Source: Candidatus Marinacidobacterales bacterium
Lineage (GTDB): Bacteria; Acidobacteriota; Vicinamibacteria; Marinacidobacterales; SMYC01
Reading direction: 5' to 3'
Length of the DNA stretch: 64,000 nucleotides
NCBI GenBank assembly: GCA_965224085.1
Contig: CBDCYI010000005.1
Span: 224,001 to 288,000 of the forward strand
Made by a program: the position numbers and the translations under genes
Notes under the pieces: generated by a model
The model's input: only the letters and a program-made list of their open reading frames with translations
Told to the model about the DNA's origin: nothing
Database searches by the model: none
Shown here: piece after piece, positions 1 to 64,000 of the stretch
Layout of the letters: the number at the start of each line of letters is the position of its first letter
How positions within the stretch are numbered: position 1 is the stretch's first letter

Positions 1-640
1 CCGGAGCAAGCGCGCCAACCCACGAGTCGAAGAGCTGGACCGCCTGGGCTCCCGCTTCGACCTGCGCCAACAGATAATCTCTGACGCACACCGAAAGTTT
101 CTCCGCGAGCCGATGCCACGAAGCCGGATCCTCATACATCAGCGCCTTGGTGTGCTCGTAGTTCTTGGAGGGGCCGCCTTCGATCGCATATGACGCCAAC
201 GTGAAGGGAGCGCCGGCAAAACCAATCAACGGAACGTCGAGCTCCTTGCGCAAGAGAAGGATCGTATCGAGCGTAAAGGATAGATCATCCTCGGGCACCA
301 CCGGACGCAACGCGTCGATATCGGCCGTCGAGCGTATCGGGGTGTCGATGCGCGGCCCCTCGCCTTGGACGAAGTCGAAGCCTATGCCTAGCGGGTCGAG
401 CGGAATCAGTAAATCGGAAAAGAGAATCGCGGCATCGACCCCGAGACGATGAACCGGCTGGAGCGTTACTTGAACGGCAAGCTCGGGTGTACGGCAAATC
501 TCGAGGATGGGATGACCCTTACGTATCGCACGATATTCAGCCATGTAGCGGCCAGCTTGCCGCATGAACCAAACTGGCGTCCGGTCGACCGGCTCGCCCC
601 GGCAGGCTTTCAAGAAACGATCCGTTCGGGGGTGCGACAC
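1..640 (-). CDS. hemE: Uroporphyrinogen decarboxylase, 5' part (runs off window start)
   Basis: Manual minus-strand translation gives RFLKACRGEPVDRTPVWFMRQAGRYMAEYR, then DAAILFSDLL and LIGFAGAPFTLASY, which are HemE signatures. Absent from the ORF track because the stop lies outside the window. GTG start at 640 (in-frame TTG at 658 possible). Confidence 0.95.
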   Translation of the reverse strand, partial: MSHPRTDRFLKACRGEPVDRTPVWFMRQAGRYMAEYRAIRKGHPILEICRTPELAVQVTLQPVHRLGVDAAILFSDLLIPLDPLGIGFDFVQGEGPRIDTPIRSTADIDALRPVVPEDDLSFTLDTILLLRKELDVPLIGFAGAPFTLASYAIEGGPSKNYEHTKALMYEDPASWHRLAEKLSVCVRDYLLAQVEAGAQAVQLFDSWVGALAP

Positions 641-660
641 AGGTGACCCTGTCAGCAAAG

Positions 661-1224
661 TCAATGAGACGGTCGGGCGCGCAGCCGGATGAGCTTGTTC
701 GCAATCAGTGGATAGAGAAGCCGGCAAGCGTGATATTCGGAGACCGCCGCCGTCCGAGCGATCTCTTGAAGATTCCGCTCACCATCGATTTTCGAGAGCA
801 CCACCCACTCGCTCGTGTTGAGAGTGATCTGTTGGCCAGCATCGCCCTCGTCGGGCAAGACGAATTCCGGGATCATCCTCATGTCGGGGATATGTTTCGA
901 CAGCACGCTCCACTCGTCTTTCCGCCGCGCGCCTTCGAGCAATAGATTGGTGCTGCTCTGTCGGACGGTATTCTTCTCGGACAAAACGTCGGGTTCGAAC
1001 GCGAACTGGCCTTCACTCCACACCATCAACTCGAAAAACGCCTCTTCTCCCACCAGGTCGTCGACGGCCGCATGCACGACCGAGCCGTCCACGAAGGCGA
1101 TCCCGCCTTGACGGCCCGTATTCCGCGCGTGCATCTGGAGCCGGCCGGTCTTTTTCGAACCGCTCAGAAACTGCACGATGTCCGAGAGAGTGAATTCCTG
1201 AATCGAGCCTTCGAACTCTGCCAT
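661..1224 (-). CDS. DUF4388 (PatA-N-like) domain protein
   Basis: FEGSIQEFTLSDIVQFL...KKTGRL...GEEAFFELMVWSEGQFAF...NLLLEGARRKDEW pattern; C-terminal EWVVLSKIDGERNL helix region. Confidence 0.85.
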   Translation of the reverse strand: MAEFEGSIQEFTLSDIVQFLSGSKKTGRLQMHARNTGRQGGIAFVDGSVVHAAVDDLVGEEAFFELMVWSEGQFAFEPDVLSEKNTVRQSSTNLLLEGARRKDEWSVLSKHIPDMRMIPEFVLPDEGDAGQQITLNTSEWVVLSKIDGERNLQEIARTAAVSEYHACRLLYPLIANKLIRLRARPSH

Positions 1225-1378
1225 GAATCTAGAACGCTAGCACAGCAACTTGTTTCAGGTCAACATCTTGAAACCGACAGCCGCCCGGGGCGCCCGAATC
1301 CCTCGCGAGTGTTTTCTGATCTATAATGTCGGCAGGGATACGCTGGTGCATCCTCGGAAAATGAAGTGGAGAATCGTC

Positions 1379-2290
1379 ATGCGTAACAAATATCTGTTGT
1401 TTCACGTCTTGGTCCTCTTGGCGGTTGGCGCCTCGGTCGCGCTCGCCCAGATGGGCACGGGGCGCATCAGAGGCTCGGCCGAGGACACCAACGGGCAGCC
1501 AATCGAAGGGGCGGTCATCACCGCGACGAGCGCGGACGGCAAAAAAACCCTGGAAACGACGAGCGGAAGCGACGGGAAATGGGCGATTCTTGGCTTCCGC
1601 TCCGGCATGTATGATCTCACCGTCGTCGCGGACGGCTTTATCCCGCAGGCCTACAAGCAACAGGTTAGCGGGTTCGGCCGCAACCCGACGATGGATTTCG
1701 TCCTCGAGCCGGTCGCGGAAGCGCCAAGCGGCGGTTCGATGCTCGTCGAAGCCAACGCGATGTTCGAGAACGGTCAGTATGAAGAAGCGTTGATAAAATA
1801 CGAAGCGTTCCTCTCCACCGAGCCGATGGCTTATCAGATCCATTACAACATCGGGGTCGTCTATGCCAGGCTGGAGGAATATGACAAGGCCGTCGAGTCC
1901 TACGAAAAAGTACTTGCCGCAGAGCCCATGCATAGCGGCTCGCTCATCGCGATCGGCGACGTCATGGTCCAACAGCAAAAGTACGACGAGGCCGTCGTCT
2001 ATTTCGAAAAAGCTATCGACCAGACGGAGGACGAGGTCGTCCCATTCAACGTCGCCGAGATCTATTTCAACCGCGGAGAGACCGACAGAGCGATTGAGCT
2101 CTACACCCTCGCGGCCGAGCGCAAACCCGACTGGCAGGACCCGCTCCTCAAGCTCGCCTACGCCAATTTGAACAAAGGTGATATGGACGCGGCAAAGACG
2201 GCACTCGAGGCCTGCGTCGCGGTCGCGCCAGACACGGTGGAGGGACAAACGGCGGCGCAGATGCTGCAGTCGCCGGCATTCGCTAACTAG
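1379..2290 (+). CDS. Secreted carboxypeptidase-regulatory-like domain + TPR repeat protein
   Basis: Signal peptide MRNKYLLFHVLVLLAVGASVALA; GRIRG..D.NGQPIEGA.I beta-sandwich motif; several TPR helices (YNIGVVYARLEEYDKAVESYEK). The TAG stop coincides with the IS terminus. Confidence 0.85.
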   Translation: MRNKYLLFHVLVLLAVGASVALAQMGTGRIRGSAEDTNGQPIEGAVITATSADGKKTLETTSGSDGKWAILGFRSGMYDLTVVADGFIPQAYKQQVSGFGRNPTMDFVLEPVAEAPSGGSMLVEANAMFENGQYEEALIKYEAFLSTEPMAYQIHYNIGVVYARLEEYDKAVESYEKVLAAEPMHSGSLIAIGDVMVQQQKYDEAVVYFEKAIDQTEDEVVPFNVAEIYFNRGETDRAIELYTLAAERKPDWQDPLLKLAYANLNKGDMDAAKTALEACVAVAPDTVEGQTAAQMLQSPAFAN

Positions 2291-2463
2291 TTCCTGTCCA
2301 GAAACACCATAACTTGTGGTGTACGAGAGGCCTATCGAAGATGTGGGTATTATACGTTTTCAGTCGGCACCTCGTAGGCTCGGAAGCGAATGAAAATCTT
2401 GGACGAAACGAGAGGCGAATCGTCAGCAATCCATGGCTATAAACGCAGTAAGAGTAATCATTA

Positions 2464-3828
2464 TTATCGTAATAGGTGCCTTGCCATTACCAACAGGTTG
2501 CAGGTGATGATGGAACTCCATACGTAGGATTTGAAAGAAGGCAATGAGCGCCATGTGCATCGGTCGAGACCAAAGACTCGTTTCAAGAACGAAATGACGC
2601 CTTCGATTCCGCAGCGAAATCGCCGTAGGCGTTGATAGACCCAGGAACTCTTGACCATATCGGTCACCGCGAAGTGAGCCTTGGTAAAGGCAACATCTTC
2701 AACTCCCTTGCCTTTGATGGCTTCCAAGTTTGCCTTTGAAGAAAACGCGCCATCGTAGGCAACCTGGCGCGGGGCCCGTTCGTAGAGTTCGACTTGACGG
2801 TCGATCATGGTTTCCGCGAGAGTTGAATCGGACGGATTCCCATCCAAGATCACGCAATCCAAAATCATCGAGGACGAGCCACCAGTCAAACACACCTTGT
2901 GACCGTAGAGAGTCTCGCGCCGGTCTTTGCGAATAATGTCGGTGTGTTCTTCGAAGATCGAAACGACCTTTTCCTCCGCAGGCACACGCTCTTCATCAAT
3001 CACTCTACGCCGAGTTTGGTTGATGACTTTTTCGGTGAGGACGAGAAAGTGCTTAAAATCCGCGGCGATCTTCTCCGCACTCGCTCGCTTCACCGGCTCG
3101 GTCAAGCCGGACTCGTCCAACTGGTCTGCAACGCGTTGAGCGGAGCGATAGGTTTCTTCCGACACCTTCAGTAGATCTCGATAGACGCGACGCCTTTGTT
3201 CCTTATCCTTCGCGTTTAGAACTCCCAGTCGACGTCTCTTCGCTCGACGCGTTCGATTGCCGAAGACCACTACTGTACCCAGCAGTTCGCGAGTTCGGCA
3301 CATGAGGCGAGTGAGAACTCGGACGCAGTCATAAAGAAGCTCGGAGTCCGTAGGAGAATGAATATTCGACTCCACTACCGTGCAGTCCACTCGTACTTTT
3401 CTTCCTTTTTCGATCGCGGTCTTCTCGGCAACACTCACCAACTCTCGGTTGATTTTCTCCAGCGTTTCGAACTTCACGGCTTTGATGTTTGCTGCTAGGG
3501 TCGACTTCGACGGGCTCGGCTCTATGATGCCGAGCTGGCAAAACGTCCGATAGCTTCGAGAGTCTGCCAAGTGAAACGCCAGCTCCCGATAGGTGAACTG
3601 ATTCAGCTGCTTGACCAACAACGCCCGGAGAACCTGCTCCGCGCTCATTCCCCCACGACCAACATCGCTCCCTGCCGATGGGGTGACCGACCTCAGGTCT
3701 TGCAGTACCAGCTCATTGAGCTTAGGATGGGCATCGAGCAGCGATGATATCGTTTCGAGCTCGCGTGCGTGCTCCAGCTCCAGCCAGGGCTCGCGAAGGC
3801 TTGGTTGTGGGTTGATCGTTTTTCGCAT
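2464..3828 (-). CDS. DDE transposase (DUF772-like N-terminus + DDE core; IS5/ISNCY type)
   Basis: Motifs VRVDCTVVESNIHSPTDS, YGHKV, YDGAF, R.GIEG.IS.LKR.FGL.RC; RBS AAGGAG upstream. Confidence 0.92.
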   Translation of the reverse strand: MRKTINPQPSLREPWLELEHARELETISSLLDAHPKLNELVLQDLRSVTPSAGSDVGRGGMSAEQVLRALLVKQLNQFTYRELAFHLADSRSYRTFCQLGIIEPSPSKSTLAANIKAVKFETLEKINRELVSVAEKTAIEKGRKVRVDCTVVESNIHSPTDSELLYDCVRVLTRLMCRTRELLGTVVVFGNRTRRAKRRRLGVLNAKDKEQRRRVYRDLLKVSEETYRSAQRVADQLDESGLTEPVKRASAEKIAADFKHFLVLTEKVINQTRRRVIDEERVPAEEKVVSIFEEHTDIIRKDRRETLYGHKVCLTGGSSSMILDCVILDGNPSDSTLAETMIDRQVELYERAPRQVAYDGAFSSKANLEAIKGKGVEDVAFTKAHFAVTDMVKSSWVYQRLRRFRCGIEGVISFLKRVFGLDRCTWRSLPSFKSYVWSSIITCNLLVMARHLLR

Positions 3829-3923
3829 TTAGGGCTGGTCTCCTTTGGAGTTAAGTCGTTTAGAATCTGCGTTTTTGTCGACTCGATACTAAACGACACT
3901 CCCTCAGAAGGCTAGCCCTAAAT
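3827..3923 (-). promoter_or_regulatory. Long hairpin covering the transposase RBS and start codon (also at 5517-5613)
   Basis: Nested complementary pairs ATTTAGGGCT/AGCCCTAAAT, GGAGT/ACTCC and GTCGTTTAG/CTAAACGAC enclose AAGGAG and the ATG. Confidence 0.6.
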
Positions 3924-3977
3924 TTGCGATTACCCCTTTTTTCTCAACCTCTTACACCTGTCAGGACGGGTACTAAC

Positions 3978-5665
3978 TAGTTCCTGTCCAGAAACACCAT
4001 AACTTGTGGTGTACGAGAGGCCTATCGAAGGTGTGGGTATTATACGTTTTCAGTCGGCACCTCGTAGGCTCGGAAGCGAATGAAAATCTTGGACGAAACG
4101 AGAGGCGAATCGTCAGCAATCCATGGCTATAAACGCAGTAAGAGTAATCATTATTATCGTAATAGGTGCCTTGCCATTACCAACAGGTTGCAGGTGATGA
4201 TGGAACTCCATACGTAGGATTTGAAAGAAGGCAATGAGCGCCATGTGCATCGGTCGAGACCAAAGACTCGTTTCAAGAACGAAATGACGCCTTCGATTCC
4301 GCAGCGAAATCGCCGTAGGCGTTGATAGACCCAGGAACTCTTGACCATATCGGTCACCGCGAAGTGAGCCTTGGTAAAGGCAACATCTTCAACTCCCTTG
4401 CCTTTGATGGCTTCCAAGTTTGCCTTTGAAGAAAACGCGCCATCGTAGGCAACCTGGCGCGGGGCCCGTTCGTAGAGTTCGACTTGACGGTCGATCATGG
4501 TTTCCGCGAGAGTTGAATCGGACGGATTCCCATCCAAGATCACGCAATCCAAAATCATCGAGGACGAGCCACCAGTCAAACACACCTTGTGACCGTAGAG
4601 AGTCTCGCGCCGGTCTTTGCGAATAATGTCGGTGTGTTCTTCGAAGATCGAAACGACCTTTTCCTCCGCAGGCACACGCTCTTCATCAATCACTCTACGC
4701 CGAGTTTGGTTGATGACTTTTTCGGTGAGGACGAGAAAGTGCTTAAAATCCGCGGCGATCTTCTCCGCACTCGCTCGCTTCACCGGCTCGGTCAAGCCGG
4801 ACTCGTCCAACTGGTCTGCAACGCGTTGAGCGGAGCGATAGGTTTCTTCCGACACCTTCAGTAGATCTCGATAGACGCGACGCCTTTGTTCCTTATCCTT
4901 CGCGTTTAGAACTCCCAGTCGACGTCTCTTCGCTCGACGCGTTCGATTGCCGAAGACCACTACTGTACCCAGCAGTTCGCGAGTTCGGCACATGAGGCGA
5001 GTGAGAACTCGGACGCAGTCATAAAGAAGCTCGGAGTCCGTAGGAGAATGAATATTCGACTCCACTACCGTGCAGTCCACTCGTACTTTTCTTCCTTTTT
5101 CGATCGCGGTCTTCTCGGCAACACTCACCAACTCTCGGTTGATTTTCTCCAGCGTTTCGAACTTCACGGCTTTGATGTTTGCTGCTAGGGTCGACTTCGA
5201 CGGGCTCGGCTCTATGATGCCGAGCTGGCAAAACGTCCGATAGCTTCGAGAGTCTGCCAAGTGAAACGCCAGCTCCCGATAGGTGAACTGATTCAGCTGC
5301 TTGACCAACAACGCACGGAGAACCTGCTCCGCGCTCATTCCCCCACGACCAACATCGCTCCCTGCCGATGGGGTGACCGACCTCAGGTCTTGCAGTACCA
5401 ACTCATTGAGCTTAGGATGGGCATCGAGCACCGACGAGATCGCTTCGAGCTCGCGCGCGTGCTCCACCTCCAGCCAGGGCTCGCATAGGCTTGGTTGTGG
5501 GTTGATCGTTTTTCGCATTTAGGGCTGGTCTCCTTTGGAGTTAAGTCGTTTAGAATCTGCGTTTTTGTCGACTCGATACTAAACGACACTCCCTCAGAAG
5601 GCTAGCCCTAAATTTGCGATTACCCCTTTTTTCTCAACCTCTTACACCTGTCAGGACGGGTACTA
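3978..5665 (-). mobile_element. IS5/ISNCY-type insertion sequence, copy 2
   Basis: Direct repeat of 2288-3975 with the same IRs and a few SNPs; 2-bp AC between adjacent IRs. Confidence 0.9.
4154..5518 (-). CDS. DDE transposase, copy 2
   Basis: 454 aa; identical to copy 1 except four substitutions in the first 30 residues. Confidence 0.92.
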   Translation of the reverse strand: MRKTINPQPSLCEPWLEVEHARELEAISSVLDAHPKLNELVLQDLRSVTPSAGSDVGRGGMSAEQVLRALLVKQLNQFTYRELAFHLADSRSYRTFCQLGIIEPSPSKSTLAANIKAVKFETLEKINRELVSVAEKTAIEKGRKVRVDCTVVESNIHSPTDSELLYDCVRVLTRLMCRTRELLGTVVVFGNRTRRAKRRRLGVLNAKDKEQRRRVYRDLLKVSEETYRSAQRVADQLDESGLTEPVKRASAEKIAADFKHFLVLTEKVINQTRRRVIDEERVPAEEKVVSIFEEHTDIIRKDRRETLYGHKVCLTGGSSSMILDCVILDGNPSDSTLAETMIDRQVELYERAPRQVAYDGAFSSKANLEAIKGKGVEDVAFTKAHFAVTDMVKSSWVYQRLRRFRCGIEGVISFLKRVFGLDRCTWRSLPSFKSYVWSSIITCNLLVMARHLLR

Positions 5666-5667
5666 AC

Positions 5668-6572
5668 TAGTTCCTGTCCAGAAACACCATAACTTGTGGT
5701 GTACGAGAGGCCTATCGAAGATGTGGGTATTATACGTTTTCAGTCGGCACCTCGTAGGCTCGGAAGCGAATGAAAATCTTGGACGAAACGAGAGGCGAAT
5801 CGTCAGCAATCCATGGCTATAAACGCAGTAAGAGTAATCATTATTATCGTAATAGGTGCCTTGCCATTACCAACAGGTTGCAGGTGATGATGGAACTCCA
5901 TACGTAGGATTTGAAAGAAGGCAATGAGCGCCATGTGCATCGGTCGAGACCAAAGACTCGTTTCAAGAACGAAATGACGCCTTCGATTCCGCAGCGAAAT
6001 CGCCGTAGGCGTTGATAGACCCAGGAACTCTTGACCATATCGGTCACCGCGAAGTGAGCCTTGGTAAAGGCAACATCTTCAACTCCCTTGCCTTTGATGG
6101 CTTCCAAGTTTGCCTTTGAAGAAAACGCGCCATCGTAGGCAACCTGGCGCGGGGCCCGTTCGTAGAGTTCGACTTGACGGTCGATCATGGTTTCCGCGAG
6201 AGTTGAATCGGACGGATTCCCATCCAAGATCACGCAATCCAAAATCATCGAGGACGAGCCACCAGTCAAACACACCTTGTGACCGTAGAGAGTCTCGCGC
6301 CGGTCTTTGCGAATAATGTCGGTGTGTTCTTCGAAGATCGAAACGACCTTTTCCTCCGCAGGCACACGCTCTTCATCAATCACTCTACGCCGAGTTTGGT
6401 TGATGACTTTTTCGGTGAGGACGAGAAAGTGCTTAAAATCCGCGGCGATCTTCTCCGCACTCGCTCGCTTCACCGGCTCGGTCAAGCCGGACTCGTCCAA
6501 CTGGTCTGCAACGCGTTGAGCGGAGCGATAGGTTTCTTCCGACACCTTCAGTAGATCTCGATAGACGCGACG
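5668..6572 (-). mobile_element. IS5/ISNCY-type element, truncated copy 3 (transposase C-terminal half only)
   Basis: Identical to copies 1/2 from the IR at 5668 to ...ATAGACGCGACG at 6572, then switches abruptly to GWxTD gene sequence; no second IR. Confidence 0.9.
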
Positions 6573-7709
6573 GCCACCGTGTATTGGGACGACGCGATTT
6601 CTCAGAATCACTGTAACGTTGAAATCTCCCGGAACGAGCGGAAAATCGTCTTGATAGGCAAATGGGCGTCCGCCAAGCTCTCGCATCTGGGTTGGCGTGA
6701 GCTCGATATAGGCCTCTTTATCGGTCGCGAGTACGAGCTTCCCGTCCGCGCTAGTTGCTTCGATGGAAAAGTCCAGTGTCGTGTAGAACTTCGTCCGTTG
6801 TTCGTCCGTCTCGAGCGTAAAGTTTTGGGGTTCGATCTCGATACTAAAATGCACGAGCGCGATCCCCGAAGGATCCGCGAGCACTGAGAAGACACTCCGC
6901 GACGGCACGTAGTTGAACGAGTATTCCGCCGAGACACGATTGCCATACCTCATCCACGCATCGGCGTAGTCGGTCCGGATCGCTCGTCGGGGAGACTCTT
7001 CGATCCGCGCCATCATCACCTGGCTTCCCAAGGAGGCGCGACCTCTCTGTGCATCGCCAGGCTCGCTAGGGTCGAACGACAGCGAGGCCTGCGCAAGCTC
7101 TCCCGCAACCTCCCGAATCCTCTGATACGCGGCACGCTCGTTTCCGGCCCCGGGCAGGTTCTCCGACGAGTTCAGAAGAGCTTGCGGCCCGTCTGCCATG
7201 GGGCTGTAGAGTCTGTACTCCCCGAAATCGTTCCGTTTGAAAAACAGCAGATAGAAGAAAGCCGGCGTGCCCGAGCCGGCCTGTCCTTGATAGAACCAGA
7301 GGTGCGACGAGACGAGCTCCGAATAGCCGTCGAAACGCATGATGCTTTGAGGCTCACCGAGAATGATGTAATAGCGTCCCCGGTCGGTGCGCCATCCGTC
7401 TCGAAACGTTTCCCTACCGAGATGGCTGTTGGCATATTCGAGTCGGCGATAATGCTCGATCTTGAACTCGTTCGCGGGGGTGGCGAGATTGGAATCTCTT
7501 TTTCTCCAGAAGGCCTCGATGAAGCGGCTGCGCTCTTCGAGCGCGCCGAGCGACAAGAACACCTCTCGTTCACGTTCGGTGATGATGTAGACGACGTCGC
7601 GCTCGATCCAGAGCTTGTGCTCGGGGGGCAGTTTGTCGATGCGCTCGTCGGCCGAAACAAGCGGTGCCAGGACCGCGAGCGTCAGGAGCTTTAGAACATA
7701 TCTCATCAC
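5844..7709 (-). pseudogene. GWxTD domain protein truncated and fused in frame to the transposase C-terminus
   Basis: Signal peptide, KLWIERDVVYIITERE, FWRKRD, DGWRTDRGRYYIILGEP (GWxTD motif); from RRVYRDLLK onward the sequence is the IS transposase. Confidence 0.85.
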
Positions 7710-7728
7710 AAAAGCGCTAATTGTCTTG

Positions 7729-9132
7729 TCAGTGCGTGGACGATGGCTCTTTCCTCTCCAAGCTGATGTTATGGCGCTTGATCATCTCATTGAGAGTGGT
7801 CGGCTTCAAGCCGAGCAAGCGCGCGGCTTTTTTCTGAACCCCGCCCGAAGTCTCGAGGGACGATTCGATCAGCCTCTTCTCGAAGCCAGTGATGACGTCA
7901 CGGAAGGAGATGCCTTCTTCCGGCACCACGATTCGAGGCACCCGAAACATCGGGCCAGAGCTGACGTGATCGGGAATGAGACCGCGGCCGATGAGCGGAC
8001 CCGAGGCGAGCACTACTGAGCGCTCGATAACGTTCTCGAGCTCGCGGACGTTCCCCGGCCAATCATATTCGAAGAGTGACTGCACGGCCTCGGGAGAAAG
8101 GCGCAGATCGAAACGCCCGTTCTCGTCGCCATATTTTTTGAGAAAGTGCTGGGCCAGAAGAGATACGTCTTCTTTTCTCTGCCGGAGCGGCGGCAAGAAA
8201 AGATTGATGACGTTCAGTCGATAATAGAGGTCTTCACGAAAGTTGTTCTCGTCGACGAGGACTCTGAGATCGCTGTTGGTGGCCGCAATGATCCGCACGT
8301 CCACCCGAATATTGTCGACCCCCCCGAGCCGCATGAACTCCTTTTCTTGAATGACACGCAGCAGCTTGGCTTGAGTCTCGAGGGGGATCGTTCCGATCTC
8401 GTCGAGAAAAATACTGCCGCCATCGGCGATCTCGAAAAGACCTTTCTTGGGGCTGACCGCACCGGTGAAGGCGCCTTTTACGTGGCCGAACAGGTTGCTC
8501 TCCAGCAAGTCCGGGGGAAGGCTCCCAGAGTTGACCGTCACGAAAGGCTTCGATTTCCGCGCGCTGTGATTGTGGATCGCTTTCGCAACGAGCTCCTTCC
8601 CCGTGCCGCTCTCACCCATAATCAACACCGTGCTCTTCGAAGGCGCCACTTGTCGGATGAGTGAGTAAACTTCCTGCATGCGCGGAGACTTTCCGACGAG
8701 AACGTCAAAGCGCTGCCGGTCGCTCAAAGCGGCCTTCAACGTGCGGTTCTCGTCGACGAGGCGCCGCTGCTTCATGCCGTTCGCGACGACCACACGTACT
8801 TCGTCGTTCTTGAACGGCTTCGTCACGTAGTCGAAGGCACCCCGTTTCATCGCTTCGATAGCGGTCTCGACCGACGCGAATGCAGTGATCATGATCGCGA
8901 CGAGCTCGGAGTCGACGCGTTTGAGCTCATCCAAAACGTCGATTCCGGACTGGTCGGGGAGCATGACGTCAACGATGGCCAGGTCGATCGGCTCGCGAGA
9001 CGCGACGGCGATACCGTCCTCACCCGTCGCCGCGAGCTTGACGCGGTAGCCCTCCGACGTTAGAAGCGATTCGAGAATCTCCCGCATCACCTCTTCGTCG
9101 TCGATGACGAGAACGGTTCCCTTTTCTGTCAT
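7729..9132 (-). CDS. Sigma-54-dependent response regulator (NtrC/AtoC family)
   Basis: Receiver domain (VLVIDDE, DVMLP), Walker A GESGTGKE, GAFTGA, FLDEIG, WPGNVRELEN, C-terminal Fis-type HTH. Confidence 0.96.
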   Translation of the reverse strand: MTEKGTVLVIDDEEVMREILESLLTSEGYRVKLAATGEDGIAVASREPIDLAIVDVMLPDQSGIDVLDELKRVDSELVAIMITAFASVETAIEAMKRGAFDYVTKPFKNDEVRVVVANGMKQRRLVDENRTLKAALSDRQRFDVLVGKSPRMQEVYSLIRQVAPSKSTVLIMGESGTGKELVAKAIHNHSARKSKPFVTVNSGSLPPDLLESNLFGHVKGAFTGAVSPKKGLFEIADGGSIFLDEIGTIPLETQAKLLRVIQEKEFMRLGGVDNIRVDVRIIAATNSDLRVLVDENNFREDLYYRLNVINLFLPPLRQRKEDVSLLAQHFLKKYGDENGRFDLRLSPEAVQSLFEYDWPGNVRELENVIERSVVLASGPLIGRGLIPDHVSSGPMFRVPRIVVPEEGISFRDVITGFEKRLIESSLETSGGVQKKAARLLGLKPTTLNEMIKRHNISLERKEPSSTH

Positions 9133-9252
9133 ACCAAGAACCCATTGTGGCGCGACTCATTCGCAAGTCCAAAAGACGACCTAAGCACTTCTCGAATCGA
9201 AAACCCGATACGTTCACTCTCCTCACGCGGCCGGGGGCGACGTAGCGCGGCG

Positions 9253-12162
9253 TCAGAGAGTTTGCCGGGCCCGCTCTGTGGTGCTGTCTTCGTCCGCCGC
9301 GTCAGAAGCCTTCATGAGACGTACCAGGAAGCTCGTGCCCTTGCCGAGCGAGCTTTCGACATTGATGTGACCGGAATGCTCCTGAATGATCCCGTACGTG
9401 ATCGAAAGCCCCAAACCGGTTCCACTGGAACCCGCTCGCTTCGTCGTAAAGAACGGATCATAGATACGTTTGACATCCTCGAGGCCGATGCCTTGGCCGG
9501 TATCCGCCACGGTGGCAACGACCTCGTCACCGCGCATCGCGGTCGAGAGCGTTAGCCAGCCCCCCGACGGCATCGCATCCTGGGCGTTGAGGATGAGATT
9601 CAAGAAGACTTGCTGCAATTTGTTCTCGTCTCCCATGACTTCGGGGAGAACTTCCGCGAACTCGAGTCTAACCTTGATACGCGAGCGCGTCAGCTGGTGC
9701 TCGAGTAGCGACAAGACGTCACGGATGACTTCGTTGAGCTGAACCGCGACAAAACCCGCGCGGCCTTGCCGGGCAAAGTTCAGAAGGTTGTTGACGATCT
9801 TGGAGGCGCGCTCGGTTTGGCGCTCGATCTTCTCGAGAAGCTTCGATTTCGGATCGTCCTCACCGGTCTGGTCTTGGAGCATTTGGGTGAAGCTGCTGAT
9901 CCCGGTCAAAGGCGTGTTGACTTCGTGGGCGACGCCGGCGGCGAGAAGGCCCAGAGAAGCCATTTTCTCCCGCAGCTTGAGCTGCGTTTCCATCTCGACA
10001 CGCGCGGTCACGTCTTCTAAAATGACGATCGTGCCCTCGGGATCGGCCTTGTCGGTCACAAAGGGCGCGACTTGAAGCTTCACGACTTTTTCCTCGTCGC
10101 GGAGATTCGTCAAGTTCAGGCGCGAGATCCCGCTGGTTTCGGCCCGGCCCCACCACGCCTCGCCCATCGAGGCCCCGAGAGTGTCGCACAATGAGGCAGG
10201 AAAAAGGTCTCCGAAGGAGCGTCCCATCGCTTTTTCACGCGTCAAACCGTAGAGGCTTTCTAGCGCTCGGTTGAAGCGCACCACCCGACCTTCGAGATCG
10301 AGCACCAAGATTCCGGCTTCTAGCGATTCGATGGTGTGCTCGCTGTGCTCCTTGAGCGCTTCGAACTCCTCCGCCTTGCGCTCGAGAGATTGGTACAGCC
10401 GGGCGTTTTCGAGCGCGGTCGCCGCCTGCCCCGAGAGCATCGTGAGCAAATCCATGTCCTCGCTCGATAACGCGCTTTGGTCCCAGCGCCTCCCCAGCAA
10501 GATGACGCCCACGACTTTGTCATGCGAGCGGCATGGGATGGCGTATTGCAGGTTGTCGATGGCGAGACCGTCGCCCTCTTCACCTTTGGCGAAGTTCCTC
10601 ATAGGGTCCCAGTCGAACTCCCCGTAATAGACGGCCTCTCCCGCAGCGAGCCGATTGTAGAGCGGCGAGTCCTCGGCAACCTGAACGCTCTTCCGCTCAT
10701 CGTCGGTGAGACCGAGGCCCGCTTGTAGGCGCAGCGCATCAGCAAACGGGACGAGAAGAGCGACCTTCTCGACTTCGAACGTGTCGCCGATCCGCTCGAC
10801 GAGGCGCGAAGACAGACGATCGAGGTCGAGATGCGCGTTCAAGTCCCGTGAAAAGGCGAGAAGCGCACGGCGGTAGTCGTAACGCTCGCGGTAGAACAAC
10901 CGATCGATAGTGTTTTGGATACGGCTCTTGATGGGCGTAAATAGCAGTACCACGACGATCGCGGACAAGAGCGCGAGAATCGTGCTGTGCTCGTCGCCCA
11001 CCATGTAGTTCGCGCTTGCCAAAAAGATCGCGAGGTAAAGGCCGCCAATGACCGCCGTCGCGAGCGTCAAGACCATCCCGCGCTTGAACAGCACCTCCAC
11101 GTCCATCAAGCGGTACTTGACGATCGCGTAGGCAAACGAGAGCGGGATGAACGCGAGCGGTACGACGGAAAGCTCCATCGTAAGCGTCGGGCTGACCCCG
11201 AACAAGTAGGGCACGGCATAAAACAGCGCGAAAGGCAGCGAGCCGAATCCGGTGCCCCACACGATCCACTTCGTCTGTTTCTTGACGGTGATGCTGCGCG
11301 AGCTCCGATGCGAGCTCACGAAGGCCGCGAAGGCCAGCAGCGACATGAGGGAGCCGAAGGCCGGGATGATCCGGTTAAGGAAGCTGCTCGTGCCCACGAA
11401 GAGTTGAACACCCCAGGTGAAGCTCGAGAAAAAAGCTATCTCGGCAGTTAGGCTCGCATAGAGAAGAACCACAGAAGGAAGGTAAAGCGCCCACAGAACC
11501 AACGGGCGCCTCTCGACCATCGTTTGTTTGGTCGGAAAACAGAGGGCGAAGTGCAAAAAGATTGGCGGGAAGAACAATAGTCCCACGCGATCGATCCAGA
11601 AAAAGGCCGTGTCCCAACCGTCGAGTGCCCCGGTAAAAGAAAAGCCGTAGCCGAGAAACCAGAACAAGCAGAGCAAGTAAAAGTGCGCGGTCGCCGCGAC
11701 CCCGCGACGACGCACGTAGACGACGGTCCCGACGCCGAGCGAGAAAATACCCACAGCCGCGAGAAAAAAGTAAGCGGGAACGTTGCCCTTCGGGAGTGGA
11801 GCGACGATCAGTGCGAGCGCCTGTCGCTCTTGCTCGCGGATGATCTGATAGGCGAGCTCCTCACCGTCGCGCGAAGCGTCGAGCGCCCGGCGCACGTCTG
11901 ACGCCGCCACCACGGGCTCGTTCGCGAGCAACACGAGAACGTCCCCGACACGAAGCCCGGCCCGTGACGCTGGGCTGTCGGGATCGACGCGTTTCGCATA
12001 GACGCGGCCTAGATGGTCGTCCCAAAAAACGCCGTCATCGAGACTTTGGAACCCGGACTTGAGCTGGATGTTATGGAGCGAGAGCGCGAGCAGGATCGCG
12101 CTCGTCAGCAAGACGAGCGGAATTTTCCACGATCCGGAATCACGCTGCGCCACGTTGGTCAT
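9253..12162 (-). CDS. Membrane sensor histidine kinase (PDZ, multi-TM, GAF, PAS, HisKA, HATPase)
   Basis: PDSPASRAGLRVGD PDZ motif; many hydrophobic segments; AHEVNTPL H-box; QVFLNLILNA; DTGQGI; PFFTTK; GTGLGL. Confidence 0.93.
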   Translation of the reverse strand: MTNVAQRDSGSWKIPLVLLTSAILLALSLHNIQLKSGFQSLDDGVFWDDHLGRVYAKRVDPDSPASRAGLRVGDVLVLLANEPVVAASDVRRALDASRDGEELAYQIIREQERQALALIVAPLPKGNVPAYFFLAAVGIFSLGVGTVVYVRRRGVAATAHFYLLCLFWFLGYGFSFTGALDGWDTAFFWIDRVGLLFFPPIFLHFALCFPTKQTMVERRPLVLWALYLPSVVLLYASLTAEIAFFSSFTWGVQLFVGTSSFLNRIIPAFGSLMSLLAFAAFVSSHRSSRSITVKKQTKWIVWGTGFGSLPFALFYAVPYLFGVSPTLTMELSVVPLAFIPLSFAYAIVKYRLMDVEVLFKRGMVLTLATAVIGGLYLAIFLASANYMVGDEHSTILALLSAIVVVLLFTPIKSRIQNTIDRLFYRERYDYRRALLAFSRDLNAHLDLDRLSSRLVERIGDTFEVEKVALLVPFADALRLQAGLGLTDDERKSVQVAEDSPLYNRLAAGEAVYYGEFDWDPMRNFAKGEEGDGLAIDNLQYAIPCRSHDKVVGVILLGRRWDQSALSSEDMDLLTMLSGQAATALENARLYQSLERKAEEFEALKEHSEHTIESLEAGILVLDLEGRVVRFNRALESLYGLTREKAMGRSFGDLFPASLCDTLGASMGEAWWGRAETSGISRLNLTNLRDEEKVVKLQVAPFVTDKADPEGTIVILEDVTARVEMETQLKLREKMASLGLLAAGVAHEVNTPLTGISSFTQMLQDQTGEDDPKSKLLEKIERQTERASKIVNNLLNFARQGRAGFVAVQLNEVIRDVLSLLEHQLTRSRIKVRLEFAEVLPEVMGDENKLQQVFLNLILNAQDAMPSGGWLTLSTAMRGDEVVATVADTGQGIGLEDVKRIYDPFFTTKRAGSSGTGLGLSITYGIIQEHSGHINVESSLGKGTSFLVRLMKASDAADEDSTTERARQTL

Positions 12163-12361
12163 TCACTTCTCGATACGATTCTTCGTACGCTATCCTACTT
12201 CCTAATAGCAAGTTCTATACCGGGTTCCCGTCGACTGCCGATAATCTAAATCACTCAATTAGAACAAGTTAACGTTCGCATCCAAGGCAGTCGCCGACAC
12301 GAATCCAGAATAATGGATACGGAATCCAAAAACAAGGATCGTGAGGGGGTGAGAGGCGGCG

Positions 12362-14158
12362 CTAAAAGCGAACGGTTACGCCGCCCAATACGCGCCGGGG
12401 AGCGTGGATGACGGCCATCTCGTCCAAAAAGGACGCGCTTTCGAAGTCTTCGTAGAACAGGTTCCGCAAAGCCACCATGACCTCCCAGCTCGTGCCGTCC
12501 CAGCTGACGAATGGAAGTAGCTGATAGACTTGGATGTTGAAGCGAGAATCGCGCTTCGAGCTCGTCGCAAATCCCTGGCCGCCGGGCGCGAAGGTCGGAT
12601 GGCTGATGAATCGATAAGCCGCTTGAACGCGCGTCTGCGTGCGGTCGATGGACGTGGCCACTTGAGTGGTCAGGTCGTGGATTTCGTCGTCGGGTAAAGC
12701 CGCAGCGCCGCGCCGCGGCGTGAGCGCGCTCCCCATGCCGAACGTGTAGGCTACCGAGCCTTCCGTGGCACCAAAGCTCTGGGAAAGGGATAGGCCAACG
12801 CCCCGGGTGCGAAAATCACCTTGGTTTCGGACGGTGAAATGCCCGGCACCCTCCATACTCGCATGGTCTTTCGTATAAACCTTCGCGAGTTGATCGGCGG
12901 CGTTTTCCTGGAACATGCGAACGGCCACCCGAGTTCGCTGGCTCAGCTGCCGCTCGAGACCGAGCTGGACACTCGCCGTGCGCTGACCCTTGAGAAACGA
13001 GCGTTTCGCCGGCGTGGGACCGTAGACATCCGAAAAAGCCACCTGCGACAACAGGCCAATGTCCTCACCGCCCGGTGCAAGAACGCGATAGTCGACCGAT
13101 CCGCGAACGACCGTCCGTGAACCCGAGCCTACAGGATAGGCGAGCTCCATCCGCGGGGACACATAACCTGACTTGTCCAGAAAACTGTAATGCTCGTACG
13201 CAACTCCCGCGTGAACCGAGGCGGAGCCGATCTCGAACGTATCCGATGCGTAAGCCGAGCCAAACCACTCGATGGAACGTGCGCCCATCTGGCGAAACGA
13301 GAGCGCTGCTTCCGGCGGGCGGAAATCGTCGAGATCTCCGTAAAGGTAGTTGCCGTAGGTCACGCCCGCCGAGAGCTGATGGTTACCCGCGGTTGCTTTG
13401 GAGTACTCGGCTCGACCGGCCCAAGAAGAAAGGGCCGACTCGAGCACTTGCGCGCTGACAAGCCAGTGACCGTTCTGGTTTTCGTTCGGGATGAACAGAC
13501 GCGCGTAGGCGAGCCGACCGTCCAATCCAGCACCGGCGCCTGGAAATTCGTTGAGCCCGTCGTCGAAGGCGGCCACGCGCACCCCGAACTCCCCTCCAAT
13601 CGAGGCTTCGCGGAACGCGAGCTCGGTCCCCCCCCCAAAATCGTCGAGCTCGAGCGCGACACTGGGGATGGACCATTCTTCATCTCGCAATAGGTTGCGA
13701 TCGGCGTGCTGCAACAACCAGCGCAGCTCCGCCAGAGCGCGCTCGCGGCCGGCTTCGACTGGCGGCTCCGACCCATCGCTCCCATCCGTTGTCGTCAAGC
13801 TCATCATGATCGAGCCGACTTGCTCCATCCCCTCTTTGATCACGACGCGCGCATAGGCGGAAGGCAGAAATCCCGAAAGGTAGGCGCGCAGCCGGTAGAT
13901 ACCCGGAGGCATCGCACTCACTTGGAACTGTCCCGCCTCGTCACTCACGGCGATGAGGGCTCCCCGGGCCAGGTTCTTGCCGAACACCGAGATCACAGCG
14001 CCGACGAGAGGCTCCCCGACCTCGTCCTGGACTTCGCCTTGGAGCTTGATAGTGAAGCGCGACGGGCCTTCAGCGGAAGCCACCCCGGGCCCGAAAGCCC
14101 CGGGCCCGAAAGTAAGACCCAGAACACTGCAGAAGAACAGGCAGCGCGTATTCGTCAT
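12362..14158 (-). CDS. Outer-membrane TonB-dependent-receptor-like protein with N-terminal carboxypeptidase-regulatory domain
   Basis: Signal peptide after ATG 14158; LQGEVQDEVGEPLVGAVI domain; amphipathic beta-strands; C-terminal PRRVLGGVTVRF beta-signal. Confidence 0.7.
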   Translation of the reverse strand: MTNTRCLFFCSVLGLTFGPGAFGPGVASAEGPSRFTIKLQGEVQDEVGEPLVGAVISVFGKNLARGALIAVSDEAGQFQVSAMPPGIYRLRAYLSGFLPSAYARVVIKEGMEQVGSIMMSLTTTDGSDGSEPPVEAGRERALAELRWLLQHADRNLLRDEEWSIPSVALELDDFGGGTELAFREASIGGEFGVRVAAFDDGLNEFPGAGAGLDGRLAYARLFIPNENQNGHWLVSAQVLESALSSWAGRAEYSKATAGNHQLSAGVTYGNYLYGDLDDFRPPEAALSFRQMGARSIEWFGSAYASDTFEIGSASVHAGVAYEHYSFLDKSGYVSPRMELAYPVGSGSRTVVRGSVDYRVLAPGGEDIGLLSQVAFSDVYGPTPAKRSFLKGQRTASVQLGLERQLSQRTRVAVRMFQENAADQLAKVYTKDHASMEGAGHFTVRNQGDFRTRGVGLSLSQSFGATEGSVAYTFGMGSALTPRRGAAALPDDEIHDLTTQVATSIDRTQTRVQAAYRFISHPTFAPGGQGFATSSKRDSRFNIQVYQLLPFVSWDGTSWEVMVALRNLFYEDFESASFLDEMAVIHAPRRVLGGVTVRF

Positions 14159-14298
14159 GGTCGCATCCCACAAGTGGGCGCCTCCGCCGATTCTATGCGT
14201 ATGGGACTCCACAGCTTGAAAGGATATGAAGGCAGATCCATACCCAAAGACACTCCCGTCGTCATTCGATAAAATACCCCACTGCTGACCTGTTTTGA

Positions 14299-15651
<1,353 letters not shown>

Positions 15652-15670
15652 GAGCTGAAGACTGAAGGTT

Positions 15671-15970
15671 CTACTTCTCTTCGTCTATCGCGATTTTTAG
15701 CGAGCGGAGAAATTTCCGGTCGAGCGTGCTCATCCGAAATTGCGCGTCGCTTTCATTGACAACGCCGGCAACTTCCTCGACTTGTTTTTGATCGAGCTCG
15801 CCGACGGGAGCGAAAGCGAGAGTTGCCTGCAATACGAGCGAAAGCTCATAGCCCTGATCGCGAACCCGCGTCAAGCATTCTTCGACTTGCGGCGAGCTTG
15901 AGATGGCCTGTTCGATACTCTTCTCGAGGTTCTGAACCAGCCGCAGGAGCTTCTCGTTACCTTGTTGCAA
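15671..15970 (-). CDS. Small hypothetical protein
   Basis: Plausible composition (LEKSIEQAISSSPQVEECL...DRKFLRSLKI); convergent with eno; start uncertain. Confidence 0.65.
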   Translation of the reverse strand: MQQGNEKLLRLVQNLEKSIEQAISSSPQVEECLTRVRDQGYELSLVLQATLAFAPVGELDQKQVEEVAGVVNESDAQFRMSTLDRKFLRSLKIAIDEEK

Positions 15971-16047
15971 AAATTGGCCTCGCGTATAGACCCATACGCC
16001 TAAGCCGGATCATAGCAAACAAAAAGCGCGGACGCATGCTCCGCGGT

Positions 16048-16374
16048 TCAGAACAGGAGCGCTTCAACGTGGTCCTCCACGTGCCACACATAAGTGAAGC
16101 GTGGGAAGAAATTCATGAACAGCTCGTAGCGGACGTCGATAATCGTCTTGCTCTGCTCCTGGTCGCGCGTAACGTGGAGGTTCTCCGAGACCACAACGAT
16201 GCTACGGCTCGCGGCAGCGTCCATAACTTTCTGGCGCAGAACAGAGGCGTCCTCTAGCACAGGAGAGTTCGCGATGACCGTGAGCTCGTTCAAGAAGCTG
16301 AAGCGCGCGATGACGGCCGGCGTGGCCTGAAACACGAGATAAGCGACCAGACAAAGGAAGGTGAGCTCGATCAT
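16048..16374 (-). CDS. Hypothetical single-TM protein (pilin/DUF4845-like)
   Basis: N-terminal hydrophobic helix IELTFLCLVAYLVF followed by a small alpha/beta domain; start uncertain. Confidence 0.55.
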   Translation of the reverse strand: MIELTFLCLVAYLVFQATPAVIARFSFLNELTVIANSPVLEDASVLRQKVMDAAASRSIVVVSENLHVTRDQEQSKTIIDVRYELFMNFFPRFTYVWHVEDHVEALLF

Positions 16375-16645
16375 GGTTCTCACCCGGATAGCACCCGTAT
16401 GACTTTTAGTGCTCCGAGCAGACCGAGCGCGGGTGCAGATACCGTTTTTCAGCAGCCTGCTAGCGCGACTCTGCATATTGACCCTCTCCCAGAGCAACTA
16501 GACAGACTAGTCGAATTCCTGGGTGAATCTGTTGATTCTAGTGATCACGGGCGAGTAGGGAAAGCACTTTTATGGCGTCGTGGTATCGTCGCCCAGTGCT
16601 CGGAACTCCCAAGTCACGGATTCCGTTAAGTTCTCTGAGTACAAC

Positions 16646-17490
16646 ATGACGTTACTACGCGCACACGACCTCACCGTTCGATACGGCAACAAAGAGGCGC
16701 TCACTTCTCTCTCGCTCGATCTCGACGCGGGTGTGATCGGCCTTTTAGGACCGAACGGAGCTGGCAAGTCCACGCTTCTCAAGACGCTCCTCGGCTTTCT
16801 CGAGCCGAGTCGGGGAAGTGCCGAGGTCCTCGGGCTTCCGATTGGCAAAAGCGGCCATTCGCTCCGCCAACGCTTGGGCTATTTTCCGGAGCGTCCCGTC
16901 CTCGTTCCCGGTTTGACCTCAATCGAGACGGTTGCGCTCGCGGGCGAGATCGGCGGCCTCGCACGGACGGATGCGCTCGCGCGAGCGCATGAAGTTCTTT
17001 GGTTCAGCGGGCTCGGCGAAGCCCGCTATCGCCTTGTCGAGGAATTCTCGACGGGCATGCAACAACGAACGAAGCTCGCGATGTCGCTCGTACACGATCC
17101 TGACTTCGTCTTGCTCGACGAGCCGACGAGCGGTCTCGATCCGGTGGGACGCCGGCAGATGCTGGACCTCGTGCGGGAGATCGGTGAACGCGGCGTCTCC
17201 GTCCTACTTTCCACCCACCTTCTTCACGACGTGGAGAGCGTCTGCGACAGCGTCGTGCTCCTGGACAAGGGTAAGCTCGCGCTTCAAGGCAGGCTGTCCG
17301 AGCCGAAACAGCACCCCGGATGGGTCTACGAAATTCGCGTCCGGGAGGACGAGCCGGGCGCTTTCCGAGACGCGCTCGCGGGGCGCGGGCTTCCGATCGA
17401 AGAAGATCAGGACGGACAGCTCCGCATTACGCTCGAGGAGCGCCCTACGCGCTTTCTGTTCGAAGTTGCGCGCGCTTCCGGGGCCGAGAT
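16646..17490 (+). pseudogene. ABC transporter ATP-binding protein, 3' end replaced by IS5 element
   Basis: GLLGPNGAGKST, FSTGMQQR, LLDEPTSGLD, STHLL. The native C-terminus is cut at the IS IR (17491) and the frame reads into the IS to 17560; no permease follows. Confidence 0.85.
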
Positions 17491-18577
17491 TGCCTTGGTG
17501 CACAACTCGCGATCTCGGTCCACAATTGTCCTGTACTCGCGGATACGAGGTTCCCCATGAGCATTTTCAAACGCACTCAGCGGAAGTATGTGAAGAAGGC
17601 CTATCGCGTGAGGAATTGGCGTGAATATGAGGCGGGTCTACGCAACCGCGGGAGCCTGACCGTCTGGATCTCGCTCACCGCCGGCAAGCTTGTGAACTGG
17701 GACGCGCCCCGGCCAAGGAGGAGGAAACCGGGCCGTCAACGCAAGTACTCGAACCACGCCATCGAGACGGCTGTCACCCTGGGCATGGTGTTTCATCTGT
17801 CGTCTAGGCAGAGCGAGGGATTGCTGCGATCGTTGTTCGCTCTGATGAAGCTAGACAATGATGTGCCCGATCACACCACGATCTCGAGGCGCAAGGCGAA
17901 GCTGGGTAAGGTCCCCTTCTACCAAGACAAGCAGAAGACGCCGTTGCACATCTTGTTCGACAGCAGCGGTCTCGCTGTCCACGCCGGCCAGCTGCGCAGA
18001 GCACCAAATAGCAGGGACTATCGCAAGCTCCATCTGTGTGTCGACGAGCAGAGTGGCGAAGTCGTCGCCGGCGAGCTGACGAGCAAAAGAGCCCGCGATT
18101 CATCGCGGGTTGCATCGCTTGTCGGACAGAGCGACAGTCCCATCTCATCGGCCAGAGCTGACACCGCATACGACGCCAGCGGCGTCTATGAGGCAATCGA
18201 GAATCACAGCGCTCATCGCTCGCCGAGGGTGCTGATACCGCCGCGCAAGGGCGCCCTGCTCGCATCGGGGCCGGCGAGCAGCCGACAGCGCAATCGCAAC
18301 ATTGCAGCACAAGCTCGGCTCGGCAAACGAAAGTGGCACACAGAATCGGGCTACAGCAAACGGAGCAAAGTCGAGACAACGTTCCATCGCTACAAGGCTA
18401 TCGTGGGCTCAGCGATGCGAGCGAGAGGGTTGGCGGCACAGAGAGTCGAGGCAAGGATCGGGTGCAAGATTCTCAACACCATGACGGCGCTCGGGATGCC
18501 TGATAGCGAGATGATCGGATGATGGGAGTCGGGGCCAAGCGAGCTCTCGGCCTCTATCGGAGTTGTGCACCAAGGCA
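17491..18577 (+). mobile_element. IS5-family (IS903-like) insertion sequence
   Basis: Perfect 18-bp terminal IRs TGCCTTGGTGCACAACTC (17491-17508) and GAGTTGTGCACCAAGGCA (18560-18577); no flanking direct repeat. Confidence 0.93.
17557..18522 (+). CDS. IS5-family (IS903 group) transposase
   Basis: YRVRNWREYEAGLRNRGSLTVW, PDHTTISRR, DSSGL, RKLHL, ADTAYD, SGYSKRSKVET; RBS GAGG before ATG 17557. Confidence 0.93.
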   Translation: MSIFKRTQRKYVKKAYRVRNWREYEAGLRNRGSLTVWISLTAGKLVNWDAPRPRRRKPGRQRKYSNHAIETAVTLGMVFHLSSRQSEGLLRSLFALMKLDNDVPDHTTISRRKAKLGKVPFYQDKQKTPLHILFDSSGLAVHAGQLRRAPNSRDYRKLHLCVDEQSGEVVAGELTSKRARDSSRVASLVGQSDSPISSARADTAYDASGVYEAIENHSAHRSPRVLIPPRKGALLASGPASSRQRNRNIAAQARLGKRKWHTESGYSKRSKVETTFHRYKAIVGSAMRARGLAAQRVEARIGCKILNTMTALGMPDSEMIG

Positions 18578-18704
18578 GCGTTGCGCCAGTGACGCCTCGT
18601 CCGGGACCCGGCATTCTGACGAGCGATGAATTTATTTATCAGCGGCGAGACAGTTGATCGGCCGTAGCGATCTTGCCGGCCTACAATTCGCTTCGTTTAG
18701 TCAC

Positions 18705-18733
18705 TTGCACACAACGTGCTCTGATTCTAGAAT
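18705..18733 (+). promoter_or_regulatory. Putative sigma-70 promoter of the LysR gene
   Basis: TTGCAC-N17-TAGAAT about 33 bp upstream of the ATG. Confidence 0.55.
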
Positions 18734-18765
18734 GGGCTTCGTATCGATCTCATTTTGGAGGCAGG

Positions 18766-19731
18766 ATGGAACTCCTACCACTGGAGCACTTCATAGCAGT
18801 CGTCGAGGAGAGATCCTTCTCTCGGGCGGCCGAAAAGGTCCTTCGAACGCAGCCGGCGGTCAGCCAGAGCATCAAAAAGCTCGAAGAGGAGATCGGAACT
18901 CCTCTCTTTGCGAGGGATACGCCCGAGCTTGCCTTGACCGAGGCCGGCAAAGTCCTGCTTGACTATGCGCACCGGATGCTCAGTCTCCGCTACGAGGCCT
19001 TCGACGATTTGGCGCAATTGAAAAGCTTGAACGGCGGCACAGTCACGATCGCCGCGCACGAGTCCGCCGCACATTATCTCCTGCCCAGTGCGCTGCGAGA
19101 CTATGCGAAAAAGTTCCCCAGAATCAAAATCGAGCTTCACGGCACTCCGGTCAGCGAAATCTCGGAGAAAGTGTTGGAACGGGAGGTCGACCTGGGTTTC
19201 GTCGTCGAGAAACCCGCCTTCCATGAGCTTCGCTCGGTACCGGTCTACTCAGACGCGCTCATTCTGCTCGCCCCGGCCAGTCACCCGCTGGCCGGGCAGC
19301 GGACCGTTTGCTTCGAGGACCTCGAACAAGAACCTCTCGTCGTGCACAACCGTTGCAAAAGTATCTTAAGCATGACGATGCAGCTATTTCGCCGGAACAA
19401 CATACCCTTCCGAGTCGCTGTCGAGCTGCCAAGCTTTGAGTGCATGAAGACTTTCGTTCGAGAAGGTGTGGGACTGGCAATTTTGCCCCGTCTAGCAGCG
19501 CTTCGAGAATTGCGAGAAGGCACGTTGGTGGAGATCCCGTTGCAGGGCCTCGACATCGAGAGGCGAACTTTCATGATAGATAGGGATGAGCGCTACCTGT
19601 CGCACCCAGCACAAGAGTTCCGCAAACTCGTGAAAGCCTTCGTGAACGTCGCCTCGTGCAGCGAAGCGCATCGCGACGAGGCAGTACTAGCTTCCTTGTA
19701 CGACACCGAGAGAGAAATCGCCCACAAATAG
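18766..19731 (+). CDS. LysR-family transcriptional regulator
   Basis: FIAVVEERSFSRAAEKVLRTQPAVSQSIKKLEEEIGTPLFAR HTH plus substrate-binding domain; RBS GGAGG. Confidence 0.96.
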   Translation: MELLPLEHFIAVVEERSFSRAAEKVLRTQPAVSQSIKKLEEEIGTPLFARDTPELALTEAGKVLLDYAHRMLSLRYEAFDDLAQLKSLNGGTVTIAAHESAAHYLLPSALRDYAKKFPRIKIELHGTPVSEISEKVLEREVDLGFVVEKPAFHELRSVPVYSDALILLAPASHPLAGQRTVCFEDLEQEPLVVHNRCKSILSMTMQLFRRNNIPFRVAVELPSFECMKTFVREGVGLAILPRLAALRELREGTLVEIPLQGLDIERRTFMIDRDERYLSHPAQEFRKLVKAFVNVASCSEAHRDEAVLASLYDTEREIAHK

Positions 19732-19827
19732 ATCGAACGCCAGCCGGTCGTGGCTCATGATCTGGCCTTTGTTACCTAACCGCCATGCTCCGTGTACTCA
19801 TTTTCGTCGTCTCTGGAGGCACAAAGC

Positions 19828-21138
19828 TTACCCACTAGAAGCTGCCGGAAAGTTTTCGACCGCCCGCTCGAAACGGTCCATGCCCCCTTCTATCTGTTCG
19901 ATACTCGGACAGAAGCTGACGCGAAGGTGTCCCTCCCCGCTCGGGCCGAACTGAAACCCGGGCACCACCAAGACGCGTCCTTCGCTCAGCAGATGAGCGG
20001 CTAGATCGAGGGACGCATGGCCCAGCTCCCGGATATCGGGGAACACGAAGTACACTCCCCGGGGCACATTGCAGTGGATGCCGGAGATACGGTTCAGGCG
20101 TCTTATCAGGTAATCCCGCTTCGCCTGAAGGTTGGCCGTACTGTCCTTCAGCCATGGTGTCATGTCGCCGGTAAGGACGGCATGGGCAGCGCGCTGGCCA
20201 ACCGCCGGGCAGGCCTGAGTGGAGAAGCGCAGAAGGCTATGCATGTGGTCCATGATCGCTGCCGGGCCGACCATATAGCCGATTCGATATGCTGTCATTG
20301 CGAAAGGCTTGGAAAAGGAGTAACCGGTGATGGTTCGCTCCTTCATGCCCGGCAGCCCGGCGATACTGTGATGCCTTACTCCACCGAACAACGTCTTCTC
20401 GTACTCCTCATCGGAGAAGACCCAGAAATCCAGCGTCCTGGCGAGGTCGGCAATCTGCTCGAGCTCTTCCCGGCTATAGACGATCCCGGTCGGATTGTTG
20501 GGGTTGCTCATAACCAACAGTTTGGTCTTGGAAGTTGCGCGTCGTGCCAGCTCATCGAAGTCAAAGTACCACTCCGCATCATGGCGCTTGAGCGGCACCG
20601 GCACCACCCGGCCGCCAGTCAAGTGAATCGCCGGCGCGGTGCTAGAGTACTCGGGATCAAAGAGGAGGACCTCATCGCCAGGGTCGACCAGAAGGCGGAA
20701 GGTACTGTCGATGACCTGTTGGCAGCCGATGGTAGGCAGGATTTCGTCATCGGGATCCGCCAGGATGCCGTTTTCGCGTTCCAGCTTGCGGGCAATGGCT
20801 TGGCGCAGGTCACGGTAGCCCTTGACACCGGGATAGTGCGGGTACGCCTCGACGGCGTCCCGCGCGGCATCGCGTACGAACTCCGGTGGCAGCATGTCGC
20901 CGATGGTGCCGCCCGAGAGGCTGATCACCCCGCCGAGCTCCTCGGCCGAATCGCCCAGATAGCGAGCGGACGCGACGGGGTTCGGCCCACCATGCCCTTG
21001 GTAGGTTGGCTTCGAAGTGGTGTCCTTCATGCGCTTGGCCAGCCAAGGCAGCTCCTGGGCGCGAGCCATTCGCTCCTTTCGGATGGTGCTTTTGCTTTGC
21101 TTCATCAGTCCCCGGTAGCAGGCCTGAACACCAGACAT
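19828..21138 (-). CDS. Class I/II PLP-dependent aminotransferase
   Basis: SNPNNPTG, SDEEY, SFSKPFAMTAYRIGY (PLP lysine), HLRVSF; the start may be somewhat downstream. Confidence 0.93.
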   Translation of the reverse strand: MSGVQACYRGLMKQSKSTIRKERMARAQELPWLAKRMKDTTSKPTYQGHGGPNPVASARYLGDSAEELGGVISLSGGTIGDMLPPEFVRDAARDAVEAYPHYPGVKGYRDLRQAIARKLERENGILADPDDEILPTIGCQQVIDSTFRLLVDPGDEVLLFDPEYSSTAPAIHLTGGRVVPVPLKRHDAEWYFDFDELARRATSKTKLLVMSNPNNPTGIVYSREELEQIADLARTLDFWVFSDEEYEKTLFGGVRHHSIAGLPGMKERTITGYSFSKPFAMTAYRIGYMVGPAAIMDHMHSLLRFSTQACPAVGQRAAHAVLTGDMTPWLKDSTANLQAKRDYLIRRLNRISGIHCNVPRGVYFVFPDIRELGHASLDLAAHLLSEGRVLVVPGFQFGPSGEGHLRVSFCPSIEQIEGGMDRFERAVENFPAASSG

Positions 21139-22319
21139 CAGGCGTTGGCCCGGGCCCGGGCCATAAAGCTGCCTATCCTTTCAACTACATAACTCACGTC
21201 ATCCTCGCTCATCTGCGGGTAGATCGGGAGCGACACGATCTGCTGGGCCAGGCGTTCAGCGACGGGGTTCTGACCTACCTTCGCGCTGTAGCGTTCACGG
21301 TAGACGCGGTCCAGGTGGATCGGTGTGGGGTAGTGCACCGAGGACTGGATACCCTGCTCCGCGAGGAATCGGCGGAGCTCATCACGATTTGGAGCGCGAA
21401 TCTCGAAGCGGACGTAGGAGTGGTAGGCGTATGCACGTTCGACCGGCAGGCCAATAGGAACGTCCAGCTGATTCAGCAGCGTACAGTATTGCGCGGCTCT
21501 CGCTCTTCGCGTCTCGATCCAAGCTGGAAGAAGGCGGAGCTGCACACGTGCGATGGCAGACAAGATTTCTGACTGCCTGTACATGTAGCCAACTTCATCG
21601 TGCTCCTGCGAAAGGTAGGCCTTCTCGGCTTTCCTACCTACTTGGAAGGGTTCTCCTCGAGCGTGGTTGGCCAGGTTGAAGACGCGACGGACCTTGGCGG
21701 TATCAAAAGACGCCACGGCCCCCCCCTCGCCTCCGCAGGTCATGGCCTTGTTCTGCACGAAGCTGTAGCAGCCCATGTCGCCGATGGTGCCGACGGCCCT
21801 GCCTCGGTGGCGGGCGGCCACAGCCTGGCAGGCATCCTCGATGACCAGCAGGTCATGTTTTTGGGCAATGGTCATGATGCGGTCCATGTCCGCTGGGTGC
21901 CCGGCCGTGTGCACCGGCATGATGGCGTGCGTGCGCGGGGTAACCGCGGCTTCAACCGCGTCGGGATCGAGATTGTAAGAATCCTCTTCAACATCCACGG
22001 CAACCGGATCGGCACCGACCAACCAGACGCAGTCGGCTACGCTGCTGAAAGTATTGGCCGGGATGATGACTTCGTCGCCAGGCTCTAGCCCGTGCACCAG
22101 CCACGCCAGATGCATGGCAGCCGTACCCGAACTCAAGTTGGCAACCGCCGGACAGCGCGAGTCAGGTCCTTGAATAAACGCGGCAAATTCTTCCTCGAAC
22201 CGCTTGCCCTCGGAGTCACTATCGGGATCTGTCCGGATATAACGGCCGCTCTCTAACACCCGGGCCGCGGCTTCCTTCATCTCCTGAGTGAGGACCGGTC
22301 GAAACGCTACTTGGTGCAT
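21138..22319 (-). CDS. DegT/DnrJ/EryC1/StrS-family aminotransferase
   Basis: SSGTAAMH, PGDEVIIP, IMPVH, IEDACQA, SFVQNKAMTCGGEGG, HYPTPIH, SLPIYP; RBS AAGGAG 6 nt before ATG 22319. Confidence 0.93.
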   Translation of the reverse strand: MHQVAFRPVLTQEMKEAAARVLESGRYIRTDPDSDSEGKRFEEEFAAFIQGPDSRCPAVANLSSGTAAMHLAWLVHGLEPGDEVIIPANTFSSVADCVWLVGADPVAVDVEEDSYNLDPDAVEAAVTPRTHAIMPVHTAGHPADMDRIMTIAQKHDLLVIEDACQAVAARHRGRAVGTIGDMGCYSFVQNKAMTCGGEGGAVASFDTAKVRRVFNLANHARGEPFQVGRKAEKAYLSQEHDEVGYMYRQSEILSAIARVQLRLLPAWIETRRARAAQYCTLLNQLDVPIGLPVERAYAYHSYVRFEIRAPNRDELRRFLAEQGIQSSVHYPTPIHLDRVYRERYSAKVGQNPVAERLAQQIVSLPIYPQMSEDDVSYVVERIGSFMARARANA

Positions 22320-22354
22320 GGCCACTCCTTCAAGTCTTTCACATCCGAATCGAT

Positions 22355-22800
22355 GCTAGGCGGCTGGAGTCTTTAAAAAAAGTCGGGCCGGTTGGGATCC
22401 CGACGTACCAGCAGGGGCGCAAATCGCCGCCGCGACCACCGCCAGCATTCCAGCCAGGCCACCGGCAGCACCCTTGCGCACCGAGAGATGCGATGAAAAA
22501 GATCCTTCCACCCTTCCCAGCACGGTTACGCCGTTAATTGTACCGGATTCACGGATCGATCATGGCGTCGTCGCTTGGGTCAACCAACAGGTTCACAAAC
22601 ACGACGATGAGGGCGAAGATCAACAATGGCGCCTAGGAGGGTGGGGCTTTGACCGATAACCTGCGGGTGATCAAGGCGTACAGAAGCGATCGGCGCTTGT
22701 TGCGGGTGACGGACTTCAGTATAGTCCTGCTAACCCGTTGGTAAATCTTCGCGCCGCGGGGGTCCACCCGTCCACCATCTGAGGTCGTCATCAGCTGCCG
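22355..22800 (-). pseudogene. Collapsed remnants of a peptide ABC transporter operon
   Basis: Minus strand 22578-22625 reads LIFALIVVFVNLLVD, then AMIDP*IRYN* (DppB-type C-terminus). Neighbouring pieces resemble a binding-protein C-terminus (AKIYQRVSRTIL) and a DppC N-terminal helix ending LQPP. Confidence 0.6.
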
Positions 22801-22882
22801 TCTCGCGCGCGCGCGTTTCTTTAGGCTTGGGTCTTCCGCCGACGGGTGCGATGGGCGCCTAAGTGGCACCGGAGGAAGGATC

Positions 22883-23713
22883 GTGGCTCGGAAGGTGACA
22901 GTCGGCTGCATGCAGATGGAGATAAAGTTTGGCGACAAAGTGTACAACCTCCGCCACGGGTGCGATTTGATCCGCCGGGCCGCGGCAGGCGGAGCTAGGA
23001 TCATTGCCCTCCCAGAACTGTTCTCTACCGGATATTTTCCCGGTGGAGGCACGGTCAATAACGACTACTTCCAGTGGGCCGAGGCCGTTCCCGGCCCCAG
23101 CACGGACCGGCTCCAGAAGCTGGCCAGTGAGCTCAAGGTCACCATAGTCGCACCCATTTTCGAAGTGGACCCGGTGCACAATACCTTTTACAACGGCGCT
23201 TTTGTCGTTGGCCCTGACGGTGTGGTGGGTAGGTATCGAAAACGGCACATTCCCAGCACCCCCAACGGACTAGAGAAGCACTACTTCTCGGTGGGCAACC
23301 TGGGATACCCGGTTTTTGAGACGCCTCAGGCGCGGATCGGCGTATCCATCTGCTACGACCGTCACTTTCCCGAGACCTTCCGCCACCTCGCCTTGGGTGG
23401 AGCTGAAGTGGTGTTCAGCGTTAACAGCACCTCGTCTTCGCGGAGCAAAAAGATGTGGGCTCCCGAGATTCAGGTAGCCTGCTCGTCCAACGGCATTTTC
23501 ATCTTGCAGGTCAACGCCGCGGGAGAAACGGCGGGCTATTTCGGACAATCCTTCGCCTGTAGCCCCTTTGGCGAGGTACTCGCGCAGCTCCCCGAAGATA
23601 AGGAAGGCGTGCTTGTCCAGGAAATAGATCTAGAGGAGATTTCGCGAGCGAGACTGCAATACAGCTCGATCAGAGACACCAACTGGTCGGACTTGGGTTT
23701 GAGCGAGAGTTAA
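22883..23713 (+). CDS. Carbon-nitrogen hydrolase (nitrilase superfamily; beta-ureidopropionase/N-carbamoylase-like)
   Basis: Glu-Lys-Cys triad motifs LPELF, YRKRHIP, ICYDRHFPE; RBS GGAGGAAGG. Confidence 0.92.
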   Translation: MARKVTVGCMQMEIKFGDKVYNLRHGCDLIRRAAAGGARIIALPELFSTGYFPGGGTVNNDYFQWAEAVPGPSTDRLQKLASELKVTIVAPIFEVDPVHNTFYNGAFVVGPDGVVGRYRKRHIPSTPNGLEKHYFSVGNLGYPVFETPQARIGVSICYDRHFPETFRHLALGGAEVVFSVNSTSSSRSKKMWAPEIQVACSSNGIFILQVNAAGETAGYFGQSFACSPFGEVLAQLPEDKEGVLVQEIDLEEISRARLQYSSIRDTNWSDLGLSES

Positions 23714-23722
23714 AGCGGGTAA

Positions 23723-25762
23723 GTGATGGCGAAGCAAAATTTTTACGTCGAGGTCGGGGGCACCTTTACGGATTGGGTGCTGGTAGAAAATGATCGTGTG
23801 ACGAAAACGGGTAAGGTCCTGTCAACCCCTGATAAACCCGCCAAGGGGGTGATGAACTCTGTGAAGGATGGGCTCGCCACTCTGGAAGGGGTGTCCGCGG
23901 TTGTTCACGGCTCTACCGTGGCGACCAATGCCGTGCTCGAGCGCAAGGGCGCGGTAACGGGACTCCTGACCACTAAGGGGTTCCGAGACGTTCTACAAAT
24001 TCAAAGACAGTCGAAAACGCGCCTCTTCGACCTTTTTTACCGACAACCCGAACCCTTGGTGCTTCGCGATCGCATTATCGAGGTTTCCGAGCGCATGGGG
24101 CCTCACGGAGAGGTGCGGCAACAGCTGGCGCTCGATGGTTTGACGGATCAGCTCTACCAGCTCGTTGAGGAGGGTGGCACAGAATCCGTGGCGGTTTGCC
24201 TCCTCCACAGCTACGCCAATCCCGAGCACGAGCTCCAACTGGCCCGTTATCTTGAGGATCACTTTCCTCGCCTCTACGTCACCCTCTCCTCAGAGGTGTT
24301 GCCACGCTTCCGCGAGTACGAACGCATGAGTACCTGTACGATCAGCGCTTACGTCAAGCCGCGGGTAGATCGATACGTGGCGAATCTCGAACACTCGTTA
24401 CACCAAGCTGGTTTTACTGGCCACCTGTCGATCGTCCAGGCCAACGGTGGCACCATACCTGCCTCCGAAGCCCGGCGACACGCGGCCAAGATGATCTTGT
24501 CAGGCCCGGCAGCCGGCGTTATCGGGGCTATCGCCTTTGCCCGGGCCAGCGGCTTCAGAAACCTCTTGACCTTTGATATGGGCGGGACCAGTACGGATGT
24601 CTGCCTTGTCACAGAGGGCCAAATAGAGATGTCTACCGAGTACAAGATCGGCGGGCTTCCCCTGGGCATCCCCATGATCGATATTGTAACGGTCGGTGCC
24701 GGTGGCGGGAGTATGGCCACGGTCGATAGCGGTGGCGCCTTGAGAGTCGGGCCAGAAAGCGCCGGGGCGGATCCGGGGCCGGCTTGTTATGGTAAGGGGG
24801 GGCGTCACTTCACCGTAACCGACGCGAATGTGATCCTCGGGCTGCTAAACCCCGCAACCTTTTACGGCGGCCGCATGCCGCTCTCGACGGAGGCTGCCTT
24901 GAGTGCTCTTGACCCCCTGGTCGAGCACCTCGGTTCGACTCGTGAGCAGGTAGCTGACGGCGTCGTCCGTCTGGCCAACGCGACCATGGCCCAAGCCATG
25001 CGGTTGGTGTCTGTCGAGCGAGGTCACGATCCGCGTGACTATACGATCGTCGCCTACGGTGGCGCGGGCCCGCTGCATGCCGTGGCGCTGGCTGAGGAAC
25101 TGGCCATCAGCAACGTACTAATCCCTTACAATCCCGGCCTGTTGTCGGCCTACGGGCTGACGCTGGCGGATGTCAGGCAGGATTATCTCCGCTCTCATAT
25201 CGTAGCGTTGAAGCGCCTCGGACCCGAAACCTTTTACCGGCTCTTCGAGGAGCTGCGCGAGCGGGCACGGCAGGAGTTCAGCAGGTATGGCCTTGGCTGG
25301 GAGAAGGTCGAGGTGAGCTATTCACTCGACATGAGATATGAGGGACAGGCCTACGAACTGATCATTGACGTCGACGACCTGGTTGTTAAGACCTTCAGTT
25401 CGCGCGAGCTCATCGCTCGCTTCAAAAAAACTCACCACTTCCGCTACGGACATACCCCGAGTGGCGACGAGGTAGAGATCGTCAATTTTCGTTTGACTGC
25501 AAGGCACCCGAGCGGGACGCCTCTCTTCGAAGATGAGGCCGCGACGCCGCGAGGGGAGGTCCAGTTCGCGGATAGAGACACCCTCGTCGTCGGGGTCAGC
25601 ACGCTTTGCCGGTTTTACCAGCGGCCGAGCTTGCCGGCCGGCTACACCTTGGCCGGTCCGGCAGTGATTGAGGAGGCCACGGCGACCACCTACCTACCAA
25701 AGGGTTGGCAGGCACGCGTTGACGACGTTCTAAACCTGGTGCTAAGCCAGGATGGGAGTTAG
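23723..25762 (+). CDS. Hydantoinase A / oxoprolinase N-terminal subunit
   Basis: EVGGTFTD, HGSTVATNA, SGPAAG, DMGGTSTD, GAGGGS, SAGADPGPACY, YGGAGPLH. Confidence 0.95.
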   Translation: MMAKQNFYVEVGGTFTDWVLVENDRVTKTGKVLSTPDKPAKGVMNSVKDGLATLEGVSAVVHGSTVATNAVLERKGAVTGLLTTKGFRDVLQIQRQSKTRLFDLFYRQPEPLVLRDRIIEVSERMGPHGEVRQQLALDGLTDQLYQLVEEGGTESVAVCLLHSYANPEHELQLARYLEDHFPRLYVTLSSEVLPRFREYERMSTCTISAYVKPRVDRYVANLEHSLHQAGFTGHLSIVQANGGTIPASEARRHAAKMILSGPAAGVIGAIAFARASGFRNLLTFDMGGTSTDVCLVTEGQIEMSTEYKIGGLPLGIPMIDIVTVGAGGGSMATVDSGGALRVGPESAGADPGPACYGKGGRHFTVTDANVILGLLNPATFYGGRMPLSTEAALSALDPLVEHLGSTREQVADGVVRLANATMAQAMRLVSVERGHDPRDYTIVAYGGAGPLHAVALAEELAISNVLIPYNPGLLSAYGLTLADVRQDYLRSHIVALKRLGPETFYRLFEELRERARQEFSRYGLGWEKVEVSYSLDMRYEGQAYELIIDVDDLVVKTFSSRELIARFKKTHHFRYGHTPSGDEVEIVNFRLTARHPSGTPLFEDEAATPRGEVQFADRDTLVVGVSTLCRFYQRPSLPAGYTLAGPAVIEEATATTYLPKGWQARVDDVLNLVLSQDGS

Positions 25763-25768
25763 TGAGCG

Positions 25769-27433
25769 ATGGATCCCGTAACTCGCAGCGTTATTGGCTA
25801 CGCCATGAACGCTATCGCCAAAGAGATGGGCGTGAACCTCTACCAGGCGGCCCACTCCACCATCGTTCGGGAAATCCGTGACATCGGTACGGCCATCTTC
25901 GACGCCGAAGGCCAGACCGTGGCGATGGCTCACTGGATTCCCATGCTTTCCAATGCCCTGGAGCCGGGCATGCAGGCCGCCATGCGGCACTATGACATCA
26001 GAGCCCTGCAACCCGGCGAAGCACTGTTGACGAACGACCCTTTCGATGGTGGGCAGCACGTGAACGACATTCTCCTATTCACGCCCATCCACTTCGCCGG
26101 CCGAGTCATCGCCTATGCCTGTGCCAGCGCTCATCACCTTGATGTAGGCGGTGCGGCACCCGCCTCCTACGCCGGAGCCACCGACGTATATCAAGAAGGT
26201 ATTGTGTTCCCCCCGATAAAAGTCGATCTGGGAGGGAACTGGACGGAAAGCGTCTTCGGCAAGATCTTCCAGGCAAATATACGCGCACCGGACAAGTCCA
26301 TTCCTGACTTTGACGCTCAGATTGCCGCTTGCCGCACCGGCGATAGGCGCATCCTCGCCCTGATCGAGAAATACGGCGTTGACACTATTCAGGATTTCAT
26401 GAAGGAGATCGAGGTGTATTCCGAGCGGGTAACCCGCGCGTCTATTGCCGAGATCAGAGACGGTGACTATCACGGTGAAGCGTACATGGAAGACGACGGG
26501 ACCGGCTCCGGTGGACCTTTCACCATTCGGCTTGCGGTGCGCGTAAGAGGGGACGAGCTGGTGGTGGATTTCAGTGGCACCGACCCTGAGGCCTCCGGTT
26601 TCATCAACATCCCCCTGGCATCCACCTACTCGACGGTTCGCACGACGATCATATCCATCCTTGGCATCGAGCTTCGCCACGTCAGCGCCGGAGCCTTCCG
26701 GCCCATCAGGCTCGAGACACCTCTGGGAACCCTGGTGAATCCCAGACGTCCGGCTGCCACCCGTGCCCGCACCAGCACATGCTACAGGATTTTCGATGCG
26801 ATCAACCTTGCCCTGGCGCCGGTCTTGCCCCACCAGGTGGCGGCGCCGGGTTTCGATAGCCAGACAGGCGTCTCGTTCGCCTACCGGAGCGAAGAGGGCA
26901 TCGCCATTCTCAGTGAGGCGATAGGCGCCGGTAATGGAGGCATGTACAATCAGGACGGTGCTGACGGTATGATCATGCACCTGACCAACGCCACCAACAC
27001 CCCAGTAGAAGCGGTCGAGATCGAATTTCCCTTTCTAGAAGTGCTTCACTACCGCCTGGTCAAAGACAGTGGCGGTCCTGGCAAGTTCCGGGGGGGGATG
27101 GGCATCGAGCGAGCCTTTCGCACGAGGGCGGGAGGTGTGACCTTCGGCCTTCATTCTGATCGCCATCACCACAGTGCCCCCGGGCTTTTTGGCGGCCACT
27201 CTGGCGCCTCCGGTCAGTGCGCCGTGGTTCGCGAAGGCAAGGAAGAGGTATTGGGATCCAAGGTGCACACCACGCTCAACAAAGGCGATATCCTGACCGT
27301 TCGCACGGGCGGAGGGGCAGGCTATGGCCTACCGGAAGAGCGGGACCCCCAGCGGATCCTCCAGGACCTGCGTGAAGATAGAATCTCTCAGGAAGCCGCT
27401 CTCCTGTATGAGCACTTACCTCGCGAGAGCTAA
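25769..27433 (+). CDS. Hydantoinase B / oxoprolinase C-terminal subunit
   Basis: NDPFDGGQHVND, HHLDVGG, VDFSGT, NTPVEAVE, DSGGPGKFRGG, TGGGAGYG. Confidence 0.95.
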   Translation: MDPVTRSVIGYAMNAIAKEMGVNLYQAAHSTIVREIRDIGTAIFDAEGQTVAMAHWIPMLSNALEPGMQAAMRHYDIRALQPGEALLTNDPFDGGQHVNDILLFTPIHFAGRVIAYACASAHHLDVGGAAPASYAGATDVYQEGIVFPPIKVDLGGNWTESVFGKIFQANIRAPDKSIPDFDAQIAACRTGDRRILALIEKYGVDTIQDFMKEIEVYSERVTRASIAEIRDGDYHGEAYMEDDGTGSGGPFTIRLAVRVRGDELVVDFSGTDPEASGFINIPLASTYSTVRTTIISILGIELRHVSAGAFRPIRLETPLGTLVNPRRPAATRARTSTCYRIFDAINLALAPVLPHQVAAPGFDSQTGVSFAYRSEEGIAILSEAIGAGNGGMYNQDGADGMIMHLTNATNTPVEAVEIEFPFLEVLHYRLVKDSGGPGKFRGGMGIERAFRTRAGGVTFGLHSDRHHHSAPGLFGGHSGASGQCAVVREGKEEVLGSKVHTTLNKGDILTVRTGGGAGYGLPEERDPQRILQDLREDRISQEAALLYEHLPRES

Positions 27434-27462
27434 CCACTACGGCCAGACCGTGAGCTCGGTTA

Positions 27463-27501
27463 ACCATGAAATATTAACATGCGATATTAATATTTCATGG
27501 T
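27463..27501. repeat. Perfect 15-bp AT-rich inverted repeat with 9-nt spacer
   Basis: ACCATGAAATATTAA-catgcgata-TTAATATTTCATGGT, 12 bp outside the left end of the integrase/IS91 element. Confidence 0.85.
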
Positions 27502-27608
27502 AAATAAAACCTCTTGAACTAAGCCGCTCGCGCGGCGGCGGGACCTGCAAGCTCTCCCGAACTGGTGAGCCAAACTGGGGGCATTTTGCCTGCGCCTTTT
27601 TCGCCGCA

Positions 27609-27879
27609 GCCCATCGCCCTTCCAGGGAATCACGGCGCGCAGGTCGTGTCAAGGGTTTCGCGCGCTTCGCGCGCCGCTGGAAATGTTGGATTGGCTGGGG
27701 CAGTGCGGGTTGCACGATTGCTGCGCCGCCCTGGAGGTTGCGCGAGACGCGGTGTTCGGCACGGCCACGAGCGAATTGCTGGAAATGTTGGATTGGCTGG
27801 GGCGCGGTTGCACGATTGTAGCTGCGCCGCCCTGGACACGACCTACGCGCCGTGATGCGAGTCACTATGGGCGATGGGC
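27609..27879. repeat. Long stem-loop in the element leader, with a 144-bp loop insertion containing two ~60-bp direct repeats
   Basis: Outer stem GCCCATCGCCC/GGGCGATGGGC; inner stem ATCACGGCGCGCAGGTCGTGTCAAGGG/CCCTGGACACGACCTACGCGCCGTGAT; repeats at 27676-27735 and 27778-27836. Confidence 0.85.
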
Positions 27880-28157
27880 GGACGGGTGCCTCCGGCAGGG
27901 GCTCCGGACTCCGGGTTTTGCACGGCAAGCCAGCCGCGGTGAACTCACTCGCCTCTAACCCGTTTCCCTTGTTTTTCCGGGCCACGGGAGCCAGAAGGGA
28001 TTAAGGAGGACGGCTTCGCCGTCGTCTTCATTCGTTCGATCTTCGCTCCGGACAACGAGTCCTGCGTTTCTCGGAACCGCTCTCTCACACATGGCATCAT
28101 CCCTGTCCCCCGCGGGCGGCGATGGTCGTCGTCTGCTAAATCACTGGAGGAATAATC

Positions 28158-29018
28158 ATGGGATGCCTTAGCGAAAAAATGCTTGCCGACATGAAACTGA
28201 AGGGGTTCGCACGCTCCACGCAGGAGGAGTATCTGCTGCGAGCGCGCCATTTCGCGGCACATTACATGCGCTCACCCGCCGAGATGGGCGAGCCGGAGAC
28301 CCGCGATTATCTGATTCATCTCGTTAACGAGAAGAAGGCCTCTCCGGCCAGCCACCACATGTACGTCGCCTCTCTCAAGTTTCTCTACGCAACCACACTC
28401 AACCGCCCGGAGGAGGTGGCGAAGATTCCTTGGCCCAAGAAACCTCGAACGTTACCCGATATCTTGAGCGGCGAGGAGGTCGATTGTTTGCTTCACTCCG
28501 TTCACTCCGTCAAACACCGCGCGATTCTCATGAGCGCCTACGGCGCCGGGCTGCGCGTTTCCGAGGTGTGCTGTCTGAAGCACTCCGACATCGACTCCAA
28601 ACGCATGCTCTTGCACATTCGTCACGCCAAGAACTCCAAGGCCCGCTATGTCACGCTCAGCGAACGTTTGTTGAGCTTCCTGCGCTACTACTGGAAAACC
28701 ACTCGCCCTCGCGGAGAGTACTTGTTTCCCGGCCGTAATCCTGGTGCCCACATCTCAGACGATGGCGTTCGCTGGGCTCTTCGTAAGGCCGTGGCTGAGG
28801 CGGGGCTCACCAAACGTATCACTCCTCATTCGCTGCGCCACGGTTTTGCCACACATATGCTCGAACTGGGTGAAGACATTCGTACCGTGCAGCAACTGCT
28901 CGGTCATGCCTCCATCCAGACCACGGCCCGTTACACAAAGGTAACAGCAAAGCACTTGGGGCGCATCAAGAGCCCTCTCGATTTGCTGGGAACGAAGAAG
29001 GGCAAAAAGCTCGGCTAG
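28158..29018 (+). CDS. Tyrosine recombinase (phage integrase family)
   Basis: YGAGLRVSE (R), AKNSKAR (K), HSLRH (HxxR), LLGHAS (H), TTARY (Y); RBS GGAGG. Confidence 0.96.
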   Translation: MGCLSEKMLADMKLKGFARSTQEEYLLRARHFAAHYMRSPAEMGEPETRDYLIHLVNEKKASPASHHMYVASLKFLYATTLNRPEEVAKIPWPKKPRTLPDILSGEEVDCLLHSVHSVKHRAILMSAYGAGLRVSEVCCLKHSDIDSKRMLLHIRHAKNSKARYVTLSERLLSFLRYYWKTTRPRGEYLFPGRNPGAHISDDGVRWALRKAVAEAGLTKRITPHSLRHGFATHMLELGEDIRTVQQLLGHASIQTTARYTKVTAKHLGRIKSPLDLLGTKKGKKLG

Positions 29019-29024
29019 CTCATC

Positions 29025-30272
29025 ATGCAGCCCCATGGGCTGTGTCCTTCCCGCGTCGAGTCACCACCACGGCCACTGCTCGAGATCGCGGAAATCTTCC
29101 GCGAACATGGTCCACGCTTTCGCCAAACCCATGCGCTGACAGCCGAGCAGCGCAAGGTGATGTGGGCTATAGAGAACTGTCGCACGGCGGTGCTAGGTGG
29201 CCATCTCGACGTGTGTAACGCTTGCGGATACGCGGCGCCTTCGTTTAACTCGTGCCGCAATCGGCACTGTCCCAAGTGTCAGAGCCTAGCCCAGGCGAAG
29301 TGGATGGAGCAGCGAGCTCAGAGGATTCTTCCGACTCACTATTTCCACGTCGTTTTCACCCTCCCGCAGCAACTCAAGCCTCTCGCCCGAGACAATCCCA
29401 AGTTCATGTTCAACCTCCTGTTTCGCGCCGCCTCGCGAACTCTATTGGAGTTCGGCCAAAGCCGGCTCGAAGCTCAACTTGCCTTCACCGCCGTACTGCA
29501 CACCTGGACCCGGAAGCTCCTGTTCCATCCACACCTGCATTGCATCGTCTCCGGGGGCGGGCTCAACCACCCTCAGCAGCTGTGGAACGCCGCAAACCCT
29601 CGCTTTCTGTTTCCCGTCAAGGCCATGTCGCGGCTTTTTCGCAGCAAGTTTCTCGATGCCCTTAGGCTCGCTTACGACCAAGATGAGCTTGAGTTGAGCG
29701 CAAACGCTTCCCACCTCAGAAACCCACCTCGCTTCCGGGAGCTGAAAGACAAGCTCTACCGCATCGATTGGGTCGTTTACAGCAAACGACCCTTCGGTGG
29801 CCCAGAGCAGGTTTTCAACTACCTCGGCCGATATACCCACCGGGTCGGCATCTCCAACCGCCGACTCATTCGCATCGACCACTACGGCGTCTGCTTCGCC
29901 ACCAAGAATGGTAATACCGTTACCGTCCCCCCAGAGGAATTTATCCGCCGTTTCCTCCTGCACGTACTGCCGAAAGGTTTCGTCAAGATTCGCCATTTCG
30001 GCTTAATGGCCTCCTCCAATGCGACCACCAAGCTCGTAGTCGCGCGCCAGTTGCTCGATGAGAAAACAAAACCCACGACCGACGCCGACGACGTGCAAGT
30101 CAGCTCGCGTGCCACCGAGGACAAGGACTGGCGCGAGCGGCTCAAGGAGCTCACCGGCATCGACCTCACCATCTGTCCCCGCTGCAAGAAAGGTCGCATG
30201 CTCCGATGCCCTCTCTCCACGAAGCTTCGACGGATCAACCTCCAGATCCGCTCCCCTCCAGATGAGTCATGA
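29025..30272 (+). CDS. IS91-family rolling-circle transposase (Zn-binding + Y2 HUH)
   Basis: CRTAVLGGH, SCRNRHCPKC, YFHVVFTLP, LHTW, HPHLHC (HUH), YLGRYTHR (Y2), RRFLLHVLP.GF.KIRHFG. Confidence 0.96.
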   Translation: MQPHGLCPSRVESPPRPLLEIAEIFREHGPRFRQTHALTAEQRKVMWAIENCRTAVLGGHLDVCNACGYAAPSFNSCRNRHCPKCQSLAQAKWMEQRAQRILPTHYFHVVFTLPQQLKPLARDNPKFMFNLLFRAASRTLLEFGQSRLEAQLAFTAVLHTWTRKLLFHPHLHCIVSGGGLNHPQQLWNAANPRFLFPVKAMSRLFRSKFLDALRLAYDQDELELSANASHLRNPPRFRELKDKLYRIDWVVYSKRPFGGPEQVFNYLGRYTHRVGISNRRLIRIDHYGVCFATKNGNTVTVPPEEFIRRFLLHVLPKGFVKIRHFGLMASSNATTKLVVARQLLDEKTKPTTDADDVQVSSRATEDKDWRERLKELTGIDLTICPRCKKGRMLRCPLSTKLRRINLQIRSPPDES

Positions 30273-30646
30273 TCACGATGCTTTCGCTCCGCCTCTCACA
30301 ACGCCGACCGGTCGTTGAAACGGACTCGTGTGTCTCGTCGCGAACTCATAACGCTACCGTGGTGGTTACCGCACCGGGTAGGCCCTTCTTCTATCTTCCC
30401 CGCCATATCTCTGTCGATTCGCAACTCCCTGACGTCCAACTCCGACTTCCTGTCCGACCGTCTTCTCACTCCAATTTATGCATAGTTGCCGCTAGCTGGG
30501 CGGCTTAGTTCAATTACGGTTTGCACGAATGCTCGCTCTACAAGCATCGTGCCTCGCGTAACGCCGTGCTTCGCTCGATTCCTGCAAACCGCTATTAATT
30601 TCTCGGAAAGTGCCAGACCATTCCTTGATTAAATCATGTCTACTCC

Positions 30647-30913
30647 GTGGAAGTCTACAACGAGAACAAGACCTACAAGGGGAAGCATATATCCGACTGG
30701 GGCGGGGATCTCGAGGTTCCCGTGCTGCTCATGTGGAGCCAGCCTGGCTCGAGGGTGGAGTGGGGCCTGAAACACTTCTTCAAGGCCCCCGGGGCCGAGA
30801 TGCGCATCCTCCCGTGGTCTGGGCACCACCTCTTCACGGATCAGAGCGATAGATGGGTGCAGGTCGTGACCAACTGGCTGCAGAACGACTCCGCCCGTCC
30901 CCCGAACCCGTGA
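30647..30913 (+). pseudogene. C-terminal fragment of an alpha/beta hydrolase
   Basis: LEVPVLLMW...ILPWSGHHLFTDQSDRWVQVVTNWL resembles the catalytic-His end of alpha/beta hydrolases; N-terminus missing next to the element end. Confidence 0.55.
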
Positions 30914-30933
30914 GTCGTTTCGAAATGGCCGAT

Positions 30934-31849
30934 TTAGAGCTCGTCGACGAGCGGCAGCACTTCCTCTAGTAGCTCGAGCTGTCGCGCCACTTGAGCCGAG
31001 AGCCCCTCGAACACCAGGTAGATCTGCCGCGTCGGTTTCGCGTCCGCCCTCCCAACCACCCCGCTGAGCGACGCCAGCTTGAGCGCCGGTCCCTTCGGCG
31101 GTATGAGATTTGGATAATTCGGGTTGACGAGGCGAACCAGGCCACTCTCGATTGCGAGCAGCTTCCCTCTGGCACTCGCCGCTGCACGCGCCACCGCAGG
31201 GTCGCCGCCGGCGGCCTGCACGCGCTCGTCTATCTGCCGACGCGCGACGCGCAGCCGGTTGACCGCGTCGGTAGCCTCCGACAGCCGATCCCGAATCTGC
31301 ACCATGAGCGCGAACTGCTCCTTTAGATCGACGTCGGTCGCGGTGATCCGCGGAACTTTCCGGATCTCGAACGGCCGCTCGAGCTCCTGCCCGCCTACCG
31401 CCAACCGCGCACGGTAGCGGCCCGGCGGCGCCGAGGCGCGCGCATAGTCTCCCGGTCCCGTCAACAGCGGATCGCGCCGAACTCGTTTTCGGGCCAGACG
31501 CTGATGGTGGGGGCCTGGCCCGTCCGCATGTCGTGGCGCACGATGGCGGTTCGATCGCCAGCGTACACGACGCTGCCGTCGGGCTTGACCGCCGTCTGTC
31601 CGCCCTCGCCACCGCTGATCCGCTCCCAGGTGATGGCGCTGCCGGTGGTCCGGCTCGGCACCGTGAAGTGAGAGTTATCGTTCTGGGTGGCGTAGATCCG
31701 ATAGGGAAACTGATCGTCGATGGCGAGACTGAACAGGCAAGCCGTCGGCTGATTGTATATCGTCGACCACGAGGCGCCTCCGTTCAGCGTCACGGTGGCG
31801 CCGCCGTCGTTGCCTTCGATCATCCGGTCGGAGTTTTTCCGAGAAATCG
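30934..31849 (-). pseudogene. Fragmented VPS10/BNR-repeat glycosyl-hydrolase-like gene
   Basis: MIEGNDGGATVTLNGGASWSTIYNQPTA...FPYRIY segment (31461-31849) joined out of frame to a C-terminal PGRYRARL...QIRDRLSE segment; large internal parts missing. Confidence 0.75.
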
Positions 31850-33034
31850 CTAGCCTCCGACCATGTGTCGCACCAGCGTGGCCACCGCGAGGCCAATGTA
31901 GTTGCCGGCTGCATATCCGAGCAGCCCCACCGCGATTCCCGGAAGCAGGCTGCTCGGATAGCCGCGCGTGCTGCATAGCGCTATAACCGAAGCCGGACCA
32001 CCAATGTTCGCCTGCGACGCAACGGCGAGTGTCACCGCGTCGATTCCCACCAGGCGTCCGATGCCGAAGATGACTGCGCCGTGCACCGCCACGGTAGTAG
32101 CGGCGAAGTACAGCACCGCGGGGCCGAGGTCAACGATGTTGGCGATCACGGCCTGCGCTCCGTTGCCCGCCAGAAAAAGATGGAGCAAGTAGTTGCCCCA
32201 GACCGCGCTGCCCGTCAACGTCTTCACGGCCGGCACCTGGGCGGCGAGCAACACCAACGTGGTGAGTATGAGCACTTCCGGAACAGGAATGAGGGTAGCG
32301 AGCCGACCCGCGAACCAAACGAGCCCAATCGCGATCATGCCCAGGGCAGCCGCGTCGGCCAGCGAAATCGGTCGAACGCTGCTGGTGAGTGTGTGGCTCA
32401 AGCTCTCGGATTCTCTGGAAGCGGAGCCCGTTTCAGAGGCCGGTGACTCCACGGCCGCCTTCTTCTCTGCATCCACATCTGCGACGGTGGACTGCGCCCC
32501 AGGCCCGAGCAACATGGGGATGGTCATGCAAGCCAACAGCCAGACGTTGGTCATGACGACGTCGCCCGCGATCGCCGCGCTGAACATATCCGCGCTTGTG
32601 TCGAAGGCGCGAGCCAGCGCAGCGAAGTTCACGCCCCCGCCGGTGTAGGTGCCCGTGTACTGTCCGGCCAGCTTCCACGTTTCCGGGCCTAGCACTTGGT
32701 TGAGAGCCAGGCCGGCTCCCGTCGCGCCAATCGCGGTCCCCGCGCCTCCGATAGCGAACGCCACCAGCATTCGCGGCCCGGCTCGGATGATCGAGCGGAC
32801 GTCGACGCTCAGGAGGATCAGGACAATTGCGAAGCTGACGCCGGTACTTCTCAGGAAAACGTAAGTCTCAGACCTTCCGGGCAACAGGCCGATGTTGGAC
32901 AGCGCCATGGCGGTAAGAATCGCCACCACCACCGATCCTAGCGATCGAAAGAGCCGGTAACGCCCTTGCAGGCGTATCGCGACATGGACAACTATTGCAA
33001 GAACGAGGAGAACAGCAGTCGGATCCGAAATCAC
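31850..33034 (-). CDS. DUF819-family membrane protein
   Basis: Multi-TM; GTYTGGGVNF, VASQANIGGPAS, GLLGYAAGNY motifs; GTG start at 33034 assumed. Confidence 0.85.
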   Translation of the reverse strand: MISDPTAVLLVLAIVVHVAIRLQGRYRLFRSLGSVVVAILTAMALSNIGLLPGRSETYVFLRSTGVSFAIVLILLSVDVRSIIRAGPRMLVAFAIGGAGTAIGATGAGLALNQVLGPETWKLAGQYTGTYTGGGVNFAALARAFDTSADMFSAAIAGDVVMTNVWLLACMTIPMLLGPGAQSTVADVDAEKKAAVESPASETGSASRESESLSHTLTSSVRPISLADAAALGMIAIGLVWFAGRLATLIPVPEVLILTTLVLLAAQVPAVKTLTGSAVWGNYLLHLFLAGNGAQAVIANIVDLGPAVLYFAATTVAVHGAVIFGIGRLVGIDAVTLAVASQANIGGPASVIALCSTRGYPSSLLPGIAVGLLGYAAGNYIGLAVATLVRHMVGG

Positions 33035-33147
33035 TTTGCTGGTTCCGAAAAGAGTACTTCTCGCCAAGTCTATATCATCGTGGAACGAGCTATGGCAACC
33101 TTTCCTGTCAGTTTTAGGTGACAAGCTCTTTGCTGGGAATTCCCTGG

Positions 33148-33202
33148 CTTATGGGTTTAGAAGAATAATCAATTGGACTCTGCGCAGGCGTGGATTTACT
33201 TT
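33148..33202 (+). promoter_or_regulatory. Conserved operator + sigma-70 promoter module, copy A
   Basis: CTTAT-N6-AGAAG-N3-AATCAAT-TGGACT-N17-TACTTT upstream of the FG-GAP gene; matches 38652-38707 and 59138-59192. Confidence 0.7.
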
Positions 33203-33303
33203 CCTGTAGCGTCAGACATTTGGCGTGCAATCATGGATTAACCTTAACTGTAGGACACAGCTATCCTCGCGCTGGTTCAGCGTAACACCATCTAAAGGGG
33301 TGC

Positions 33304-34887
33304 ATGATGAAACGATCCCGGGTTTTTCTTGCGTTCATGTCTTCGTTCTGGTTGGGCGTTCTCATCCTTTGCCAGGCGATGGCTGTGTCCTGCCAGGCTC
33401 GAGAAGAAAGCGGTTCCCAAGAAGGAGAAACGGCCGAATTGAACGAGAGCGTCGTGAGCTTCGAGCTCCACCAGGCGGAGCTTTTTGCCGAAAGAAGCTC
33501 GCACACCAATGCCTGGGCGGATTTCGACAACGACGGAGACCTGGACTTGTACGTCGGCTTCGGTGGAAAACCGAGCCGTCCCAACGCCCTCTATCAGAAT
33601 GACGGAGGGAGATTCACCGATGTGGCGGGGCAGGTGGGTGTTGCCGATACGGAACAGACCCGGTCGGTCGGCTGGGGAGACTACAACGCTGACGGTCACG
33701 TCGACCTGTACGTGGGATTTTCCGGCGGGTCCCAAACGGGCCCGTCGTTCATTGGGAATCGGCTTTACCGTAACGATGGAGACGGGAAGCATTTCACGGA
33801 CGTGACCCAGTCGGTCGGTCTCGAGCTTGAAGCGGGAGGAGTGAGCCGGCAGATCAGCTTTGTCGATTACGACAACGACGGTGACGTGGATCTGTTCGTC
33901 GCTTTTCGAGGGCGCCCGGACCATTTGTTCCGCAATGATAATGGAAAGTTCACCGATGTCACCAAATCCATGGGTGACGATCCGGGGTCTTCCATGGGGG
34001 CTGTGTGGTTCGATTTCGACGAGGATGGCGACCTCGATATGTACCTCGCCAATATGGACGGATATGCGAACTGCTTTTATCGAAACGATGGCGGGCGTTT
34101 CGTAGAAGTCGCCCAGGAGTTGGGTCTGGACACCGGGGGACGGGAGATAGCCAAAGAACCAGGTTCACATGCCTTTGGAAGCATCCGACCCGACCTCATC
34201 GATTACGACAACGATGGCGACCTGGATATTTACATGACCAACCTGGGTACCGTAGACGCGCTCTATCGAAACGACGGCAAAGGCCAGTTCGTCAACGTCT
34301 CTGACCAGGTGGGTTTGACCAATGACGGTTATCGGGGCACCGCTACCTGGGCGGATTTTGACAACGATGGGCGGATCGACGTTTACGTCCTGGGAACCGT
34401 GTATCGCAACGAGGGGAACGCGTTTCGCGACGTGACGCCGTCGGTAGTAACTGAAAATGTTGGAGGCTATGGCGTGCAGTCGGCTGATTTCGATGGTGAT
34501 GGAGATATGGACCTCGCGTTTTCGAGCAGAAACCATTACCTCTTTCGCAACCTGCTGGGGGAAGACGGCCGTCGCCGTTCTTTGCAGGTGTTGGTTCTCG
34601 ATGGAAAGGGCCACTACACGCGCGCCGGCTCGGAAGTACGGCTCTACCGGGCCGGAACACGGAATCTGCTCGGAACACGAATCGTTGAGACGGGTTCGGG
34701 TTACGGCTCCCACAACGCCATCCCCGTTCACTTCGGATTGGGAGAGGAAGGGCAGGTTGACGTGGAAATCACCACCATGACCCCGACTGGACGCAAGGTT
34801 GGCCGCCTCTCGAACGTCGATCCAGGATCTCAGGCCGGCTCCGCCATCACCGTGAAGGTGGATGCCGACGGGAAGGTGGTGGAGTAG
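33304..34887 (+). CDS. Secreted FG-GAP repeat / ASPIC-UnbV (CRTAC1-like) protein
   Basis: Repeated D[FY]DNDGDLD motifs, LYRNDG, C-terminal GSGYGSHN.IPVHFGLG; signal peptide. Confidence 0.92.
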   Translation: MMKRSRVFLAFMSSFWLGVLILCQAMAVSCQAREESGSQEGETAELNESVVSFELHQAELFAERSSHTNAWADFDNDGDLDLYVGFGGKPSRPNALYQNDGGRFTDVAGQVGVADTEQTRSVGWGDYNADGHVDLYVGFSGGSQTGPSFIGNRLYRNDGDGKHFTDVTQSVGLELEAGGVSRQISFVDYDNDGDVDLFVAFRGRPDHLFRNDNGKFTDVTKSMGDDPGSSMGAVWFDFDEDGDLDMYLANMDGYANCFYRNDGGRFVEVAQELGLDTGGREIAKEPGSHAFGSIRPDLIDYDNDGDLDIYMTNLGTVDALYRNDGKGQFVNVSDQVGLTNDGYRGTATWADFDNDGRIDVYVLGTVYRNEGNAFRDVTPSVVTENVGGYGVQSADFDGDGDMDLAFSSRNHYLFRNLLGEDGRRRSLQVLVLDGKGHYTRAGSEVRLYRAGTRNLLGTRIVETGSGYGSHNAIPVHFGLGEEGQVDVEITTMTPTGRKVGRLSNVDPGSQAGSAITVKVDADGKVVE

Positions 34888-34904
34888 AAGAGCAGTTCAG
34901 CAGC

Positions 34905-36077
34905 CTATGCTCCCACCTGCATCTTTCCTGCGCGGAAGTCTTCCTGGAATCTGTCGATCTGCTCCAGGCCCGCGCGCACGTCGGCCGCCGGCGTGCCCGG
35001 ACCGAAGCCGAGGCGCACGTAGCCCTCGTAGCCGTAACAGCTGCCCGGAATGATGTACGTCCGGTAGGGCTCCTTCAGCAGCCCGACACACAGGTCCCAG
35101 GACGGAAGGTCCAGCTCGAACGACGGGAAGGACAGGAAGCCGCCCTCCGGCGGGACCCAGTTGAAGACGTTGCTGGATCGCATCCACTGGGAGATGAGGT
35201 CATAGCTCTCTCGCGCCGCCTCCATGCTCTTGCCGGCGAGACTCCAGAGCTTGTCCTTCTCGAGCGCCGCCATCGCCACCGTCTCGTCCAGCCGGCTTTC
35301 CTGGTGGAGCGTGATGTAGTACTTCAGCTCCATGCAACGCTCGAGGAAGTCGCGGTCCTGGGTCGCGAACCATCCCAGGCGGGTGCCGCTGAGGCCGAGG
35401 ATCTTGGAAATGCTGCCGGTCGCCACGCCGCGCTCGTAGACATTGACGATGGTTGGCGACAATTCCTTGCTCCATTCCATACCGCGATAGATCTCGTCGG
35501 AGATGACGTAGGTGCCATGCTTGCGGGCCAGATCGCAGATCGTGGTGAGCTCGCTTTCGGTCAGCATCGCCCCGGTCGGATTGTTGGGATGGCAAATGTA
35601 GATGAGCTTGGTCTTGTCGGTGAGCAGGCCCTTCAGCTCGTCGAGGTCGAACTTCCAATTCAGCTCCGGTCGGCGGCGTAGAAGCTTGACCTTTGCCTTC
35701 AAGGCCTCGCCCAGCACTCTCGGTTGCTCCCAGGAGGGGGTTTCGACGATGGCTTCGTCGCCCGGCTCCAGAATCGAGGTCATGGCGATAAAGTTCGACA
35801 TCTGGGTGCCGAGCGTGATCAGAACGTTGTTCGCCCCCAGGTCATAGCGGAAGGTGTCGGCAACACGCGCTCGCAGCGGCGGAAAGCCGTAACGGTTCCC
35901 CGACTTGATCAGCGGTGTCTCTGGCGGGAAGCCGCCGTCGATGATGTCGCCCAGCGTCCAGGCAATCCCTTCCGGGCTGATGAGCTGGTTGACCGTCCAT
36001 TTCTGGTTCTCGACGTCCCAACCGAGGTCACGGCCGATGTTGAAGAAGTCACTGAGTTTCTGCGATCTGATTTCCAC
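34905..36077 (-). CDS. Class I/II PLP-dependent aminotransferase
   Basis: HPNNPTG, SDEIYRG, SISKILGLSGTRLGW, YVRLGFG. Confidence 0.92.
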   Translation of the reverse strand: MEIRSQKLSDFFNIGRDLGWDVENQKWTVNQLISPEGIAWTLGDIIDGGFPPETPLIKSGNRYGFPPLRARVADTFRYDLGANNVLITLGTQMSNFIAMTSILEPGDEAIVETPSWEQPRVLGEALKAKVKLLRRRPELNWKFDLDELKGLLTDKTKLIYICHPNNPTGAMLTESELTTICDLARKHGTYVISDEIYRGMEWSKELSPTIVNVYERGVATGSISKILGLSGTRLGWFATQDRDFLERCMELKYYITLHQESRLDETVAMAALEKDKLWSLAGKSMEAARESYDLISQWMRSSNVFNWVPPEGGFLSFPSFELDLPSWDLCVGLLKEPYRTYIIPGSCYGYEGYVRLGFGPGTPAADVRAGLEQIDRFQEDFRAGKMQVGA

Positions 36078-36115
36078 CTTTTTACTCCACTACCACGTCA
36101 AGAAGTCAGCGCCTT

Positions 36116-38617
36116 TCAACGCCCTGAGCTCCCGGACGACGTTTGTCGGAGACCCGCTTTTCCTCGCCGCTCGAAAACAAGCTCGCCGTCGATGAAGACC
36201 ATCTGAGGAAGCACATGGTAATCGAAGGGGTGTCCTTCCAGAACCATGAAATCGGCGTCCTTCCCCACATCGATGCTACCGATCCGATCCTCCATACCGA
36301 TCATCTCGGCGGCGTTCAAAGTGACCATTTTCAGCGCCTCCTGCTCGGGCGTGCCGTTGCGGAACGCCCAGGCCGCGTTGAGGGCGGGCTCGCCCCCGAG
36401 GGTTCCGGTTGGCATGACCCGGCGGGTGCCGTTGGCTCCGAAGAAGGACACGGTTACTCCAGCCTTACTCAACAACGCCGGGCTCTGATCGTTGTAGTTC
36501 TTGCCACCGCCGCGGATGGACTCGTACGAGCCGTTGACCCCTCCTGAGTTTCCAAGAATCACGCTGACATGAGCTCGCGCCAGGTCGCCTGCGATTTTGT
36601 GGGCTTGCACGGCGCCGGCAATAATCAGACGCAGGTTGTAGTCTTCAGAGATCTTCATGGCGGTCCGGATCTCCTCTACCGTATTGGCTTGAAAGATGGC
36701 GGGAACGTCTCCTTCCAGTAACGGACGGAGCGCCTCGAATCGCTGATTGTAGGCTCCCGGCTCAGCCTGCTCGAGATATTGCTTTGCCGCGTCCAGGGTG
36801 TTCCGGATCATGTGAACCGCCGTCTCCAGGGTCACTTCCACCTGAGAGTCCTTCGCCCAGAAACGGATCGAGCTGGGCGCGGCAGAGAACACCACCGAGC
36901 TCGGTGACATCCTCACCATCTTTTCCACGTTCATCCCCGCCGTCTTGATCACCACCCCTCGTCCACCGATCAGGTTGAGAATACCGGGCGTGATATTCTG
37001 AGCGGTAACGCCGACCTGGCGGATGACCTCGAAAGACGGGAACCAGGGATCGAAAGCAAAGCGGGCGTCCATCTCGGGCACGATGGGCTCGATGTTCTCA
37101 TCGTTTTGAATCTGCCACGTCAGATCTCCCATCCAATCGTTGGGAAAGGCACGGGGACTGACAAAGCCTGGCAAAACGATCCGTCCGCCGAGGTCCAATG
37201 ACGGGACGCCCCGCGGCGCGCTGCCGCCGGCGCCCACGTCGGTGATCTTGCCATCCTCGACGAGAATCCTTCCGTTGGGAATGTTTCCCTGACTCACGGT
37301 AAAGATGTGGGCGTTGGTCAGGGCGAAGGTCTTCTGGTCCGCCTGCAATCGGCCCTTGACCGGCCGGAACGGTCCCACCTTGGTGGGGGCCGCCGTTTGC
37401 CTCCATTGCTTGCGCTCGAACTCCAGGACGCCGTCCACGAAAACCTTTTCGATCCTCTCGGCATGGAGGTCGAAGGGTGGACCGTTCATGAGAACCAGGT
37501 CGGCATCCTTGCCCACTTCGATGCTGCCGATGCGCTCATCGAGCATCATGGCCTTGGCGCCGTTGATGGTCAGAGCCTCGAGCGCGTGCTCCTCCGTAAG
37601 CCCGTGGCGGATGAGGAAGGAGCCGTACTCCCGGAAACACTTCGCCTGCTCGGCGCCTTTGTCGGTTTGAATGCTCGCCGCGACTCCGGCTTCCATCAAC
37701 TCCTTGACGACGTTGTGGGAAACGCGGTCGCCGTAGAATCGAACGATGAACCCCGGACCGATCACCGGGATGATCTTGGTCTTGGCGAGGATGTCTGCAA
37801 TGGGGAAGACGTCCTGGACGTGACTGAGAGCCAGCCGGTCGATGAAGCCGTACTCCCGGGCCAGGTGCATCCCCATCATCACTTCGCCGGGATAATGAGA
37901 ATGGAGGTGAACCATCACGTCGCCTCGCACAACCGCAGCGAAAGCTTCCAGCCTCTCGTTCACTTCCGGTTTATCCCGCTTGCCTGCTTCGTAGTCCTCC
38001 CAATCCTTCAAGTACGCTTTTGCCCGCCGGAAGTACTCGCTGGCGGTGGCGTACCAGCCCATGATCGTGGCCGGGGTCTGATCGGGCCGTAGCCGGATCA
38101 AGGGACGGATGGCCATTTTCAAATCCACATACGGCTTGAGAATCATGTCCTTGGACGGATCGCCCTTCAACTTCACCGCCACCGCCTGGCCGCTGCTGAT
38201 AATCCCGCTGCCCGAGCGGGTGATCATGCTGGTGACGCCTCCGGACAGCGCGATGGGGATCATCGGATCGGTAGGATCGAAGTGATCCACCGCTTTCCAC
38301 TCTGCCGTCACGGGCCCGGGCGGTCGATTCCCTCCGAAGCTCCGGTCGAGGGCCATGTGGGAGTGAGCGTCGATCATGCCAGGCATGACCACCTCGGCGC
38401 TGAATTCGCGAGCCCCCGCCGGGGCATCGACGTTGGTTCCCACCTGCTGGATCTTTCCTCCCTCGATGAGAATCTGACCGTTTTTGATCGTTCCGCTCGT
38501 CACCGTATAGATTTTCTTGGCTTTGATAACCGTGGGGAGGGATTGCGCAACGACCGCGGTCGATCCCAGAGGCAAGGCCAATGAGAGAAGCGCAACCTGG
38601 ACTGGCCTGGTTTTCAT
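36116..38617 (-). CDS. Secreted tandem double amidohydrolase
   Basis: Signal peptide after ATG 38617 (RBS GGAGG); domain 1 PGMIDAHSH; two RIGSI.VGKDAD C-terminal motifs; domain 2 lacks HxH. Confidence 0.88.
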   Translation of the reverse strand: MKTRPVQVALLSLALPLGSTAVVAQSLPTVIKAKKIYTVTSGTIKNGQILIEGGKIQQVGTNVDAPAGAREFSAEVVMPGMIDAHSHMALDRSFGGNRPPGPVTAEWKAVDHFDPTDPMIPIALSGGVTSMITRSGSGIISSGQAVAVKLKGDPSKDMILKPYVDLKMAIRPLIRLRPDQTPATIMGWYATASEYFRRAKAYLKDWEDYEAGKRDKPEVNERLEAFAAVVRGDVMVHLHSHYPGEVMMGMHLAREYGFIDRLALSHVQDVFPIADILAKTKIIPVIGPGFIVRFYGDRVSHNVVKELMEAGVAASIQTDKGAEQAKCFREYGSFLIRHGLTEEHALEALTINGAKAMMLDERIGSIEVGKDADLVLMNGPPFDLHAERIEKVFVDGVLEFERKQWRQTAAPTKVGPFRPVKGRLQADQKTFALTNAHIFTVSQGNIPNGRILVEDGKITDVGAGGSAPRGVPSLDLGGRIVLPGFVSPRAFPNDWMGDLTWQIQNDENIEPIVPEMDARFAFDPWFPSFEVIRQVGVTAQNITPGILNLIGGRGVVIKTAGMNVEKMVRMSPSSVVFSAAPSSIRFWAKDSQVEVTLETAVHMIRNTLDAAKQYLEQAEPGAYNQRFEALRPLLEGDVPAIFQANTVEEIRTAMKISEDYNLRLIIAGAVQAHKIAGDLARAHVSVILGNSGGVNGSYESIRGGGKNYNDQSPALLSKAGVTVSFFGANGTRRVMPTGTLGGEPALNAAWAFRNGTPEQEALKMVTLNAAEMIGMEDRIGSIDVGKDADFMVLEGHPFDYHVLPQMVFIDGELVFERRGKAGLRQTSSGSSGR

Positions 38618-38651
38618 TTCGAATCCTCCACCCTCACTCTTACCCACATCT

Positions 38652-38707
38652 ACGCTAATTCGGCTCCGGCTGCTGAGTCCAATTGATTGCGCTTCTAAGG
38701 CTATAAG
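38652..38707 (-). promoter_or_regulatory. Conserved operator + sigma-70 promoter module, copy B
   Basis: Minus strand CTTAT-N6-AGAAG-CGC-AATCAAT-TGGACT-N18-TAGCGT, 35 bp upstream of the amidohydrolase ATG. Confidence 0.7.
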
Positions 38708-38724
38708 CAAAACTGTGCTGTTGC

Positions 38725-40380
38725 TTAGCTCTGGTCGCTCGTTGCCTGGACATAGTTATCCAACATATCTACCAGGTACTTCTCCGCGTCGGCCAGCCCG
38801 GCGATTTTACCATCTCCTTCAATCACCATGTACTCGTCAATGTTTCCGCGCCCTCCGCCCCCGATGACCCCACCTCGAATACAGGGCACGCCATATGTAT
38901 TCGGAACGACCGTCCAGGGGCCACCGCCGGCTTGAATCGGCCAGATCACACTTTGCACGCGCCAATCCTGTAGGGTTTTGAGCGTCGATTGGACGGCCGG
39001 CTCAGAGAGCGACGTTTGAGAATGGCTGAAGGCAGCAAACACTTCCAACTCGATGTCTGAGTAACCTTGTTTGTCCAAGTGGCGTCGTAGACAGCCGATG
39101 ATCTCCTCAGGAGACATATCCACCACCAGCCGCATGTCGAGCGTCGCCGTGGCTCGATCAGGGATGATGTATGGGATCGTGGTCGTCTCCGGTCCCAGAA
39201 AGCCGCTCCGTAGGCCGGCGATATTTAAGGTGGGTCCGTACAGGAAATTGATCAAGGGATCCATCCCCTCAGTGCCCCCTGTCGGCAGAGGGACATTATT
39301 GGCACCACCCAAGGGAAGCGCATCCCGCCAATCCCGGCCGGCAAAACGAGCGGCCAGCCTTTCCAGTAGCTCCTGCTCCTCGGCGGTCAAAGGCTTGCGG
39401 TAGGTCCAAAGCTTCTCCAACCCTTCGACCTTGCAACCCCGCCCGTGTTGGTCGGTTAGGGTAGCCAGGGCCTGGGCCAGACGAAAAGGCGGGCAATCTA
39501 CCAGAGAAGCCGCCGCACTGTGCAAAGTGTTGACCGGGCCCCGACCCCAACTGGAGCCGCTGGCGGTGAGCTCGACAACGACCATGCCTTTCAACCCCAG
39601 ACCGATGGAGACCGTTCCGCTGGCATCCTGAGTGCTGGCCGGGCAGAAGCTGGCTTGCACCTGCTTTAGACGATCATGGTAACGCTCCACAAAATCGTAG
39701 TAGCTAGGGCTACCCATGATCTCTTCACCTTCTGCCAGAAACATGATATTGACCGGTAGCGTACCTTCGACTGCAATGATGGCAGCCAGGACATTGAGCC
39801 AGGCCACATAGGGCCCCTTTGCCCCCATCGCCCCCCGACCCACCAGGACCTTGGGGTAAGGTCCCACCGAAACGAGCTCAGCTCCCCAGGGATCATAGTG
39901 CCAGTCACCCGCTTGGACGGTTCGGGTGTCGAACATGCAATAGTTGTGGACCGTCAGAGGCGCCCCCGCATCGTAATAGGCCCACACACCCGGGTGGTAC
40001 CGTCCTTCGATGATTTCTACTTCCTGACAACCCAGGTTCCGGTAGGATTTGGCGACCAATTCAGCGCATTCGCGCATTCCCAGATTGTCCCAACTAACGC
40101 TTTTCTGTCGTACCCATTGCTGGATATGAGAGATGTGCTCATCTTGATGATGATCGATGTAACGTTGGATTGCTTCACGATTCAATTTAGGACTCCGCTT
40201 TTCGACTACATTCAGTTTGCTAGCTCGATACTTCGATGGAATGCACCCGGTGATTAGCTTGATTCGTGCGGTGGTAATTGCAGACCTCTCTATCGTACCC
40301 CGTCCTTCTGGATGAGCACTACCACACTGGGGCCCAACAGGTTCCTCGTTGGCCACTCGCTTCTTCTTTACCGATGCCAC
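38725..40380 (-). CDS. M20/M25/M40-family metallopeptidase/deacylase
   Basis: GRGAMGAKG, EGEEIMGS, GLKGM, LDMRLV. Some metal-ligand positions look atypical. The true start is probably ~150 nt downstream of 40380. Confidence 0.82.
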   Translation of the reverse strand: MASVKKKRVANEEPVGPQCGSAHPEGRGTIERSAITTARIKLITGCIPSKYRASKLNVVEKRSPKLNREAIQRYIDHHQDEHISHIQQWVRQKSVSWDNLGMRECAELVAKSYRNLGCQEVEIIEGRYHPGVWAYYDAGAPLTVHNYCMFDTRTVQAGDWHYDPWGAELVSVGPYPKVLVGRGAMGAKGPYVAWLNVLAAIIAVEGTLPVNIMFLAEGEEIMGSPSYYDFVERYHDRLKQVQASFCPASTQDASGTVSIGLGLKGMVVVELTASGSSWGRGPVNTLHSAAASLVDCPPFRLAQALATLTDQHGRGCKVEGLEKLWTYRKPLTAEEQELLERLAARFAGRDWRDALPLGGANNVPLPTGGTEGMDPLINFLYGPTLNIAGLRSGFLGPETTTIPYIIPDRATATLDMRLVVDMSPEEIIGCLRRHLDKQGYSDIELEVFAAFSHSQTSLSEPAVQSTLKTLQDWRVQSVIWPIQAGGGPWTVVPNTYGVPCIRGGVIGGGGRGNIDEYMVIEGDGKIAGLADAEKYLVDMLDNYVQATSDQS

Positions 40381-40455
40381 GCTTCTCCCGGAAGGCCGCG
40401 ACAGGTCATCTTGAGCCGCTCCGCCGTGAAGTTAGGAACCAGATCACTGAGGCGC

Positions 40456-41652
40456 TTAGCGCTGACGCTCACGAGGTTCCGTTTTTTCCGCAGCACCACC
40501 TGACAGGGATTCGATGAAAGGCCGAATTCTCACGAGGGCTTCGGTCACTCGCTCTTCGGGTTGGACTAGGGAGATACGAACGTAGCCCTGCCATTGAGCT
40601 CCAAACGCGTTGCCCGGAAACAGAAGCACCCGGGCTTCGAGGAGAAGGCGCCGGCAAAATTCGTCGGCGGGAAGACCGTAACGCGATATGTCAGCCCAGA
40701 CGAAGAACGCTCCGCCGGGGCGGCTGTAGGGAATGTTCATCGCATCCAGTCCCTGCATCATGACCTTGCGACGTCCCGCGAAGGTACGGAGACTCTCTCG
40801 GGTGACATCCTGAGGCCCGGTGAGAGCCGCTAGCCCGGCGCATTGCGAGAAAAGCGGACAGGGCCCGGAAATAACTTCCTTCAGACGCGCTACGCCATCG
40901 ACGAACGCGGGTGGGCCAATGAGGTACCCGACGCGGAAGCCGGTCATCGCATAGGTTTTCGAAAAAGCGGAGAGCGTCACGGCCCGTTCACGCATACCTT
41001 CACATTGAACAACCGACATGAACGCGGCACCGTCGTAGATCTGTCCTTCGTAAACCTCGTCCGAGACGACGACAAGTCCCGTCTCGCGCGCTACCTCCGC
41101 AATTTCGAGAACACCTTCCCGCGGGACCAGCGCGCCGGTGGGATTGCTGGGGTTCGGGAAGATGAGGAGCTTTGCGGATCCTGCGCGGGCGCGAAGCTCT
41201 TTGGATTCGAGCTCGAAATCGTGCTGCCGGTCCGTCGGCACGATCAGGATCCGGCCTCCGGCGGCCTCGACGGCCTGGTCGTAGGAGGAGTACCTCGGGT
41301 CGGGCACGAGCACAGCGTCACCGGGGTTGACGAGCGCCAGCACGGTCAGGAACAGCCCCTCCTGGGCTCCATTCGTGATGAGAATCTCCGCTTCAGGATC
41401 GAAAACGATGCCTTTATCCTTCTGGTAGCGCGCCGCCACCGCCGCGCGGAGGGGTTTTAGACCGCGTGGATCTAAGGACGATTTATGCTTCGCTATCTCC
41501 CGCATGGCGTCTCGGATGATGTGAGGCGCTGTATCGAGATCGGGGTCGCCGATACCGAGCGCGATCACATCGCTCAGCGTGGCTGACATCTGCATGAGGC
41601 TGTAGCGACTCTGGGTTGCTCGTTCACCGGGCGAAGCGACCGGATTCTCCAT
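40456..41652 (-). CDS. Class I/II PLP-dependent aminotransferase
   Basis: LGIGDPD, ITNGAQEG, PNPSNPTG, SDEVY, AFSKTYAMTGFRVGY, YVRISL. Confidence 0.93.
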   Translation of the reverse strand: MENPVASPGERATQSRYSLMQMSATLSDVIALGIGDPDLDTAPHIIRDAMREIAKHKSSLDPRGLKPLRAAVAARYQKDKGIVFDPEAEILITNGAQEGLFLTVLALVNPGDAVLVPDPRYSSYDQAVEAAGGRILIVPTDRQHDFELESKELRARAGSAKLLIFPNPSNPTGALVPREGVLEIAEVARETGLVVVSDEVYEGQIYDGAAFMSVVQCEGMRERAVTLSAFSKTYAMTGFRVGYLIGPPAFVDGVARLKEVISGPCPLFSQCAGLAALTGPQDVTRESLRTFAGRRKVMMQGLDAMNIPYSRPGGAFFVWADISRYGLPADEFCRRLLLEARVLLFPGNAFGAQWQGYVRISLVQPEERVTEALVRIRPFIESLSGGAAEKTEPRERQR

Positions 41653-41669
41653 GGTCTCTACTCTTCTCT

Positions 41670-42452
41670 CTACTCTTCGTCTCCCGCGAGAGCGATCAAC
41701 GCAGCCCGCTGCGACGGCGCAGGACTGCAAATGGAAAACGCCTGTTTCCAGACACGGATTCGGGCGACCAGACGCTCAGGCCCCATGAGAAAACCGACCC
41801 GGAAGCTCGACATCCCGGGAAGGGAGTCCAGATTCCCCACCACGATCGTACGGTCGTGCGAGAACCGAGGGAACCAATCGCCGGCCTCTCCCTCGCCCCG
41901 CGTGCGACCGGCAAGATCACCGCAACCGAGAGCATCTTCGAGGTTGAGAATATCGGGAAGGTCGTGCTCGACGGCGAGCCGAATCAGAGCCGCCTGGGTG
42001 TCCTGGTTCGAGCTCCATTCACGATAGATCAGTCGTGTTTCTCGCGCTGGCCGTGTGATCTTCGCGGCTGACTTGGCTCGCAATCCCATCAGGTGGAAGA
42101 GCGCTTCGTGAGCGCAACGTCGGGACGAGGCGACGAGAATCTCTCCCGGGCCGGGCGCCAGTCCAATCAGGGCCACGAAAAGCGCCTCGGACTCGCCGGT
42201 TGTGATCAGGACATTGTCCACCGAGTCGTAGGACGGCCCGCCTTCTTGAGTTAACCTTTGCGCCAGACGACGGCGAAGCTCGGGAAGACCCGCGCGAACC
42301 GTATAATGCGTCTCTCCGGCCAACAGCGCTTCTTCTACCGCCTTGAGGAGGTCCGCAGGGATTTCTCCCGTCGCTTCAACCCGATTCACTGCCGGAGCGT
42401 CGCCAAGCCAGAGCAACCGATCCGCCAAGGCCATTCCATCGTTTCCCTTCAT
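41670..42452 (-). CDS. Degenerate aminotransferase-fold protein lacking the PLP lysine
   Basis: GETHYT..AGLPELRR.LA and VLITTGESEALF are conserved, but NPxNPTG and DExY are absent and the Lys motif reads NLDSLPGMSSFRVGF; small domain missing; frame intact. Confidence 0.7.
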   Translation of the reverse strand: MKGNDGMALADRLLWLGDAPAVNRVEATGEIPADLLKAVEEALLAGETHYTVRAGLPELRRRLAQRLTQEGGPSYDSVDNVLITTGESEALFVALIGLAPGPGEILVASSRRCAHEALFHLMGLRAKSAAKITRPARETRLIYREWSSNQDTQAALIRLAVEHDLPDILNLEDALGCGDLAGRTRGEGEAGDWFPRFSHDRTIVVGNLDSLPGMSSFRVGFLMGPERLVARIRVWKQAFSICSPAPSQRAALIALAGDEE

Positions 42453-42534
42453 TCCGCCAGCTCCTTCACGCGCTCTGGTGTCAGATCGAATCCTTCTTCC
42501 GCTAGGTACTTCCGCTAGCCGGTAGAGGTCGAAC

Positions 42535-42793
42535 CATAACCCGCTCACTCCTCCACGCAGGGCAGCAAGGAAAACAAGGCGGGCGGGAGCTCCTCCGAAT
42601 CAGTCCATTCTGCGTTTTCCCTGAGGGGAGTCCCTATCCGTCATCGCGGCGGACTTTATCCGACTGCCAGGCGTGACCGTATTCACGCTCAGGTTCAGCT
42701 CGCTCAGCTCGGGCAAGCGCATGAGTCCAGTCTCGGCGTTCCTGTGGGGTGAAAATCCTACAGAGAACCTGCCGCTCGACTGCCATAACATTA
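42535..42793 (-). ncRNA. Putative orphan IS110/IS1111-type left end with structured non-coding region (candidate bridge/seek RNA locus); transposase absent
   Basis: Minus strand starts TAATGTT-ATGGCAGTCG, continues through several stem-loops and ends GGAGGAGTGAGCGGGTT-ATG. The ORF after that ATG stops after 11 codons. Family assignment is by recalled similarity only. Confidence 0.45.
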
Positions 42794-42799
42794 ATTGAA

Positions 42800-43339
42800 G
42801 TGAACAACCACCGCCTAGAAGGCGGTGGCTTCAAGGGCTGTCAATTGGAAATTGACTGTCGTCGTGAAGAGGCTCGCCATCCTGGGAGTCTATGTACTCC
42901 TTTACCATCTCGTCCGTTATGCTTCCTGAACTCACCGCCAGATATCCTCGGGCCCAGAAGTGCCGGCCCCAAAACTTCTTCCTCAGGTGAGCAAACTCCT
43001 GAAGGAGTACTCGGGAGCTTATTCCTTTTAGCCACTGCACGATCGTACTCAGGTCCTGGTGTGGTCGGTAGGATACGAACACGTGGACGTGGTCGCGTGC
43101 AACCTTACCCGAGATTATGTGCAGCTCATGTTCCATCGCGATCTGACGAATCAGATCGCGCACACGAACCGCTACTGGACCGATCAAAACCTTTTTACGA
43201 TATTTCGGTATCCAAACGATGTGCGCTTTTAGGTCCGTTTTCGTGTGCGCTCCGTGCCTGTAGTGACGCACGCGACCACAATACCACGATCTTCTCTTCG
43301 CCTAAAGGCGAGGGGTTTCGACCATCCCCGGAAGAGACA
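42800..43339 (-). mobile_element. IS200-type (tnpA-only) insertion sequence
   Basis: Subterminal hairpins CCACCGCCTAGAAGGCGGTGG and CTTCGCCTAAAGGCGAGG; right end ...GTTCAC; inserted 3' of TTAG with no target duplication. Confidence 0.9.
42831..43271 (-). CDS. tnpA: IS200/IS605-family Y1 HUH transposase
   Basis: HIVWIPKYRKKVL, DHVH (HUH), LKGISSR, FWARGY, EYIDSQ (catalytic Tyr). Confidence 0.96.
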   Translation of the reverse strand: MRHYRHGAHTKTDLKAHIVWIPKYRKKVLIGPVAVRVRDLIRQIAMEHELHIISGKVARDHVHVFVSYRPHQDLSTIVQWLKGISSRVLLQEFAHLRKKFWGRHFWARGYLAVSSGSITDEMVKEYIDSQDGEPLHDDSQFPIDSP

Positions 43340-43834
43340 CTAAGCCGCTCGCGCGGCGGCGGGACCTGCAAGCTCTCCCGAACTGGTGAGCCAAACTGGG
43401 GGCATTTTGCCTGCGCCTTTTTCGCCGCAGCCCATCGCCCTTCCAGGGAATCACGGCGCGCAGGTCGTGTCAAGGGTTTCGCGCGCTTCGCGCGCCGGCT
43501 GCGCCGCCCTGGACACGACCTACGCGCCGTGATGCGAGTCACTATGGGCGATGGGCGGACGGGTGCCTCCGGCAGGGGCTCCGGACTCCGGGTTTTGCAC
43601 GGCAAGCCAGCCGCGGTGAACTCACTCGCCTCTAACCCGTTTCCCTTGTTTTTCCGGGCCACGGGAGCCAGAAGGGATTAAGGAGGACGGCTTCGCCGTC
43701 GTCTTCATTCGTTCGATCTTCGCTCCGGACAACGAGTCCTGCGTTTCTCGGAACCGCTCTCTCACACATGGCATCATCCCTGTCCCCCGCGGGCGGCGAT
43801 GGTCGTCGTCTGCTAAATCACTGGAGGAATAATC

Positions 43835-44695
43835 ATGGGATGCCTTAGCGAAAAAATGCTTGCCGACATGAAACTGAAGGGGTTCGCACGCTCCACGCAG
43901 GAGGAGTATCTGCTGCGAGCGCGCCATTTCGCGGCACATTACATGCGCTCACCCGCCGAGATGGGCGAGCCGGAGACCCGCGATTATCTGATTCATCTCG
44001 TTAACGAGAAGAAGGCCTCTCCGGCCAGCCACCACATGTACGTCGCCTCTCTCAAGTTTCTCTACGCAACCACACTCAACCGCCCGGAGGAGGTGGCGAA
44101 GATTCCTTGGCCCAAGAAACCTCGCACGTTACCCGATATCTTGAGCGGCGAGGAGGTCGATTGTTTGCTTCACTCCGTTAACTCCGTCAAACACCGCGCG
44201 ATTCTCATGAGCGCCTACGGCGCCGGGCTGCGCGTTTCCGAGGTGTGCTGTCTGAAGCACTCCGACATCGACTCCAAACGCATGCTCTTGCACATTCGTC
44301 ACGCCAAGAACTCCAAGGCCCGCTATGTCACGCTCAGCGAACGTTTGTTGAGCTTCCTGCGCTACTACTGGAAAACCACTCGCCCTCGCGGAGAGTACTT
44401 GTTTCCCGGCCGTAATCCTGGTGCCCACATCTCAGACGATGGCGTTCGCTGGGCTCTTCGTAAGGCCGTGGCTGAGGCGGGGCTCACCAAACGTATCACT
44501 CCTCATTCGCTGCGCCACGGTTTTGCCACACATATGCTCGAACTGGGTGAAGACATTCGTACCGTGCAGCAACTGCTCGGTCATGCCTCCATCCAGACCA
44601 CGGCCCGTTACACAAAGGTAACAGCAAAGCACTTGGGGCGCATCAAGAGCCCTCTCGATTTGCTGGGAACGAAGAAGGGCAAAAAGCTCGGCTAG
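43835..44695 (+). CDS. Tyrosine recombinase, copy 2
   Basis: Same as 28158-29018 except one H/N substitution. Confidence 0.96.
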   Translation: MGCLSEKMLADMKLKGFARSTQEEYLLRARHFAAHYMRSPAEMGEPETRDYLIHLVNEKKASPASHHMYVASLKFLYATTLNRPEEVAKIPWPKKPRTLPDILSGEEVDCLLHSVNSVKHRAILMSAYGAGLRVSEVCCLKHSDIDSKRMLLHIRHAKNSKARYVTLSERLLSFLRYYWKTTRPRGEYLFPGRNPGAHISDDGVRWALRKAVAEAGLTKRITPHSLRHGFATHMLELGEDIRTVQQLLGHASIQTTARYTKVTAKHLGRIKSPLDLLGTKKGKKLG

Positions 44696-44701
44696 CTCAT
44701 C

Positions 44702-45949
44702 ATGCAGCCCCATGGGCTGTGTCCTTCCCGCGTCGAGTCACCACCACGGCCACTGCTCGAGATCGCGGAAATCTTCCGCGAACATGGTCCACGCTTTCGC
44801 CAAACCCATGCGCTGACAGCCGAGCAGCGCAAGGTGATGTGGGCTATAGAGAACTGTCGCACGGCGGTGCTAGGTGGCCATCTCGACGTGTGTAACGCTT
44901 GCGGATACGCGGCGCCTTCGTTTAACTCGTGCCGCAATCGGCACTGTCCCAAGTGTCAGAGCCTAGCCCAGGCGAAGTGGATGGAGCAGCGAGCTCAGAG
45001 GATTCTTCCGACTCACTATTTCCACGTCGTTTTCACCCTCCCGCAGCAACTCAAGCCTCTCGCCCGAGACAATCCCAAGTTCATGTTCAACCTCCTGTTT
45101 CGCGCCGCCTCGCGAACTCTATTGGAGTTCGGCCAAAGCCGGCTCGAAGCTCAACTTGCCTTCACCGCCGTACTGCACACCTGGACCCGGAAGCTCCTGT
45201 TCCATCCACACCTGCATTGCATCGTCTCCGGGGGCGGGCTCAACCACCCTCAGCAGCTGTGGAACGCCGCAAACCCTCGCTTTCTGTTTCCCGTCAAGGC
45301 CATGTCGCGGCTTTTTCGCAGCAAGTTTCTCGATGCCCTTAGGCTCGCTTACGACCAAGATGAGCTTGAGTTGAGCGCAAACGCTTCCCACCTCAGAAAC
45401 CCACCTCGCTTCCGGGAGCTGAAAGACAAGCTCTACCGCATCGATTGGGTCGTTTACAGCAAACGACCCTTCGGTGGCCCAGAGCAGGTTTTCAACTACC
45501 TCGGCCGATATACCCACCGGGTCGGCATCTCCAACCGCCGACTCATTCGCATCGACCACTACGGCGTCTGCTTCGCCACCAAGAATGGTAATACCGTTAC
45601 CGTCCCCCCAGAGGAATTTATCCGCCGTTTCCTCCTGCACGTACTGCCGAAAGGTTTCGTCAAGATTCGCCATTTCGGCTTAATGGCCTCCTCCAATGCG
45701 ACCACCAAGCTCGTAGTCGCGCGCCAGTTGCTCGATGAGAAAACAAAACCCACGACCGACGCCGACGACGTGCAAGTCAGCTCGCGTGCCACCGAGGACA
45801 AGGACTGGCGCGAGCGGCTCAAGGAGCTCACCGGCATCGACCTCACCATCTGTCCCCGCTGCAAGAAAGGTCGCATGCTCCGATGCCCTCTCTCCACGAA
45901 GCTTCGACGGATCAACCTCCAGATCCGCTCCCCTCCAGATGAGTCATGA
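44702..45949 (+). CDS. IS91-family transposase, copy 2
   Basis: Protein appears identical to 29025-30272. Confidence 0.96.
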   Translation: MQPHGLCPSRVESPPRPLLEIAEIFREHGPRFRQTHALTAEQRKVMWAIENCRTAVLGGHLDVCNACGYAAPSFNSCRNRHCPKCQSLAQAKWMEQRAQRILPTHYFHVVFTLPQQLKPLARDNPKFMFNLLFRAASRTLLEFGQSRLEAQLAFTAVLHTWTRKLLFHPHLHCIVSGGGLNHPQQLWNAANPRFLFPVKAMSRLFRSKFLDALRLAYDQDELELSANASHLRNPPRFRELKDKLYRIDWVVYSKRPFGGPEQVFNYLGRYTHRVGISNRRLIRIDHYGVCFATKNGNTVTVPPEEFIRRFLLHVLPKGFVKIRHFGLMASSNATTKLVVARQLLDEKTKPTTDADDVQVSSRATEDKDWRERLKELTGIDLTICPRCKKGRMLRCPLSTKLRRINLQIRSPPDES

Positions 45950-46491
45950 TCACGATGCTTTCGCTCCGCCTCTCACAACGCCGACCGGTCGTTGAAACGG
46001 ACTCGTGTGTCTCGTCGCGAACTCATAACGCTACCGTGGTGGTTACCGCACCGGGTAGGCCCTTCTTCTATCTTCCCCGCCATATCTCTGTCGATTCGCA
46101 ACTCCCTGACGTCCAACTCCGACTTCCTGTCCGACCGTCTTCTCACTCCAATTTATGCATAGTTGCCGCTAGCTGGGCGGCTTAGTTCAATTACGGTTTG
46201 CACGAATGCTCGCTCTACAAGCATCGTGCCTCGCGTAACGCCGTGCTTCGCTCGATTCCTGCAAACCGCTATTAATAATGTTGGCGCCTAGGGTCGTGCC
46301 TGGTTCGAGCCTCATGTTAACCGGTGGGCCGTTGGATGCGAGTCATCATTCTAGCACCGGGACGCGGATCCCCTGTCGTATGGCCCCCTCGCTGCCGTAG
46401 ATGAGAGTCTCCCACGCTTCCAGCGTTCTCGATGCCACGGATTTGTGCTGCACCATCCTGTCTTTGCGTCTGAAAAATGTAACTACCGCTA

Positions 46492-47319
46492 TTATTTCAT
46501 CGCTCTCGGGCTGAGGGTTTGCTGGATGCTGTCGCCAACGAGGTTGGACGCGAGGACGAACAGCAAAAGCGCTGTCCCTGGCCCCAGCACGAGATGGGGG
46601 GCGTGTCGAAGAAAGTTCCGGGCCTCACTGAGCATGGCTCCCCACTCCGGGGTGGGCGGTTGAACCCCCAGCCCGAGAAAGCTCAACGCGGACGCCGATA
46701 GGACGAGTGCCGGAAACATCAAGGTGGCCTGCACGGTGAGCGGAGCCGATATGTTGGGCCAAACGTCGCACAACAAGATGCGCATTCGGCTCGCGCCCAG
46801 CGCCGCCGAGGCCTCGACGTAGAGCTCCCGCTTCACTGCCAGCGTCGCGCTCCTCGCGATTCTGATGAACTGAGGCATCGCGTAGAGCCCTAGGGCACCA
46901 ATGACGCCATCTTCACTAGGCCCGGTCACCGCCATGACGGTAATCGCCAGAAGAATGGGCGGAAAGATGAGAAGGACGTCCGTTGCCCGCATCACCAGGG
47001 CTTCCGCTTTGCCTCCAACATATCCGGCGAGCATTCCCAGCGGAATCCCTGTGGCGAGCGCCATCAAAAGTGCGCTCGCAGTGATTCGGGTGGTGACCCG
47101 CGTCGCCAGGATGGTGCGCGAAGCCACGTCCCTTCCGAACTGGTCTGTCCCGAATGGGTGCGTCAGGGACGGGGGCGAGAACGCATTTCTCAGGTCGACG
47201 CCGTAGGGATCGTAAGGCGTGATCCACTGAGCGGTCACCGCCACGAGGAAAAAGACGAGGAGAACACCGCCAAAAAAAGCGGCAAACCTGTCACCACCGA
47301 ACCGCCACCACCCCATCAC
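46492..47319 (-). CDS. Peptide/nickel ABC transporter permease (DppC-like)
   Basis: HPFGTDQFGRD, YVEASAALGAS, LSFLGLGVQPPTPEWGAML. Confidence 0.95.
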   Translation of the reverse strand: MMGWWRFGGDRFAAFFGGVLLVFFLVAVTAQWITPYDPYGVDLRNAFSPPSLTHPFGTDQFGRDVASRTILATRVTTRITASALLMALATGIPLGMLAGYVGGKAEALVMRATDVLLIFPPILLAITVMAVTGPSEDGVIGALGLYAMPQFIRIARSATLAVKRELYVEASAALGASRMRILLCDVWPNISAPLTVQATLMFPALVLSASALSFLGLGVQPPTPEWGAMLSEARNFLRHAPHLVLGPGTALLLFVLASNLVGDSIQQTLSPRAMK

Positions 47320-47343
47320 TGCTCCTCGACCCGCCTCACGAAT

Positions 47344-48270
47344 TTACGCACTCTCGATCCTGGGATCCGCCATCGAGTAAAGTACATCGACGATGAGGTT
47401 GGTGGTGATGAGAGCGGCGGCGAACACCAACAGGGTCCCTTGAGTTAGAGGCAGATCTCGGGTCAGGATGGAGTTGACCATCAACCGGCCGAGGCCCGGC
47501 CACGTGAAGACTACTTCGGTGACGACCGCCCCTCCCAACGTATAGCCAAAGCGCAATCCCATCACGGTCATGATGGGCAAGAGCGCGTTCGGCAGCGCGT
47601 GTTGGAAGAGAACTCTGAACTCGGGAACGCCTCTGGCTCGCGCGGTGGTAATGTATTCCCGGTCCAGAGCATCCAACATGCAGGCGGTGGTCATGCGCGT
47701 AAGAAAGGCCGCCTGGTAAATCGCCAGGCTCATCACCGGCAACACATAAGCTTGCCAGCTCCTCATCCCGCCGAGCGGCAAGAGGCGTAAGCGAACCGAG
47801 AACAGGTATAGGCCGGCCAACCCGATGAGAAACAAGGGCGTGCACACCCCAAGCAGAGATATCGTCTTGATACACTTTTCCATCATGCGGTGGCGCCATA
47901 TCGCGGCGAGGCATCCAAGCAGCAAACTCCATACCGCCGCGAGCGACATGGCGAGGATCGCCAACTGGGCGGTGTTGACGAAACGGGGGATGATCAGGTC
48001 GATGACCGGCTCTTGGTTGTAGATGGACACGCCGAGATCACCTCGAAGCAGCCGTGAGAGGTATCTTTCGAATTGAGCGAGAAGGGGTTGATCGAACCCG
48101 TAGGTTTTCCGAATCGCTTCGACAACTTCTTCCGATGCCTTGTCCCCGGCGATGAGAAGCGCCGGGTCACCCGGCACCAGGTGAATCAGGGCAAACGAGA
48201 AAGAGACAACGACCAGTCCGGCCGGCATCATGAACAGCAGTCTGCCGAACAAGAGGTTCAGCACGCGCAT
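47344..48270 (-). CDS. Peptide/nickel ABC transporter permease (DppB-like)
   Basis: LVPGDPA, GDLGVS, YITTARARG, HALPNALLP, EVVFTWPGLG, DPRI. Confidence 0.95.
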   Translation of the reverse strand: MRVLNLLFGRLLFMMPAGLVVVSFSFALIHLVPGDPALLIAGDKASEEVVEAIRKTYGFDQPLLAQFERYLSRLLRGDLGVSIYNQEPVIDLIIPRFVNTAQLAILAMSLAAVWSLLLGCLAAIWRHRMMEKCIKTISLLGVCTPLFLIGLAGLYLFSVRLRLLPLGGMRSWQAYVLPVMSLAIYQAAFLTRMTTACMLDALDREYITTARARGVPEFRVLFQHALPNALLPIMTVMGLRFGYTLGGAVVTEVVFTWPGLGRLMVNSILTRDLPLTQGTLLVFAAALITTNLIVDVLYSMADPRIESA

Positions 48271-48275
48271 GGTTT

Positions 48276-49268
48276 CTAGGCCGGTCTCGTCTGCCAGATG
48301 TGCATCAAGGGATCCCCGGTGTTGACGACACCGACGGTGAAGAGCATGCGCACAATTCCAGCGAAGGGGGAATGAACAGCCTCCAACACCTCGTCATCGA
48401 TATTTCGGATCTCTCCCAGCGCCCCTCCCTCCTCGACTCGGTCTCCGGTGACGACCGCGGGAAGGAAAATGCCGCCGTGGTTGACCCGCGGCGTGACCTC
48501 TGCGACGACTTCTTCGTACTCAGAGACTTTGGCGGGATCTTGATCGGCCAAAACGCCGATGTGGCGGAGAAAATTGAAAACCCCGCGTTTGTGGAACTCC
48601 ACGTCCAGCTCCACATCGCGCTGGCTCAGCCTTCCTTCGCTCCCCGCCTCGGAGATGATGCTCGGGACTCCTGCTTTTGCCGCCTCCATGAAGAGCGCGC
48701 CGACCATGGTTCTCTTTTTGGGGTGGATCGGGTGGAAGAACCTCTGGGTAAACGCCCGTGCCATCATTCTCGAGGCCCGGTCCACCTCATCGTTGTCGGT
48801 GAGGTAGTACTTGACGTGTGAGAGCTGCCGTTCCCAGAAATCTCCGGAGTGCAAATCGATGGCATACTGGGCCCGTGAGACCACGTTCTCGAAGATCACC
48901 GAGGCGAGCCGCTGCGTGAAGGAGCCTTCTTTGTTTCCGGGAAAGACACGGTTCAAATTCAGATTGTCGATGGGGCTCACGTACCTGGTAATTCTGGAGA
49001 AGGCCACGGGATTGCAAACGGGGATCACGACCACCGTCCCGTTGAGCTCGGAGGGGTCCAGTTGCCCAAACACCCGGATCGCACCCAGGATTCCGGCATA
49101 CTCGGCCCCGTGAACGCCCCCGGTCACCGCAACCATGGGTCCCTCTTGCTTCCCTGCAGCCACCCAGAGCGGAAGCCGGACTTCCGAGAGCGGGTCCGAT
49201 CCAACCGGCAGCCAGGTCTTCGTTTTCTCGCCGACCGGTACGCCAAACGTCTGTGCGAAGGAATCCAT
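48276..49268 (-). CDS. Succinylglutamate desuccinylase/aspartoacylase (M14-like) family deacylase
   Basis: GGVHGAEY, NLNRVFPG, IDLHSG, SEAG; C-terminal biotinyl-like hairpin. Confidence 0.9.
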   Translation of the reverse strand: MDSFAQTFGVPVGEKTKTWLPVGSDPLSEVRLPLWVAAGKQEGPMVAVTGGVHGAEYAGILGAIRVFGQLDPSELNGTVVVIPVCNPVAFSRITRYVSPIDNLNLNRVFPGNKEGSFTQRLASVIFENVVSRAQYAIDLHSGDFWERQLSHVKYYLTDNDEVDRASRMMARAFTQRFFHPIHPKKRTMVGALFMEAAKAGVPSIISEAGSEGRLSQRDVELDVEFHKRGVFNFLRHIGVLADQDPAKVSEYEEVVAEVTPRVNHGGIFLPAVVTGDRVEEGGALGEIRNIDDEVLEAVHSPFAGIVRMLFTVGVVNTGDPLMHIWQTRPA

Positions 49269-49301
49269 CTTGATATACTCCTTTCCTGTGGTCTTATGTC
49301 T

Positions 49302-51071
49302 CTATCGCTTGATCCCTTGACGGGCCATTACCCTCTTGTCCAGCCAAGCGAATCGGGTCGGATAGTTCTCGACGGGTAAGATCTGATCGCCATGGACATA
49401 GGTCCTCGTTGCTAGATTCAAGCTCAAGGTGGGCAGAAAGATGACAGGCGCATCCTCGATAATCAAGCTTGCCCACTCCGCGACGAGCTCGATTCGGCGC
49501 TCCGGATCGACCGCATGATGGGCGGCGAGGGCCAACTGGTCCACCCTTTCGTTTGCGTAGAACATTCTATTCGAGCCGATCGGCTTCCATGAGCGGGAAT
49601 AAAACAGGAGCATCATCGGCTCATCCGCGTCGGCCGTCGGAATCCCCCAGGACAGCAGTGCTAACTCATACTCGGCCCGCTCGGGCGGGAGCGAAAGCAT
49701 CGAAGCATAGGTGGCCCACTCCCAGAACCTCAGCGAAACATCCACCCCGATGTCTCTCAACATGATGTGGACGAGCTCGGCTATCTGGTCGTCTCCCTTG
49801 GAGCGACCTTTGGCGGCGATGAGACTGAGTTTCAAAGGGCTACCGTCCCGGTCCTCAACCACGCCGTCTCCGTCTTTGTCGGAATATCCCGCCTGCTCGA
49901 GAAGAGCCCTCGCCCGCTGCTCACTGTAGGGGTAGAGGGATTCCTCGCCCTCCGTCATGTCCACGAAACCGACCACGCCCTCCGAGAGGATAGGTGCCCG
50001 GGGAGGCGATGCTCCGACACCGGCGAACACGCTGGCCACCATCCCGACTTTGTCCACCCCGTAGTTCAGCGCCCTTCGCACGAGCGGATCTTTCAGTCCC
50101 GGGGCGAGGTTGTTCAGCACGACGTAGTACTGCCGGGTGCTGGGGACGGTACGAACGGTGATGTGCGGGTCGGCGTCCAACCACTGCAGGTCGAAATCGC
50201 TGAGCTGGACGGCCCGGTCGGCCTCGCCGGTCTCCAGCATCATGGTTCTCACGCTGGCCTCCGGTACGATCACGATGGTCAAGCCGTCCAGGTATGGTAG
50301 CCTGGGTTTCCAGTAGCGCGGATTCCTCACGAAGCGGATAAACTCGCCGTGCCGCCACTCGTCCAGGAGGAAGGGCCCGGTGCCGGTGGGGTGAGTGTTC
50401 ATCCACTCCGCGCCATGCTCTAAATAAGCCCTGTGGTTCCAAATACACAGGGATCGATAGGCAAGATTTGGGAGAAAGGCCGCCAACGGGGCGTCGAAGC
50501 GAAAGCTCACGGTGTGCTCGTCTACCGCTTCGATTTCGTTGATGCCTTCTAGCAGGTACGTGGCCACGAACTTGCGAGCCCGGATCTCGTCGAAAACAGA
50601 CTTGACCGCTTCGGCGTTCAGGGAAGTGCCATCGGTGAAACGGACTCCTTTTTGAAGCTCGACCGTGCATACCTTGTCGTCGTCGGAAAAGTCCCAGCTA
50701 CTCGCCAGCCAGGGTACGACTTCATTCTTCTCGTTGATTTCCACGAGGTTCTCGCAAACGTTCAACCAGATCTCCTGAGCGTTGCTGGCGAGCTCGAAGC
50801 CCGGAAACAGGGTCCGGGGCTCGACCCCGTAGGCGTAAATCAACTCGCCACCGTACCGGCTGTCGTCGTCCCCATGGATATCGGTGCCGTGGGACCCCAC
50901 GCGTGATGCGCCGGAGGCTCGCGCCCCGCCAGTCGCTTCGATTTCAATGGAGCGCCCGAGCTCCTCGCTCGGGCGCTTGGGTGGCGGACCTTCGTCTGTT
51001 CGAGGCAAGATGGCCCAGCCAACGGCCAGCAAAACAACGCACGTGGTCGTAATCATCAACCAGGTTCGCAT
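49302..51071 (-). CDS. Peptide ABC transporter substrate-binding protein (family 5)
   Basis: PWLASSW, GVRFTDG, PTGTGPF, RNPRYW, D..VRRALNY; N-terminal membrane anchor. Confidence 0.93.
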   Translation of the reverse strand: MRTWLMITTTCVVLLAVGWAILPRTDEGPPPKRPSEELGRSIEIEATGGARASGASRVGSHGTDIHGDDDSRYGGELIYAYGVEPRTLFPGFELASNAQEIWLNVCENLVEINEKNEVVPWLASSWDFSDDDKVCTVELQKGVRFTDGTSLNAEAVKSVFDEIRARKFVATYLLEGINEIEAVDEHTVSFRFDAPLAAFLPNLAYRSLCIWNHRAYLEHGAEWMNTHPTGTGPFLLDEWRHGEFIRFVRNPRYWKPRLPYLDGLTIVIVPEASVRTMMLETGEADRAVQLSDFDLQWLDADPHITVRTVPSTRQYYVVLNNLAPGLKDPLVRRALNYGVDKVGMVASVFAGVGASPPRAPILSEGVVGFVDMTEGEESLYPYSEQRARALLEQAGYSDKDGDGVVEDRDGSPLKLSLIAAKGRSKGDDQIAELVHIMLRDIGVDVSLRFWEWATYASMLSLPPERAEYELALLSWGIPTADADEPMMLLFYSRSWKPIGSNRMFYANERVDQLALAAHHAVDPERRIELVAEWASLIIEDAPVIFLPTLSLNLATRTYVHGDQILPVENYPTRFAWLDKRVMARQGIKR

Positions 51072-51085
51072 CGTGACCCGTATTC

Positions 51086-51600
51086 TCAGCTCGACGCCCC
51101 GGCAGTTGAGCGAACCGTGGCCAGCTCACCCGTCTTGCTGCCCAGCAAGTCGGTCAGGTTGGAGTCGACGATTGCCTCCAACCGTTTGACTTGCACCGCC
51201 ACCCGGGCCGAGAGATCCTCGAACACTTCGTAGGACTGGCGGGTAGGAGCCATGTCGGTGCTCGACACCACCGCGGTGAGAGCGGCCAGCTTGTTGTGGA
51301 GCGCCTTCTGAGGCAGCGCCATGGGGTTGGGGCCCACGAGCCGCGTCAGTTTCCCTTCGATGTCCAAGAGCTCCTTGATCCGTTCGGCCGCCGCTTCCGA
51401 AACCTCGCCGCCCGCGGCACCTTCGCGCTCCTCGATCTGCTCCCGCGCTTCCCGAATCCGGTACACGGCATCGGTGGTCTCCGATAGCTTGTCGCGAATC
51501 TGGATCATCAGCTCGAATTGAGTGACGAGATCTTCCTCGGTCGCTGGGACTCGGGGGTCTTTGCGGATCTCAAACCCCTGCTCATACGTCTTGCCAAGCC
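51086..51600 (-). pseudogene. C-terminal fragment of a VPS10/BNR glycosyl-hydrolase-like gene
   Basis: FEIRKDPRV.AT..DL..QF.LM.QIRDKLSE..DAV, paralogous to 30934-31464; the rest of the gene is missing. Confidence 0.75.
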
Positions 51601-51643
51601 TGCCCTGGGCGGGAGCGAAGGGCCCACAGCGCATCGCGCAGGT

Positions 51644-52705
51644 CTATGGCCTCACTCTGACGTATTTCTGCAACTTCCGGGGGCGGGGCTCCCCACCGTA
51701 CAGGTTGCCGTCGCGATCCACCGCAACGAACTCCGCCCCATTCCCCGTGGTCTCACGCGGATCCCCCCACGGATAGAGAACGAAGGCGGTCACCCAACCG
51801 GTTCGGGCGTCCCCGATCCTGATCCCCATCTCCCAACCCGGATTCTGCACATCGTCTGACTCCGAGTCGGCCACATAGATCTGGTCGTTTTCGTCGAAGA
51901 AGATCCCGCTCGGTCGCCCGAATTGCGTCCACCTGGACAGGAAGTTCCCGTCCTGGTCGAAAATCTGGATCCGGTTGTTCGAGCGGTCGCCCACGAACAC
52001 CCGTCCTCTGGAATCGATGGCGATGGCGTGCAGCGTCCGGAACTCGCCCGGCCCGTAGCCGGTCTGTCCCCAGGTCTTGATGAACGTCCCGTCACTCGAG
52101 AACTTCACCACGCGGTTGTTTGTATTGTTGCCATGGCCATCCGCGACGAAAATGTCGCCATTGTCAGCCACCACGACATCGCTCGGGGCGTTGAAGCTGT
52201 ACCGACCGTCTCCGGGAACTCCCGGGGTGCCGAGGGTCATCAACACCTCTCCGTCCGGGCCGAACTTGATGACCTGGTGTCCTCTTGTCCCCTCTGGCGT
52301 TCGCGCGGCGCCCACCCCGTCGGTCACCCACACGTTTCCGTCCTGGTCCACGTCGATCCCGTGGGGCCATATGAACATCCCGCTCCCGAAGCTCTCCACG
52401 ACATTGCCTTCCAGGTCGAACTTGAGGATCGGGTCCAGATCCGAATCGAGACACTCGTTGCCGAACCGGGCCGGCCAGTCGGACTGGTAACATCGCACCA
52501 CCGCCCAGATATGCTCGCCATCGGGGTCGATCGTCACCCCGCCCACCGCTCCCATCTTCCTCCCGTCGGGAAGCTGGGCCCAGCCATCTACAGCGCGATA
52601 CGGATTCGGGAGGACCTGGGCGAAGGCCTCGACTCCAGTGCCGAGCCCTGTGACGAAGGCCAACGCTACCACTAACCTCCGTCGACTTGCATTCGACATA
52701 ACCAC
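51644..52705 (-). CDS. Secreted NHL-repeat protein (peptidyl-alpha-hydroxyglycine lyase-like)
   Basis: WPHGIDVD.DGNVWVTD, FNAPSDV, IFVADGH, VGDRSNNRIQIFD; signal peptide. Confidence 0.9.
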   Translation of the reverse strand: MVMSNASRRRLVVALAFVTGLGTGVEAFAQVLPNPYRAVDGWAQLPDGRKMGAVGGVTIDPDGEHIWAVVRCYQSDWPARFGNECLDSDLDPILKFDLEGNVVESFGSGMFIWPHGIDVDQDGNVWVTDGVGAARTPEGTRGHQVIKFGPDGEVLMTLGTPGVPGDGRYSFNAPSDVVVADNGDIFVADGHGNNTNNRVVKFSSDGTFIKTWGQTGYGPGEFRTLHAIAIDSRGRVFVGDRSNNRIQIFDQDGNFLSRWTQFGRPSGIFFDENDQIYVADSESDDVQNPGWEMGIRIGDARTGWVTAFVLYPWGDPRETTGNGAEFVAVDRDGNLYGGEPRPRKLQKYVRVRP

Positions 52706-53129
52706 ACCTCACCTCGAAAAGAATGACCTAACCCGGGATTTCCATTGTGGCCGTTTCAAATTCCGCTGCCTATTGTACATCGAGACCTGAGTCAAGTCCT
52801 TTCTTAGTTGAAACTCTCCAGGCTCACGATTACGCGACCTTCTTCTTCGTCGATACCAAGGTGCCAGGGCGTTCTCTTACGAGGTCGGGAATAGGCGAGT
52901 GGCGTTTCGCGGCGCCGGCCTGGCTTCGGCGTAACGCTAACGGTTCATAAGGCAACGTTAGTATCCACGCCACTACTGGAGTTGTGGCTCATCATTATTA
53001 ATGCTAATCCGGACGGACCCGTAGCCACGCGCCATTGTCGGACACGGAGGCAGCGATGCGATCCGCGCGCCACGGAAGCATGTTTGGGCATGGCGAGGAC
53101 GTCTGTCGGTACGAGTTCACGTGGGTCGA

Positions 53130-53618
53130 ACCATCGCCGCCCGCGGGGGACAGGGATGATGCCATGTGTGAGAGAGCGGTTCCGAGAAACGCAGGACTCG
53201 TTGTCCGGAGCGAAGATCGAACGAATGAAGACGACGGCGAAGCCGTCCTCCTTAATCCCTTCTGGCTCCCGTGGCCCGGAAAAACAAGGGAAACCGGTTA
53301 GAGGCGAGTGAGTTCACCGCGGCTGGCTTGCCGTGCAAAACCCGGAGTCCGGAGCCCCTGCCGGAGGCACCCGTCCGCCCATCGCCCATAGTGACTCGCA
53401 TCACGGCGCGCAGGTCGTGTCCAGGGCGGCGCAGCCGGCGCGCGAAGGTCGTGCAGGGCGGCGCAAAGCGCGCGAAACCTTGACACGACCTGCGCGCCGT
53501 GATTCCCTGGAAGGGCGATGGGCTGCGGCGAAAAAGGCGCAGGCAAAATGCCCCCAGTTTGGCTCACCAGTTCGGGAGAGCTTGCAGGTCCCGCCGCCGC
53601 GCGAGCGGCTTAGTTCAA
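53130..53618 (-). mobile_element. Solo non-coding leader of the integrase/IS91 element (copy 3, inverted, no ORFs)
   Basis: Reverse complement of 27514-28126 apart from the loop; ends in GCGGCTTAGTTCAA at 53605-53618. Confidence 0.9.
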
Positions 53619-53734
53619 CAACGATTATGTAGAGCTCTACAATAATCACGGACTCCGCATTACAACAACTCTCGTCGCTGAGGATGGCCGAAGTGTGGCA
53701 GCTCTCTCGTTCGGCGTATCCTTGCCAATTGCTG

Positions 53735-53952
53735 CGCGGCGCGAGGTTTTCCATCACGAGGTCGGCTCGGCACCGACAGATCGCGCGCAGCGCGTTGGCG
53801 CCGAGTGAGACGAGGAAGATGAGAACACGGAGCATAGCGCCGGAGTGTCCACCGCCCTCGGCGCGATCTCAAGCGCAGCACCGGGCGCTTTGGCCGAAGA
53901 ACGGCGCGTAAGTATTGTGATTTCAAACACGGACGCATTTTGATGAGGCACA
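53735..53952 (-). pseudogene. Left-end remnant of an rve/integrase-core-type IS
   Basis: TG-starting terminus TGTGCCTCATCAAAAT, then an ORF from 53835 with RADLVMENLA (typical N-terminal ENLALR motif) that is then truncated. Confidence 0.5.
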
Positions 53953-54275
53953 GGAGGGAGAGTTCGTCTATTATTAATGATTGTTCACGCGGGTCGTGGA
54001 TGCGCGAGTAGAGTCGAGGAGGCGGGAGGAGAGCGCCGCATCGGGGACGAAGACAATTCCCCGAAGTGGCTCGGGCGTTTGCACGAGCTTTTTTTTGGCC
54101 ATCCGTCCTCACCGCGAGGAGGGAAGATCACGATGTCAGGTCGTACGCTTTCTTCTTCCCCGGAGCCCGGCTCCCACACATACCTTACGTATCGTCCTCC
54201 GAGCCTGGAGGTTGCTGTACGCCAGTCAGTCGAGAGCTCGTATTAATCGTTCCCAGCTCTTCTCAAGGAGGAAGC

Positions 54276-56408
54276 ATGATGAAGCGATCCTGGATCGGTT
54301 GTCGCGTCCTGGCTCTAGCGGCCCTCTTAGGAGTCGCGTCCGCTGGCTCCGCGCAGATGACGGGCCTCGAGAACGGGGAGTGGCATTACCTGGGAGGTGA
54401 CGCCGGGCACACCCGGTCCAATCCGCGGCTGAACCAGATCAACGCGTCCAACTTCTCCGATCTGCAGGTAGCCTGGACCTGGCGGGGGGACAACTTCGGG
54501 CCGAGCGTCGAGTACACGTTCCGGTCCACGCCGGTCTTCGTGGACGGCGTGTTGTACACGGTTGTCGGTCAGCGGCGGCAGGTGGCGGCGATCGACGCCA
54601 CCACGGGCGAGACGCTCTGGACCTTCCGGGAGCCCGAGACGATGAGGTATCTGCGCTCGCCGAGGACGGACTTCGGAAAGAGTGTCGCCTACGCGGAGGT
54701 GGACGGACGGGGCGTGATCTACATCACGTCGCCCGCCTTCTTCCTCTGGGCGCTGGACGCCAAGACGGGGCGGCCCCTGGAGGACTGGGGCACGCCCGTA
54801 CCGGTGGAGGATTTCTCCCGGACCGGCGTCGTTGATCTGATACCGGACCTCGTGGCGGACTGGGAGCCCTGGCTGACCCGGACGACCGGGCCGTACGACG
54901 CGGACCACGGGATCCCGAGGCAGCTGGGCATGGTCACCAGCTCGTCGCCGCCCATCGTGGTGAACGGGGTGGTCGTGGTGCTTATCGGCCACGAGCCCAG
55001 CTACGACCAGACCCGGATCGAGAACGTCCCGGGCGACATCATGGGCTACGACGGCAGAACCGGAGAGCATCTCTGGAAGTTCCACGTCATCCCGCGGCCC
55101 GGCGAGTTCGGCCACGACACGTGGGAGAACGACGCCTGGCGGTGGTCGGGCGACATGTCGTCGTGGGCTCCCGCGTCCGCCGACCCGGAGCTGGGGCTCG
55201 TGTACATCGTGACGAACGCCTCGACCGTCCAGTCGTACACGGGCCATCGCCCGGGCCACAACCTCTTCGGCGGCAGCGTCCTCGCGTTGGACGTCAGGAC
55301 GGGCGAGCGGAGGTGGCACTTCCAGATCCACCACAGTGACCAGTGGAACTACGACATTCCCGCCGCGCCCATTCTGATGGATCTCACGGTGGACGGACAG
55401 CGAATCCCCGCGTTGATCCAGAACACGAAGCAGGGCCTCATCTTCGCGTTGAACCGGGAGACCGGTAAGCCGATCTGGCCTATCGAGGAGCGCCCGGTCA
55501 TGCAGACCCAGGTCCCCGGCAATTATACGGCGCCCACGCAACCCTACCCGACCCGGCCGGAACCGCTGGACCCCATCGTATGGAACGGGATCACCGACGA
55601 GTTCGTGATGGACTACACGCCGGAGCTGAGGCGGCGCGCCACGGAGATCCTGAGCGAATTTCGGGTCGGGGGCCTCTACGTACCGCCGCTGCCCTATCCC
55701 CACAACAACGACTACCGCAACGTTGTCGGCTGCAGCGGCGGGTTGAACATGTACCATCCGCCGGTTGCGGATCCGACGACGGGAATCATGTACGCGTCGC
55801 ACCGGCGGGGCTGCAGAGCCCCCTCGTTCCTGGTGCCCACGAACGGGGAGGACGAGGAGCGGGGGTTGCCCGGACTGAGTGCGGTGAGCTGGAGAGGGCG
55901 GGAGCGGCATACGTCCACCACAGGTACCACGGTCGCAGCGTGGGCGCCCGGCGGCCGCCGCGCGTTTCTGCCGCTGATCGAGGGCCTGCCGGTCTACAAG
56001 CCTCTGTACCAAGGGCTCGCCGCCTACGACATGAACACGGGCGAAAAGCTCTGGGACATTCCGGTCGGCGAGACGCCCGAGCGGATCAGGAACCACCCTC
56101 TTTTGTCGGGAGTGGATATTCCCAATACGGGAGGAACCGGCAACTCCATCCAGATGGTCGTGGGCGACCTCCTGTTGCAAACCATGGAGGACCTGCGGGG
56201 CGATGCCGAAGTGAGCGAGAACGGCATGCCGCTCCTGCATGCCCGCGACAAGCGGACGGGTGAGATCCTGGCGAGCGTCGAGCTCCCGATACCCGGCCAG
56301 TACGGGATGATGACCTACATGCACGAAGCAAAGCAGTACATCGTGGTGCAGGCGGGCAGCGCGAAACGCAACCAACCGGGCTCGCTGGTGGCGCTGACGC
56401 TGCCGTAG
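54276..56408 (+). CDS. PQQ-dependent dehydrogenase (quinoprotein glucose dehydrogenase-like)
   Basis: Signal peptide; GEW.YLGGD.G.TR, QINASN..DLQVAW, AIDATTGETLW, WHFQ.HH.D.WNYD, MTYMH..KQYIV; RBS GGAGG. Confidence 0.93.
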   Translation: MMKRSWIGCRVLALAALLGVASAGSAQMTGLENGEWHYLGGDAGHTRSNPRLNQINASNFSDLQVAWTWRGDNFGPSVEYTFRSTPVFVDGVLYTVVGQRRQVAAIDATTGETLWTFREPETMRYLRSPRTDFGKSVAYAEVDGRGVIYITSPAFFLWALDAKTGRPLEDWGTPVPVEDFSRTGVVDLIPDLVADWEPWLTRTTGPYDADHGIPRQLGMVTSSSPPIVVNGVVVVLIGHEPSYDQTRIENVPGDIMGYDGRTGEHLWKFHVIPRPGEFGHDTWENDAWRWSGDMSSWAPASADPELGLVYIVTNASTVQSYTGHRPGHNLFGGSVLALDVRTGERRWHFQIHHSDQWNYDIPAAPILMDLTVDGQRIPALIQNTKQGLIFALNRETGKPIWPIEERPVMQTQVPGNYTAPTQPYPTRPEPLDPIVWNGITDEFVMDYTPELRRRATEILSEFRVGGLYVPPLPYPHNNDYRNVVGCSGGLNMYHPPVADPTTGIMYASHRRGCRAPSFLVPTNGEDEERGLPGLSAVSWRGRERHTSTTGTTVAAWAPGGRRAFLPLIEGLPVYKPLYQGLAAYDMNTGEKLWDIPVGETPERIRNHPLLSGVDIPNTGGTGNSIQMVVGDLLLQTMEDLRGDAEVSENGMPLLHARDKRTGEILASVELPIPGQYGMMTYMHEAKQYIVVQAGSAKRNQPGSLVALTLP

Positions 56409-56429
56409 CCTCGCGATCGGTTCCTCGAT

Positions 56430-56473
56430 GGGGCCGGCCCGGGGGGAACTCCTCCTCGGGCCGGCCTCTGTTT
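56430..56473 (+). terminator. Probable intrinsic terminator
   Basis: GC-rich stem GGGGCCGGCCCGGGGGG / CCTCCTCGGGCCGGCCTC followed by TGTTT, 21 bp after the stop codon. Confidence 0.7.
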
Positions 56474-56910
56474 GTGCGCCCGACGCCTTCGCTTATCGAG
56501 TGCGCCCGATAACTCGCCTGGACGACGAGGGCTCCGAGACGCAGAAGGCTGCTAGAGAGATCCAGCCGGTCGCGCAGGGCGGCGGCTAAGAGGTCAACCC
56601 GCATCCAAGTGCCGTCCACACCCTTGTACTCCGCCGCTGCTTGTCCGCCCACCAGCCCAGGCGCCATCAGCGGAACAAAACGAACTAGCTTCCGCCTCGG
56701 CGCTCTTTTTTACTTTTCCTTCCGCCGATGCCGACCAGTGCCTCTTCAGCTCTTCGTAGTTCAACCTCAAGGCACGCGACGTCCCATGGACTCCACACTC
56801 GCTCGCCAGTCCCGCCCCAACCTTCCACAGTGCTTCCGGGATTCTCCGCCTCTGCCGAAGAGTCGCGGTCTCTTTAGGGTCGCTTTCCTATCCGATCCCG
56901 TCCCTCCTGC

Positions 56911-59010
56911 CTAGGGTTGGGTAGAATCCTTTCCTTTCTCGTCATCTCCGGTGTCGACGGGCACCTTTTCCCATGTATAGTCGCGGCCCATCGCGTGTTT
57001 CTCGAACCAATCCAACTCAGCGTTCATCTTGAACAGTTGATGGCGCAGCTCTCTCCATCCGTGTCCTTCTCGGGGTGCGACGTAGAGGCGCGTCGGAACG
57101 CCGTTGGACTTGAGCGCTCGATATAGCTCGACCGACTGAGGAGCCGGCACCCGCACGTCGTTCTCTCCTACCAGAATCAGCGTAGGCGTCTTCACTTGCG
57201 AGATCTTGCTCAGCGGGGAATGCTCCCAGTAGTTCGAGAAAGGGGCGTCTTGCTCCCACGGGGTGCCACCAAACCAGGCCGTGCGGAAATGCCTTAGGTC
57301 GCTCTGCCCGTACATCGAAATCCAGTTGACTGCGCCCGCCCCCGATGAGGCTGCCTTGAAACGGTCCGTAAATGTGATCATCCAGTTCGTCTGGTACCCG
57401 CCGCCGCTCCATCCCATCTTGATGAGGCGATCCGGATCGGCGATACCCATGTCGATGACAAGATCGACTCCAGCCAAAATGTCGAGGTGGGAGTTGTTGA
57501 AGAAATGCCGCATCCGATCGCGCTGAAATGCGGCGCCGTAGCCGCCACTCCCGCGAAAGTTCGTCTTGAGCACAGCATAACCCTTGGCCGTGAGCACCTG
57601 CACGTAGTCGATCCATCGACCAAAGCCAAACTTGTCCGATGACGCGCTGCCACCATGGTTCTGCGAAACCAGCGGGTAGCGCTTACCGGCTTCATACGCA
57701 AGCGGATAATAGAGAAGTCCCTCGATCGTCACGCCGTCGGCGCCCGTCCACTGAAGCTTCTCTTGCCGCGGCAGCTCGAACTCGCGCGCCAGATAGTCGA
57801 ACACGTGGGTGATCTGGGTCGGGGCAACGTCGTCACCCGCCGCCGGGAACATCCAGACGTCGCCTGGGTTGGTCGGCTCGTCAATGGTAAGTACATGCTG
57901 GTTGGCCGGTAACGCCAGCGTCCACCTGATCGCATGTCGGCCATCGGTCAACTGCACCGGCTTACCGTCGTCAAGATCGACCCGAAATAGCTCACTATGG
58001 ACACCCATGTTAGCGACGAAGAAAATCGACTGCCCCGTAACCGACCAGGAGGCATCCACCACGTCGTATAGCAGATCCGGAAGCAGCATCTGCGGCTGGC
58101 TACCGGTGGCCGAGACCAGGAACATGCTGCTCTTGTACAAGCCAGCAGAACTCAAGGGATCAAACCGCTCGTTTGCCATCGAAAAGAACAACACCTGCGA
58201 ATTATCGGGCGAGAGCTGAGCTCCACGCCCTCCGCAACAGCTCGGCGCTTCGGGCCAGCTGTTCTTGGTAATCTGAACCGCGTTTTCTCCTGTCGCGTCC
58301 ATCACCCACACTTCGCCTTTGTGTGCATCGCCGCCCAGTGGCGTCGGTGCGCGGTGAAAGACAATCCTCCGTCCGTCTCGCGACAGTTGATAGTCGAGTA
58401 GCGAGAAGTCCCCCTTCGTGATCCGTTCCTCAACTTTGTCGGCAATGGAAATCCGCCAGAGGTGGCGGTGCGTGTAGTTCTCGTCGAACGGGTACACGTC
58501 GTCGTCTACCTTCTCGTGTACCTCCTGTTCTGCAGTCTTTGGCTCGAATGCCAGGAAGTAGACAAAGGTGCCGTCGGCCGCCCAGGAAAGCCTGGACACC
58601 GAGGTGGCGTGATGAGTTACCTTTTCGGCCTCGCCGCCGGCGCTCCTCATGATGTGGACCTGGGGCAGGTCACCGCGCCGGCCGACGAAAGCGATCCGCT
58701 GGCCGTCGGGTGACCACCGAGGCTCACTTTCTCCGTTGCGTCCGTTCGTCATCTGAATAGGAGCGTTGCCATTTGGCTCAGCGCGCCAGATGTGGCTCAC
58801 CCGCCCGTTGATCTCCCAATCGGGCTCGGAGAGAACGAACAGCACGTGACGACCGTCGGAAGAGAGTTGAGGATCGCTCAATCTTGGAACTTCCAGGAGA
58901 TCGACGAGCGTCATAGGCCGCTTCTCGGCCTCGGCCCGGAGCTGCCCCGCCAAGAGGCTTATCAAAACGATGCCATGGCTAATCGGAGAATGTTTCGAAT
59001 TCTGTCGCAT
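56911..59010 (-). CDS. S9-family prolyl oligopeptidase / acylaminoacyl peptidase
   Basis: PD40-like propeller (PRWSPDG), HGG, NFRGSGGYG, GWSGGG (Ser), GENDVRVP (Asp), REGHG (His). Confidence 0.95.
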   Translation of the reverse strand: MRQNSKHSPISHGIVLISLLAGQLRAEAEKRPMTLVDLLEVPRLSDPQLSSDGRHVLFVLSEPDWEINGRVSHIWRAEPNGNAPIQMTNGRNGESEPRWSPDGQRIAFVGRRGDLPQVHIMRSAGGEAEKVTHHATSVSRLSWAADGTFVYFLAFEPKTAEQEVHEKVDDDVYPFDENYTHRHLWRISIADKVEERITKGDFSLLDYQLSRDGRRIVFHRAPTPLGGDAHKGEVWVMDATGENAVQITKNSWPEAPSCCGGRGAQLSPDNSQVLFFSMANERFDPLSSAGLYKSSMFLVSATGSQPQMLLPDLLYDVVDASWSVTGQSIFFVANMGVHSELFRVDLDDGKPVQLTDGRHAIRWTLALPANQHVLTIDEPTNPGDVWMFPAAGDDVAPTQITHVFDYLAREFELPRQEKLQWTGADGVTIEGLLYYPLAYEAGKRYPLVSQNHGGSASSDKFGFGRWIDYVQVLTAKGYAVLKTNFRGSGGYGAAFQRDRMRHFFNNSHLDILAGVDLVIDMGIADPDRLIKMGWSGGGYQTNWMITFTDRFKAASSGAGAVNWISMYGQSDLRHFRTAWFGGTPWEQDAPFSNYWEHSPLSKISQVKTPTLILVGENDVRVPAPQSVELYRALKSNGVPTRLYVAPREGHGWRELRHQLFKMNAELDWFEKHAMGRDYTWEKVPVDTGDDEKGKDSTQP

Positions 59011-59137
59011 GGAACACCTTGCCTTTTGTGCTAGATGAGATCAGGAACAATCTTCCTGGAAGCGGGGAGGTTACGCTTGGGAAACGACCTACGCCCGGCT
59101 CCTTTCGTAATCTACAGCGAGGCCGGCATGGTGTCCA

Positions 59138-59192
59138 ACGCTAAATCGCTCGGACTGCCGAGTCCAATCGATTGCGCTTCTGGGCTCATAAG
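59138..59192 (-). promoter_or_regulatory. Conserved operator + sigma-70 promoter module, copy C
   Basis: Minus strand CTTAT-N6-AGAAG-CGC-AATCGAT-TGGACT-N17-TAGCGT upstream of the S9 peptidase. Confidence 0.7.
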
Positions 59193-59424
59193 TCGAGCTG
59201 CCAGGATCCGCATATCGAGCGGGCCACGGTCTCGACGAGACTGGGCGGTTAACTGGTTCCGCTCTTGCAACTCAGAGTGAAGTTGCTCGATGGGCCTTGT
59301 CGCCTATCACCGTTTATGCAAGCATACGCATTGCGCCGTGATCCTGGCCGAGGCAAGCCTGAGTTGTCTCGGGAGGAGCGAGTCAGCATCGATCCAAGCA
59401 TGAAGAGCGTTAGCAGGAGTTGCC

Positions 59425-59590
59425 ATGCACAAAGTATCGTTTCGGCCGGTCGTCACTGAGGAGATGAAGGAGGCCGCGGGCCAGGTGTTAGAGAACGTTA
59501 TATCCGGACGGATCCGGATAGTGATTCCGAGGGCAAGCGGTTCGAGGAGGAGTTCGCCGCGTTTGTGCAAGGACCGGACGGGCGCTACCT
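59425..59590 (+). pseudogene. 5' remnant of a second DegT-family aminotransferase
   Basis: MHKVSFRPVVTEEMKEAAGQVLE, then a frameshift to YIRTDPDSDSEGKRFEEEFAAFVQGPD, matching the N-terminus of 21138-22319; RBS AGGAG intact. Confidence 0.88.
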
Positions 59591-59978
59591 TGCAAAACTG
59601 GGTACCATAGGCGACGACGCTCGAACCGAATCCTGGATCCGGCACCTGATCGAAATCGATTCGTTCTGGTAATCGTCCTCACTGGATGCTGGCGAGCCCT
59701 CTTCTCGGTCAGGGCAAGGTTCGAGAAGCCCAGCAACACGCTGAAATCGCCCACCACCTCGCGCCGTATGTGCAGCTTGTGGGCAGGCTCCGAGAAGCAA
59801 CGAAACGGTTGTTGGAAGCTGAAGGCAACTCCGAACGGTAGATCGTCGGTCGGGGGACCAAGTACGCTGCCTTGGCCTGTAAGGTGGGACAGAAAGTTGT
59901 TGCTGTGTTCTTACAATTTGGAACCGCCCCTGTCTAGTTCGGGTTCGCGTCGGTTTGCTATAAACAATGGAGGTTGCT

Positions 59979-62469
59979 ATGGACTGGCATTCAATATGCG
60001 ATTTTCACGGTCTGCTCCGGGAGGTCGTCGCTCGAACCGGCATTTCCAGTAGTCCCTGCCGGAAGGGCTTCGCTGGAATCTCCGGTCGAGGGGTGCGGCG
60101 AAAGAGCCAGCGGTGGCTCGTCACCGCGGTCCTCGCCGGCGCCGCGTCGCTCATCCATGCGGGGATGCTCTCCGCCCAGGAGCCTACGGACTGGGGCGTC
60201 TCACTCCCCCGGGGCTAGACCCGGGAGATCGACTTCACCACGACCGAAGGGACGTGGATGTCGGTCGACGTTTGCCCCGACGGATCGTGGATCGTCTTCG
60301 ACCTCCTCGGCCATGTCTACCGCATGGACGCGGAGGGAGGGACCACCGAGCCACTCACCCAGAACAGCGGCGTCGCGCTGAACTACCACCCGCGAATCTC
60401 GCCCGACGGCCGGACGGTGGCCTTCATATCGGACCGGGGTGGCCAGGACAACCTGTGGATCATGAACGCCGACGGCTCCCAGCCGCGGGTCGTGTTCCAC
60501 GACCTGAACTCCCGAGCGTTGACACCGGCCTGGACGCCGGATGGCGAGTACATCGTCGTCCGACGCGACGGCATCGGGCGCCGCTCCAGTGGCGGCGCGT
60601 TCGCGCCCGAGATCTATCCGGAGGGACGCTGGCTCGCCTTCGGGCGCCACATACCCGACGGCACCGTGTCCTTCAAGGGTGGGATCTCGTCCGCGTCCCC
60701 GCAGACGGCGGCGACCCGACACCCGTCGCGCGGGTCGCGCTGCCGACGGGTAGCGGTCCCCAAAGGGTCCAGCGCCGGGCGATCCTCTCGCCGTCCTGGG
60801 GGCCCGAAGGTCGCGTCTTCTTCCCGGAAATCATCGACGGGGGCACCGCCGTCGTCTCGGTGCGGCCCGACGGCGAGGACCCGCGTGTTCACCTGATCCT
60901 TCCGTCCGCCGACGAGGTCGCGGCCTCGCCCGACGGCCGCTGGATCGCCTTCCAGGAAGCCAACGACGTGTACGTCGCGCCGCTGCCGCGGACGGGAGGA
61001 CGGGAGTCGGCGACGCGCCTTTCACACTCGACAGACGAAGCAGCGGCCTGCCCGTCCGCCAGCTCAGCCGCACCGGCGGCCTGTTCGTTCGCTGGCGTGA
61101 CGCGGACTCGCTGGAGTTCGGCAGCGGGAGCCGGTACTACCGTCACGACCTGACCACCGGGCAGAGCGAAACGTTCGACGTCCGCCTGGTCGTGCCTCGC
61201 CGCACCGTTGCGGGCACGATGGCTCTCACCAATGCGCGTATCGTCACCTTCGCCGGCCCGGGCAACGACGAGGTCATCGAGAGCGGCACGATCGTGGTGA
61301 ACGGACCGCGCATCGCCTGTGTCGGCACCTGCGACACCAGCAGCCCCGACCGGGTGATCGATGCCTCGGGCCGCACGATAATCCCCGGGTTCGTCGACAT
61401 GCACTCGCATCACCACCGCGAGCACCGCGGCTACCGGCCCCTGCGGGACTACGAGGTCGGCCTCTACCTCGCCTACGGGGTCACGACCAGCCTGGACAAT
61501 TCGATATGGGCGCAGAACATCTTCCCCACGGCCGAGTTGATCGAGACCGGTCGCATGATCGGTCCCCGCACGTTCAGCACCGGCGACCCGCTCCCGTTTG
61601 GCGAGCTGGCCAGTCGGGAGGTGACGGCCGAGCACATCGCCCGGCTCCAGTCCTGGGGCGCCGTCTCGCTGAAGCAGCACTCGCACCCCCGCCGCGACCG
61701 GCGGCAGTGGATTGCCGACGTCGCCCGGGAGAAGGGGATCATGCTGACGACCGAGGGCTACGACCTCGAATACAACCTCGGCCATGCGATGGACGGCTAC
61801 TCCGGATGGGAGCACCCCCTCAGCGTCATTCCCATCTACTCCGACGTCGCGAAGTTCTTCGCACAGGCGAAGACCGTCTATTCGAACCCCTTCATCTTCG
61901 ACAGCTCCACGGCGGCCAACGTCGAGTACTGGTACGCCGAATCCGACGTCTGGAAACAGGAGAAACAGCGCCGCTGGATGCCGTGGCGGATGACCACGTT
62001 CCTGCGCCGGCGCATGCTGCGGCCGGACACGGACTACAGCTTCCCACTGATCGCACAGGGGCTCGCCGATATCCTCGCCGAGGGCGGGCGCAGCGCTCTG
62101 GGTGGGCACGGCGAGCACCACGGCACCAGCATCCACTGGGAAATCTGGATGGCCGCGACCGCGCTGGGCCCGATGGGCGCGCTCCGGACCGCGACGCTTG
62201 GCAGCGCCTCCTTCCTGGGCGCGGACCGGGACCTGGGCTCCCTGGAGGCCGGCAAGCTCGCCGACCTGGTCGTACTCAATCAAAACCCGCTGGACAACAT
62301 CCGCAACACGATGGACATCCGGTACGTGATGAAAGGGGGAGTCCTCTACGACGACGATACGCTGGACGAGATCTGGCCCGAACAGCGCCCGTTCGGCCCC
62401 TACTCCTGGGTCGACGAAGACGCCCTTCGGAACGATGACCGGCCTGTCGACGCCTGGCGGCGACGCTGA
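59979..62469 (+). pseudogene. PD40/TolB-propeller + amidohydrolase gene, 5' half disrupted
   Basis: Signal peptide; in-frame TAG at 60216; REIDFTTTEGTWMSVDV.PDG motif; frameshifts/deletions to ~61190. The amidohydrolase part (PGFVDMHSH, GSLEAGKLAD) is still open at 61192-62469. Confidence 0.82.
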
Positions 62470-62763
62470 GCCGATAACCGCGATGATATCTATCGCGCGA
62501 GGGGAATCGGAGAGATGTCTCGGGCCTTGGTGTCCGACAAATCGCGCCGGCCACCGGAGAACTCGCTCGTAAGAGCGGGCGTTGCGATGGAATTGAGGTG
62601 CGTCCAGGGCCACCGCGGCGGTCTGGACCGCGGGCCCGAATCGCTGGTATGGTACGCTGAACTGTATCTGGGATGATGCCCGGCAGAGGGGCCCGTTCTG
62701 AACTGATACAGAGCTCCTCTGCACTAAAAAACCATGATATGGTCGTGACGTGAGGCAAGACCG

Positions 62764-64000
62764 ATGAGAATCACGGTTGCGATGCTTGGCACCGCAATTG
62801 TTTTTCTGAGTCTGGCTGCGGAAACCGAGCCCGCCGTCCACGGCGCCCCCCGACCCTTCCCGCAAGCGGTCGCCAGCAACCACGGCGGCAGCACGTCGAT
62901 GCCCGAAAAGGTTGACGCGGCCCAGGCAGTGATCGAAGACGTCTGCCAGCAGTGTCACAACGACGTGACACTTCTGGGAAGCATGTCCCTGGATTCGTTT
63001 GAGGTGGCTACGGCTGAAGAGAAAGCGAAGCTCGCGGAGAAGATGATCCGCAAACTGCGGGCGGGCATGATGCCTCCCGCCGGTGTGCCTCGGCCGAGTG
63101 AAGAAAGCCTCGCAGCGCTTGCCACCGAGCTCGAAACCCGCCTCGACGAAACGGCGGCTACGAGTCCGAATCCCGGTCGACGGACCTTCCAGCGCCTCAA
63201 TCGAGCCGAATATGAGGGCTCCGTCCGTGACCTCCTGGCGCTAGACATCGACGCGGGAGATTACCTTCCGCTCGACACGAAGAGCGCCAATTTCGACAAC
63301 ATCGCGGACGTCCAAATGCTGTCTGCGACGTTGTTAGAAGCGTATCTCCGCGCGGCGAGCGAGGTGAGCCGCCTGGCCGTTGGCGACCCCAAGGCCGGCT
63401 CCCGGGAAGCCACCTACAAGGTCACGCGTTGGGTCTCGCAAACCGAGCACGTGGAAGGTGCACCCTACGGAACGCGTGGGGGGACCTCCGTGGTCCACAA
63501 TTTCCCCGCCGATGGCGAGTACCTCTTCAGGGTGTCCTTCCACCACGAGATCACCGGAGTACTCTACGGTAGCGGTCGATCGGCCCTTCACACGAGAGAT
63601 GATCCGGAGCAGATCGAGCTCTCGGTCAACGGCGAGCTGGTTGCGCTGCTGGACATCGATCGATGGATGCACGAGTCGGACCCGAACGGCGTGAACATTC
63701 GGACCGAGCCCATCTTCATCCGGGCAGGTCCGCAGCGGGTCTCCGCCGCGTTCATCAGGAAGACCGATGGACCCGTCCAGGACCTCATTTCCCCGCACGA
63801 TTGGTCCCTTGCCGACACGAGCACGGCCGAATCCTTCGGGCTCACGAGCTTGCCCCACTTGCGGGATCTCGCTATCACTGGGCCGTACAACCCCAGCGGG
63901 GTTTCGGAGACGCCCAGCCGGCAGAAGATCTTCACGTGTCGCCCGGCTTCGCCTAGTGAAGTGTTGCCTTGCGCTCGGAAGATCGTCTCGCGACTGGGCT
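62764..64000 (+). CDS. DUF1592-family cytochrome c protein (runs off window end)
   Basis: Manual translation: signal peptide MRITVAMLGTAIVFLSLAA, CQQCH heme motif, EKMIRKLRAGMMPP, RLNRAEY, FDNIAD, TPSRQKIFTCRP. Confidence 0.9.
   Translation, partial: MRITVAMLGTAIVFLSLAAETEPAVHGAPRPFPQAVASNHGGSTSMPEKVDAAQAVIEDVCQQCHNDVTLLGSMSLDSFEVATAEEKAKLAEKMIRKLRAGMMPPAGVPRPSEESLAALATELETRLDETAATSPNPGRRTFQRLNRAEYEGSVRDLLALDIDAGDYLPLDTKSANFDNIADVQMLSATLLEAYLRAASEVSRLAVGDPKAGSREATYKVTRWVSQTEHVEGAPYGTRGGTSVVHNFPADGEYLFRVSFHHEITGVLYGSGRSALHTRDDPEQIELSVNGELVALLDIDRWMHESDPNGVNIRTEPIFIRAGPQRVSAAFIRKTDGPVQDLISPHDWSLADTSTAESFGLTSLPHLRDLAITGPYNPSGVSETPSRQKIFTCRPASPSEVLPCARKIVSRLG

What the first reader, a model, noticed from the sequence alone, without database searches (positions are those of the whole stretch)
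27504..27527. All three left ends share ATAA-N6-TTGAACTAAGCCGC, a tyrosine-recombinase core-site geometry
Seen: ATAA-AACCTC-TTGAAC (27504), ATAA-CATTAA-TTGAA[IS200]C (42785) and ATAA-TCGTTG-TTGAAC (minus strand from 53628). The outer ATAA is constant and the 6-bp spacer varies. Joining the copy 2 flanks gives ACTGCCATAA-CATTAA-TAATGTTGGC, resembling the dif layout (..CATAA-N6-TTATGTT..). Established: Xer-type enzymes cut around 6-bp spacers, whereas IS91 transposases insert at a fixed tetranucleotide. Inference: the integrase rather than the HUH enzyme performs integration, tolerating non-homologous spacers. Caveat: the copy 2 flank may belong to the adjacent IS110-like end.
Basis: partly seen in the sequence, partly recalled or inferred. 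Interest (0 to 1): 0.8.

Follow-up and report, generated by a model that had tools for sequence, protein, structure and literature searches.

The report
Two-part insertion site of an IS91-type element
A rolling-circle insertion sequence that also carries a Xer-like integrase inserts, without duplicating its target, exactly 6 bp after an ATAA and just before a TT; the motif is real target DNA, but which enzyme reads it is still open.

Summary
Observation confirmed and extended. The three sites are as described. The genome holds 13 left and 13 right ends of the element.

- Left flanks: ATAA at -10..-7 in 7 of 13. A at -10, -8 and -7 is 12 of 13 each, T at -9 is 9 of 13, C at -6 is 9 of 13.
- Right flanks: T 12 of 13, T 10 of 13, A 8 of 13.
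- Empty sites for three copies in same-genus genomes show that ATAA-N6 is target DNA, that the element runs TTGAAC...CTATTAA, and that nothing is duplicated.
- Among 72 dereplicated left ends of relatives from metagenomes, ATAA sits at exactly -10 in 8, and 0-2 times at each of 26 other offsets.

The element is an IS91-family unit: a Xer-like integrase, a Y2 HUH transposase and hairpin ends. Its right-flank TT(A) follows the IS91 rule of an ori-side target resembling the left terminus. An integrase-bearing relative with 29 mapped copies (G351) has no left-flank motif at all, keeps the ori-side GTT rule, and shows replichore-like orientation.

Best reading: the HUH enzyme inserts, and ATAAC is an extra, lineage-specific determinant whose reader (transposase-end complex or integrase) is unresolved.

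The parts
27504..27513 (+). Target DNA left of copy 1: ATAA (27504-27507) plus a 6-bp spacer
   Evidence: Present in the empty site of G002; sequence.
27514..27548 (+). Left end (terIS-like). A perfect 14-bp inverted repeat at 27514-27527 extends imperfectly to about 35 bp; a subterminal hairpin lies at 27523-27536
   Evidence: Thirty predicted pairs link it to 30480-30513.
27680..27820 (+). Extra 141-bp segment found only in copy 1, made of a short repeat that occurs at many other loci
28158..29018 (+). Xer/IntI-like tyrosine recombinase, 286 aa
   Evidence: Pfam Phage_integrase and SAM_4. NCBIfam XerA 199 bits and IntI 193 bits, both below cut-off. Best solved relative is XerA 4a8e. R133, K158, H224/R227, H250 and Y259 are present.
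29025..30272 (+). IS91-family Y2 HUH transposase, 415 aa
   Evidence: Pfam Y2_Tnp and Zn_Tnp_IS91. NCBIfam transpos_IS91 408 bits. H168, H170, H172, Y266 and Y270 are invariant in 16 sequences.
30480..30513 (+). Subterminal right inverted repeat; the perfect 14 bp lie at 30500-30513, and a hairpin at 30488-30504
30514..30598 (+). 85-bp right terminal segment (oriIS-like). A 9-bp stem (30517-30525 with 30583-30591) encloses an inner hairpin. The element ends in CTATTAA at 30592-30598
   Evidence: The segment is conserved in G012 and G029.
30599..30602 (+). Right-flank target bases of copy 1 (TTTC)
42785..42794 (+). Target ATAA plus spacer left of copy 2
   Evidence: empty site in G002.
42795..46275 (+). 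Copy 2, interrupted by an IS200-type element at 42800-43339
53130..53618 (-). Copy 3: a left-end fragment of about 489 bp, truncated inside the element
53619..53628 (-). Target ATAA plus spacer next to copy 3

Best explanation
The motif is the target-site signature of an IS91-family insertion sequence. NCBI annotation names relatives of this group ISAzo26-like. The element carries a Xer-like tyrosine recombinase immediately upstream of its Y2 HUH transposase.

The element, TTGAAC...CTATTAA, inserts without target duplication into sites of the form ATAAC-N5-|-TT(A).

Shown:
- the exact boundaries of the element;
- the absence of a target duplication;
- that ATAA-N6 comes from the target;
- the position-specific preference on both sides of the insertion point.

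Inferred:
- The strand transfer at N6|TT is done by the HUH transposase, as in IS91. A single strand is cut after ...CAA at the left (ter) end and after ...(T)AA in the target, and a single-stranded copy is inserted. The TT(A) next to the right (ori) end is then the family's usual target tetranucleotide, which resembles the element's own left terminus.
- The ATAAC lying 6 bp from the left terminus is an extra determinant of this lineage, seen in only some relatives. It is read by the protein complex assembled on the left inverted repeat.

Whether that contact is made by the transposase (my odds about 0.45) or by the co-expressed integrase acting as an accessory (about 0.3) is not resolved.
For: 1. 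Boundaries and lack of duplication come from empty sites for three copies.

2. Counts on all 13 left and 13 right flanks, with probabilities:
- left: -10 A 12, -9 T 9, -8 A 12, -7 A 12, -6 C 9;
- right: +1 T 12, +2 T 10, +3 A 8;
- P(7 or more ATAA in 13) is about 9e-19.

3. IS91 identity of the enzyme and the ends.

4. The IS91 paradigm was read as passages of preprint 10.1101/2025.01.24.634351 and of PMC5737581:
- terIS lies upstream of tnpA and oriIS downstream;
- there is no duplication;
- a target tetranucleotide lies beside oriIS and resembles the ter cleavage tetranucleotide;
- a single-stranded circle is the inserting form.

5. Integrase-bearing relatives obey the same rule:
- G013: 3 of 3 copies have CGTT both as the left terminus and as the right flank.
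- G351: the left end is GTTGAAC in 29 of 29 copies. The right flank is GTT in 17 of the 22 right junctions found, GCT in 3 and GG in 2.

6. G351 copies on its main contig run +,+, then eleven -, then nine +, then -. Pooled flank GC skew is +0.016 for the + copies and -0.029 for the - copies. That pattern is expected for insertion coupled to replication.

7. The upstream motif recurs in the family. ATAA lies at exactly -10 in 8 of 72 metagenomic left ends, and A at -8 in 38 of 72.
Against: - No experiment was done, so the enzyme assignments rest on analogy.
- The target half-sites resemble each other, (A/G)TAA on both strands 6 bp apart, more than they resemble the ter end. Read on the cut strand the ter end is TCAA, and none of the 13 targets has C at that position. 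This symmetry, with 6-bp spacing, is what a Xer-type dimer would give.
- The integrase keeps its catalytic Arg, Lys, His and Tyr residues across relatives of 28-61% identity, so it probably cuts DNA somewhere in the life cycle.
- Canonical IS91 elements are described with a tetranucleotide target only, so a transposase reading a second motif 7-10 bp away has no precedent that I found.
- G000's own GC skew is too noisy to test orientation bias.
- The G351 skew estimate rests on 1.5-kb flanks.
Confidence: 0.55

Rival explanations
1. First reader's model. The Xer-like integrase performs integration, and the HUH enzyme only produces a single-stranded or double-stranded circle. The integrase exchanges one pair of strands at the right edge of a 6-bp central region of a dif-like pseudo-site (ATAA-N6-TTA). 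The intermediate is then resolved by replication, as for the CTX phage or integron cassettes, so spacers need not match.
For: - The Xer-like recombinase has a complete catalytic set, conserved in 16 relatives.
- The target is partly palindromic, TAA-N6-TTA, with the junction at an arm/spacer boundary.
- That geometry defines Xer sites: 11-bp half-sites around a 6-bp central region that sets the cleavage positions (PMC5357621, passages).
- A single pair of strands exchanged between single-stranded phage DNA and the chromosome is known for the CTX phage (PMC3442271, abstract in listing).
- The predicted circle junction folds into a long imperfect hairpin.
- Three of 13 target spacers (CATTAA, CTTTAA, ATTTAA) resemble the element's last six bases.
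- The int and tnp frames abut or overlap in 7 of 15 relatives.
Against: - G351's integrase-bearing element shows no conserved left-flank position (29 flanks, at most 13 of 29 at any of -20..-2) yet keeps the ori-side GTT rule. G143, G110 and G013 likewise lack ATAA.
- The circle junction has CCGC, not ATAA, at -10..-7, and its two arms are not inverted repeats of each other.
- Only 4-5 bases on the left and 2-3 on the right are conserved. There is no 11-bp arm, and -14..-11 are unconserved.
- The right flank is already explained by the IS91 rule.
Confidence: 0.13
2. The integrase is an accessory that binds the left end together with the flanking ATAA as a core-type site, steering the HUH-catalysed insertion or helping termination. 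It sits in the gene position that orf121 occupies in IS91.
For: - The gene position and translational coupling match those of orf121 and tnpA.
- In 6 of the 8 metagenomic ends with ATAA, the base at -1 is G, as in relatives whose terminus is GTTGAAC. ATAA therefore keeps its register to TTGAAC rather than to the junction.
- The geometry is Xer-like.
Against: - Orf121 and the integrase are not detectably homologous (hhalign probability 0.1%; no shared Pfam family).
- There is no left motif in G351 despite an intact integrase.
- Conserved catalytic residues argue for more than binding.
Confidence: 0.27
3. There is no specific recognition. The ATAA reflects AT-rich or intergenic landing zones, or survival of harmless insertions.
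For: Some flanks lie beside AT-rich palindromes.
Against: - The signal is confined to -10..-6 and +1..+3; neighbouring columns are at background.
- The register is exact in 72 unrelated metagenomic flanks.
- One copy lies in sequence conserved at about 90% across four genomes.
Confidence: 0.03

Closest known systems
IS91 / IS801 / IS1294 (canonical IS91 family, HUH Y2 rolling-circle insertion sequences)
   Same: - Y2 HUH transposase with a zinc-binding N-terminus.
- terIS upstream and oriIS downstream, each with subterminal palindromes.
- No target duplication.
- A short target next to the ori end that resembles the ter terminus.
   Different: - Carries a catalytically intact Xer-like tyrosine recombinase where IS91 has the unrelated orf121.
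- The target is TT(A) rather than GTTC/CTTG.
- There is a second, stronger determinant, ATAAC, 6 bp from the ter end. This is not described for the canonical members in the passages I read.
ISAzo26-type IS91 elements with an adjacent tyrosine recombinase (name taken from NCBI annotation of plasmid hits)
   Same: The same gene pair, recombinase then IS91 transposase, is annotated on many plasmids and is found in G013, G033, G351 and 26 metagenomic loci. The left-end motif is shared.
   Different: A full-text search for 'ISAzo26' found no paper. Relatives with many copies (G351, G143) lack the ATAA preference.
CTX phage and other elements that exploit host XerCD at dif (IMEX)
   Same: Target geometry of short inverted arms around 6 bp; possible single-strand exchange completed by replication.
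   Different: - This element has its own recombinase and an HUH enzyme.
- It inserts at 13 different sites, not at one dif.
- No 11-bp arms are conserved.
Integron cassette insertion (IntI, attC x attI)
   Same: The recombinase scores nearly as well against the IntI models as against XerA. The junction lies 5' of TT. The folded, imperfect hairpin spanning the joined ends is reminiscent of a folded attC; that resemblance is recalled, not tested.
   Different: The IntI-specific insertion is missing: the match to IntI falls into two stretches that skip it, and the protein is 286 aa. There is no attI platform or cassette array.
IS200/IS605 family (IS608, ISDra2): single-strand transposition coupled to replication (recalled, no paper read here)
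   Same: HUH chemistry on single strands; G351 copies show replichore-like orientation.
   Different: Y1 versus Y2 enzymes; different ends.

Membership tests
IS91 family | Y2 HUH transposase (HUH motif, two catalytic Tyr, N-terminal zinc-binding domain) | tested here: met
   Pfam Y2_Tnp 6e-55 and Zn_Tnp_IS91 3e-31. NCBIfam transpos_IS91 408 bits against a cut-off of 125. H168/H170/H172 and Y266/Y270 are invariant.
IS91 family | No target-site duplication | tested here: met
   Empty sites for three copies.
IS91 family | Functionally different ends with subterminal palindromes: ter upstream of tnpA, ori downstream | tested here: met
   One hairpin at the left end, two in the right 130 bases. The function of the ends was not tested.
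IS91 family | Short target next to the ori end, related to the ter terminal bases | tested here: met
   G000: T 12 of 13, T 10 of 13, A 8 of 13, against the terminus TTGA. G351: GTT 17 of 22 against GTTG. G013: CGTT 3 of 3.
IS91 family | Circular single-stranded intermediate; one-ended transposition | not testable with these tools
   Needs DNA from cells.
Tyrosine-recombinase (Xer-type) core-site integration | Recombinase with the R-K-H-R-H/W-Y catalytic set | tested here: met
   the definition comes from PMC5357621.
Tyrosine-recombinase (Xer-type) core-site integration | Both partner sites have two inverted arms of about 11 bp around a 6-8 bp central region | tested here: not met
   The target has only 4-5 plus 2-3 conserved bases. 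The element's joined ends have no inverted arms and no ATAA.
Tyrosine-recombinase (Xer-type) core-site integration | Crossover at an edge of the central region | tested here: inconclusive
   The junction is 6 bp from ATAA and 5' of TT. An HUH cut at the same bond fits equally well.
Tyrosine-recombinase (Xer-type) core-site integration | The feature holds in relatives that carry the recombinase | tested here: not met
   G351: 29 flanks with no left motif. G143, G110 and G013 also lack it. It is present in a minority of metagenomic ends.
IMEX (integration at host dif by host XerCD) | Integration at the single chromosomal dif; no recombinase of its own | tested here: not met
   Thirteen different sites; the element has its own integrase.
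Integron integrase / cassette | IntI-specific additional domain and score above the family cut-off | tested here: not met
   193 bits against a cut-off of 265; the match splits around the missing insertion.

The most novel reading that the evidence does not exclude
A two-enzyme transposon. The HUH transposase copies the element out as a single-stranded circle whose joined ends fold into an attC-like hairpin. The element's own Xer/IntI-like recombinase then inserts that folded strand, by a single strand exchange at N6|TT, into degenerate dif-like pseudo-sites (ATAA-N6-TTA), without spacer homology. This would be a rolling-circle and tyrosine-recombinase hybrid pathway that has not been described.
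Probability: 0.12. Interest if true: 0.85.

Novelty: new variant of a known kind. Interest (0 to 1): 0.45.

Why it matters
IS91-type elements move adjacent genes, including resistance and catabolic genes, yet their target choice is described as a single tetranucleotide. A large branch of the family carries a catalytically intact Xer-like recombinase, and I found no paper on its function.

This genome gives a clean, testable case:
- a bipartite target with fixed 6-bp spacing;
- three verified empty sites;
- natural contrasts in relatives that have the same gene pair but no upstream motif.

It makes the question 'what is the integrase for?' directly addressable with point mutants and designed target sites. 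If the integrase proved to be the integrating enzyme, it would be a new hybrid transposition pathway.

Tried and rejected
- Integrase-transposase contact: complex prediction with alignments A2 and A1 gave 'no answer' (score 0.00). This is no evidence either way.
- Orf121 of IS91 as a relic of the integrase N-terminal domain: rejected. hhalign probability was 0.1% and Pfam gave only sub-threshold zinc-ribbon hits. Only the gene position is analogous.
- A known RNA in the element or in the 141-bp insert: no Rfam match at E up to 0.1.
- Truncated copies as products of premature termination with new ATAA flanks: rejected. The 10 5'-breakpoints and 11 3'-breakpoints examined abut other repeats or unrelated DNA and show no ATAA pattern.
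- A hairpin formed by the target itself: among the 7 copies with both flanks, complementarity never extends beyond 2-3 pairs (read by eye).
- Target as completion of an extended inverted repeat (the bases next to the right repeat, read in reverse): only -8, -7, -6 and weakly -3 agree, while -10 and -9 disagree. I keep this as a weak lead only.
- Orientation against GC skew in G000: the skew is too noisy.
- Empty sites for the copies at C9:172352 and C5:574634: not found in G001-G004, because the flanks are repeats or are missing there.
- The search for related loci with the integrase in genome contigs returned only 3 distant loci.
- Literature: a search for 'ISAzo26' found 0 papers. Searches joining IS91 with tyrosine recombinase or phage integrase listed nothing on this gene pair in the titles and abstracts. 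In PMC9345347 and PMC12772301 I read only the passages around the terms, which were not relevant.
The supplements of preprint 10.1101/2025.01.24.634351, which list IS91 insertion sites, could show whether canonical IS91 has any ter-side flank preference.
- G027 is unpublished and gave one weak match; no claim here rests on it.

Full report
**What is there.** The window holds two long copies and one fragment of a roughly 2.94-kb element.
- Copy 1 is 27514-30598 and includes an extra 141-bp insert.
- Copy 2 is 42795-46275 and includes a 540-bp IS200-type insertion.
- The fragment is 53618-53130 on the minus strand.

Each full copy encodes a 286-aa tyrosine recombinase, followed six bases later by a 415-aa IS91-family transposase.
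- The recombinase scores best against archaeal XerA (199 bits), integron integrase (193), XerC (172) and XerD (162), all below the family cut-offs.
- Its closest solved relatives are XerA 4a8e and IntI4 2a3v.
- It has R133, K158, H224/R227, H250 and Y259.
- The transposase is a clear IS91 equivalog (408 bits) with the HUH motif and two tyrosines.
- In alignments with 15 relatives of 28-61% identity, the catalytic residues of both proteins are invariant or nearly so.
- In 7 of those 15 relatives the two frames abut or overlap.

**Checking the observation.** I laid the whole genome and collected every end: 13 left ends, three of them with the IS200-type element at the same spot, and 13 right ends.

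Counts on all of them:
- Left flank: -10 A 12 of 13, -9 T 9 of 13, -8 A 12 of 13, -7 A 12 of 13, -6 C 9 of 13. ATAA is exact in 7 of 13. The misses are ATAG, GTAA, AAAA, ACCA and AGAA twice.
- Right flank: +1 T 12 of 13, +2 T 10 of 13, +3 A 8 of 13.
- Other columns sit at background.
- Given the genome's ATAA frequency, 7 or more in 13 has a probability of about 9e-19.

**Where the element ends.** Same-genus genomes lack the element and give empty sites.
- For copy 1, G002 reads ATAA AACCTC directly followed by TTTCTCGG.
- For the copy at C5:390789, G001, G003 and G004 read ATAA CGGAAG followed by AGAGG, where G000's right flank is AAAGG.
- For copy 2, G002 reads CCATAA CATTAA followed by TGATGTTGG.

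Together these fix the element as TTGAAC...CTATTAA, show that nothing is duplicated, and show that ATAA and the six bases belong to the target.

**The ends.**
- The first 14 bases are repeated in inverse orientation at 30500-30513, which is 85 bp inside the right boundary. With imperfect extension, about 35 bases pair.
- The left end has one subterminal hairpin.
- The right 130 bases have two, one of them a 9-bp stem enclosing the terminal 85-bp segment.
- That terminal segment is conserved in relatives in G012 and G029.

This is the layout described for IS91: terIS upstream of tnpA with one palindrome, oriIS downstream with two, no duplication, a target tetranucleotide beside oriIS that resembles the ter cleavage tetranucleotide, and a single-stranded circle as the inserting form. 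I read this as passages of preprint 10.1101/2025.01.24.634351 and of PMC5737581.

**Relatives.** Plasmid records annotate the same gene pair, and one names it 'IS91-like element ISAzo26 family'.

A metagenome scan with the left-end motif returned 80 loci before stopping at its limit.
- Twenty-six loci show integrase then transposase just downstream, and four more show the integrase only.
- Seven are miniature derivatives with the two inverted repeats 170-400 bp apart and no genes.
- Of 78 flanks with full length, 6 were dropped as near-duplicates.
- In the remaining 72, ATAA lies at exactly -10 in 8, and 0-2 times at each of 26 other offsets (P about 5e-12).
- A at -8 occurs in 38 of 72, and G at -1 in 39 of 72.

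So the upstream motif recurs in the family, but only in a minority.

**Multi-copy relatives give the sharpest contrast.**

G351 has three full copies with integrase (287 aa) and transposase (372 aa), plus many shortened ones.
- In the 29 left flanks read, of 30 copies, -1 is G in 29 of 29, and no other position from -20 to -2 exceeds 13 of 29. None has ATAA.
- Of the 22 right junctions found, 17 continue GTT, 3 GCT and 2 GG, against a left terminus GTTG.
- On its main contig the copies run +,+, then eleven -, then nine +, then -.
- Pooled flank GC skew has opposite sign for the two groups, +0.016 and -0.029. This pattern is expected if insertion is tied to the replication fork, as is known for single-strand HUH transposons (recalled, not read here).

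Other relatives agree.
- G013's three copies have CGTT both as left terminus and as right flank, and no ATAA.
- G143 (four readable flanks of five copies) and G110 also show G at -1 and no ATAA.
- Three G320 copies show CGAA, ACAA and ATAT.

**Reading.** The right-flank TT(A) in G000 is the family's ordinary ori-side target. The insertion chemistry is therefore most simply that of the HUH transposase. The ATAAC at -10..-6 is an additional determinant of this lineage.

What speaks for the integrase:
- The target is partly palindromic with 6-bp spacing, TAA-N6-TTA.
- The junction lies at an arm/spacer boundary, which is the geometry that defines Xer sites (PMC5357621, passages).
- The two half-sites resemble each other more than they resemble the element's own terminus.
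- Its catalytic residues are conserved.
- A CTX-like single strand exchange would leave exactly these junctions (PMC3442271, abstract).

What speaks against:
- The joined ends carry no ATAA and no inverted arms.
- Only 4-5 plus 2-3 target bases are conserved.
- Integrase-bearing relatives with many copies have no left motif at all.

I therefore put HUH-catalysed insertion at about 0.65-0.7. I leave open whether the transposase-end complex (about 0.45) or the integrase as an accessory (about 0.3) reads ATAAC.

**Limits.**
- All assignments of enzyme to step are by analogy.
- Two of the 13 left flanks are paralogous and may not be independent.
- The metagenomic ends sample one site per element.
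- In one subfamily the inverted repeat runs 3-6 bases beyond TTGAAC, so its true terminus is not known.
- The G351 skew rests on short flanks.

Noticed in passing
window 42800-43339; genome-wide in G000: A 540-bp IS200-type element (Y1_Tnp) is present about 40 times, and 34 copies with this end intact are followed by CTAA; in 40 rows the other flank mostly ends in AA. Four of the roughly 40 copies sit inside the terminal repeat of the IS91-type element, at the same bond (TTGAA|CTAAG). Three are in left repeats with different flanks and one is in a right repeat. This is a strong hot spot, perhaps because these ends become single-stranded.
   Followed up: partly
G351 loci L188-L217: Nearly every short copy of the related element in G351 has its own internal deletion: the shared left segment ranges from 52 to 1146 bases. 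Copy orientation switches with chromosome half.
   Followed up: partly
window 27680-27820: Copy 1 carries an extra 141-bp segment built from a repeat of about 88 bp. The repeat occurs at about 11 other loci in G000 and at 89-95% identity in genomes of other genera and families (G033, G010, G012). It has no Rfam match.
   Followed up: partly
window about 27500, compared with L002 1400-1520: G002 has about 120 bp between the AT-rich hairpin and the ATAA that G000 lacks. This is a deletion (or an insertion in G002) ending right at the target motif of copy 1.
   Followed up: no
window 53629-53650; L004 2729-2750: The same 14-bp palindrome (TGTAGAGCTCTACA) lies just left of copy 3 in G000, where it occurs only once in the genome. 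It also lies immediately right of the 82%-identical element in G012.
   Followed up: partly
G000 C4:1354383 and C11:397222: Two copies sit at the same position (AGAA CAAGTC) in flanks that are only about 88% identical to each other. They are either independent hits on paralogous sites or an old duplication with the insertion-sequence copies later homogenised.
   Followed up: no
metagenome loci L065, L077, L086, L095, L106, L118, L123: Miniature, gene-less derivatives carry the two inverted repeats 170-400 bp apart. Some sit beside unrelated genes.
   Followed up: partly
window 42520-42794 and 46276-46454: The DNA into which copy 2 inserted (about 456 bp) is absent from G003 and partly repeated in G002. 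It may itself be mobile. I did not identify it.
   Followed up: partly
window 2283-6572: Three tandem copies of a 1690-bp unit, 99.5-100% identical.
   Followed up: no
window 22154-22329 and 59415-59586: A pair of inverted repeats of about 175 bp, 86% identical, lying 37 kb apart and bracketing the whole region studied.
   Followed up: no

What the first reader, a model, noticed from the sequence alone, without database searches (positions are those of the whole stretch)
27514..30599. Candidate two-enzyme mobile system: HUH rolling-circle transposase + tyrosine recombinase + ~0.5-kb structured leader + hairpin right end
Seen: int and tnp are 6 bp apart. There are 14-bp IRs, which classical IS91 lacks. 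An 86-bp conserved tail beyond the right IR folds via CGGTTTGCA (30517-30525) / TGCAAACCG (30583-30591) and ends in ATTAAT. The two copies differ by very few SNPs. Established: integrase-associated IS91-like elements are catalogued, but I know of no resolved mechanism; integron attC and CTX-phage attP recombine as folded ssDNA. Inference: the HUH enzyme peels off a ssDNA circle and the recombinase integrates it through the folded tail.
Basis: partly seen in the sequence, partly recalled or inferred. Interest (0 to 1): 0.8.

Follow-up and report, generated by a model that had tools for sequence, protein, structure and literature searches.

The report
IS91-type element with integron-like ends
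A recently active jumping gene carries two different DNA-cutting enzymes, and its two ends, if joined on one strand, would fold like an integron cassette site, which suggests that it is copied out as a single-stranded circle and pasted in by its own recombinase.

Summary
Window 27514-30599 is one copy of a 2.94-kb insertion sequence: at least 7 near-full copies in the genome, over 99.6% identical, and polymorphic between samples. It encodes a Xer/IntI-like tyrosine recombinase 6 bp upstream of an IS91-family HUH-Y2 transposase. The pairing is conserved: 33 of 34 related loci have the recombinase gene next to the transposase gene. Relatives also share a left end (G)TTGAAC plus a small hairpin, an inverted copy of it near the right end, and a tail hairpin whose stem sequence differs in every lineage. 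With the ends joined in a model, inverted repeat, tail and left end fold into a hairpin of about 115 nt laid out like an integron attC site. The element boundary falls at the canonical G^TT crossover. Mismatches and G.T pairs favour the bottom strand. An integrase-less relative sits exactly at the aadA2 attC crossover of a class 1 integron. Own-genome targets share ATAAC-N5-^TTA. My best reading (0.5): the transposase copies out a bottom-strand circle and the recombinase integrates the folded junction. No circle was seen and the division of labour is inferred. The 0.5-kb "leader" is lineage-specific and not part of the system.

The parts
27514..27527 (+). Left end / left inverted repeat (IRL), TTGAACTAAGCCGC. 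The first two T are shared with the target. In relatives the heptamer is GTTGAAC.
27523..27536 (+). Small left-end hairpin (5-bp stem, 4-nt loop) starting 9 nt from the end. It is present with different stem sequences in relatives.
27528..28157 (+). Non-coding leader, 644 nt from the left end to int in this copy and 500 nt in canonical copies. It holds a long palindrome (arms 27629-27655 and 27830-27856). It has no Rfam match and no sigma-70 consensus. It is not conserved in relatives.
27677..27820 (+). 144-nt piece found only in this copy. Part of it matches an ~88-nt repeat at 9 other places in the genome.
28158..29018 (+). int: a 286-aa tyrosine recombinase. The closest families are archaeal XerA-type and integron integrase, both below their cut-offs. 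The R, HxxR, H and Y motifs are conserved. It lacks the IntI-specific insertion.
29025..30272 (+). tnp: a 415-aa IS91-family transposase with a zinc-binding N-terminus, an HUH motif (HPHLH) and YxxxY.
30481..30485 (+). CATAG, the core of a motif (CCCATAG / CGCATAAC) conserved upstream of the right inverted repeat in relatives. Function unknown.
30500..30513 (+). Right inverted repeat (IRR), GCGGCTTAGTTCAA, 86 nt inside the right end. GTTCAAC/GTCCAAC in relatives.
30514..30599 (+). Tail, with hairpin arms 30517-30525 and 30583-30591, then CTATTAA and the shared TT. The unique sequence of the element ends at 30598.
43335..46276 (+). Copy 2, the canonical 2.94-kb form. Its left end is split between TTGA and ACTAAG by an IS200-like element.
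42799..43338 (-). IS200-like element (Y1_Tnp, ORF 42831-43271) inserted into the left end of copy 2, 3' of TTAGT on the bottom strand.
53130..53618 (-). Copy 3: only the left ~490 nt, broken off just before int.

Best explanation
This is an active insertion sequence of the integrase-bearing branch of the IS91 family. I read it as a two-enzyme, copy-out / paste-in element.

Step 1 (inferred from IS91). The HUH-Y2 transposase nicks the bottom strand at the right end. Host replication displaces that strand. A second cut at the left end and joining give a single-stranded circle.

Step 2 (supported by comparative sequence). Only in the joined form do the right inverted repeat, the 86-nt tail and the left inverted repeat lie together. 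They fold into an imperfect hairpin of about 115 nt laid out like an integron attC site. IRR pairs with IRL (the R''/R' boxes). An unequal internal loop follows. The tail stem takes the place of L''/L'. The tip is variable.

Step 3 (inferred). The element's own Xer/IntI-like recombinase exchanges one strand between this fold and a double-stranded target. The crossover lies just 5' of TT: G^TT in relatives, and N^TT at ATAAC-N5-^TTA here.

Step 4 (inferred). Replication completes the insertion.

In the integrated state the fold is broken, because IRL is 2.9 kb away. That would explain why a rolling-circle enzyme is needed to regenerate it.
For: **Linkage.** int lies directly upstream of tnp in 33 of 34 related loci (tnp 38-57% identical). 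One of them, L046, is from the unpublished genome G049; without it the count is 32 of 33. The same pairing occurs on plasmids of Paraburkholderia, Mesorhizobium and Clostridium. The two genes overlap or lie 3-8 bp apart.

**Shared architecture.** In own plus 6 multi-copy genomes the ends were fixed by comparing copies. All have (G)TTGAAC plus a hairpin, IRR, a tail hairpin, 5-9 nt, and then (G)TT.

**Tail hairpin.**
- The stem sequences differ in every lineage.
- 23 of the 24 elements examined gave a hairpin, with a median outer helix of 14 bp.
- In a fair test on fixed 100-nt windows (n=20), mean z was -2.69 for the top strand and -3.61 for the bottom strand, against -0.26 for control windows. 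z was below -2 in 13, 16 and 0 of 20.

**Strand bias.**
- IRL/IRR transition mismatches in 22 elements: 28 give G.T on the bottom strand and 2 give G.T on the top strand.
- G.T pairs in tail folds: 44 on the bottom strand, 12 on the top.
- The bottom strand folds better in 16 of 20 tails, in 6 of 7 modelled junctions, and in the integron-borne relative.

**Boundary at the attC-type crossover.**
- Empty site CCTC[TT]TCTCGG against occupied CCTC[TT]GAAC...ATTAA[TT]TCTCGG.
- The left-end TT or GTT is nearly constant: 12 of 13 here (11 of 12 with one of two paralogous flanks dropped), 19 of 20 in G311, 9 of 9 in G393.
- The nucleotides after the right end vary, as target-derived bases would: 3 of 13 here, 4 of 19 in G311, 2 of 8 in G393.
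[quoted passage not shown] It also reports that only the bottom strand is bound by the integrase.

**Integrase-less relative.** An IS91-family element (tnp 33% identical) lies exactly at the aadA2 attC crossover of a class 1 integron, GGCG^TTGAAC...CTAAGCG^TTAGAT. The empty junction was seen in another plasmid. It has the same fold.

**Targets in this genome.** A at -10 (11/12), T at -9 (9/12), A at -8 (11/12), A at -7 (11/12), C at -6 (8/12), then T at +1 (12/13), T at +2 (10/13), A at +3 (8/13). This is a partly two-fold symmetric site of the kind tyrosine recombinases bind.

**Enzymes look intact**.

**Recent activity.** Copies are over 99.6% identical. The site of copy 1 is empty in contigs of runs X1 and X2, while a contig of X5 runs from the left flank into the element.
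Against: - No circle or end-to-end junction was seen, and nothing shows which enzyme does which step.
- HUH enzymes also recognise single-stranded hairpins near element ends. The IS91 copy I read has the same layout: 10 nt plus a hairpin at the left end, and a palindrome plus 7 nt at the right end. The tail could therefore simply be the rolling-circle origin.
- The bottom-strand bias is also what an IS91-like transposase-only mechanism predicts. A C-to-T mutation bias on an exposed strand could give it without any selection for pairing.
- Int lacks the insertion that integron integrases use to read attC folds. It scores below the cut-offs of both the XerA-type and the integron-integrase models.
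- The strong left-arm target motif is clear only in this genome. It is weak in G393 and G311.
- Left-end exceptions (TC in 1 of 13 here, GCT in 1 of 20 in G311) do not fit a pure single-strand exchange.
- Three copies at different sites carry the same IS200-like insertion splitting IRL. If that composite moved as a unit, an intact IRL is not needed.
- The related elements are kin, so the counts overstate independence.
- The integron-borne relative represents one insertion event: 11 records, one plasmid lineage.
Confidence: 0.5

Rival explanations
1. A transposase-only, IS91-like rolling-circle element. The tail hairpin plus 7 nt is the origin end and the left end (9 nt plus hairpin) is the terminator end. 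IRR-IRL pairing merely brings the two ends of the displaced strand together for joining. The HUH enzyme also inserts the strand next to a short bottom-strand word ((A/C)TAA). Int would be an accessory, for example resolving multimers or read-through products, or regulating.
For: - IS91 has comparable end hairpins and a flanking tetranucleotide.
- IS91 is described as moving through a single-stranded circle made and inserted by TnpA (PMC5714925, passages), and as inserting beside a tetranucleotide (PMC10288648, passage).
- The strand polarity found here is the IS91 polarity.
- The bases flanking the right end read (A/C/G)TAA or xGAA on the bottom strand in most copies.
Against: - Int is kept next to tnp in 33 of 34 loci across distant lineages.
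- The left-end heptamer and the boundary coincide with the integron core site and its crossover.
- An integrase-less relative sits precisely at an attC crossover where IntI1 is available.
- The own-genome target is partly two-fold symmetric over 15 nt. That fits a recombinase dimer better than a tetranucleotide rule.
Confidence: 0.27
2. A conventional double-stranded site-specific element. Int excises and integrates a double-stranded circle. The HUH protein only replicates that circle like a small rolling-circle plasmid, or is a relic.
For: - Int has all the catalytic motifs.
- A 2-nt shared TT at the junctions and a clean empty site fit conservative recombination.
- In some copies one junction carries the element's TT and the other a variant, as expected from a mismatched overlap.
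Against: - In a double-stranded circle the two inverted repeats would be 86 bp apart, which is not a core site.
- There are many different target sites.
- The strand-asymmetric mismatches and G.T pairs point to a single-stranded form.
- The transposase is intact in all copies read.
Confidence: 0.1
3. The tail hairpin is only a transcription terminator or mRNA-stabilising stem for tnp, and the inverted repeats are ordinary protein-binding ends.
For: It lies downstream of tnp, and hairpins after genes are common.
Against: - The fold is better, and G.T pairs are commoner, on the antisense (bottom) strand.
- No T-run follows it.
- It sits at a fixed place between IRR and the element end in all lineages.
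Confidence: 0.03

Closest known systems
IS91 / IS801 / IS1294 (IS91 family, rolling-circle transposition)
   Same: - The transposase is of the same family: NCBIfam NF033538 at 408 bits against a cut-off of 125. HUH and YxxxY align with IS91 TnpA.
- There is no clear target duplication.
- Hairpins lie near both ends.
- The inferred polarity is the same.
   Different: - It carries a tyrosine recombinase gene.
- It has a 14-bp inverted repeat whose right copy lies 86 nt inside the end.
- It has a different target: ^TT with ATAAC upstream, not GAAC/CAAG as seen beside IS91.
- tnp is only 26% identical to IS91 TnpA.
- That ISfinder lists integrase-bearing IS91 members is recalled, not checked.
Integron gene cassettes and attC sites
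   Same: - The joined ends give R''-like and R'-like heptamers (GTTCAAC / GTTGAAC in relatives), an imperfect hairpin of attC size, and bottom-strand preference.
- The crossover is at G^TT.
- One relative sits as a cassette-like unit in a class 1 integron (PMC2727003, passages).
- The consensus letters RYYYAAC/GTTRRRY are recalled.
   Different: - The unit is 2.9 kb and brings its own recombinase and a transposase.
- It inserts at many chromosomal sites rather than at an attI.
- Int lacks the IntI-specific insertion.
- In this genome the position of the G is A or N.
CTX-phi and other elements that integrate by Xer recombination of folded single-stranded DNA
   Same: - A rolling-circle (HUH) replication protein supplies single strands.
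- A tyrosine recombinase integrates a fold made of two inverted sites roughly 90 nt apart.
- I saw only the start of the abstract of PMC4439123 in a search listing. The rest is recalled.
   Different: - CTX-phi uses the host XerCD at the single dif site and is a phage.
- Here the recombinase is element-encoded, the targets are many, and there are no phage genes.
IS200/IS605 'peel and paste' elements and Helitrons
   Same: - HUH enzyme.
- Subterminal hairpins.
- Single-strand intermediates.
- No target duplication.

I saw PMC5027513 and PMC4778049 as search listings with the start of the abstract only.
   Different: - Those use the HUH enzyme alone for both excision and insertion.
- No recombinase gene is linked to them.
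[quoted passage not shown]
   Same: Tyrosine-recombinase elements reported to form strand-biased circles. For PMC9345347 I saw three passages. For PMC10214605 I saw the listing and the start of the abstract.
   Different: - SEs have no HUH transposase.
- They use several recombinases.
- They are much larger.

Membership tests
IS91 family | HUH-Y2 transposase with an N-terminal zinc-binding domain | tested here: met
   Pfam PF14319 + PF04986. NF033538 at 407.8 bits against a cut-off of 125. HPHLH and YLGRY align with IS91 TnpA.
IS91 family | No target-site duplication | tested here: inconclusive
   Comparing the empty and occupied site leaves a shared TT. This could be a 2-bp duplication, a crossover core, or one end of the element.
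IS91 family | Insertion beside a GAAC/CAAG (GTTC/CTTG) tetranucleotide at the origin end | tested here: not met
   The right-end flanks start with TT(A) in 10-12 of 13 copies. The IS91 copy read has GAAC there.
IS91 family | No terminal inverted repeats (as described for IS91) | tested here: not met
   There is a perfect 14-bp inverted repeat, with the right copy 86 nt inside the end. The description of IS91 comes from PMC5714925 (passage).
IS91 family | Rolling-circle transposition through a single-stranded circle | not testable with these tools
   Only contigs of public runs could be laid, and they drop rare forms.
Integron cassette / attC site | Inverted R'' and R' heptamers at the two borders of the site | tested here: met
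   GTTCAAC or GTCCAAC and GTTGAAC in relatives. AGTTCAAT and (N)TTGAAC here. The consensus letters are recalled.
Integron cassette / attC site | Imperfect hairpin used as the bottom strand | tested here: met
   This is a prediction only. The modelled junctions fold in 7 of 7 families, and the bottom strand is more stable in 6 of 7. The mismatch and G.T bias is.
Integron cassette / attC site | Crossover between G and TT of R' (A^C on the bottom strand) | tested here: met
   The boundaries are compatible with it in this genome, G311, G393 and G250, and exactly so in the integron-borne relative. The position of the crossover is from PMC2727003.
Integron cassette / attC site | Recombined by an integron integrase carrying the IntI-specific extra segment | tested here: not met
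   The alignment to IntI4 (2a3v) breaks between query residues 176 and 198, against IntI4 residues 178 and 241. TIGR02249 scores 193 bits against a cut-off of 265.
Integron cassette / attC site | Sits in an array next to attI and intI | tested here: not met
   Copies are dispersed over four contigs (C4, C5, C9, C11) at unrelated sites. Only the integrase-less relative on IMP-6 plasmids sits in an array.
Xer-exploiting integrative elements (CTX-phi type) | Integration at the host dif site by host XerCD | tested here: not met
   At least 13 different flanks in one genome, and the element has its own recombinase gene. The likeness of the target to dif (ATAA-N6-TTAT) rests on a recalled dif sequence.
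Tyrosine recombinase superfamily | Catalytic R, HxxR, H/W and Y motifs | tested here: met
   AGLRVSE, HSLRHGFATH, LGHAS and ARYTKV align with XerA and IntI4. Pfam PF00589 at 1.2e-41.

The most novel reading that the evidence does not exclude
These integrase-bearing IS91 elements would be self-mobilising 'super-cassettes'. Their end-to-end junction would be a true attC site, made afresh each time the rolling-circle enzyme copies out a strand. IS91-type enzymes are known to run past their terminator end. Such elements, or integrase-less ones borrowing an integron integrase, could then package neighbouring genes together with an attC-like end. That would offer a route to the unexplained origin of integron gene cassettes.
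Probability: 0.1. Interest if true: 0.95.

Novelty: new variant of a known kind. Interest (0 to 1): 0.72.

Why it matters
Transposons that move by HUH rolling-circle enzymes and elements that move by tyrosine recombinases are treated as separate worlds. CTX-phi combines the two with a host recombinase. Here a minimal insertion sequence, widespread in several phyla and on plasmids, carries both enzymes. Its ends look built to recreate an attC-like fold only in the circular single strand.

If this is right, three things follow:
- It explains why this branch of the IS91 family keeps an integrase.
- It gives a simple, tractable model for recombination between single-stranded and double-stranded DNA outside integrons.
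- It links IS91-type elements to integron arrays. One relative already sits at an attC crossover beside resistance cassettes.

It also makes the question of where attC sites and cassettes come from directly testable.

Tried and rejected
**Circle or tandem junction.** Contigs of four runs (X1, X2, X5, X10) laid on 27300-30800 showed no joint running from the right end back to the left end. Contigs drop rare forms, so this says nothing either way. The genome coordinates show no right end abutting a left end.

**Empty sites in relatives.** A copy with its flanks (L002) was searched in 20 relatives. One flank matched same-genus genomes only up to about 225 bp from the element, and the other did not match. 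No empty site was obtained that way.

**Read-through as the cause of a shared flank.** Three copies share a 541-bp left flank. This turned out to be an IS200-like element inserted into the left end, with TTGA kept outside it. It is not captured flanking DNA.

**Deletion derivatives in G311.** I first took the many left-plus-right fragment pairs separated by exactly about 100 nt to be deletion derivatives. I now take them to be scaffold gaps, which I did not check by reading the letters. The 534-bp "mini-element" in L078 is one of these pairs, so I do not claim a miniature derivative.

**BIM elements.** My recollection that 'bipartite module' (BIM) elements pair a recombinase with an IS91-like gene was wrong. 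Their second gene is an SMC-domain protein of unknown function (PMC3414803, passages).

**Negative scans.** Rfam gave no match in 27300-30800 at E up to 1. The promoter scan gave no sigma-70 consensus in the leader.

**Weak or spurious searches.**
- The search for related loci with the single protein gave only one locus.
- A BLAST-based search for the inverted repeats picked spurious pairs in most loci. I replaced it with a mismatch scan using the window's own repeat by coordinate.
- In that scan 2 loci had no clear repeat and 3 were flagged as out of register. Loci with short flanks were skipped. L059 and L061 were still folded although their repeat position was doubtful.

**Junction models.** They used the right end as defined by copy comparison, so they contain one or a few extra T compared with the predicted junction.

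**Literature.** Searches found no paper that resolves the role of the integrase in IS91-like elements. [quoted passage not shown] Supplements were closed and may hold more. ISfinder/TnPedia could not be read.

**Not run.** Structure prediction, complex prediction, the search for homologous proteins and the search of protein representatives were not used.


Full report
**What is there.** Window 27514-30599 holds two closely packed genes on the + strand. int (28158-29018) has the SAM-like N-terminal domain and the catalytic domain of tyrosine recombinases. tnp (29025-30272) has the zinc-binding and Y2 domains of IS91-family transposases. The gap between them is 6 bp. NCBIfam places tnp firmly in the IS91 family (408 bits against a cut-off of 125). 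It places int nearest the archaeal XerA-type model and the integron-integrase model, both below their cut-offs. Against solved structures, int aligns with XerA and with the Vibrio integron integrase IntI4, with the R, HxxR, H and Y motifs conserved. About 60 residues of IntI4, including its special insertion, have no counterpart. tnp aligns with IS91 TnpA at 26% identity, including HPHLH and YxxxY.

**The observation.** Copy 2 (43335-46276) differs by 2 mismatches in 2779 nt, plus a 144-nt piece found only in copy 1. The window also holds a truncated third copy (53130-53618, minus strand). The genome, of which the window is C5:224001-288000, holds at least 7 near-full copies and many fragments, all over 99.6% identical.

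**Ends and empty site.** Thirteen left ends and thirteen right ends were read with their flanks. The left junction is N-TTGAAC (TCGAAC once). The right junction is ...CTATTAA, followed by TT in 10 copies, TA, AA or TC in 3. Contigs of two public runs (X1, X2) join 27513 to 30599. This gives the empty site CCTC[TT]TCTCGG. A contig of X5 runs from the flank into the element. So the insertion is polymorphic, the G of TTGAAC belongs to the element, and only a TT is ambiguous. A paralogous uninterrupted gene copy agrees with this.

Three copies seemed to share a left flank. It is in fact an IS200-like element (Y1_Tnp) inserted between TTGA and ACTAAG, 3' of TTAGT on the bottom strand.

**Relatives.** The transposase finds relatives in 41 of 400 other genomes sampled from the same phylum (42 of 401 with G000). 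int lies directly upstream in 33 of 34 loci examined (L046 is from the unpublished G049). Plasmids of Paraburkholderia, Mesorhizobium and Clostridium show the same pair.

In six multi-copy genomes the ends were fixed by comparing copies. All have:
- (G)TTGAAC plus a small hairpin 110-215 nt before int;
- a conserved CCCATAG-type motif;
- an inverted copy of the left end;
- a tail hairpin starting 1-6 nt after that copy;
- 5-9 nt and then (G)TT.

The tail stems differ in sequence in every lineage. A hairpin was found in 23 of 24 elements, with a median outer helix of 14 bp. In a test without window selection (fixed 100 nt after the repeat, dinucleotide shuffles, n=20), mean z was -2.69 for the top strand and -3.61 for the bottom strand. 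Control windows gave -0.26. The hairpin of this copy alone is weak (z -1.56).

**Single-strand signature.** I compared the left repeat with the reverse complement of the right repeat in 22 elements. Transition mismatches are 28 of the kind that leave a G.T pair on the bottom strand, against 2 of the opposite kind. Tail folds hold 44 G.T pairs on the bottom strand against 12 on the top. The bottom strand folds better in 16 of 20 tails.

I joined right and left ends in a script as a model of a circle. Repeat, tail and left end fold into one long imperfect hairpin in 7 of 7 families, and the bottom strand is more stable in 6 of them. These elements are kin, so the counts are not independent. A C-to-T bias on an exposed strand could add to the pattern. 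Either way the bottom strand appears to spend time single-stranded.

**Link to integrons.**
- In relatives the left end reads G^TTGAAC and the inner repeat reads GTTCAAC. These fit the integron core and inverse core, whose consensus letters I recall.
- The element boundary falls where integron cassettes recombine. [quoted passage not shown]
- In G311 the left GTT is constant (19 of 20), while the right-hand GTT varies (GCT twice, GGT, GGC; 15 of 19 GTT). In G393 the letters after GTT vary (AG 6 of 8). This is as expected if the bases after the crossover come from the target.
- An integrase-less IS91-family element (tnp 33% identical) on IMP-6 plasmids lies between aadA2 and qacEdelta1. Comparison with an empty integron shows that it sits exactly at the aadA2 attC crossover, with GCGTT shared at both junctions. 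It has the same fold. It represents one event, in 11 records.

**Targets in this genome.** Twelve independent left flanks share A at -10 (11/12), T at -9 (9/12), A at -8 (11/12), A at -7 (11/12) and C at -6 (8/12). Thirteen right flanks share T at +1 (12/13), T at +2 (10/13) and A at +3 (8/13). ATAA-N6-TTA(T) is partly two-fold symmetric, with the spacing of Xer-type core sites. The comparison with dif is recalled. The motif is weaker in G393 and G311.

**Mechanism.** I read the element as copy-out by the HUH enzyme, followed by paste-in of the folded junction by Int. The polarity is that of IS91, whose single-stranded circle is documented (PMC5714925, passages). The integrated element lacks the fold, because the left repeat is 2.9 kb away. 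That gives the rolling-circle step a purpose.

What is shown:
- the anatomy and its conservation;
- the strand bias;
- the boundary position;
- the empty site;
- the target motif.

What is inferred:
- that circles exist;
- which enzyme cuts where;
- that only one strand is exchanged.

The main rival is an IS91-like mechanism run by the transposase alone, with the hairpins serving as origin and terminator and Int as an accessory. IS91 itself has comparable end hairpins.

**The leader.** It has no Rfam match and no promoter consensus. Its folding excess (z -3.95) is mostly one long palindrome that resembles short repeats in related genomes. The copy-1 insert matches an ~88-nt repeat at 9 other loci. 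Relatives have only 110-215 nt there. It is a local acquisition, not part of the system.

**Novelty.** The gene pair is widespread, and it is catalogued as far as I recall. CTX-phi already joins rolling-circle replication to Xer integration of a fold.

Noticed in passing
window 42799-43338; also G000:C5:1596410-1596963 and C5:1631249-1631793: The same IS200-like element (Y1_Tnp; about 35-40 copies in the genome) splits the left end of three copies of the IS91-like element at the same place. It sits 3' of TTAGT on the bottom strand, and the outer flanks differ. Either this is a hot spot, which would fit a left end that is often single-stranded, or the composite still transposes. Its end also has a hairpin about 13 nt from TTGA.
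   Followed up: partly
window 2283-7709: Three head-to-tail units of 1690 bp, 100% identical over the 300-nt stretch compared. Units 1 and 2 each carry a 454-aa ORF and unit 3 a 621-aa ORF. The 454-aa ORF has DDE transposase domains (DUF772 + DDE_Tnp_1). This is a tandem array of an insertion sequence, or an assembly artefact.
   Followed up: partly
window 27739-27822 (copy 1 only), and G000 C9:14735-14822, C9:19722-19817, C4:28216-28303 and 6 more: An ~88-nt repeat (95% identical) occurs at 9 other loci and inside the 144-nt piece found only in copy 1. Two of the C9 copies lie 5 kb apart in opposite orientation.
   Followed up: no
window 27629-27655 and 27830-27856 (43450-43476 and 43507-43533 in copy 2): A long palindrome in the leader resembles short dispersed repeats (60-160 nt, 71-87% identical) in many genomes of the same genus and family.
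   Followed up: no
window 27463-27501: A 39-nt near-perfect AT-rich palindrome lies just left of copy 1, between the end of the hydantoinase B-like gene and the insertion site.
   Followed up: no
L080/L081/L047 (G139): In this relative the int reading frame is split in two by a frameshift in copies that are 99.8% identical to each other. This is either a programmed shift, or elements moved in trans.
   Followed up: no
G311: About 20 pairs of left-end and right-end fragments are separated by about 100 nt each. I take these to be full copies collapsed at scaffold gaps, which would mean some 25 copies in a 4.1-Mb genome. This family is 4.6 kb long and carries extra ORFs between the left end and int.
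   Followed up: partly
window 30647-30913: An 88-aa ORF lies right of copy 1. I first took it for the C-terminal piece of a hydrolase, but it has no Pfam match. The empty-site contigs show that the two flanks of copy 1 are contiguous in other samples.
   Followed up: partly
G000 C11:397227 and C4:1354388: Two copies are inserted at the identical position of two paralogous genes that are 86% identical to each other. This points to strong site choice.
   Followed up: partly

Follow-up and report, generated by a model that had tools for sequence, protein, structure and literature searches.

A leader hairpin of an IS91-like element as a probable single-stranded DNA hotspot of template switching and IS110 insertion

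IS91-family elements with an upstream tyrosine recombinase, which form an integron-like TR subgroup (10.1101/542381, PMC5714925), are the closest described relatives of the element analysed here. As far as the covered sections of these papers go, the likeness lies in the Y2 transposase with its zinc domain, the recombinase gene upstream of it, the absence of a target duplication and a left-end motif, which is common to 8 other recombinase+Y2 elements. However, the leaders of these 8 relatives are ~130–215 nt long, compared with 496 nt here, and within this group the hairpin module described below is found only here.

The hairpin itself is comparable to the Frpo/ssi promoters and sso signals. 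In Frpo, a folded single strand serves as a promoter (PMC9849209, PMC11541004, PMC12672017), and at an sso a primer is made on the single strand (PMC5714925). In the parts of these sources that were covered, single-stranded DNA (ssDNA) promoters are described for conjugative plasmids (PMC9849209, PMC11541004, PMC12672017); none in insertion sequences was found in the literature searched. The module resembles these signals in that a long stem-loop forms on one strand, a −35-like box lies in the stem, the −10 position lies at the bubble and the orientation would allow transcription of the downstream genes of the element. It differs in that it resides in insertion sequences and MITEs, that the −10 is weak in copy 1 and that both boxes are collinear on one arm. 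The phage G4/ssiA origins and N4 vRNAP promoters (PMC13037366, covered in part) also contain one-strand GNA triloops closed by C–G with a variable middle base; compared with those mini-hairpins, the module has two such loops, a three-way junction and a 50-bp stem.

Three further systems bear on the differences in the loop. Half-match insertion and single-stranded circles have been published for IS621 (10.64898/2026.08.31.748434), and top-strand insertion together with single-stranded circles is reported for IS110 elements (10.64898/2026.08.31.748434, 10.1101/2025.10.25.684509). As in such off-target events, a mini-element is found here where only the left arm and the core of the target match; in contrast, internal IS110 pieces without a donor junction, as in copy 1, are undescribed in the sections covered of these two sources. 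Palindrome-associated mutation by microhomology-mediated template switching, of which reverse transcriptase (RT)-mediated MMEJ in bacteria is an example (10.1101/2022.03.14.484287, covered in part), is alike in its short microhomologies, repeated switches and small deletions, and in the deletion of the hairpin from one copy; compared with palindrome-associated templated insertions, the present case is a natural bacterial one with a distant template. Finally, REP/RAYT and SRM/Ssn hairpin–nuclease pairs, as described in the covered part of PMC11893778, also involve dispersed ssDNA hairpins, sometimes on both sides of a nuclease-like gene, but the module is ~130 nt long and its association with a DUF222-like gene is rare (3/30).

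The hairpin lies in the window, that is, the whole stretch of 64,000 nucleotides analysed here. We consider it probable, at about 70%, that its tip is an ssDNA hotspot of breakage and template switching with an IS110 half-target in the left arm, and that the loop differences are scars on a portable, perhaps Frpo/sso-like module.

The host element and its leader hairpin

The element and its copies in the window are as follows.

27516–30600, plus strand: copy 1 of the IS91-like element (tyrosine recombinase and Y2 transposase), ends ambiguous by 1–2 T
28158–29018, plus strand: tyrosine recombinase, Xer/integron-like (PF00589, PF13495)
29025–30272, plus strand: IS91-type Y2 transposase (PF04986, E 6e-55; PF14319)
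42799–43338, minus strand: IS200-like element (Y1_Tnp), inserted after TTGA in the left end of copy 2
43339–46276, plus strand: copy 2, full-length, with the plain (majority) loop; hairpin at 43430–43556
53130–53616, minus strand: copy 3, left-end fragment without genes; hairpin at 53377–53523

The element encodes the HUH Y2 transposase by which the IS91 family is recognised. At the left end, its minus strand terminates in GTTC, presumably the ter motif that the transferred strand carries in the IS91 family. Copies 1 and 2 are both complete and differ by 2 SNPs over 2779 bp, and copy 3 is a 486-bp fragment that stops at element position 465 (53130). The near-identity over ~2.4 kb outside the loop, which the first-pass annotation had assigned to all three copies, therefore holds for copies 1 and 2 and not for the fragment. 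There is no target duplication at copy 1: an empty site in runs X1 and X3 joins 27515 to 30601, which also reveals the site as polymorphic. A second haplotype of the copy 1 left flank is present in the same two runs besides the empty site.

Several other features surround the element. A 14-bp inverted repeat of the left end (27514–27527) lies ~88 bp inside the right end (46178–46191 in copy 2) and is followed there by an attC-like fold. IS200-like elements are inserted after TTGA in both inverted repeats, at 3 left ends and 2 right ends. Immediately to the left of copy 1 is an AT-rich palindrome (27460–27504), and palindromic flanks occur at several other insertion sites. A second, small leader hairpin (43666–43706, element positions 328–368) is terminator-like on the plus strand and recurs ~10 times in another genome (G031), away from any element. 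Elsewhere in the window, 2283–6572 is a head-to-tail array of a 1690-bp DDE/DUF772 IS with two full copies, and a third copy of this IS forms an in-frame fusion to a GWxTD-domain gene.

The leader hairpin is laid out as follows.

27609–27879, minus strand: hairpin module of copy 1, with outer stem, internal loop, 27-bp inner stem and Y-shaped apex
27624–27629, minus strand: −10-position hexamer TTCCCT at the edge of the internal loop, weak and without A at position 2
27647–27653, plus strand: TGTCAAG, left half of the target of the resident IS110, complementary to the −35-like TTGACA on the minus strand
27664–27670, minus strand: first apex mini-hairpin, GCGAAGC
27677–27820, plus strand: templated insertion of 144 bp in copy 1, made of IS110 pieces and a host re-copy
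27821–27827, minus strand: second apex mini-hairpin, GCGCAGC, landing point of both returns from IS110
53448–53468, minus strand: self-templated 21-nt insertion in copy 3

The outer stem of 11 bp is formed by arms at 27609–27619 and 27869–27879, and the inner arms of 27 nt (27629–27655 and 27830–27856) pair with two mismatches. The earlier description of an 11-bp outer and a ~27-bp inner stem was right in its coordinates, and so was its account of the three loops: copy 2 has a short loop of 30 nt, copy 3 a self-derived duplication (21 nt inserted, 1 nt deleted) and copy 1 an insertion of 144 bp (27677–27820). The stems, which it called conserved, do vary somewhat: the right arm carries SNPs at element positions 179, 184 and 191 in 6, 3 and 1 of 12 copies, respectively.

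The minus strand is likely the folded strand of the module. In an alignment of 16 sequences, 90.7% of cells pair and 14 of 43 pairs are changed on both sides, a level reached in 0 of 500 shuffles and compared with ~40% in slid controls, with the relatedness of the aligned sequences inflating these covariation and conservation figures. Read on the plus strand, the mismatches comprise 1 G–T cell versus 12 C–A/A–C and 26 T–C/C–T cells; on the minus strand, the same cells are G–T wobbles and G–A pairs, and the loops are GAA, GTA and GCA. Within the element, 8 GCGNAGC motifs lie on the minus strand and none on the plus strand; according to the part of PMC13037366 that was covered, such motifs are far more stable in DNA than in RNA and are found at ssDNA priming sites and N4 promoters. 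A stable, conserved stem-loop on one strand, as in Frpo, ssi and sso signals, is thus present (z −4.8). DNA folding energies are lower for the minus strand in 12 of 16 sequences, by small margins that do not clearly separate the strands, and the strand assignment is based on mismatch types and triloops, not on these energies. We read the module as folded minus-strand ssDNA. A structured RNA, as proposed in the first-pass annotation, is less likely than ssDNA in view of the plus-strand mismatch types, the minus-strand GNA triloops and an Rfam covariance-model search that gave no match on the hairpin and one chance-level hit elsewhere. The ssDNA origin proposed alongside it is plausible and is retained within our preferred reading.

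Loop variants and the source of the inserted DNA

The hairpin tip is a real insertion hotspot in this assembly, and the loop is normally constant. There are 13 left ends of the element in the genome, one of which has lost the hairpin by a deletion of positions 59–384. Eight of the 12 hairpin-bearing left ends have the plain loop (5 with GGG and 3 with GG), and the other four carry insertions of 21, 55, 138 and 144 nt at positions 148, 130, 135 and 160, respectively, each variant being a singleton. An additional 9-bp insertion is located at position 81, 11 bp left of the hairpin. The loop had been called hypervariable, an impression that arose because the window holds 2 of the 4 loop variants of the genome; with 8 of 12 copies plain, it is a sampling effect. 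The hairpin contains 4 insertions of at least 5 bp in 12 × 127 bp, compared with 14 in 540,958 bp of 31 other repeat families, and the Poisson probability of such clustering is ~1e-7 for a region picked post hoc. Insertions longer than ~400 bp were left out of both the hairpin and the background counts, and some of the 14 background events are reference-specific or edge effects, retained as a conservative choice. The source of the inserted DNA is in every case either the leader or a single IS110 family, and the loops differ by scars that arose independently, without programming, on the same wild-type loop.

This bears on the idea that the leader acts as a guide RNA, or as a site of spacer acquisition, with a loop that is reprogrammed, and that copy 1 took up IS110 as a guide or antisense against an attacking IS110. 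The repeated 16-nt host piece that flanks IS110 coding sequence in copy 1, and a second short IS110-like insertion nearby in another copy, would suit such a site. However, eight of 12 copies at differing sites have the same loop save one G (three of them share an adjacent IS200 end), and in a comparison covering 300 bp upstream of 12 copies and the right flank of copy 1, the longest words common to loop and flank are 6–12 nt and the loops match their own flanks no better than those of other copies; the sole excess is a 12-nt word located in an IS200 flank. The inserts are scrambled, range from 21 to 144 nt and lie at four different positions, so that no variable segment of fixed length or place in the scaffold exists. 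The structure is of the DNA type rather than the RNA type and belongs to no Rfam family, and relatives keep the apex as two mini-hairpins. A reprogrammable guide, which the first-pass annotation had suggested, is therefore hardly credible. In RNA runs, only 5–12% of the sequence words looked for were present.

The IS110 donor has DEDD RuvC-like and IS116/IS110/IS902 domains (PF01548, PF02371). Its left flanks end in TGTCAAG in 17 of 19 cases, and most of its right flanks start with TT, belonging to a TTG-rich right half that is absent from the leader. TGTCAAG, the left-half word only, is repeated at position 110 of the left non-coding end of IS110. At C11:397356, the loop insert is a 138-nt mini-derivative of the resident IS110 joined exactly at the AG core of TGTCAAG; it is a true IS110 mini-element insertion at a half-matching target. 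At C5:1631248, the duplication represents a jump back within the leader from TGTCAA and a return to the same TGTCAA. In copy 3, the path runs from the tip of the first mini-hairpin to that of the second, with a 2-nt deletion, and then jumps back. The sequences of copy 3 and C5:1631248 identify both as microhomology-mediated template switches within the leader, and candidate enzymes are suggested by the genome, which encodes Ku and 2 LigD and gives 22 RT hits. RTs of the group II intron type are able to anneal microhomologies, according to the covered part of 10.1101/2022.03.14.484287.

The insert of copy 1 consists of IS110 positions 370–413, a 16-nt re-copy of the host loop (27720–27735) and IS110 positions 321–417, in this order. 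Its IS110 pieces derive from the coding region of the donor and differ from it by five small indels; the junctions show microhomologies of 1–4 nt, and both returns land on host position 160. All of the IS110 pieces are sense on the plus strand, as expected if the 3′ end of the minus strand copied a sense single strand or mRNA. Outside copy 1, the genome contains no short internal pieces of IS110 (E<0.05). The insertion lies 23 nt from the half-site, and sequence no more than 30 bp away from such a site accounts for 0.44% of the genome; the resident IS110 makes up 0.2%. An origin of this insert as the remnant of a full IS110 insertion was considered and rejected, since the host sequence runs on without a break through the AG core and the insert contains no IS110 end. 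The 9-bp insertion at position 81 may also come from IS110: an 11-mer spanning it occurs 11 times in the genome, 9 of them within this IS110, which is suggestive only.

The same IS110 (L001, G000:C9:13661-15151) is frequent in the ends of other IS elements. Its 138-nt mini-derivative is multicopy, its target half is complementary to a sigma-70 −35 box, and the TGTCAAG/TTGAC word opens repeat family F169. At G000:C4:496080-496420, IS110 mini-elements form a scrambled tandem that contains small deletions, which likewise points to error-prone copying in connection with this IS110.

A portable module in other elements and genomes

The hairpin is a portable module common to IS3-type elements, MITEs and other mobile elements and is not a core part of recombinase+Y2 elements. 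When 41 relatives were searched at the DNA level, 12 genomes (own included) had matches, centred on leader positions 92–256, and 0 of the module-bearing loci from other genomes have a YR or Y2 hit. In relatives, and once also in the own genome, the module lies just 3′ of an IS3-type transposase (rve). It is also carried by MITE-like units (225 and ~330 bp) and flanks DUF222/HNH-like genes (a weak Pfam hit, E 0.015) on one side or both. Among 120 further genomes from the phylum, a covariance model detects it in 5, and four of these five distant hits adjoin IS21 istB, HTH/rve transposase or integrase genes, one of them with RadC. The same model gave no match in the 8 other recombinase+Y2 elements, which come from 7 genomes.

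The apex also varies in these carriers. In G010, a 19-bp apex duplication is common to 3 of 20 IS3-type copies, and one copy has an arm rewritten from the opposite arm. In G003, a 12-bp apex deletion is present at 3 MITE loci, and another unit has lost the apex. Apex variants common to separate loci must have been inherited. The enrichment of events is much weaker in G010 (2 multi-base events in 20 × 125 bp of hairpin versus 2 longer insertions in the remaining 26 kb) than in the present genome, which fits an extra contribution of the IS110 half-site here. Because IS3-type and MITE carriers lack a Y2 transposase and their hairpins mutate nonetheless, rolling-circle copying is not required. Template switching during rolling-circle copying, as originally proposed, is thus upheld for the switching, which is seen in copy 3, copy 1 and C5:1631248 and does not have to involve a rolling circle, since a DDE element of the IS3 type mutates likewise.

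Further searches added little. A metagenome scan with the left arm found 2 loci, both inside a coding gene and without the hairpin; a viral scan gave 2 chance hits only; BLAST of two module versions against 72,556 plasmid records gave no match; and a protein-seeded search of genome contigs returned 3 distant, uninformative recombinases. None of the conclusions draws on the unpublished genome G089. No report of the module was found in the literature searched, supplements excepted.

The DUF222/HNH-like genes form a multicopy family in 18 of 19 genomes of the family, with up to 35 matches each at 50–78% identity. This family was considered as the main mobiliser of the module and rejected, since only 3 of 30 loci carry the module or a remnant. 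The 225-bp MITE with TGTTGTTT ends (L110, L121–L130; G002, G003, G010) carries a diverged hairpin, often has 5-bp target duplications and is present in many dozens of copies in G003.

Candidate function, mechanism and competing explanations

To our knowledge, second-strand formation and gene expression of the single-stranded or copied-out intermediates of IS91- and IS3-type elements are poorly settled. The features of the module suggest, with somewhat less than even chances, an Frpo/sso-like ssDNA signal, acting as a promoter and/or a second-strand primer. TTGAC is present on the 3′ arm of the folded strand in 13 of 17 lineages, and the −35 is perfect in copy 1. On the minus strand, 15 of 17 lineages have, after a spacing of 16 nt and at the internal loop, a hexamer with T at position 6 (2/17 on the plus strand), the remaining two having a spacing of 17 nt. 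The −10 hexamer has A at position 2 in 6 of 17 lineages and mostly C at position 5, and a sigma-70 scan of the copy 1 −10 gave 0 sites. A single-stranded minus strand would fold to give a duplex −35 and a −10 bubble. RNA polymerase would then use the 5′ arm as template to produce plus-sense RNA from ~27866–27872 towards the recombinase, and this RNA could express the recombinase and transposase genes in sense, prime synthesis of the second strand, or do both. With the same layout in the IS3-type element, the transcript would run antisense to the transposase. A comparison with Frpo, ssi and sso, published supplementary sequence lists aside, revealed no plasmid match, and the context is one of IS elements and MITEs, not a conjugative leading region.

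The main rival to a promoter or priming function accepts the scars as described above and regards the hairpin as a functionless, selfish REP/MITE-like passenger, perhaps spread by the DUF222/HNH-like family. Its occurrence in the 225-bp and ~330-bp MITE-like units, the inverted modules flanking both ends of a DUF222-like gene in 2 loci and the loss of the hairpin from one element copy agree with a passenger. However, the fourth hit among the 30 DUF222/HNH-like loci is an inserted MITE, leaving three with the module or a remnant, and the module is absent from both own-genome loci of this family that were tested. Moreover, it has neither constant ends nor a target duplication and lies nearly always inside mobile elements (4/5 distant hits). 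A passenger without host role is somewhat unlikely on this evidence.

In the preferred reading, in which the tip is a site of breakage and template switching, the insert of copy 1 most likely goes back to breakage at the second mini-hairpin. Repair would have been carried out by an error-prone polymerase, for which LigD and a group II intron RT are both encoded candidates, and this enzyme would have copied a piece of IS110 on two occasions. Its template was probably a single-stranded circle of IS110, retained at the half-site in the course of an abortive insertion, or else IS110 mRNA. Whether this insert is linked to an IS110 synapse is an even bet, and tethering of IS110 at the hairpin half-site is an assumption, the leader being without the TTG-rich right half. 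It is unlikely, though conceivable, that the module is a portable ssDNA promoter or priming cassette traded among IS91-type, IS3-type and IS21 elements and MITEs and that copy 1 is also the footprint of an abortive IS110 insertion whose circle was captured as a repair template. The loop variability represents an ordinary process, hairpin instability together with IS110 off-target activity, with one striking scar.

The enzymes of the element itself might instead cut the apex, either by a Y2 nick at an AAV-like Y-shaped hairpin or by attC-like use of the recombinase, with variants arising from rolling-circle copying. The breakpoints of copies 1 and 3 do lie at the two triloops, minus-strand mini-hairpins occur at both element ends too, and the recombinase is Xer/integron-like. 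Against this, the element ends map elsewhere, the module is missing from the 8 other recombinase+Y2 elements and it is present, and mutating, in elements without YR or Y2, which makes such cutting very improbable. It is also improbable that the strong hairpin led to an error in sequencing, amplification or assembly and that the copy 1 insertion, perhaps along with that of copy 3, is such an artefact. Contigs of 4 of 22 listed runs (three studies) over 26900–28400 show the plain loop only, with 27677–27751 uncovered and no junction contig, and the variants are singletons; the GG/GGG and copy 3 loops are likewise unlisted. Since contigs collapse even variants present in one third to one half of the copies, absence of the copy 1 insert from them is expected and is no evidence. 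GCGNAGC motifs are known to disturb Sanger sequencing (PMC13037366, covered in part), and the five indels, small deletions in short repeats and homopolymers among them, resemble long-read basecalling errors, a pattern that fits polymerase slippage equally well. A single-copy junction at a depth of ~25–35 between repeats at a depth of 170–390 is a path that such contigs tend to lose. Other observations speak for real events: outside the insertion, copy 1 shows 2 differences over 2779 bp, SNPs are common to several copies, and this contig contains no intact copy of the donor piece, unlike in local amplification chimeras. In addition, the junctions show microhomology with the same base hit by both returns, the mini-element insertion is exact, and inherited apex variants occur in independent assemblies.

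A shared, covarying hairpin would provide a concrete candidate signal, with a predicted start site, for the intermediates of IS91- and IS3-type elements. The scrambled IS110 pieces beside a half-target, if truly derived in this way, would be a natural by-product of failed bridge recombination and would bear on the fidelity of IS110 editing. As a separate observation, the leaders of the DUF222/HNH-like genes (L188–L217; in the own genome C11:1186906-1187979, L191) contain two conserved boxes ~170 nt apart, a T-run with TTGACA and an A-run with TGCTATAA. The sequence between the two boxes is variable, and they could form a split promoter joinable by folding or excision.
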